The notes beneath the pieces are model-generated. The model did not search any database. It was not told the DNA's origin and was given only the letters and a program-made list of their open reading frames with translations. Shown one piece after another: positions 1 through 64,000 of a stretch of 64,000 nt of DNA (position 1 is its first letter; every line of letters starts with the position of its first letter). A program made the translations under genes and the position numbers. This DNA is from Giardia intestinalis (Eukaryota). The DNA lies in the NCBI GenBank assembly GCA_000002435.2, contig CM018791.1. One strand, 5' to 3'.

Positions 1-326
1 TCATTGACCCAGGTGTTTGGATCGCTACCACAACACCCACCTGCACACCTTGTTACAGAACCCCAGCAGCTGAGCGGGAATATATCTGCGAAATAGTGGA
101 CACCGAGGCACAGATGCGTGTGGATGTAGCTGATTAGGTGATGGTTAAGGCAGATCCTTGGGGAGCCAGTAATGCCTTGCTACTCGATACCTGGCCTTGC
201 ACCTTCTGCTCACCAAGCAATGCAAACAATAGCGTGCAGCTTGAGCCGCAGTGCCCTTGCATGGCTCCCCGGGTCTCACTTTCACTTAGAGGCTAGTGGT
301 CAGCCACCGGTAAGATCTATCGACAC

Positions 327-333
327 GTTTACT
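327..333 (-). promoter_or_regulatory. Putative Giardia poly(A) signal AGTAAAC (AGTRAAY) 9 nt downstream of the VSP stop
   Basis: Plus strand GTTTACT at 327-333 is AGTAAAC on the minus strand. Position matches Giardia 3' processing signals. Confidence 0.4.
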
Positions 334-341
334 ACCTAAGT

Positions 342-728
342 CTACGCCTTGCCTCGGCAGAGGAACCACCAGCAGAGGAAGCCAACGAGACCACCAACAA
401 TGATTACAGCAGCCACGGCGATGCCAGCTATGGCCCCTGTGGAAAGGCCGCTGCTCTTATTGGTATTAGAAGATATGCACTGCTTCGTGCTACCATCAAG
501 GTCGAAGCCAGAGTTGCACTCCTCGCACTCCGCAGGATTTTGGTCGCACCGTTTGCAGTTCGGATCCGTGCACTCAGACCCTGCGCCGTAGACAGCAGAG
601 CTATCAGCGCACACGTCGATCGGTACGTGGCCTGCTCTGCATTGGTCGGTTGCGCAATTGGAGTGCTGGCGCCCCTTGCATTGCGCAGCAAGAGCGCTCA
701 TCAAAAAGCAGAGAACTAGTAGCAACAT
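342..728 (-). CDS. Variant-specific surface protein (VSP), unusually short (128 aa)
   Basis: N-terminal signal peptide [15 protein letters not shown]. Cys-rich ectodomain with CxxC spacing. C-terminal TM helix followed by the invariant Giardia VSP tail ...FLCRGKA. Real ATG at 726-728. Confidence 0.7.
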
Positions 729-1327
729 TGAGATCCTGCTCGGATCAGTTAGTCATGGTGTACTGGCTTTAGTGACGATACCAGTAGCCAACTGATAATT
801 GCTTCCACTGGTTTTCTGGTGTGACCCTCCAGTGCTCCCCTCGAGCCTGCCGAGCGACTCCTGCATCGCCACCTCATTATGTTGCACGCAACCAAGGCGG
901 AAATATATTTCTATTCTATTGCTATGAGGACGAGCTCTACATCAGCTTAAGAGTTGGTCCAAAGATTGGGTCGAATACTTGAACAGCGAAATAGTACTTT
1001 CTAGTAGATCTTCCTAAGAATGGCAAGGCGGCAACAACAGATATCTATACGGTAACACCGCAAGTGGTGGCACCTCCAAGTGTGCGACAGCGGCTAAATG
1101 CCCTTCTGTCATGCTGTGGTGTGTATGTGCGGAACTAACAGTCTATAAAGGGCATTGGTGTCATTTTAAAGGCCTCCGTAATTGACAGAAATGCCGAGAT
1201 TGTAGCAATTATGTAAGATTGCGTTCTTGGCTGGTAGATTCTCTAAGTTTTCCTTACTGGTTGATCTGTGGGAGCAAGTCTATCAATACTATCAAGATAC
1301 TACTTGCTCTATCTCCACATAGAGATC

Positions 1328-1966
1328 TTACAACTTATCAATGTGCATATCCAGAAGGATAGCGCTAGCAACAATCACTATAATACCAATGAAGGTCCCG
1401 AATACTATTCCTAGTATCTCCACTACAGTGAACGATTTCTTGCAGATGTAGTTGTCACCGTACTTTGTCAGCTTATAGCCCTCTTCGCAGCTGGTACACT
1501 TGATAGTAGTATCCGGACTATATGCAGACGGAGAGCAAAGTACGCAGTGATCCCCAGCAAAACTACTGCACGGAGAACAGAAGTCTGAACGGAGAACATA
1601 GCCTTCACTGCATTCTGTGCACAATAACTGAGGATAGCTAGAATAACGCTGAGAACACTTTGCACAGTTGGGAATGCCATTGACGGTATCGTTGCACGCG
1701 GCACAGTTATCATTGACAACAGTGTATCCATCTGTACACTTAGTGCACTTGTTGGTAGAGGGGGAAGAAGGTGAGCCAGGAGTACACTGAAGGCACATTC
1801 CTAGTCCACAAGCAGCGCAGGCATTAGGTCCAAATTCATCGCTCCCAACCGCAGAGCAGGTAGTGCAGAGTTTGGGATCACTGGTGGAGCAAGCGGTGCA
1901 AAGAGGAGGAGCACCTCCAATACATTCCACTCCAAGCGACAAGTAGATGAAGTAGAAGAACAGCAT
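1328..1966 (-). CDS. High-cysteine membrane protein (HCMP/VSP-like; lacks the CRGKA tail)
   Basis: Signal peptide MLFFYFIYLSLGVEC. Many CxxC repeats (CTAC, CTTC, CAAC, CLQC, CTKC, CAAC, CAKC, CTEC, CSPC, CVLC, CTSC). Single C-terminal TM (ILGIVFGTFIGIIVIVASAIL), then a short cytoplasmic tail DMHIDKL. Confidence 0.65.
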   Translation of the reverse strand: MLFFYFIYLSLGVECIGGAPPLCTACSTSDPKLCTTCSAVGSDEFGPNACAACGLGMCLQCTPGSPSSPSTNKCTKCTDGYTVVNDNCAACNDTVNGIPNCAKCSQRYSSYPQLLCTECSEGYVLRSDFCSPCSSFAGDHCVLCSPSAYSPDTTIKCTSCEEGYKLTKYGDNYICKKSFTVVEILGIVFGTFIGIIVIVASAILLDMHIDKL

Positions 1967-2008
1967 GGAAGTTTTACTTTTTCGACAACAGTGGGAAAGG
2001 CATAGGAA

Positions 2009-2353
2009 TCATAACGGACGCCCGTCACGAGTTGTCAAGGACTCAGAAAAGCGAGAAGAACAAAAGTCAAATGACACATGATCGTCTAGGCCCAAAACAA
2101 TTTGCGCAGCCCGGGGGACAGAGGTGCAGGGCGCATACTCAGGGCGCATGAGGGATTTTCTTAGCTCTATCTCGATTTGTTCTGCCGTTGCAGGCCGAAC
2201 CTTTCGTTCCAGATGAAGTCGGCTTTGCAGATGAGACCCAAGTGAAATGCCTTCCTGGAGTCTCTTCTGCTCCTTGGGCTCCATGTATCGCGCCTCCAGC
2301 TTCGGGGGAAGCTGCAGTGTACCCGTCGGATTGAGGTCCTTAGACAGCTGCAT
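2009..2353 (-). CDS. Small basic hypothetical protein (114 aa), uncertain
   Basis: ATG at 2351-2353 preceded by an AT-rich tract (GTTAAAAATG on the minus strand). Divergent from the large gene starting at 2514. No recognisable domain. Confidence 0.25.
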   Translation of the reverse strand: MQLSKDLNPTGTLQLPPKLEARYMEPKEQKRLQEGISLGSHLQSRLHLERKVRPATAEQIEIELRKSLMRPEYAPCTSVPRAAQIVLGLDDHVSFDFCSSRFSESLTTRDGRPL

Positions 2354-2513
2354 TTTTAACAGCCGCTCAACAGCACGGAAGCTACGACCTCCTTGCTAAT
2401 TGCTAGCCCTATGTGCTTCTCTAATTGATGAGTGCGATGTGCATGCAGTAGCCAGTGCTGAAGGTAGGCCTAGTTACACTGTCCAGATAATCTGCCAGCA
2501 TAAAAAAATCCAA

Positions 2514-5500
2514 ATGGCAAAGGATCCCTTCCTCGCACGCATGCGTGCCGAGGGCATCCTCACCAGTGCCACAGAGGAAGACCTCACACAATGGTGGGTC
2601 GCAGAGAATGTCTCTCTCTTTCAGAGCACTCTTTCTCAGTATGTGGAAGCGGAAACAAGGGAGAAGCGGCTAGCTCTTTTAGACGAGGCGTGTGCTGTTA
2701 TTCTCGCTGTGTTCTACTCTCTTTACAAAGAACTGCCAGCAACTACGATGACTACCAGTCTTTTAAGTTGTTCTCTTGAGACTATGCGCTGTATCTTTAA
2801 TAACGGCGACCTAGTCCACGTGACAACATCAAATTTTGTACCCTCTCTCCTTCTATATCTGGCGGTTGACGGTGTCATACTATCCCTCTATAGTTCGGTG
2901 GGAGTACAGTTTATAAGCAATATATTATCCATAGCTGCAGGACTTGCAAAGCATGCCCCAGAAACGTTCTTAGATAACCACCTTGGGTGTTTCCAGTCTA
3001 TTGTCCATTCACTACTCTCTACTGTTCCGGACGAAGAGCGGGCGGCACTAATAGCCTTTCTTGTACAGGCCAGCACAGCACGCCTCTCGCCATTCTACAT
3101 ACTAGGCGGTCGGTCTAACGCAGAATACTATGAGTTTTTAGTGAGAATTCTTTCCTCTGCTTATGGCTATCCAGATCAACTGTTACTAGCTATTAACGGG
3201 CATATAGCAGCTGGCTGCGCAGCTATTGAGGCAGCACTAGCACAGGTTGATAGGGAGGAAGGGCTGCTCTTACACGACCCCTCGGACTCCACAGATACAA
3301 AGAGAGCTCCTTGTTTTGATCCACTTCTGTTCTTGATGTTGGACGCAGGTGCCTCCTACTTTTTTAGTGTACAGTCCGACGACCTGCGTGCAACTACATT
3401 AAACACCATCAGAAGCTATACTCAGCACTTTTTTACCTTGTGGATTCCATTTCTTCTGGATTTGGAGTTACGCGATGCAGAAGTAGGCATGCTTTTCTGC
3501 TCTGTTTTCCTTGAACGATACAGGCAGATGCACTATGCTTTTTCGAGCAGTAGCTCCATAGATGAAACTATTAACATTGGGAAGAACTTTTTTGCCGTAC
3601 GTCAAGTGAAGTCAAGGTTCTCTATCAATCAGAAGACCTTTCTCATTTTTAACTCTAATTACCCACATATGTATAACACGCAGATGGAAGCGCAGGATAA
3701 TCAGCAACAAGACACCTATGCTGATGAGGCAGGTGCATCGAAAAGGTCTCACAAAGCAAAGAATAGAGACACGTCACAACAGCTTGTTAACACTACGACT
3801 GCAGAAGAGCATATAGATCGATTCTACAGTCCAAAGCCAATCTCTATTGTCCTACCCTGTTCCGTGACAGACATGCCTTCATTGGGTATCCTTGGCAGCG
3901 TACTGTACTCTGCTATCTTAATAGGATTGACGTCTCATACTTCAGAATTGAGGAGGAGGGCTCTAGATGCAGCAGAGAATCTTCTGTGGTCCGTCAATTA
4001 TACGTTTGTTTCTTGCCAATCTAATAAGAGCGGGAAGCTCCCGAGCATGAAAGCATATGCAGGGGAAATTAATAATATTATGATCCCCCTTGTGAAGGAC
4101 CGGTTTCTAGATTCCTGTGAATATGTTCGTGAGGCGGCAATCAGTATCTTCGCCAATTATTATAGGGTTCTCCTTGAATACCTGGACTATGCGACAACAC
4201 TCGACACCAGCACAATATCAGAAGAAGACAGCATGTTTGTTGTTCTGCTGGAGCGTCTTGACAAATTGGTGGAGCCACACGTATATGTGAGACCACTGAA
4301 GATCCAACTGCCGCCCATAGAAAGTGACCTGGCCGTAGCAACAAATGAGGAACTGATTTCGCTATCCCTTGCGGAGCGACTCAATGACAAGAATACTCGT
4401 GTCCGCAGCGCTGCCACCATTGCTCTTCAGTCTTTGTATATGACTGGGTATCATCGCTTGGCGACTCCGCTAATTCACTATGCCCACAAGTTTGGGCTGG
4501 AGGGAGAAATAGAGCTCTTTAAGTGCTTCCACGCTAACACGCATCTTTCTATTTACTCTGTGATGCACAGGATATTGACCTTCTTTGATGGTGTAGATGC
4601 TATGGATTTCTTCGTATTCATTCGAGTGCTTTCCCGCCAGAAGTTGCTCAGGAAGATCGTGGAGAATACTTTCACTGTTCTTGTAGCCAAGAGGCATGGC
4701 GCTACTTTCATAAAGAAGCAGTGGGACGAGTCCATAGCCGGTATATATGGCGAGGACCAGGATGCGGGCACGCAGACGTACTTCAACAGCTTTTATGATT
4801 ACATGGTAGAGTCTGCACGTGTGAAGTCACTCGCTGACTTCATGAACGAGGGCGAAGCACTCCTAGATACAATCTACAATAAGATCACCAAGAAATCTAC
4901 TGGATCCGATGGTGCCTTACACTTATCCAGGATAGAGGATGCTACCGAGTACATTACAGTTGCACAAAGAATCAAGAACAAGTGGCTTTTCCTCCATATT
5001 TTCTCTTTTCCTTTCTGCCACGAGAAGTTTCTACACAAAATCGTGAAATTGACCTCTGTAAGCTACTTTTATTCGTACCTTGAAAAGCAGAAGGACGCAG
5101 AGGTCTTTCAGACATCACCGCTGACATGCGCGTTGCTTCTGCGCAGTGTTCTTGTCGTGAATTCGCAGCTCTTTGTTCACTGGAAGCACCTTAGTGTCAG
5201 GTTCTTCTTCAATGTCTTTGAAGAGACAAAGGCTTCGGGCGCGTTCGCCTCCATAAGTCCTGCGGATCAGCACGGCGCTTTAGACTCCTCGTCTTCTCAA
5301 AAGGAAAGGGGGTGGAGAACCAGAGGCACCGCAGCGTCCAAGTTTATAGAGTTCTCAGAAAGCCTTGGATTGGGAATAGTGTCCAGCAAAACGTCCGACC
5401 CTAAGACCACTTCATTAAATACTCTGCCCCTTTACCAAAGTGACCTGGCAACGCCATCGAGCGAGCCAGATATGACACCTGTAAGCATAGAAACGACTCC

Positions 5501-8012
5501 CACTAACTCTAAGAAAGCCTCCGACAACACTCTGGACATAACTCAACAATCGCAGGATGTAAGCAATCGCATTGACCAGGTGTCTCTTGCAATCATCGGT
5601 GTACACGTGGCCATCCTTCTAGGAGGGTATGTGTACATCTCTGAGTCCCAATTGATGGCCCTTTTCAGCATAGACAATGAACTTAAAGAGATCTGCGGAG
5701 CCACCCTAATAGATCTGGCCAGCACCGCATTCAACTTGGCATCGGTTGATAGGTACGCTTGCCTAGTAACACGCAACATGCTATTCAAGCACGTAACGTG
5801 TTGCCCATGGACTATTCTCGCTCTGTATAGTTCTTTTCATGAATGGGACGTGGTTCCTTCGTGCAATATCAACTATCGACACGCAATTTACTACAATCTT
5901 TTGCGAAGGTTGTGCAGTACATGTACCATAGTCCCAGATGAGCTTTGGGGAAAGAGCTGGTCTACTATGATGGCGTCAATAGCACACTCAAACAATACTA
6001 TGACCGACGAAGCAAAGGGCAGAGCAGAAAATAATATCAAAGTGGATGTCACTCAAAATCCGCTACTGATAGAGATTTACAACACACTGATAGAGGAGGC
6101 CAACAGCAGCTATCAAAAGTTCAATAGGCGATCTTCGCAATCAATAGACATAGGCTTGGTTATGGAGAAAGCCCAGTCTCTTATGGCTGTGTTCCCAGAG
6201 TTTGTTAAGCGCATTGAAGGCGATCATATTTCGTCTCTATCAGAGTGCTTATTTACCGACATCGACGCAGGGACTGAACTCTTGATCCAGACGCCCTACC
6301 TGAAGCGCTTCCCCAGAGAGACTGATCGGATAATCGCTATCCTTCCCGTGCTGGGATACGGGTCGCATCTCTACGCATTATCAAAGGATAGCACACGAAC
6401 CTCTAAGCTGATATCCTATTACAATGTCCTCATTGAGACCATTCTCTTTCCCTTCACTATTAAGGTAGACGACACGCAGACCCCGGTCAAAATGGTTCAG
6501 CAGGTATCTCCCATCATTATCTATGATATCCTACCAGTGTCAACGCGTGCGACAGTCATGCCTGCGTTCAAGTTGCTGGAAGCTGTGCATACTCTTCTGC
6601 TATTTCAGCTACGTACTGATCAACGTGCACTGCAGCTCCAGACAAGCTACAGTTTGTTCATGATGATTACTGCTGCTCACTATGGGCTGGTCTTTGCATA
6701 CTCTTCAGAAGAAGCCCAGTCAGAGTCAAGAAAGACTATCACTGCTACAACTCTATTCGGAAGTAGAACCATGCAGAAGGCCATTCTACACGGTATTTCC
6801 TCAACTGCTTTGCGAACGCTCCTCACATGCGTTGAGTTTGGCAACATGCCATGTCGCTTGATTGGAATCTTGGTTGCCGGGTTTGCAGCGTATATCGTTG
6901 GATATTGTGAAATAGACTTTACCTTTGTCTTTAATAATGATGAAGAAGCCACACTTCCGAATTCTGTCAATGACGAGAGCGGAGTCGTAATATCTATAAG
7001 TAAGTACTATTTGCTGCAGAAAAATATGAAGTCTAACATCCCAGATGTTCCTGGAAAGGGTCTCACTGCCTCTATGATGTCTAGTAGCGCGGTTTTGGCA
7101 GACGTGCTGCCGTCACCTACAGTGGTGAGGCAGTCTCTAACGCAAGAATCCATAGACTTCATGCACAAATTTGTTACTAAGTTAATCAATATATCGCTTC
7201 AAGCCATGGAGCAGTTTCCGATGTCGTTTATGCTTAGGCAGGAGGCTGGCTCAAGTCCACAGATAGCTCTGCTTTCAGGACGACCTGAGTACTCCGTCTT
7301 TATCTTAGTTTATGTTGTTCATAATTACGTCTTTCAGATAGCTTGCTCCATGGCCAATCAACACCGCATCACGATCCTGCACGCAGCTAAGTATCTCGTC
7401 TCTAGGAAGACGGGGATAACGCTATTTATTGATACGGCAATCCTCCTTCTGCTAGAAATACTGATGCACTCAGCTACAAATGTTATGCAATCTGCCGATG
7501 AGTGTAGCGGCTCTTTGTCCGCAGGGGCTCTCTCCGGGATCTCAGCTCCTCAATTCACGATTTCAATTCTACAGCTCTGCATTGCTAAGGCCTCGCGTTA
7601 CTCTACAAAGACGGCGGGTGGCGCAACATCTGTTTCGGAGGAAGCCAGGTCATTCCTTTACAAGACTGTGCTCAGCATATTTGCTCACCGCATAAAGACC
7701 TTTACAGACTACGAACGTGGGTTGCCACTAGATGTTTTGCTGCAAATACCGAGCGCACTGTTTGTCAAGGCTTCGGTTGACTCTGCTGCGGGCTCTGGTG
7801 AAACAGTATCGCGCAATACCCGCGATACAGTGCGGCAAAGTATCCTTGGGGCCACTCCTGTATATGTTAAAGAGCGTACGGTTATGTTTGCACAGAACTC
7901 TGAACTGTTAGATAGTTTGGCTAAGATCTCCCTGACCCCGAAAAATAAGGTTTCCAGCCCGTATTTAAGTTCTAGTCTGCGAGAAACCCCCAAGCGGAGA
8001 GTAAGGCCATAA
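2514..8012 (+). CDS. Large hypothetical protein (~1832 aa)
   Basis: Uninterrupted ORF. Track start 2400 is TTG; the first ATG is at 2514, preceded by CATAAAAAAATCCAAATG (AT-rich initiator). No domain recognised by eye. Helical/repetitive character. Confidence 0.6.
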   Translation: MAKDPFLARMRAEGILTSATEEDLTQWWVAENVSLFQSTLSQYVEAETREKRLALLDEACAVILAVFYSLYKELPATTMTTSLLSCSLETMRCIFNNGDLVHVTTSNFVPSLLLYLAVDGVILSLYSSVGVQFISNILSIAAGLAKHAPETFLDNHLGCFQSIVHSLLSTVPDEERAALIAFLVQASTARLSPFYILGGRSNAEYYEFLVRILSSAYGYPDQLLLAINGHIAAGCAAIEAALAQVDREEGLLLHDPSDSTDTKRAPCFDPLLFLMLDAGASYFFSVQSDDLRATTLNTIRSYTQHFFTLWIPFLLDLELRDAEVGMLFCSVFLERYRQMHYAFSSSSSIDETINIGKNFFAVRQVKSRFSINQKTFLIFNSNYPHMYNTQMEAQDNQQQDTYADEAGASKRSHKAKNRDTSQQLVNTTTAEEHIDRFYSPKPISIVLPCSVTDMPSLGILGSVLYSAILIGLTSHTSELRRRALDAAENLLWSVNYTFVSCQSNKSGKLPSMKAYAGEINNIMIPLVKDRFLDSCEYVREAAISIFANYYRVLLEYLDYATTLDTSTISEEDSMFVVLLERLDKLVEPHVYVRPLKIQLPPIESDLAVATNEELISLSLAERLNDKNTRVRSAATIALQSLYMTGYHRLATPLIHYAHKFGLEGEIELFKCFHANTHLSIYSVMHRILTFFDGVDAMDFFVFIRVLSRQKLLRKIVENTFTVLVAKRHGATFIKKQWDESIAGIYGEDQDAGTQTYFNSFYDYMVESARVKSLADFMNEGEALLDTIYNKITKKSTGSDGALHLSRIEDATEYITVAQRIKNKWLFLHIFSFPFCHEKFLHKIVKLTSVSYFYSYLEKQKDAEVFQTSPLTCALLLRSVLVVNSQLFVHWKHLSVRFFFNVFEETKASGAFASISPADQHGALDSSSSQKERGWRTRGTAASKFIEFSESLGLGIVSSKTSDPKTTSLNTLPLYQSDLATPSSEPDMTPVSIETTPTNSKKASDNTLDITQQSQDVSNRIDQVSLAIIGVHVAILLGGYVYISESQLMALFSIDNELKEICGATLIDLASTAFNLASVDRYACLVTRNMLFKHVTCCPWTILALYSSFHEWDVVPSCNINYRHAIYYNLLRRLCSTCTIVPDELWGKSWSTMMASIAHSNNTMTDEAKGRAENNIKVDVTQNPLLIEIYNTLIEEANSSYQKFNRRSSQSIDIGLVMEKAQSLMAVFPEFVKRIEGDHISSLSECLFTDIDAGTELLIQTPYLKRFPRETDRIIAILPVLGYGSHLYALSKDSTRTSKLISYYNVLIETILFPFTIKVDDTQTPVKMVQQVSPIIIYDILPVSTRATVMPAFKLLEAVHTLLLFQLRTDQRALQLQTSYSLFMMITAAHYGLVFAYSSEEAQSESRKTITATTLFGSRTMQKAILHGISSTALRTLLTCVEFGNMPCRLIGILVAGFAAYIVGYCEIDFTFVFNNDEEATLPNSVNDESGVVISISKYYLLQKNMKSNIPDVPGKGLTASMMSSSAVLADVLPSPTVVRQSLTQESIDFMHKFVTKLINISLQAMEQFPMSFMLRQEAGSSPQIALLSGRPEYSVFILVYVVHNYVFQIACSMANQHRITILHAAKYLVSRKTGITLFIDTAILLLLEILMHSATNVMQSADECSGSLSAGALSGISAPQFTISILQLCIAKASRYSTKTAGGATSVSEEARSFLYKTVLSIFAHRIKTFTDYERGLPLDVLLQIPSALFVKASVDSAAGSGETVSRNTRDTVRQSILGATPVYVKERTVMFAQNSELLDSLAKISLTPKNKVSSPYLSSSLRETPKRRVRP

Positions 8013-8048
8013 CTGTACAAAATAATTTGAAAATAAAATCAACTCAGG

Positions 8049-8960
8049 ATGCTCGATCGCCCGCCGTGCGTTGGCTTTGGAACATACCTTGTGGAGGACC
8101 CAGAGGCCATCAGAAGTGCAGTGAAGCTGGGATACAGACACTTCGATTGTGCCTACAGATATGGGAATGAACGCATGATCGGGGAAGTTTTCAAAGAAAT
8201 CTTCAACGATGACTCTTATGGCGTGAAGCGCGAGGATCTTTGGATTGTCTCTAAACTGTGGCCCAACTTTCACGAGCCAGAGAAGGTTGCTTATCAGATC
8301 TCTGAGACCCTTAGGGATCTTCAGCTGGAGTACCTGGATGTCTTTCTCATGCACTGGCCTCTTGCTATTAAGCACCTGGCTGACAGAGATTATGCTTCTT
8401 CAGATGGAAAGGGAGGGACTCTTCTAGGGACTACGCCAATTCGCAAAACATGGGAGGCAATGGAGGCTTGCGTGGACAAGAAGCAAACGCGCTTTATCGG
8501 AGTCTCAAATATGGGCACGGCTATGTTGGTGGACTTGCTCTCATACTGCAGAATTAAGCCCTTCACCAACCAGTTTGAGTCTCAGCCGTACTTTCCCAAC
8601 GATAGGTTAATCGAGTTCTGCAACAGCAACGGAATATATGTGACTGCATACAGGCCTCTGGGTGGGCGCTGCAGGGTTGATGCAAAAGCTCCTCTAACCG
8701 ATCCGGCTCTTGAGGAATTAGCAAAGAAGGCCAATCTGACGGTCAGTGAGCTTATTTTGGCATGGCACTGGACACGCTGGGGTACGAGTGGAACGTATTC
8801 TGTCATCCCGAAGTCTAGTGATCGAGAGAGACAAAAGCAGAACCTAGAGTCTGTTAAGCTAAGGTTGACACCTGACCAGATGGACGCTTTTGCTAGACTT
8901 GGGTGTGTTCATCAGCGTACATGCTTTACGTCATTTGCCTCAGTTCCTCTTTTTGATTGA
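8049..8960 (+). CDS. Aldo/keto reductase (aldose reductase-like)
   Basis: AKR signatures: GFGTY...AV..A...GYRHFDCA..YGNE, WIVSKLWP, and LEYLDVFLMHWP (conserved motif with catalytic His). Confidence 0.9.
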   Translation: MLDRPPCVGFGTYLVEDPEAIRSAVKLGYRHFDCAYRYGNERMIGEVFKEIFNDDSYGVKREDLWIVSKLWPNFHEPEKVAYQISETLRDLQLEYLDVFLMHWPLAIKHLADRDYASSDGKGGTLLGTTPIRKTWEAMEACVDKKQTRFIGVSNMGTAMLVDLLSYCRIKPFTNQFESQPYFPNDRLIEFCNSNGIYVTAYRPLGGRCRVDAKAPLTDPALEELAKKANLTVSELILAWHWTRWGTSGTYSVIPKSSDRERQKQNLESVKLRLTPDQMDAFARLGCVHQRTCFTSFASVPLFD

Positions 8961-8981
8961 CTCTTTAGTGTGAATCTTTAC

Positions 8982-10946
8982 ATGGGTGCGGGAGCCAGTT
9001 CTGTATCCGGGGCGCCGAGCGTTTCTCCTTGTGCCGTTACTGCTGCAGCTGTTCTGCAGCGTTTGGAGGGTGTCTCGATGGGTAAAGTCATCGAGGGCTG
9101 CGAACGAGGATGGCTAGCAAAAGCTCTGATGGGTGCACACCTATTGACTCCAGACTGCGTAGACATCTTTGAGAGGCCTCCGCCTATTCGAGGAGTCTAC
9201 GAGACCACGGCACTGATACAAGCAGTTAAAGAAAACGATGAGACCTTGTTTGACCAATATCTTACACAGCTCTCCTTCCGAACAAACAGCGGCCGCACTG
9301 CACTAATGTATGCTGCAGAACTAGGGCGCCAGCAGATGGCTGAGCGGTTGCTCGACGAGGCGGAGGTCGTTGATCTTTCCGGGAAAACTGCACTTATATA
9401 TGCACTCGAGGCAGGACACTACGACATAGCTGATATGTTAATCCCTTATGAAGTCGGGAAGGCTGGAGTTACAGATCTCATGTTTTATGCTCAAACAGGC
9501 AATCTAGATGCGTTACTAGCGGAACAAGATGATGCCCGCGCGCAGGATCTATCAGGTCATACTGCATTAATGGTTGCTGTTATACACAAAAATGTGAAGG
9601 TCGCAGAGCTGCTTCTTGAAGAAATGGCGTTAACGACCACAAAGGGGGTCACTGCACTGATGCTCGCAGCTCAGCGAGGCTATGGAGAGCTTGTGTATTT
9701 GCTAGCAACGTCTACATCGACGATAGAGCAGCCTACGGGGAAGTTCAGCAAGCGAACAGGACAGCAACGAATGCGGCCGGTCAAACTGAGAGAACTTAGT
9801 AATCAAACAAGAGACACGGGAGACTCTGCACTGATGTTCGCTGTTAAACGTGGAGACATTTTGGCAGCCTGTTGCCTTACAGAAGAATTGTATCTGCAAG
9901 ATTGTACTGGAAAGACAGCTCTGATGCATGCTGCAGAACGCGGAGACGCCGAAATGGTTAAGTTTCTATGCAGTTTGATGAAGAAAGGAGACCGTGTGCA
10001 AGTTGATAAGAAGGGCCGCACAGCTCTCATGTATGCAGCAGCGCAGAATTACAGAGCCGCAGCTGAGCAGCTTTTTCTCCGGGAACAACGGTTTCAAGAT
10101 AAATCCGGGCGCACAGCGCTCAGTTACGCACTTGAACATATGGCAGTCGATACAATATCTCTTCTTTCTCCAGCAAGCGTCGAAGGCCGCTTCTCTAAGA
10201 TAACTCAACTGATGATTGATGCTGCTTGTGGAAAGATATCAGAACCATTGACTCCTGCACAGCTCGTAGAGGTTCGCCAGCAGGATACGTCGGGTCGCAC
10301 AGCCCTTATGTACGCGGTTCTTGCAGGTCACACTAAAGCCATTGAGCACCTTTGCATAGAGGTGGAGGACTTTGCACATGGTCATGAGTCTGTCCTTCAA
10401 ATGTGCATTGAAGCACAGAAATTGAATTGTCTTCAAGTTCTCCTTCTACATGTGTATGAGGAAAACGTCCAGATCAACATCCCTAAGCTCAGTTTATCTA
10501 TCGTCGATTACGAGACAGACCTTTTGGCAGCAGCAGAGAAAAATGACTCCTTTGGGGCGCGTACTCACATTGACCAGGCTGGAAAACTTTGTAACGGCTG
10601 GACAGCTTTAATGACAGCTGCGTACAGGGGGCACATCGATATTGTAAAGCTTCTCCTTTGTGAGGTAAAGCTCCAGAACGAGAAGGGCTGGACAGCATTG
10701 ATGCTTGCTGTTCAGACAGCGCAATCAGAGGTTGTTCGGCTTCTTGCACGTTACGAGCTAGGGCTCAAGGATAATGAAGGAGAGACGGCTCTTGTGAAGG
10801 CTATTCGCTGGAATGCAATTGATATGATTGAAGTACTACTGCGTGAGAAGCACGTTCTCACGAACAATCGGCAAACAGCTCTTTCGGTTGCAATGGAAAT
10901 GGGAAATGAGGAGTGTCTTAAGCTTTTAAAGGCCCCGAAGCTCTGA
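8982..10946 (+). CDS. Ankyrin-repeat protein, Giardia 'protein 21.1' family
   Basis: More than 12 tandem ankyrin repeats with the Giardia-typical G(K/R)TALM(Y/L)AA motif. Track start 8970 is GTG; first ATG at 8982. A later start (MGKVIEG...) is also possible. Confidence 0.8.
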   Translation: MGAGASSVSGAPSVSPCAVTAAAVLQRLEGVSMGKVIEGCERGWLAKALMGAHLLTPDCVDIFERPPPIRGVYETTALIQAVKENDETLFDQYLTQLSFRTNSGRTALMYAAELGRQQMAERLLDEAEVVDLSGKTALIYALEAGHYDIADMLIPYEVGKAGVTDLMFYAQTGNLDALLAEQDDARAQDLSGHTALMVAVIHKNVKVAELLLEEMALTTTKGVTALMLAAQRGYGELVYLLATSTSTIEQPTGKFSKRTGQQRMRPVKLRELSNQTRDTGDSALMFAVKRGDILAACCLTEELYLQDCTGKTALMHAAERGDAEMVKFLCSLMKKGDRVQVDKKGRTALMYAAAQNYRAAAEQLFLREQRFQDKSGRTALSYALEHMAVDTISLLSPASVEGRFSKITQLMIDAACGKISEPLTPAQLVEVRQQDTSGRTALMYAVLAGHTKAIEHLCIEVEDFAHGHESVLQMCIEAQKLNCLQVLLLHVYEENVQINIPKLSLSIVDYETDLLAAAEKNDSFGARTHIDQAGKLCNGWTALMTAAYRGHIDIVKLLLCEVKLQNEKGWTALMLAVQTAQSEVVRLLARYELGLKDNEGETALVKAIRWNAIDMIEVLLREKHVLTNNRQTALSVAMEMGNEECLKLLKAPKL

Positions 10947-40382: not shown

Positions 40383-43300
40383 CTACGTCCGAGGCTGCTG
40401 CTCAAATAAGTTCTTAATAAACAGAGCCAATAGTAGCTGTCGCCTCAAATGAACGTCTGCAGAGGAGAGTATCTCCGAAACAGGTAGTATTTGCATGCAG
40501 AGATCGAGCATCTCATTCATCTTTTTCATCAAGGAGGAAGATGGCATGCTCCTGTTTTCAATATAGGTTCTGCGCAGCTCAAACGCATAGTAATATGCTT
40601 GACTAAGGAAGAACGCAGCGCAATCTTTACCCACTCTAACGATCATATGGTAGTCAATATCGTTCTTTTTGGTCTGCACGACCTGCTCGAACTTTTTACA
40701 AAAGGCCTGTAGTACAGAGAAAGCATTGTCTTCTAAGGCACCTAGAATTCCGGACCACTTACTAGTTATATGATTAATCCTAGTTATCAAGATATTGCGT
40801 TGTATCATCAGCTCGTCTTCACGCAGAGGCTGCTCACGGATGAGACTCATGTATCCCAGGGCGTATTGCCAACTATCTTCGGTAAGGGGTTTTTCAAAGA
40901 ACAGATTGTCTTGGGAGTAAAGACCTGCTATATGTTCAAACAAAGCCCGCTCCGAGCCTTCTAAGTTATTCTTTTTGTTGACTACGCTGGGAAACAATTT
41001 GTTGAGAAGCTTAAGGATCACAGATAACGTTTCTTTATATGAGGAGACAGACAATTCATCTCCAGAGGACTTGGTTGGCATTGCAGCAGCATTGCTCGAG
41101 TATCCGATTGATTCCCATCCTGCTCCAAAGGGCGATGCATTGGAGTGCAGCTGTGAGTAACTTCTTTGGGGAGTAATTCCAAAGTGAGACGGGGGTTGAG
41201 CCTGATAATACGGCATATTGAGATAAGGCGATGAGCTCTGGTATCCCAGATGGTCCTGGTTGAGAGTGTGGTACTGCCCAGGACGCAGTTGAGATTCTGG
41301 AGCGCTTGCAGCCCGTGCTCCTGCTAGAGGGTATTGCTGAGTAAGTAGTCGCTGGTGCATGAGGGATCCCTGTTCCGCTTGATATGACATGCTTGCCGGT
41401 CCATAGCCATTGGAGTGGGGATACGCACCGGTTCTCATTGTAAAAGGATCATACCGGGTAGGCGGCGGATACGTCTGGGAGTGTACCCCCGGATAACGTG
41501 GTGCTGGAAGCATGTCAGTTCTTTGGTAGGGCTCCATTCCTCTGCCCTGTCTGCCATAGTATCTGTTGCCTCCCACCGCCCCATACGGAGCTCTTGGTCC
41601 CCCCGGTGCCCCCTGCGGATACTGAAGCTTTTCTTGGGGATAAGCCGTTGCATCGTGGTACTCTCCTGGTTGTCTATGAGACTGTGGGGCGCTACTAGGT
41701 CCGAATTGACCGATTCTTGGACCCATCTGGTAAGGAGGAGTAGGGCCAGAGGTCCCCGGCGTGTGCGTGTACCCAGTGGGCGTAGGCATGGCTCCAAAAG
41801 CGGTTGGTTGCGTGCATGTAGTCTGTATAGAGGGAGAATAGGGTGGTACGTCTACGCTGAATATTTCGTTGAGACGGTTTTCTGGATGTGCTTTCAAAGC
41901 TATAAGCCGTACATGGCTCCTAGAAGCCTGCATAATATTGCGGGATATGTCTATTACACTGTTCAAGTCGTGATTGTAATACTGCTCGTTGAGATTGCTT
42001 AGTAGTATGCGCTCCGTGGCAAGACCATAGATCAAGAGCCGATGCCTCTCTTTAATAAACTCTGCTGTTACAGGGACGCGAATAGCCTGCAGGATTGATG
42101 GCCACCTATCCTTGATAAGAGCCGAAAACTGCTTGATGGCAAATGTGATCTGTTCTGAACTGGGTACTCGTCTGAGACGCTGCAGTAGATCGAAGTTGAA
42201 GAGAAACTCATCTGAAAATAGTGGCACCACAGCCTGCCATGGTATAGCATGCACATAGTACGCGTTCCATCGCTCCTTCAAGACAGGATGGAGCTTGACA
42301 TCACATCGTTGAGTGAGAGTATGGGTGGGGAACAAGAGATTGCACGTGTCGGTGTTGGTACACGCATTGGGGAACTTATTATAGGCTTTTTCGAGCATGA
42401 GCGTAAGTTGCTGGAATATGGGGAGGAGGATCTTGGCTAGCTGGATAGGATTTGTGGTGTGCGAACAGTTGTACTCCTTCTTATCCATCAGAAGCTGCTG
42501 ATACTTACCCCGGTATCGAACGTACGCATGTAGGACCTTCAAATCAGACAATTTTGACCACGCGGAGTGAATCAGCTCCGCCACTGTCATCACAATCTTT
42601 ATATCTTCCTCTGCTACCTGCGGAGCGGGGCTAGCCTTGAGAGCGGCGATATCGTGCAAGTTGAGTCCAAATTTTTCGAGAAACTCAATCTTGCAATAGG
42701 TAAGGTACAACCAACAATTCTTAAGGTCTGTAAGCCCGTATTCCTGGACGGTGAAGAGCGACCTCATTGTCAAGGGCGTTGAATAGTAGCGGCTGGCATA
42801 GGTAGGATCCATCATGCAGTCGTACATATAATCGACATACTCTATCATTAGGTCAATTGCGCAGGCGCTTGGATGAATTCTAAGAACATATTGCTTGATG
42901 GTACTGAAGCTTTGCTGTAACGTCCCCTGTTGTCCGTAGTATTGAGAGCTACGAGATGGTAGCATCCTCGGGTTTATCAAAGAACTTGCCTGAGTATGCG
43001 AGTTAGTGGTGTAGTAAAATGGGGGTAAGTAGTAAGAGATGTTCCATAGTAGTCTATATGCTAAGGCGGCAGGTGAGCATGCGACGTCATTGATGGCCGC
43101 AGTCTCTGGAGAAACAGGTTCCTGTAGGCCTTCATTGGAGGTGTTGGCAGTGTCGGCCTCTGGATTGCTTGCTGCCCTTGGGGTGGTGAGATTTTGAAGA
43201 GAGAAGTCTTCAATGTACTGATTGCAGCATTGAAGCCAGTAATTCTCTACCACAGGGACTTGCTGGATGCCACGGGAAAAGACAGTGGCATACTTTGATC

Positions 43301-46300
43301 CCGTGTTACACAGACACCAATCGAATGAAAATAATAGATAGTTATACCGCACAGAAAGTTCTTTCAGCTTTCCTTGCAAAATTCGAAGCAGGTAAAGATC
43401 GTGTGTGGCCTTACTTATGTCTGTGTTCTGAACATATGGCCGTAACTCATCTGGTAGCTTGCGGCACTTCTTGACCATAAGCCAGAGTATCTGTAGGAAA
43501 GTAACGGAGGCCCGTAGGATAGTGCTAACGGGAAGAGAACGATCCTTAGTTGTCATAAGGAGATATGTGCGAATAATATTCTCATACATCTCCAAGGGCG
43601 TTGTCCCAAGTCCCACACCAATGGACATTATAATCTCGATCAGAAGCTGCCTGTTGTGTTCTGGAATCAGAGTCTCAAAGTCACTGACAAGGGACTCGAT
43701 CTTCTGTTGCTCTACGCTATCGGTGACTAGCCCCGACACCATAAAGTTACTCGACATCAGGGCAGACAGTATAGTATGCTCCTTCATGCTTATGCCGGAC
43801 ACCGGATCCTGAAGAAATACCGCAAGTAGATCCTGTTGGCCAGCCTCTCTCTGAGGGATATACATGTAATTGACTAAGTACCTTAGAAAGAAGGAATCTA
43901 AATCTGTGTGGTCATCGGGGAAACGATAAGGCTCATAAATATAATCGAACAGTCCCCCGTGTAGATATGTTCCGCCAACTACAAGAAACCTCTCGGCCAT
44001 GTGGAGACGGGCTCGTTGTTTTGGAGTACTGTCGCTTTGTTCGCCTAAGCTAAGGTAGCTCCCATCAATCGGCGTTGATTGGTCACGCGACGCAGTGGAA
44101 GGTAACTCGCTAGAAGATCCTTGGGGCAATGGTACAAAGTCCCCCAGTGCAACTGAGAGAGTGTTTTGCACTTTGGAGAAGGCTATCTGGGGGTAGAAGA
44201 TGCTGTTCTGGTTGTCCATGGGATAGGCCCGCATGAGCAGCATCCTAATGGTTCTAAGCACCACATGTAGGAGAACTTTCGTAGGAATTGGAGCAAGCCC
44301 TTGGAGCGTCGCTTGAGGTAGCAACGCGGGAGTGCTTGTAGTTTTAGAATAGATAGCATTATCCTTAAATAAGTCCAACTGGATCTTGCTTGTGGCAGGA
44401 GTTAGAACCATACGGTTATAGGTTTCTGCGATCATATGCGCTGATAATACAGAATTAAGTGCAGGAGACGTGCTGGCACCGTTGTCCACTACCGACGGCT
44501 GCACCAGAGAATTGCTTTTATCCTGGTGTCCTGTGCGCTCTACCAGTCCCGGATGAGTAGAACTAATAGAAGACAGATCCAGTGAGTTCATTAGTGGCGA
44601 GTCATAGATATGAAGATTGGCCGTCGAGAACCGCTCCACATAGAGATTCTCAGTTGCCGGAAGCTGCTTGAGGGAGTCCTGTTCTAACCCGTTGTTTGTA
44701 ATGCTTACTGATGACGTATATCGGAGACTGCATTCCGCAGCTGGAGCCTCATCTGTGGCTTCAAGCTGGGGCTTCATTATAGAATGAGGATAGGGATGGA
44801 CATTGGCAATCCCATAGCGGCGTTGTTCGAAGGGTCGCGGCCTATTGCTTGTTGCACTAGCAGATGGTGAACACAACTTTTGCATAAAGGTCTCAGATAT
44901 ACTATTGCACAAGACTTTGGGCGCGCCATCTTCTGAGGCAGACTGTATTAACGCGAGATAGTCCTGATTTGCTGATATTTCATAATGATAGACACCAAAA
45001 GCTAATCGGTAAATCCATGAATAGTCACAGGAAAAGAGCGTGGTGAAAGAATCCACTGTGAGAAGGCCATCTTGGGCATACGCGTGAACGTACTGATTCA
45101 GTAGTGTAGTGTCCACCAGCGCTAGAGGCGAGCTCATTGAGATGGTACGGATCTTTGCGCGAACCAGTCTGTGGATGTAGACGAGCTGAGGAGTAAATTG
45201 TATGGTACCTAAGTCGGTCAAGGCATGAGCAACGCTGAACTCCAACGTGCTGAAAGTCCTGAAAAGCTCTTGGCAAAGATCTGGTCCTTGCGTCCAACGC
45301 AGAGGTAAAGCTACGGAGTCTTCGTTCTCTAGGTAAAGCGAGATAAGCTGAGGAACATTAGTGAAAAAGTGGTAAATGAGCAGGTTATCAGCAATGACGT
45401 TTGTAGAGCTATATAAGCTTCCCTTGAAAAGATACTCGTTGGACCTACATAATTCGCTAGTATGTAAGAGCTTGCACGGGTGAACTCCATTATACGCTAG
45501 AATTATGCTACTAAATTGTAATAGAAGATGTAAATAACAAGGCGATTCAGGACCCAAGACTAAAGAGTGGCCATAGAGGAAGGTGTGCTTAAGCATAAAC
45601 GCCAAAAAAGAAGCGTCGTCCTTCAGCGTAGATGCAGTATATGAGTACTCATGTCCTCTGGGCCCCCTGGGATCAAGCAGAAAGGCGGGAATGTCGGCAA
45701 GAAGCAGACGAAGGATGACGTAGTATTTAAAGAATATAGAGTTATATCCTAGGGAAGCGAACACGAGGTTGCTGTCGATTGTCTTCAGAAGTGTGTGAAG
45801 CACTGTGCCTGTAATGTCGTACATCTTCAGCCAGTTCTCTGAAAAGACTTTCTTGCATAGGTTGCAGTGACGAAGAAGCCCTCGTAAGGACGAGTAAATG
45901 GGGTATAACGTGTACGGAATGGCAAAGTCCATGGCTGCACATATTGTTTTGTGCCTAAACAGCGCATATGTCTTGGCTAATGCCCGAGAGTACTCTGTCA
46001 CCGTGGACTGCAGTGTATTCTTTTTGATATGCGCAGAAAAGAAGCTTGTCAAGATGTGCAGTACAGCCCTGTTTCCTATGCGATCAAAGGGGTGGCTTGT
46101 CTGGCAAGAGGTGCTCAGCTTTCGTTGTAAAGACATGAACTGTATGTGGATGCTCTCTTGACCGTCTAAAGATGCGACTGTTGTATATAACAGATGGTTC
46201 AATAGCTCACAAACCGCCCGGCCGTAAAGAATATACTCATACCTATATACTAGATGCCCGTACTCATTGGCGATGTCGCTTCTTGTCGTTTTAGCAAAGT

Positions 46301-49300
46301 AGAGACAGGGGACCTGAAGCTCTGAGACACAGCCGACACACTTCTTTGAAAGAATATAGGAGTACGCAGCACTCACGTATGCAAGGGCGTACTCCTCCAG
46401 AACAAAAGCTGGTGTGCCGTGATGTAGCATATTCCTCTTCAGAAGCCCGTCTATCGTGAGGTATACATTAGATGCTAAAGTTTGTGGGAGCCCAGCCTCT
46501 TCTATACACTGTAGACAAAGACTCTCATGCTCATTAGCGCCGCAGTACGACAGACACGTTAAGTTCGATTGGTAAACACCATCCGATAGTATCGTGCTTT
46601 GGCTTTCAAGAGACGATTCCTGATAGAGCTTACACTGTCTAAAAACAGTTTGAGAGTTAGGTGTGATAATGTGCTGCGGGTTGACTGACGGTTTGTTGTC
46701 GAGCTGGCATGCTTGAACGAGGACCTTGACATCCTTCGTGTTTAGATTTGGAGTGGCAAGAAGCCCTGGATCAAACAGCTTCTGACAAATGAAGCAATAA
46801 TACAGTAGTGAGTTGTCTAAACTGGGATAGCTTAAATCTTTGTTACTTCTAGGGAGAGAAAACATAGCAGATGAATCGGCGGCGACGGGTTGCACTCCGT
46901 ACTGCTTTAGCAGCTTACGCTTCTCAGCAGACAAGTCCGCATCCAGCTCTCGAGTGCAGATGTTGTGGCATTCTTGGCATACTGGAAAGGACTTATCTAG
47001 GGTATATAGAGGTGTTAAAACGGATGAGTAACCATTGATGTAGTGCTGGACACTACTAGACTCTTTGAAAGTGTCTACAAAGCCCGCGGATGCTGGCAAC
47101 ATCCGAGGAATGGTGTGCGAAGAAGGATTCATGGAATAGAAGTCCAGTTTTGGCGGTATCGGCGGTTGGATGCTGAGGTTGAAAATATTCTGCATCGATG
47201 CAACCGTCACTTGCATGTCTGTTTGACCCTGGGAGTGCTCAACAGACCCGTCGAAATACGTGTAGAGAAACTCCGTAGGCGTCAACGTGGGGCCTTCAGG
47301 CTTTCGAAATAGTCTACCCATCTTGCTAAATAGGGGCGCGTTGATTGACGAGGTCCCAACTACGTTGCCAGAAATAACAGAAAACGCGGGTGATCCACGA
47401 AAGACATCTGGAGCTGCAGGCTCCTCCGCCCCGTCGTCAACAGAGCCTAGTTCTACTGAAGCTCCTGCGCTGCTCGGCGCTGGTCGAGTCCGCAGCTTCG
47501 ATGGTCCTGCTACGTCTTTTGCTCTCACTGACGTGTTCAGAGAGTCCACCGGGCTGCTTACATCGTTGGAAAACGAAGAATCTCTATGAGATATAGTAGC
47601 AACGGTAGGGGACCCGGCATAATATATGTAAAACGGTGTTGGGTCAAAGACTATTTTCAGAGACTCATAACTCATGCCAGCCGATTGTGGTCCACGGTCT
47701 TTTCTTTTGAGTATTTTGGGACTCTGATGATGCTCTCTATATACGGCTTTTGTCTGCGTGACAGAGGTCAGAGAATGCGATCGTAGAAGGCTCTCGTCAG
47801 TCTTACTCTTGCATGCTTGTACCATGTCTCTGAGTGTCGCTTTCACATTCATGAACAAGTACTGAATGGCCCCCTGTAAGAGCAAATCACAATCAAGCCA
47901 GGCACTGACCGTTCGTCGGACTAGCGGATCTATAAGATAAAGGCTCTGGGGCTTCAGATTTAAGCATGTATCAGTGAGCTTGGACATCTGGTTGCCAATG
48001 TTCGCCTGGTGTTGCTGGAAGGAGGTACAGCTTGCATGCACACAGACTCGTACAAGCTCATGCGTGGAAAACTTAAGAAGACTCTCCTGTAAAGATCTAT
48101 TGCTGAGATCTGCTTTCCGTGTGCCTTGCTTTAAGTCTATGGCTGCACATGTATCAGCAATATAGTCTCTCAATACTATAGATAGGGAATGAACCTCTCC
48201 ATATAGTACGTGGGTTGATTGAAACTGAATCGAGAATAGCGAATCCTCGAGCGAATGCTGGCAAAGATTCTGAAGGATGTATGGTGGCGACACAGAGTGT
48301 GGGGAGCTTTTTGATAATACCTGGTAGTCGTAGCAGAGCTTAGTGAATAGGTGGGCCATAGGCCTGGTACTAACAAATGGCATAGCAGCCAATAGGCTGG
48401 TGAAATCATAACCAGCAGGCACTGGTTTGTTCTTACCCCTTATTACCGGGGGCGTAGTCTGTGAACAGGCCTCGCTGAAAGCAAGTAGCATGAGCAGCAG
48501 CGTCTCTGGAACGACAGACACAACAAGGTCACTGGTTAAATTATCTGAAGCAGTTGTGCCTGCATTGCCTACTGCGTCCCTTATGTGTTGATAGTATGCC
48601 GGATAGGGAGCACCACTGCCAGTATCACCATTGCTGTTGGAGCAGTTAGCTTGTAGTTCTACTGCCTCTAAATCTGGTACGAAGATAGAGTCGAAAAACA
48701 CCGAAAGAAGCAAACGATTGAGTGCGTAAGTAGCAAGCTTGCGCATACTAAACGTGTCGTCGTCTGCATTTGATATCGATGCCAAAAGGCGTTCAGAGAC
48801 AGTCTTTTCGATAGTAGCAGATGTAAGCATGGTCAACACGTCCACCACAGTAATCCTTCCCGAATAGACATACCGGAGAAACACAAGGGTAGGCTTCACC
48901 ATAATATCAGGAACAAGGTACACCAGTGCAGTCTTTGTCCGGATAAAGATGGCCTGCGAAATAGCGTTAGAAAGCCCGGCTGCCTTTGCAAGCTTTACAG
49001 AGTGATCTGAGAAAAGCACACCCTGACACATAAACGCACTTGTCAATGCAGAGATCTGAAGAGCTCTTGACTGGGCGAGGTGCAAAGAATACACTACGAG
49101 GGAGTCAAAAAAAGCGTGCTCATTAATGTCAGCAAAGCCCGACGGATCCAGTTTAAAGTGCTTATTATATTCCTCACCGAGGCTTAGGCACGCATCTGTC
49201 CAGAGATAAATTAATAGCTGGAAGACGGCGTAACGAGCAACGGTGATGTATAATGGGTAGGATATTTTTGCCAGCGTATTCGGAACTTCTATCTCAAGAT

Positions 49301-52300
49301 ACCGCTTAAGCAGGGCTGGGCGAGAGTCATCGAAAATCACACGCCTAACGTTGGCGTCAATATCGAGGAATGTTCGCTGCAGAATGATTTGATCGAAGGT
49401 CTGCTGCATAATAAATACAAAAGATGGCTGAATAGAAGGCCTAGATGACAGAAACTCCTGCAGTTCAGCACACATCTCGGTGCTGAACTTGGATACTGAA
49501 AGAAAGTCCAATTGAAGCGCCGACAGTCTACTTGCACCAGAGGACTCAGAAGATACCGATACACTGCTTGAAGATGTGTCTTTGGCTGTTAAGGCTTGAA
49601 GCTCACTCAGCTCTTGCTGCTGAATGTAATCGGGGTTGTGAGCAATTAAGCCGCAGCCACATACAAGTCCGCTGGAGCACCGCACAGTGTTTAAGACGCT
49701 GCTTGATGATACCGATTCAATACTTCTCCTCAGCACCGTAGATCCAAATGGGGTTAAGGCAACGTTAAGCTGTCTGAGAAGACTGGCTGGAATATGAAGC
49801 CTAGCTACTTCATCGTCCAAGTTGTACGCTTGTATGTGAAGAAACAGGACAGAAAAAATTCTGTACGGGGTGTGTCTAGAGACGGCGTCGGTTGCCTTCT
49901 GCTTGATGTCATTGTAAAACTCGGTGCACTTGCGCCTATACTCCTCTATAGTGGATATCTTCACTTGGTCACGTGGATAGCCTGCGAAATATATGCTCAT
50001 GTTGCTAAGATGGCGCGACAGGTCAGTCGCCGTGTCAGCTGGCCTATTCTTCTCCCGTATATTTGTGAACACAGCCAGCTCTGCAGCGACTATCTGCGAG
50101 TGAACAGCCTCTGGCAGATAACCAGCGTCCAGAAAGTCTAGTAGTGCAAATGTGAGCATGATCTGAACAGGCTTTATAGCAGCGCTACTATCCATACCGA
50201 ACATGGAACTTAAGGCCTCTGAAATCAACTGAAACGTCGACAGCAACGTGTTTTTGGGAATGTGAATTAAAAATGACAGAATGGTTAAGCCCGCATGGAA
50301 CACATCCGCATCCATGGAGCTGAGCGACAGCAAAGCCTCTCTCAAAAGATCTATGGGGGCTTTCTCAGAGAGGCTAATGTTTGCTACTTTGGTAAGGGGC
50401 TCTGTAGTAAAGAGAGGGAACTCTTTACGCCCGGCAAAAAACCTGTATTTCGATGTAATGTTGTAACAACAATCAAGGTAATTGTACTGCTGCGGCGTCA
50501 TCTCCAAAGCTTCCTCTACAAAGATGCTTTCAAAGGGGATTTGGGAGAACACGTCTAAAAGTCTCATTGCCGCCTGAAAAGAGGCCACAATAATATAAGC
50601 AGGGAGTTGCTGGCAGATACGTTTTATAGATAAGACCTGTTTGCCATTTCGTTGAAAGAGTACAGTATCCGATGGATTCATCTTCAGGTGTGGCTCCACA
50701 AAGGTCTGTGAGAGAGGCTCTTTGACTACCTCGAACTCATTAGATGTACCATCACTCTTGCAGGGCTTGATGTAATAGTTGTGACAATCTTCTAAGTAAC
50801 CATCTAAATCTATTGCCTCTTGCAATCCGAGCTTTAAGGTAGCCGACGGTGAATTTGCTGATTGCTGAATATCATGAATTGCCTGCTCTTCCGGGAGCTT
50901 AGCATGTGCAACCCTTAATTTGAAATTGCACACATTACACCACACCCCCATAATAATAGAACACGCACACTTAGATATGGTCAAGACAGGCGAGCATGCG
51001 CTCCATCGTAATTGGTACCCTGTTTCGTTGAGGAGTTGCAGTCTCCGGGTAAAGTTTCCACTATTCTTTTGTGGCCACGTGGCACAGAGATGGTTGCCCT
51101 TTGCAGCATTCTTAAGGATGGCACGCTCGAGGGCGGTGTACTGTCGCAGATCTGAAGTGTTGCCACCGGTCTCTGGTCGTGCCTTAATAGTCTTGGTCTG
51201 AGATTTTCTAACAGCTGTGACAGCGCTCAGAGGTTGTTGCTTTAATACCCGAGGATCAGAGGGTTTCGAGGCCCGCTTTAATGCTTGCGATTTAAAGTTT
51301 GCACCAAAACCGCAAGAAAGAAGGGATTTAGCATCTAATGCACACAATTCGGGTGACGTCCTCGCCGCGGGAGCGCATCTATCCGCACTATCTTGATATA
51401 GAACTGAGGATATGATTTCTGCCGTAGAAACTCCTTGCGGAACCAAAACGTCTGCAACGCTGTCAGTCTGCCTAAGTGACCTAATAAACGAAGACAGAGA
51501 GTCTGAAACATTAGAAGACAAAACGGGGGACTGAAGCAGGTCAGACTCCTTCTTGATACGCGGGGGCCTGCCACGAGTAGGCGCGCTTTCTGTTACGACC
51601 AACTCCTCTGATAACTGATGCTGACACGGACAGTTATTAAGCTCACAGGTATCACACTCACTGGTCGTTCTTTTAGGTAGATCTGAAGATGTGGTAAAGA
51701 TATATCGACGTATAAAATCTATGGATGCAGAATCACTCGAGCAGTAGAGAGCATATTGATTCAGCTGTATATTGGTGAGCTCGTTGCTCCAGTTAATAAG
51801 ACGCTCATCAGTGCTAACAACGATCAAAATTGGTCGTTCTAAAGGTAAGAATGATGTGTATTCGTGGCTATCATCGCCACACCCCTCTTTATTATTGCTA
51901 GCCAGGATCTTCTGGACATTTGTTACAAATTCCGCCGGCGTAGAATTCATCGTCTCATGGATTGCAGGGTCCATTGGCTGAAATGATAGCTTTTCGCCCT
52001 TTTCGTGGTAGGGAACATTGTATTGGTATATCTTTGGAAACTTTCTTGTGCTACATCCATCTTGCTGTTGCTTTTCTTTCTCTAAGCTCTTGACAGACAT
52101 GAAGTACGCAGCGTATGGAACTCGCCCAGAGGGTAGATTAGAGTCCCAGAAAGGGGTTGAATATGCCTTGCTGATAGTCGCATACTCGTTAAACTTAAGG
52201 AAAGTGCAGAACAGCTTTGTTGTGAGCGGATATGGTCCTCTCTTTGAACCGGTGGCGGCATCTGCACGTGACTCAATAACGCTGAACCACGAACTGCCCA

Positions 52301-53465
52301 GACAGTTATGGATCGCTCTTCCAAAGAACGGTCGAAACAGTCGGTAGATAGCTATGTTGGAGAGGATCTCGGATACGTTGGATGTTGATCTAAGAAAGAG
52401 AGAGTAGGGTATGTGTATTTTATACAACTGTTGGCTATCTATGAGAGGGATAATGCTCTGTGCCTTGTTGCGAATAGCAAAGAGTTCGAATAGTGTAGCG
52501 AAACTTGTACTGAAGATCTTACGGGCCAGGAAGAACGAGTTCCTGTAGCAACGGCAGGCCTTGGAAATGAGAAGGCAATTCTCTGTGTATATGTAGAAGT
52601 ACAAAGCGTGTAAGCCATACGGAACAAAGAGGATGCGCTCCCAGAAACGTTCGCTGACCGACAGATTCTTCCAAGTTACAAGTCCATAGACATTAATAAT
52701 TTCTTCTAACGTTGGTATGATTATTCCACGATGTGATTTCTCTCTAAGTGCATTGAAGCAACAGGAGTACTTCTGGATATTATAAATATATATCGGAGAC
52801 GAACTAGACAAAGATGGGAGTATCGAGAAGGGCCAGGGATCGCTTGAGTTTGTAATGGTGCCAGCACTAGAAGTGGTGTGTTCAGGAGAGCTAAGAGCCT
52901 GATCAAAGTATATCGAGGAGACCTGTCCAAAGAAGCGCTGTTCTACGACGTCCAAGCTCAGCCCAGGACCGGATCCTTGCTTAGTGACAGGGTTGTACCA
53001 CATATGAATCTTTTCAACCAAATAGATAAAGTTGGAGACGAATTTTACGTCGCCTTGAGTCAGCTCTTGCTGTGTGCTAGGGTCCAACTGGATGATTGGA
53101 GGCCGATAGTTTCTTTGCTCAATAGTAGACGGTGCACCAGCACCTCTTGGTGGGCTCATATTCATACCGGTAGAAAGCCTAGTTTCAATCTGCAAAATAT
53201 AGTCCTTGAGGGCTCCCCCGAGAGCTGGGTATGTAAACCAACAGAAGTGCATGCTTGATAGGCCTGCTATCCCACAAAGATACTTGTGGTGCTCCAAAGA
53301 CCCCTTTTCATCTTGAGTCGTCGACCCAACTGAAACCGCAGGGGACTTGGCCATAAGATGGCTGGCGTACTTCCCGATGGCCTCATTCACAAGCGGTTTG
53401 CTTTTTATAACGTACTTTATGTAGCTTTCAATGAGCTGGTTGGCACTAAGGGCCTCCCGTGGCAT
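40383..53465 (-). CDS. Giant hypothetical protein (4360 aa) with a C-terminal Q/P/Y/G-rich low-complexity region
   Basis: A single uninterrupted 13,083-nt ORF; this cannot arise by chance at ~48% GC. True ATG at 53463-53465. No family recognised. About 300 aa of prion-like YGQP-rich sequence near the C-terminus. Confidence 0.7.
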   Translation of the reverse strand: MPREALSANQLIESYIKYVIKSKPLVNEAIGKYASHLMAKSPAVSVGSTTQDEKGSLEHHKYLCGIAGLSSMHFCWFTYPALGGALKDYILQIETRLSTGMNMSPPRGAGAPSTIEQRNYRPPIIQLDPSTQQELTQGDVKFVSNFIYLVEKIHMWYNPVTKQGSGPGLSLDVVEQRFFGQVSSIYFDQALSSPEHTTSSAGTITNSSDPWPFSILPSLSSSSPIYIYNIQKYSCCFNALREKSHRGIIIPTLEEIINVYGLVTWKNLSVSERFWERILFVPYGLHALYFYIYTENCLLISKACRCYRNSFFLARKIFSTSFATLFELFAIRNKAQSIIPLIDSQQLYKIHIPYSLFLRSTSNVSEILSNIAIYRLFRPFFGRAIHNCLGSSWFSVIESRADAATGSKRGPYPLTTKLFCTFLKFNEYATISKAYSTPFWDSNLPSGRVPYAAYFMSVKSLEKEKQQQDGCSTRKFPKIYQYNVPYHEKGEKLSFQPMDPAIHETMNSTPAEFVTNVQKILASNNKEGCGDDSHEYTSFLPLERPILIVVSTDERLINWSNELTNIQLNQYALYCSSDSASIDFIRRYIFTTSSDLPKRTTSECDTCELNNCPCQHQLSEELVVTESAPTRGRPPRIKKESDLLQSPVLSSNVSDSLSSFIRSLRQTDSVADVLVPQGVSTAEIISSVLYQDSADRCAPAARTSPELCALDAKSLLSCGFGANFKSQALKRASKPSDPRVLKQQPLSAVTAVRKSQTKTIKARPETGGNTSDLRQYTALERAILKNAAKGNHLCATWPQKNSGNFTRRLQLLNETGYQLRWSACSPVLTISKCACSIIMGVWCNVCNFKLRVAHAKLPEEQAIHDIQQSANSPSATLKLGLQEAIDLDGYLEDCHNYYIKPCKSDGTSNEFEVVKEPLSQTFVEPHLKMNPSDTVLFQRNGKQVLSIKRICQQLPAYIIVASFQAAMRLLDVFSQIPFESIFVEEALEMTPQQYNYLDCCYNITSKYRFFAGRKEFPLFTTEPLTKVANISLSEKAPIDLLREALLSLSSMDADVFHAGLTILSFLIHIPKNTLLSTFQLISEALSSMFGMDSSAAIKPVQIMLTFALLDFLDAGYLPEAVHSQIVAAELAVFTNIREKNRPADTATDLSRHLSNMSIYFAGYPRDQVKISTIEEYRRKCTEFYNDIKQKATDAVSRHTPYRIFSVLFLHIQAYNLDDEVARLHIPASLLRQLNVALTPFGSTVLRRSIESVSSSSVLNTVRCSSGLVCGCGLIAHNPDYIQQQELSELQALTAKDTSSSSVSVSSESSGASRLSALQLDFLSVSKFSTEMCAELQEFLSSRPSIQPSFVFIMQQTFDQIILQRTFLDIDANVRRVIFDDSRPALLKRYLEIEVPNTLAKISYPLYITVARYAVFQLLIYLWTDACLSLGEEYNKHFKLDPSGFADINEHAFFDSLVVYSLHLAQSRALQISALTSAFMCQGVLFSDHSVKLAKAAGLSNAISQAIFIRTKTALVYLVPDIMVKPTLVFLRYVYSGRITVVDVLTMLTSATIEKTVSERLLASISNADDDTFSMRKLATYALNRLLLSVFFDSIFVPDLEAVELQANCSNSNGDTGSGAPYPAYYQHIRDAVGNAGTTASDNLTSDLVVSVVPETLLLMLLAFSEACSQTTPPVIRGKNKPVPAGYDFTSLLAAMPFVSTRPMAHLFTKLCYDYQVLSKSSPHSVSPPYILQNLCQHSLEDSLFSIQFQSTHVLYGEVHSLSIVLRDYIADTCAAIDLKQGTRKADLSNRSLQESLLKFSTHELVRVCVHASCTSFQQHQANIGNQMSKLTDTCLNLKPQSLYLIDPLVRRTVSAWLDCDLLLQGAIQYLFMNVKATLRDMVQACKSKTDESLLRSHSLTSVTQTKAVYREHHQSPKILKRKDRGPQSAGMSYESLKIVFDPTPFYIYYAGSPTVATISHRDSSFSNDVSSPVDSLNTSVRAKDVAGPSKLRTRPAPSSAGASVELGSVDDGAEEPAAPDVFRGSPAFSVISGNVVGTSSINAPLFSKMGRLFRKPEGPTLTPTEFLYTYFDGSVEHSQGQTDMQVTVASMQNIFNLSIQPPIPPKLDFYSMNPSSHTIPRMLPASAGFVDTFKESSSVQHYINGYSSVLTPLYTLDKSFPVCQECHNICTRELDADLSAEKRKLLKQYGVQPVAADSSAMFSLPRSNKDLSYPSLDNSLLYYCFICQKLFDPGLLATPNLNTKDVKVLVQACQLDNKPSVNPQHIITPNSQTVFRQCKLYQESSLESQSTILSDGVYQSNLTCLSYCGANEHESLCLQCIEEAGLPQTLASNVYLTIDGLLKRNMLHHGTPAFVLEEYALAYVSAAYSYILSKKCVGCVSELQVPCLYFAKTTRSDIANEYGHLVYRYEYILYGRAVCELLNHLLYTTVASLDGQESIHIQFMSLQRKLSTSCQTSHPFDRIGNRAVLHILTSFFSAHIKKNTLQSTVTEYSRALAKTYALFRHKTICAAMDFAIPYTLYPIYSSLRGLLRHCNLCKKVFSENWLKMYDITGTVLHTLLKTIDSNLVFASLGYNSIFFKYYVILRLLLADIPAFLLDPRGPRGHEYSYTASTLKDDASFLAFMLKHTFLYGHSLVLGPESPCYLHLLLQFSSIILAYNGVHPCKLLHTSELCRSNEYLFKGSLYSSTNVIADNLLIYHFFTNVPQLISLYLENEDSVALPLRWTQGPDLCQELFRTFSTLEFSVAHALTDLGTIQFTPQLVYIHRLVRAKIRTISMSSPLALVDTTLLNQYVHAYAQDGLLTVDSFTTLFSCDYSWIYRLAFGVYHYEISANQDYLALIQSASEDGAPKVLCNSISETFMQKLCSPSASATSNRPRPFEQRRYGIANVHPYPHSIMKPQLEATDEAPAAECSLRYTSSVSITNNGLEQDSLKQLPATENLYVERFSTANLHIYDSPLMNSLDLSSISSTHPGLVERTGHQDKSNSLVQPSVVDNGASTSPALNSVLSAHMIAETYNRMVLTPATSKIQLDLFKDNAIYSKTTSTPALLPQATLQGLAPIPTKVLLHVVLRTIRMLLMRAYPMDNQNSIFYPQIAFSKVQNTLSVALGDFVPLPQGSSSELPSTASRDQSTPIDGSYLSLGEQSDSTPKQRARLHMAERFLVVGGTYLHGGLFDYIYEPYRFPDDHTDLDSFFLRYLVNYMYIPQREAGQQDLLAVFLQDPVSGISMKEHTILSALMSSNFMVSGLVTDSVEQQKIESLVSDFETLIPEHNRQLLIEIIMSIGVGLGTTPLEMYENIIRTYLLMTTKDRSLPVSTILRASVTFLQILWLMVKKCRKLPDELRPYVQNTDISKATHDLYLLRILQGKLKELSVRYNYLLFSFDWCLCNTGSKYATVFSRGIQQVPVVENYWLQCCNQYIEDFSLQNLTTPRAASNPEADTANTSNEGLQEPVSPETAAINDVACSPAALAYRLLWNISYYLPPFYYTTNSHTQASSLINPRMLPSRSSQYYGQQGTLQQSFSTIKQYVLRIHPSACAIDLMIEYVDYMYDCMMDPTYASRYYSTPLTMRSLFTVQEYGLTDLKNCWLYLTYCKIEFLEKFGLNLHDIAALKASPAPQVAEEDIKIVMTVAELIHSAWSKLSDLKVLHAYVRYRGKYQQLLMDKKEYNCSHTTNPIQLAKILLPIFQQLTLMLEKAYNKFPNACTNTDTCNLLFPTHTLTQRCDVKLHPVLKERWNAYYVHAIPWQAVVPLFSDEFLFNFDLLQRLRRVPSSEQITFAIKQFSALIKDRWPSILQAIRVPVTAEFIKERHRLLIYGLATERILLSNLNEQYYNHDLNSVIDISRNIMQASRSHVRLIALKAHPENRLNEIFSVDVPPYSPSIQTTCTQPTAFGAMPTPTGYTHTPGTSGPTPPYQMGPRIGQFGPSSAPQSHRQPGEYHDATAYPQEKLQYPQGAPGGPRAPYGAVGGNRYYGRQGRGMEPYQRTDMLPAPRYPGVHSQTYPPPTRYDPFTMRTGAYPHSNGYGPASMSYQAEQGSLMHQRLLTQQYPLAGARAASAPESQLRPGQYHTLNQDHLGYQSSSPYLNMPYYQAQPPSHFGITPQRSYSQLHSNASPFGAGWESIGYSSNAAAMPTKSSGDELSVSSYKETLSVILKLLNKLFPSVVNKKNNLEGSERALFEHIAGLYSQDNLFFEKPLTEDSWQYALGYMSLIREQPLREDELMIQRNILITRINHITSKWSGILGALEDNAFSVLQAFCKKFEQVVQTKKNDIDYHMIVRVGKDCAAFFLSQAYYYAFELRRTYIENRSMPSSSLMKKMNEMLDLCMQILPVSEILSSADVHLRRQLLLALFIKNLFEQQPRT

Positions 53466-53476
53466 TTTTTAAAATG
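53463..53476. promoter_or_regulatory. Shared bidirectional initiator: two start codons separated by 8 nt (CATTTTTTAAAATG)
   Basis: Minus-strand ATG (53463-53465) of the giant gene and plus-strand ATG (53474-53476) of the SGNH hydrolase flank a near-palindromic T6A4 tract. Confidence 0.45.
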
Positions 53477-54208
53477 CCAAACCTGCCCGTTCCTCGCATC
53501 ATCTGTCTGGGAGATTCGATTTCCCAGTACGGGTGGAACATTGCCGAGGGAGGGTTTGTCGGTCTCCTAGCAGAGGCCTACTCTCCTAAGGCTGACGTTA
53601 TATGCAGGGGTCTTAGCGGGTTTACGTCTGAAATGCTTCTCCACTACATGTCCAACAGCAATCTTTTGGACTCCTTAGACTGCAAGGGCCAAAGTACTTC
53701 CATCCTATATGTAACGGTGTGCATTGGTGCCAACGATGCATCGTCGTCTGCGCAGAATCCCATTCAAAGCGTACACATTTCCAAATACAGGAAGAACCTC
53801 GTCGATATTCTCAGGTTTATACACGCAGCAGGAGTTCCATACGATCGCATCATTGTTCTGGCTCCTCCTCCGATTGCAGACCCTGCCCAACACCCATGCC
53901 TCCATGAGAAAGGCAAGTCGCCGCACCTTACAGAGGAATATGCACAAGCATGCCTGGAAATTGCTAAGGAAGTCGGGGCCCGTCCTGCAGATGTACGGCT
54001 CCTCTGGGATAAAGCAAGCTCTATCTGGACAGATGGGCTCCACATGAATCGGAGCGGAAACAGGCTGCTTTTCCAGGCCATAATGGATGCGTGTGGCACT
54101 GATCTGCGCCCGGAGAGTATTCCGTTCCCGTGGACACACTGGAGCCAGTATAAGACCGCCACTATGGAACAGAAGACTGACACTAATCATACTAAACGCC
54201 TCAAGTAA
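53474..54208 (+). CDS. SGNH/GDSL-family hydrolase (IAH1-like esterase)
   Basis: Block I RIICLGDSISQYGW (GDS nucleophile), block III IGANDA, block V DGLHMN (Asp-x-x-His). Track start 53459 is GTG; ATG at 53474. Confidence 0.8.
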   Translation: MPNLPVPRIICLGDSISQYGWNIAEGGFVGLLAEAYSPKADVICRGLSGFTSEMLLHYMSNSNLLDSLDCKGQSTSILYVTVCIGANDASSSAQNPIQSVHISKYRKNLVDILRFIHAAGVPYDRIIVLAPPPIADPAQHPCLHEKGKSPHLTEEYAQACLEIAKEVGARPADVRLLWDKASSIWTDGLHMNRSGNRLLFQAIMDACGTDLRPESIPFPWTHWSQYKTATMEQKTDTNHTKRLK

Positions 54209-54213
54209 AAATA

Positions 54214-55104
54214 ATGCGCTCTTGCTCTATCGAGGACGAGTATACAGTGATTACGGACCTTTCTAGTGACTTGCGCTTAAAGACACACTTGGTGAGATCT
54301 AAAGAGACCCAGGAAACGCGCATGTGCCGCGGAATAGAATATCTATATCACACCAAATCCGCGCGCGCAGACCTTGAGGATGCGCTTTACGATATGCTGC
54401 GGGTGCGCTGTCCATACATTATCCACTATACTGATGTATATAACGAGGAAGGCAGCAAACGCTATATGGCTCTTTTGAGCTACAACTACAAGTGCACCCT
54501 CGAAGACTATTTACGCGAGCAGCAAGCCAAGGGGGAGACAATCTCTGAGTCTATGCTCTGGGCGATCCTTGTGAGAATCGTCAAGGCCTTGCGCTACCTT
54601 CATGACCCTGCTAAACATGGCGGGCGAGTCATCGTTCACCGTGATGTCCGTCCGAGCAATATGTATATGGCGGACGACTCGACGGTGTACCTGGGTGACT
54701 CAATCTTCTGTAGCTCATACACGTACCCGGGTAGCCATGTGGTTGGCAGCGCTCTCACTAACATGGCCTATGCACCCCCTGAGATGATGACCAGTGATGT
54801 GTATACGACGGCGTATGACATATGGTCCCTTGGATGCTCTCTGTACGAACTGGCTACGGGCGCTAAATATTCGGAGATCGTTAAGACAGCCTTCCCGGGG
54901 CTAAGCTACCTGCAAGCTCTTGAAAGGTTACAGATGCAGGCCCTGGTGATTCCAGGTTATTCAGAAAGCTTCTGCGTCAACTTACAAAGAATGCTGCACG
55001 TCGATCCGACTGAAAGGCCGACAGCTGCAGGCCTGCTAAGCCTTAGCGGGTCTAACACATCCAGTTTAGCAAACAGTCTATCGAATTGCCCGGATTTGTG
55101 CTAA
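54214..55104 (+). CDS. Kinase-like protein (NEK-related C-lobe; N-lobe degenerate, probably inactive)
   Basis: VIVHRDVRPSNMYM (HRD loop with Lys to Arg), YLGDSIF in place of DFG, YAPPEMM (APE), DIWSLGCSLYEL. No Gly-loop or VAIK recognisable in the first 100 aa. Starts 5 nt after the upstream stop. Confidence 0.6.
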   Translation: MRSCSIEDEYTVITDLSSDLRLKTHLVRSKETQETRMCRGIEYLYHTKSARADLEDALYDMLRVRCPYIIHYTDVYNEEGSKRYMALLSYNYKCTLEDYLREQQAKGETISESMLWAILVRIVKALRYLHDPAKHGGRVIVHRDVRPSNMYMADDSTVYLGDSIFCSSYTYPGSHVVGSALTNMAYAPPEMMTSDVYTTAYDIWSLGCSLYELATGAKYSEIVKTAFPGLSYLQALERLQMQALVIPGYSESFCVNLQRMLHVDPTERPTAAGLLSLSGSNTSSLANSLSNCPDLC

Positions 55105-55162
55105 AATGTGAACTACTCTCGCCCCTTTGATTTCCTTGTCAGCCACTATTTAATTTCCTGGA

Positions 55163-56653
55163 ATGACGAAAGAGGGCCCTGCAACCCCGAGCCAGCTTCC
55201 CCAGTCCCGCAGGTGGGTCGTCCACCTGAAGGCCTTTATGGAGACAATATTCATAGCCATTATAATGGTTCCGAACACAATGTACTATGGCTCTGTGAAC
55301 GCCCTATCACAACTCTTGCTTAAGACTTACGGCGATAGCAACATCATTACAAACTCCTCACTCATGCACTCTGTGCCGTCGATCTTTTCTGCATTCAGCG
55401 TATCCTTCTTCACGGACGTCTTAGGGGTTGAGTTTATGCTTCTGCCCCTACAGACCCTTATCCTGATTGGCTGCATCTGCTCAGCGCTAGCAAAGAGCTC
55501 AGGAGTCTTCCTCATCGGAAGATTCTGTTACGGGCTTTGTGGAGAAGGCCTTATTATGGTCCAATCAAAGCTGATTTCCAACCGGATTCCCCGCCAGTGG
55601 CACCCCTTTGCCTTTGCACTCATATTCTGTGGATTTATGCTTGGAGAGTCCATCTCTAGTATATTCATTGGAAAAATGGACTCCGTTCCATCTGCATATT
55701 TCATAATAGCAGCATGCATGTTGATTAGTCTGCTCATTGAGGTGACATATACAGTTCTTGAAGTATTTAGACGCAGAAAAGAAAAGACCACCGATGTCCA
55801 AGGATTGGCGTTATCCGAGACACTTAGTGATAGCATAGCAATGAACCCACAGACACAGACACAAATGCAAGCACAGCCTAGATCATCATTGCAGCACAGA
55901 TGCAAAGATATGTTCACTGCAGTAACCGATTGTATTAAGACAGCGCGGCCGTTGCTCTGGATGATGGTTGTAAGCCGTCTTTTGTTCATGGGGACCCGTA
56001 TGGGATACGATTCTACCTCTGTCCTGTTTCTAACGGACATCCTTGGCCTAGATAACGACACTATTGTTTCTGCTGTGGGTGTTTCTCAAATATCATCAGC
56101 GGTTTCCTTCTTGTTGATGGGCTTTCTTGTCAGCTTTTGGCAGCTTGGCCCAATACTAATTATTATCTGTGGATACATCTCTCTACTGGGTGCAGTGATG
56201 ACACTCTACTTCTTTAGGAGCTCAGACCCTCAGCAGACTGTCCGATCATGCTATCTAATTTGCATTTTTGTTGGCATCAGCTTTGGATTCTTTGCCAGCA
56301 ATAGCTCGGCCGTTATAGTGTCTCTTTCAAAGAAGGCCATGGCTGCATCTGGTTTGGGGCTTGTCTTTTCAATGCAGTTTCTCATCATGAGCATCATTGT
56401 GCCCCTTGCCATGTATGTTGCAAGGACCAACTCGTACCGGACGGCATGCTGGGTATACATCGGAGTCCTACTATGTGCAGCACCCTTTTTACTCACAGTG
56501 TTTACAAAGCTAGCAATCAACTACTCACAAACTAGGAAAAAAAGAAAAGCTGTCAAAATCTGCGATGATGGAGAGATACAACCATCTACTAGTGTGTCTT
56601 CTGTTATTAACCTGGATAGTGCCCCAGCAAGTACTATAGAATCAAAAGCCTAG
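55163..56653 (+). CDS. Polytopic membrane protein, MFS-transporter-like
   Basis: Roughly 10-12 hydrophobic helices. GRFCYGLCGEG resembles the MFS loop-2/3 motif. Hydrophilic central loop then a second helix bundle. Confidence 0.45.
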   Translation: MTKEGPATPSQLPQSRRWVVHLKAFMETIFIAIIMVPNTMYYGSVNALSQLLLKTYGDSNIITNSSLMHSVPSIFSAFSVSFFTDVLGVEFMLLPLQTLILIGCICSALAKSSGVFLIGRFCYGLCGEGLIMVQSKLISNRIPRQWHPFAFALIFCGFMLGESISSIFIGKMDSVPSAYFIIAACMLISLLIEVTYTVLEVFRRRKEKTTDVQGLALSETLSDSIAMNPQTQTQMQAQPRSSLQHRCKDMFTAVTDCIKTARPLLWMMVVSRLLFMGTRMGYDSTSVLFLTDILGLDNDTIVSAVGVSQISSAVSFLLMGFLVSFWQLGPILIIICGYISLLGAVMTLYFFRSSDPQQTVRSCYLICIFVGISFGFFASNSSAVIVSLSKKAMAASGLGLVFSMQFLIMSIIVPLAMYVARTNSYRTACWVYIGVLLCAAPFLLTVFTKLAINYSQTRKKRKAVKICDDGEIQPSTSVSSVINLDSAPASTIESKA

Positions 56654-59101
56654 CCCTCCGTACTGCATCCCGGACGAGCTGGCCCTGTTGCGCGTGATGG
56701 CCGCAGACGCATCAGCTAAGGCACTATTTTTTTCTCCAAGTACTGTGTTCATATCCATGTGGCTTTTAAGAATTGAAAGCTTGAGGCTCTTGCCTGCTTT
56801 GTAATCACTTACAAGAGACGGGCCTGCGCCGGGAGCAATACCCCCGGAAGACGATGACAATGATCCTACAGTGGAGCGCTTGCTGGGTGCTCTGTCAAAA
56901 AGGGCTGGTCTGGACTCCTGCTCTAACTCTCTGTGTAAATAATGCTTAAGAGCGTTGCTACTAGCAGCCTTCCCGCTTCCTGGACGAGAGCTGACAGTTC
57001 CGGCGCTCCCCATGAGGCTACCAGTAGACCCTCTTGTTAGGAGTTCCTGAATATATTTGTCGGAAAGGGCCTTCTCTGCCTTCAAGGAAGCAAGTTGCTC
57101 TTGCATGGTTTGCATGGCGGCACGAGTGTTCGAGAGCTCTGTCGCTAGATCGCCTGTTGTAGCGCTCGCTTTGACGGCACGGAAGTAGGCTAACTCTGTG
57201 CGCAAGGAGTCGTTTTCATCCTCGAGAGACTTCAGCCTAGCTAATTGCTGCTCTGCTTGAGGCTTAGCCTCATCTGACAGGCTTCCACGATTCAGCGTTT
57301 TGCTCATAATGGAGACACGCTCACGCAACTCTTTTGCCTCGCTCTTGTATCGGAGCGCCTCATCCTGCGCGGCTTCTATCTCGCGCCTAATCTGTACGGC
57401 CTCCTCGCGCATCTTAATCTTGTCTGCTCTAAGCCGCGCCTCATATTCTTTCAGCTCCATCATCTTGCCCTGGATCTTTTCCAGCTCCTCTGCGGTCCTC
57501 TCAGACACCTTATCTCCTGCCCCATGCTTAGGATCAATTTTGCTGGGAGTCGTGGGAATAGTCGGAGGAGTCCCTGCAGGCTGCGGATTTGTATCGTTAG
57601 TCACCGGGGATAGCTCTGCATCGCTGACAGGTGCAATCACAGGCTTTCGCGTGGGACTCAGGGTACCTGCTGCATCCAATTTGCGGACGTTTTGACGTAG
57701 TTGCAGCAGCTCTTTTTCGTCAAGGGCAAGTTTTTCCTGGAGATGACGCTTCTCCGCGTCGGTTTCGTCTAAAATTGTTCTTATGCTGTCTTTCTCTGCT
57801 TTCAACTCACTAATAGTTGATTGGAGGATCGCGTTCTCCTGTGTGGTCTCTTTGACTTTGTCCTCGGCCTTGAGGAGGCGAGACTGACATTCCCTAAAGC
57901 GATCCTGAAGATCCTTATAGTCGGCCTCACGTGCGTTAAGTGCCTTCTTGAGGAGAGATTCCACCTCAACACTCGCCGTGTTCGTGCCTTCTAGCTTCAA
58001 TTTCGTCGATTGAAGCTGCGCAAGTTCTGCCTCTTGGGCACGGGCCACCTTTGTCATGTCTCTTACTTGGTTTTGAAGTTGAACAAGGCTATTCTGCATT
58101 TTGTACACAAAATCGATAAGATCCCTTCCCACCTCATTGGACTGGTAGCCGATGGCGCTCTTCATGTCACGGAGAATAGCCAAAAGGTCGTTGTGCCGCA
58201 TGTTTAATGATTTGTAGTCTGCAACAATTTTCTTGTACTCATCTGCAAACGATCCCAGGCTCCTCATAGTGTTGTCTAGCCATGAGTCCAGCCTAGCAGA
58301 GGCCTTGTGCGGCTGAAATGTCTCTGATTTGGAAAGAGCAGCGTAGCCCTCTTCACTGGGGGCTACGAAGTCGAGGTGCTCGTCTTCGGACTTCATGGCA
58401 TCGAGACCGTTAAAATCTGGCTGCTTCAGGCTATCCTGCAATTCAGAGGAGAAGGCGGGATTGAGGGGGGAGTGGTGAGGGGGGAGATCGTCAACAGAAC
58501 CTCGCTGTCCAGACGGACGGCCACTGGACGGACGGCTTTTAAGCGAAACCTTAGCATTGTTGGAAAGATACTGTTGCAATATAGCAAGGACTTCTGTGCA
58601 GCTTTTAGAGTTAGCAACAGATATCTCTGCTTCTATGTCCTCTGAGGTATACTTTAAGGTGTCCAATAGAAGACTAGTGGCCTCAGCATTTCCTGCGGAC
58701 ACGGCATAGCTTAAGGCCGTCCTCCCATCCTTATCTGTCTCGCGCCCAAAGAAGGGCGCCAGTGCCCTGACAACGGCCAGGTTCTCGCGTCCTAGGGCGA
58801 TCATAATGGCAGTCTGACCTTCGGGGGTGATGATTGTGTGCTCTCGAGGAGCTAAAATCTTGCATATATCTGGGAGACCGTATTCGGTAGCAACGAGAAG
58901 CGCTGTTCGACCGTCACGACCTGTAAGCCCTGCTTCTGCCTCGGCCAAAATCGCCACTATGTCGACATAGTTGGATCGCGTGGCCAGGATCAGGCCAGTA
59001 TCTCCATCTTCGGTCCGGGAGCACTTGTAGCGCTCACAATACTCCTCCACGAACTCAATATTGTTCGTTCGAATAGCCTGGAACCATATCGTCTGATCCA
59101 T
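56642..59101 (-). CDS. Ankyrin-repeat (21.1-type) plus long coiled-coil protein
   Basis: N-terminal ankyrin repeats (GDTGLILA..., GRTALLVATEYG..., GRTALSYAVSAGN) followed by ~450 aa of heptad coiled coil (…LKAEKDSIRTILDETDAEKRHLQEKLALDEKELLQLRQNVRKL...). Track start 59212 is TTG. Chosen ATG is 59099-59101 (MDQTIWF...), preceded by AAAAATAAC; an earlier ATG at 59179 is possible. Confidence 0.65.
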   Translation of the reverse strand: MDQTIWFQAIRTNNIEFVEEYCERYKCSRTEDGDTGLILATRSNYVDIVAILAEAEAGLTGRDGRTALLVATEYGLPDICKILAPREHTIITPEGQTAIMIALGRENLAVVRALAPFFGRETDKDGRTALSYAVSAGNAEATSLLLDTLKYTSEDIEAEISVANSKSCTEVLAILQQYLSNNAKVSLKSRPSSGRPSGQRGSVDDLPPHHSPLNPAFSSELQDSLKQPDFNGLDAMKSEDEHLDFVAPSEEGYAALSKSETFQPHKASARLDSWLDNTMRSLGSFADEYKKIVADYKSLNMRHNDLLAILRDMKSAIGYQSNEVGRDLIDFVYKMQNSLVQLQNQVRDMTKVARAQEAELAQLQSTKLKLEGTNTASVEVESLLKKALNAREADYKDLQDRFRECQSRLLKAEDKVKETTQENAILQSTISELKAEKDSIRTILDETDAEKRHLQEKLALDEKELLQLRQNVRKLDAAGTLSPTRKPVIAPVSDAELSPVTNDTNPQPAGTPPTIPTTPSKIDPKHGAGDKVSERTAEELEKIQGKMMELKEYEARLRADKIKMREEAVQIRREIEAAQDEALRYKSEAKELRERVSIMSKTLNRGSLSDEAKPQAEQQLARLKSLEDENDSLRTELAYFRAVKASATTGDLATELSNTRAAMQTMQEQLASLKAEKALSDKYIQELLTRGSTGSLMGSAGTVSSRPGSGKAASSNALKHYLHRELEQESRPALFDRAPSKRSTVGSLSSSSGGIAPGAGPSLVSDYKAGKSLKLSILKSHMDMNTVLGEKNSALADASAAITRNRASSSGMQYGGLGF

Positions 59102-59183
59102 GTTATTTTTAGGGATTCTGTATTTTGTCAGGCAATTTTTTGAGCCGAGAACTAAGTTGAGTCGGAAAGTAAGGCGCATTGGA

Positions 59184-64000: not shown

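Follow-up and report, generated by a model that had tools for sequence, protein, structure and literature searches.

TRRAP/Tra1, a pseudo-kinase of ~3800 aa in NuA4/SAGA, is a scaffold whose once catalytic domain no longer has the catalytic residues, the protein serving as a platform for docking. An interrupted catalytic lobe is found in the SNF2 proteins of the SHPRH type, where modules inserted into lobe 1, a zinc finger among them, break it up; the ATPase motifs are retained in SHPRH, alongside H15, PHD and RING domains. EP400, an INO80-family ATPase, has been described within TIP60 as a largely architectural core that 'structurally disfavors nucleosome engagement' (bioRxiv 10.1101/2024.07.30.605802), and so sets a precedent for such a use of this family. 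Giardia has a canonical INO80, GL50803_16370, and the census of its SF2 proteins holds ISWI, BRG1, INO80, CHD, CSB and ARIP4-like members, with no SWR1/SRCAP/EP400 and no GL50803_113592 (PMC3566956 supplement), and H2A.Z has been reported as missing from Giardia (PMC9236257).

About 40% of the Giardia proteome is without an assigned function (PMC13322205). GL50803_113592 is among the largest of these proteins, with a gene that takes up 13 kb of a very compact genome. The comparisons below suggest that its N-terminal quarter may descend from an SNF2/INO80-class remodeler that is now without its motor, which would provide a first evolutionary anchor for the protein and move it from 'hypothetical protein' to a testable chromatin hypothesis.

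The gene and its family

Within the window, the whole stretch of 64,000 nucleotides of Giardia intestinalis DNA that was analysed, the complete CDS (4360 aa and a stop) lies on the minus strand at 40383..53465, and in the ORF listing of the window it starts with ATG and continues for 4360 codons in one uninterrupted frame. The initial annotation had proposed a single-exon ORF of 4360 aa at 40383-53465, and both coordinates and length match exactly, the strand being absent from it; the two peptides it quoted, GYTHTPGTSGPTPPYQMGPRIGQFGPSSAPQSHRQPGEYHD and YPPPTRYDPF, are both present in the translation. By exact-sequence comparison the product is 100% identical to GL50803_00113592 of G. intestinalis WB (XP_037901799.1, UniProt D3KHJ6), which is annotated as 'hypothetical protein'. 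A frame that stays open for 4360 codons at 47% GC excludes a chance origin (about (61/64)^4360), and the view that this is one gene rather than several is borne out, as the frame is open throughout and has been kept intact in two further lineages, assemblage B and G. muris.

The assemblage-B orthologue (4337 aa) is 73% identical, aligns almost without gaps and sits in a fully syntenic locus, and the G. muris orthologue GMRT_14184 (3423 aa) is full-length and syntenic with 24-28% identity. Compared with the assemblage-B copy by the Nei-Gojobori method dN/dS is 0.076 overall, and it is at most 0.17 in each segment where dS could be estimated, the low-complexity segment included. Transcription is seen at a logCPM of 7.38 (PMC8866875 supplementary file 8), with the proteome columns for this gene in the same study all NA. 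The gene is real, transcribed and held by strong purifying selection. In the main texts of the literature '113592' does not occur together with Giardia, its only appearance being in the RNA-seq tables of PMC8866875, nor is the gene in the supplements of the localisation atlas (608 proteins), the structure-based annotation paper or the encystation expression map.

As far as sequence searches reach, the family occurs in the genus Giardia alone. When residues 201-1400 were run with HMMER against 1.84 billion representative proteins the G. muris orthologue was the sole match, word-indexed searches with the family returned Giardia matches only, and the G. muris protein as a single query retrieved only itself. 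Nothing meaningful was found in Pfam at E<=10 with the whole protein, ten 480-aa tiles of it, the whole G. muris protein or nine 400-aa tiles of that protein, and PDB sequence searches (phmmer with the window protein and the G. muris protein, hmmsearch with two three-species profiles) gave no relevant match. Self-BLAST detected no internal repeats in the 4360 aa. The suggestion of a Giardia-specific giant scaffold holds for its restriction to the genus, to the extent of these searches, whereas the scaffold role is something that we infer. If the protein is essential, a family confined to Giardia and with no host counterpart would offer a parasite-specific target.

Read directly from the sequence, an A/T spacer of 8 bp at 53466..53473 (TTTAAAAA on the minus strand) separates the ATG of GL50803_113592 from the ATG (53474, plus strand) of a divergent GDSL-lipase gene, and at the assemblage-B locus the orthologues of the two genes are 11 bp apart. 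From general knowledge of Giardia promoters we take the 8-bp spacer to be a Giardia-type AT-rich initiator common to both divergent genes. Nearby lie ankyrin and NEK-kinase genes of the kind that characterises the cytoskeletal biology of Giardia, but in an organism without operons such neighbours carry little weight for function.

Features along the protein

Two blocks in the N-terminal quarter resemble the SNF2 N-lobe. Block A (residues 545-589; 51699..51833, minus strand), PILIVVSTDERLINWSNELTN...ALYCSSDSASIDFIRRYIF, aligns to SNF2 motif Ia/Ib, GP.LIV.P.S.L.NW..E...(V)L.Y.G....R...RR.W., and P545, I548, T552, L556 and W559 coincide with consensus positions of SNF2 and do not vary among the three Giardia orthologues. 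The block was placed by hhalign at positions 52-95 of an INO80/SWR1 profile (score 28-29, P=2.5e-4). Block B (residues 948-1015; 50421..50624, minus strand), PAYIIVASFQ...FESIFVEEA...NITSKYRFFAGRKE, aligns to FHVxITSYQ...WQYMVLDEA(H/Q)...NRLLLTGTP, thus taking in the positions of motifs II and III, and was placed at positions 93-160 of the same profile (score 32-34.5, P=8e-5). Judged by sequence, the blocks are the two halves of an SNF2 N-lobe, motifs Ia-III, at a level of similarity that reaches no curated threshold. At low confidence AlphaFold2 predicts strand-helix-strand-helix for block A, and the predicted strand/helix order over the blocks is that of beta2-alphaB-beta3-alphaC and beta4-alphaD-beta5-alphaE-beta6 of lobe 1. 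At the motif III position G. intestinalis has RFFAGRKE and G. muris RILLTPVP, so that the TGT is gone while Arg and a hydrophobic strand persist. Only about 110 of the 4360 residues are accounted for by the relic.

The blocks are split by a lineage-specific insertion (residues 590-947; 50625..51698, minus strand), recognised by alignment gaps and the lowest conservation, which is ~360 aa long in G. intestinalis and ~150 aa in G. muris and is largely variable or disordered. Its identity is 59-63% with assemblage B and 2-11% with G. muris, where 40-89% of the alignment is gaps. In the alignment the insertion site is the loop of a small INO80 insertion relative to SWR1. A conserved Cys4 knuckle, C833-x-C835-x6-W842-C843-x2-C846 (50928..50969, minus strand), stands out within it as invariant columns of the three-species alignment and is a putative zinc binder, with D893/H895/Y897/Y898 conserved further downstream.

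The initial annotation had seen no recognisable catalytic motif, and none emerged here, Pfam being empty for the whole protein and its tiles. A motif search of the three orthologues found neither Walker A, [AG]xxxxGK[ST], nor the DExH box, DE[ACSV][HDQ], anywhere, and the position of DEAH reads VEEA in the window copy, IEEA in assemblage B and VDSP in G. muris. Positions 1-50 of the INO80/SWR1 profile are unaligned, and the motif I region is unconserved between Giardia species. For the C-lobe, a three-sequence lobe-2 profile gave only null-level hhalign matches across the protein (<=16.6), in tile 1320-1560 covering 7 columns with P=0.2, and there was no Helicase_C match in the Pfam tiles. As all three species are without Walker A, DExH box and C-lobe, the domain can be no active ATPase, and SNF2-type DNA translocation by the protein is not to be expected.

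Upstream of the blocks is a conserved N-terminal domain (residues 130-480; 52026..53078, minus strand), delimited by orthologue alignment and bearing the motifs YNPxxxxGSGxG, WERI..VP.G and H(I/V)PYS.F.R. It holds the best stretch between G. intestinalis and G. muris (E=1.7e-34, query 19-224 of the 201-1400 tile), is 82-91% identical to assemblage B and has no Pfam match. Downstream, residues about 1035-1640 (48546..50363, minus strand) are mainly helical according to DSSP of a low-confidence AlphaFold2 model. Here, at 1349-1381, the family has its most conserved motif, FxxxxQTxxQIIxQRxFLDxDxNVRxxxFDD, residues 1301-1400 being 35% identical to G. muris. A reading by eye of FVFIMQQTFDQIILQRTFLDIDANVRRVIFDD (1349-1381) as SNF2 motif IV or the FYDSDWNP motif was unsupported by hhalign and was rejected.

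The one NLS-like cluster of basic residues, KILKRKDR at 1917, has no conserved counterpart in G. muris. Further along, invariant cysteines in the motif map mark a second conserved Cys4 module, C2163-x2-C2166 ... C2224-x2-C2227 (46785..46979, minus strand), whose G. muris counterpart is a zinc-ribbon-like CxxC-x15-CxxC, with a 57-aa insert between the pairs in G. intestinalis; its fold and metal binding are putative.

Towards the C-terminus, residues 3885-4135 (41061..41813, minus strand) form a Y/G/Q/P/S-rich low-complexity segment with 14% P, 12% G, 9.6% Q, 9.2% Y and 9.6% S, only 6% aliphatic and 10% charged residues, and a Tyr every 6-12 residues. That this region is unusual, as first proposed, is confirmed by its composition, with P+Q+G+Y making up 0.54-0.55 per 100 aa against a median of 0.18 for the whole protein and a maximum of 0.39 among the 22 other ORFs of the window. 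It had also been called prion-like; as Q+N is only 12%, where a classical prion domain has 60 aa or more dominated by Q/N, the segment is better read as an aromatic-rich, FUS-like low-complexity region. Its dN/dS of 0.17 is the highest among the estimable segments, yet still indicates purifying selection, and G. muris has a P/S-rich counterpart at the equivalent position. The protein ends in a domain of order-promoting composition (residues 4140-4360; 40386..41048, minus strand) that is 64-75% identical to assemblage B, aligns to G. muris 3227-3423 and has no Pfam match.

A proposed remodeler without its motor, and the alternatives

The reading that we prefer, at a probability of about 0.45, is that GL50803_113592 is a fast-evolving giant found only in Giardia, the N-terminal quarter of which derives from an INO80/SWR1-class SNF2 ATPase, and that as a pseudo-enzyme it is likely a non-catalytic platform in chromatin. 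A remodelling ATPase of this class would be the ancestor of that quarter, with only the lobe-1 core (motifs Ia-III) still recognisable, split by the 360-aa insertion with its small Cys4 module, and with motif I (the P-loop), the DExH box and motifs IV-VI (all of the C-lobe) lost. The putative RecA-like relic and the two Cys4 modules may then offer surfaces on which DNA, nucleosomes or partners are bound, a conserved and mainly helical stretch of about 3000 aa could serve as a docking scaffold, and the disordered Tyr/Gly/Gln/Pro-rich segment might provide multivalent weak interactions. The binding partners given to each part are ones that we infer, and a non-catalytic scaffold appears the most likely role. 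Chromatin would be the likely setting for such a pseudo-remodeler scaffold and the protein is probably nuclear, for which its ancestry is the sole basis. The chromatin of Giardia is without H2A.Z or a recognisable SWR1, and coordination is needed between its two nuclei. If true, the protein would stand as a clear example of a pseudo-enzyme among chromatin remodelers, and we know of no other.

It is also possible, if unlikely, that the relic is real and that the protein now serves elsewhere than in chromatin, perhaps as a structural giant of the cytoskeleton or of an organelle, in which the relic would be a fossil without a DNA role. Giardia has many lineage-specific cytoskeletal giants, this family exists in Giardia only, more than 95% of the protein is unrelated to any chromatin protein and a conserved NLS was not found, to which the ankyrin and NEK-kinase neighbours add little. 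However, the relic blocks are conserved above the average of the protein (80-81% identity to assemblage B against 73% protein-wide), the residues conserved among orthologues are those on SNF2 consensus positions, Cys4 modules such as the two conserved here are commoner in nucleic-acid or chromatin proteins, and the gene's absence from the 608-protein localisation atlas means that it has no cytoskeletal placement.

A purely lineage-specific giant scaffold, arisen de novo or diverged beyond recognition, in which the SNF2 likeness is due to chance or to strand-helix convergence, is a more doubtful explanation. The candidate was spotted by eye, and no match exceeds any curated family threshold. 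Against it, blocks A and B spliced together score 45.0 with hhalign against a 66-sequence INO80/SWR1 profile (P=2.1e-6, probability 89%), compared with a mean of 12.7, sd of 2.1 and maximum of 20.3 for 240 random spliced constructs of the same protein, the region having first been chosen by eye and the splice boundaries being our own choice. A scan of the native 4360-aa alignment, which is independent of those boundaries, gave blocks B and A as its top two matches (34.5, 29.3), the third match scoring 16.5 and the reversed-sequence null 15.8, and these two matches are colinear and abutting in profile coordinates (52-95, then 93-160). The signal rises with the depth of the SNF2 profile, from 34.7 to 45.0, either block on its own is placed correctly along the profile whichever SNF2 template is used, and a three-species Giardia profile compared with Swr1/SRCAP/INO80 sequences from the PDB gives P=1.1-1.6e-4. 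Ranked by score the templates follow the order INO80 > SRCAP > Swr1 > ISWI > eIF4A, INO80 being the best among those tried (26.8 and 25.0 for the two blocks, where Swr1/SRCAP reach 19-21 and ISWI 14-17) and the DEAD-box control eIF4A being at null level, with ISWI and eIF4A sequences that are only approximate.

The same likeness is seen in the orthologues taken singly. HMMER with --max matched each of them separately at both block sites (per-sequence P of 5.6e-4 to 0.011), and once the insertion was removed the Pfam family SNF2-rel_dom (PF00176) came first among 24,736 families for the assemblage-B copy, as its sole match (12.1 bits, E=0.1), and for the G. muris copy (14.4 bits, E=0.02), two orthologues that share about 25% identity. 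The gathering score of 24.9 bits was reached by no orthologue, the window copy had no Pfam match even when spliced, and no SNF2 protein came up when PDB sequences were searched by hmmsearch with the Giardia profile. The structural test failed, with AlphaFold2 giving a pLDDT of 30.5 for residues 490-1640 and 35.4 for G. muris 400-800; both models are unusable, because the alignment consists of three sequences only, and Foldseek with them found no SNF2 match, only ARM/HEAT-like and P-loop-NTPase-like matches that were not significant.

Less probable again is a narrower version of the chromatin reading, in which the protein is the surviving scaffold of an H2A.Z-exchange remodeler of the SWR1/EP400 type, the ATPase having decayed and the platform having been expanded for another chromatin task. 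The helical body and the Tyr-rich region would then organise, for example, a NuA4/MYST-type acetyltransferase or an INO80-related assembly. Since an SWR1/EP400 orthologue has not been recognised in Giardia and H2A.Z is reported as missing, a relic of the SWR1/EP400 lineage is conceivable.

A diverged orthologue of a pan-eukaryotic giant, be it VPS13/BLTP, Fry/Mor2, TRRAP or another HEAT-repeat giant, is highly improbable, even though the size, the lack of catalytic motifs and the weak ARM/HEAT-like Foldseek matches over residues about 1035-1640 (E>=0.03, not significant) would suit one. The initial annotation had named three such families, and none of them found support. Chorein_N/VPS13 gave no Pfam match at E<=10, a negative of limited weight in so divergent an organism, the N-terminus is unlike the chorein motif, and residues 1035-1640 are predicted, in a low-confidence model, to be helical and not the all-beta structure of a beta-groove. 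MOR2-PAG1 (N, middle and C domains), searched with the whole protein and tiles for Fry, was likewise without a match at E<=10, as were HEAT and FAT/PIKK, in either species, and nothing outside Giardia was matched among the 1.84 billion representatives. The least credible reading, an active and highly unorthodox SNF2-type ATPase, can point to an acidic residue at the first position of motif II throughout (E984 in the window copy and in assemblage B, D in G. muris) and is contradicted by the missing P-loop, DExH box and C-lobe and by a motif I region that is unconserved even between Giardia species.

Comparison with known systems

SHPRH can be likened to the Giardia protein by description only, its H15, PHD and RING domains being undetected in the latter. 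TRRAP/Tra1 shares the concept but belongs, by fold and by ancestry, to PIKK rather than SNF2, and no sequence similarity to it was found. SWR1/SRCAP/EP400 (p400, Domino) are likewise giant, at 3100-3200 aa in human, with the ATPase N-terminal or in the middle and with long Q-rich C-terminal low-complexity regions, the likeness of which to the Giardia segment is compositional only. They differ in retaining every ATPase motif and both lobes. As templates for the Giardia relic Swr1/SRCAP score below INO80, and HSA and SANT are undetected in the Giardia protein.

INO80 differs in having what the Giardia protein is without, namely Walker A, the DExH box, a detectable C-lobe and, upstream of the ATPase, the HSA and DBINO domains, neither of which gave a Pfam match with the whole protein or its tiles; the Giardia protein is also over twice as long and its likeness stays below every curated threshold. 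In the INO80/SWR1 subfamily a long stretch inserted between lobes 1 and 2 binds RuvBL1/2, and no lobe 2 was located in the Giardia protein. As a canonical INO80 is already present in Giardia, GL50803_113592 would be a decayed paralogue or stem from a different lineage. What the two would have in common is the core of lobe 1, in which motifs Ia, Ib, II and III of INO80 are colinear with Giardia residues 545-589 and 948-1015.

The giant gene and its distribution

The reading frame described in the initial annotation is exact, running uninterrupted from an ATG on the minus strand (40383..53465) to encode 4360 aa, and the peptides quoted from it are present in the translation. An exact-sequence look-up identifies the product as GL50803_00113592 of Giardia intestinalis WB clone C6 (XP_037901799.1, UniProt D3KHJ6), a 'hypothetical protein', and the gene model is already public, annotated but uncharacterised. 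It is a real gene. The assemblage-B orthologue (4337 aa, in a cluster that includes GSB_153044) aligns at full length and almost gap-free with 73% identity, and gene order on both flanks of its locus is the same as in the window. The two copies have reached saturation at synonymous sites (pS 0.70); their overall dN/dS is 0.076, and no segment with an estimable dS exceeds 0.17, the low-complexity one included. When residues 201-1400 were run through HMMER against a set of 1.84 billion representative proteins, the one match was GMRT_14184 of Giardia muris, a protein of 3423 aa whose whole length is colinear with the giant protein (24-28% identity), and word-indexed searches of 5.8 billion proteins gave matches in Giardia only, which bears out the proposal of a Giardia-specific giant. 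The transcript has a logCPM of 7.38 in RNA-seq tables and is slightly up in four metronidazole-resistant lines, the proteome columns for the gene all being NA (PMC8866875). The gene is not among the proteins of a 608-protein localisation atlas.

Eight A/T bases, TTTAAAAA, lie between the giant-gene ATG (53465, minus) and the start codon of the divergent GDSL-lipase gene (53474, plus; window 53463-53476), a spacer which we take to be an extremely compact AT-rich initiator region common to both genes, and the start is typical of compact Giardia starts. The neighbourhood is Giardia-like, with ankyrin '21.1-like' proteins, NEK-type kinases, a hybrid-cluster (prismane) protein, an MFS transporter and a partial dynein heavy chain. 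The ORF for the last of these (28978-33309, +) encodes only the stretch from the end of AAA1 to AAA4 together with the microtubule-binding stalk, which suggests a split dynein gene, and at its 3' end it shares 42 bp with the convergent hybrid-cluster gene (33268-34974, -). A 551-aa ORF with no Pfam match (38700-40355, +) is convergent with the giant gene, with 27 bp between the stop codons, and one patch of it is moderately rich in P/Q/G/Y (0.39 per 100 aa). Elsewhere there are a second large ORF, of 1870 aa (2400-8012, +), whose sole match, to a HEAT-repeat, is sub-threshold (23.0 bits, cutoff 23.5), a 661-aa ORF with no Pfam match (23254-25239, -) and a 695-aa ORF with leucine-rich repeats and a GILT (gamma-interferon-inducible lysosomal thiol reductase) domain (25318-27405, +). 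The last 2 kb (62001-64000) have a GC of 0.42 against about 0.48 elsewhere, with a strongly negative GC skew of -0.17.

A probable SNF2 N-lobe relic

Pfam scans at E<=10 matched zero families with the whole protein, ten overlapping 480-aa tiles, the G. muris orthologue or nine 400-aa tiles of it, PDB sequences gave zero matches by phmmer or profile, and self-comparison revealed no internal repeats. The suggestion of a diverged VPS13 or Fry is not supported, neither signature being found, and PIKK and HEAT signatures were likewise not found in the protein. AlphaFold2 models built on alignments of three sequences had a mean pLDDT of 30.5 (residues 490-1640) and 35.4 (G. muris residues 400-800), Foldseek returned no significant match with either, and because of these values their secondary-structure strings alone were used, as weak evidence.

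It is probable that the giant protein carries a relic of the SNF2 N-lobe (lobe-1) in two blocks, A (residues 545-589) and B (948-1015). The resemblance was first noticed by eye in the translation, where PILIVVSTDERLINWSNE (from 545) resembles SNF2 motif Ia, GP.LIVVP.S.L.NW..E, and PAYIIVASFQ...FESIFVEEA...KYRFFAGR (from 955) resembles FHVCIVSYQ...WQYMVLDEAH...RRLLLTGTP, and it was therefore tested in several ways. Reference lobe-1 and lobe-2 sequences of Swr1, SRCAP and INO80 were taken from PDB entries. A profile of the three orthologues (window copy, assemblage B and G. muris), spliced by taking out the insertion between the blocks (590-947), reproduced the by-eye alignment in hhalign against the three-sequence lobe-1 profile over 110 columns with a score of 34.7 (P=1.6e-4), the null from 240 constructs spliced identically from other parts of the protein having a mean of 11.7 (sd 1.9, max 18.4). 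When the profile was deepened to 66 INO80/SWR1/SRCAP sequences, the score grew to 45.0 (P=2.1e-6, probability 89%; null mean 12.7, sd 2.1, max 20.3), as homology predicts for a better family profile. An unspliced scan of the native 4360-residue alignment placed 948-1015 on profile positions 93-160 (score 34.5) and 545-589 on positions 52-95 (29.3), the two best matches being colinear and adjoining in profile coordinates, with the third match at 16.5 and a reversed-sequence control at 15.8. Each block singly locates the correct profile positions with every SNF2 template tried, INO80 (26.8 and 25.0) ranking above SRCAP, then Swr1, then ISWI, and the DEAD-box control eIF4A scores 13, which is null level (the ISWI and eIF4A sequences were approximate).

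With filters off, HMMER matched the three orthologues individually, every time at the positions of both blocks (per-sequence P of 5.6e-4, 6.9e-4 and 0.011; best shuffled or reversed control 1.4 bits). In a family-neutral test, a scan of the spliced segments with all 24,736 Pfam models gave SNF2-rel_dom as the sole match for assemblage B (E=0.1) and the top match for G. muris (E=0.02), spanning both blocks and in each case below the gathering score, and the window copy had zero matches. The block A residues invariant in the Giardia orthologues, P545, I548, T552, L556 and W559, are those of the SNF2 consensus (P, I, S/T, L, W), and the strand and helix order predicted in the low-confidence AlphaFold2 strings is that of lobe-1, beta2-alphaB-beta3-alphaC, the insertion, then beta4-alphaD-beta5-alphaE-beta6. 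The link to INO80/SWR1-class remodelers is statistically supported and sub-threshold, and about 97% of the protein lies outside what it explains.

Probable loss of the motor, and the rest of the protein

SNF2-type catalysis is almost certainly absent. The motif I (GxGKT) part of the profile is unaligned, the corresponding region being unconserved even among Giardia species, and at motif II the orthologues have VEEA, IEEA or VDSP. The initial annotation saw no catalytic motif, and a pattern search agrees for Walker A and the DExH-type box, neither of which occurs anywhere in the three orthologues. The C-lobe was not found with a three-sequence lobe-2 profile across the whole protein, nor in one region similar by eye. 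With motif I, the DExH box and the C-lobe missing, the giant protein lacks the catalytic features by which the SNF2 family is defined, and the most fitting description is that of a pseudo-enzyme derived from SNF2 and not of a functional member. The added value here is the INO80/SWR1-class link together with the motor loss, i.e. a pseudo-remodeler. An insertion interrupts the N-lobe past helix alphaC; it is about 360 aa long here and about 150 aa in G. muris, it sits in the loop that holds a short insertion in INO80 itself, and it contains an invariant CxC-x6-WCxxC knuckle.

A part map drawn from composition and conservation places a conserved N-terminal domain (residues 130-480) before the split relic (545-1015), followed by a mostly helical stretch (about 1035-1640), other ordered blocks with disordered linkers between them (1650-1950, 2050-2900, 3150-3890), a Y/G/Q/P/S-rich segment (3885-4135) and, at the C-terminus, an ordered domain (4140-4360). 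C2163/C2166/C2224/C2227 (CxxC-x15-CxxC in G. muris) form another invariant Cys4 module. The helical stretch contains the best-conserved family motif, FxxxxQTxxQIIxQRxFLDxDxNVRxxxFDD (residues 1349-1381, window 49323-49421, minus strand), whose by-eye likeness to SNF2 motif IV or FYDSDWNP found no support in hhalign.

The low-complexity segment is a clear compositional outlier, its P+Q+G+Y fraction being 0.55 per 100 aa against a maximum of 0.39 in the window's 22 other ORFs, and G. muris has one at the same position, richer in P and S. Of the prion-like, Y/G/Q/P-rich character claimed for it, the richness stands; with Q+N at only 12%, the segment is closer to the aromatic 'sticker' regions of FUS type than to yeast prion domains.

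Proposed role and ancestry

The giant protein may be a non-catalytic platform. Its binding surfaces would be the two Cys4 modules and the RecA-like relic; the helical body, which is long and conserved, would be a scaffold for docking, and the Tyr-rich disordered segment would allow weak, multivalent contacts. Only its ancestry points to a chromatin setting. The whole statement, of an SNF2-derived relic in a non-catalytic platform with a chromatin setting, is tentative, at a probability of about 0.45. The SNF2 link is a testable handle both on one of the largest unknown Giardia proteins and on the chromatin biology of a eukaryote without H2A.Z.

In a published census of SF2 helicases in Giardia, PSI-BLAST turned up seven 'Swi2/Snf2' ORFs, with best human matches to ARIP4, SNF2L/ISWI, BRG1, INO80 (GL50803_16370), XPB, CSB and CHD3, and the census includes neither SWR1/SRCAP/EP400 nor the giant gene (PMC3566956). 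Giardia is cited among the few eukaryotes without H2A.Z (PMC9236257), and human EP400 is an INO80-family ATPase that serves mainly as the architectural core of the TIP60 complex (10.1101/2024.07.30.605802). These observations allow two histories. The giant protein could be a decayed INO80 paralogue, which is slightly favoured by the template ranking, or what is left of a SWR1/EP400 lineage that is otherwise missing.
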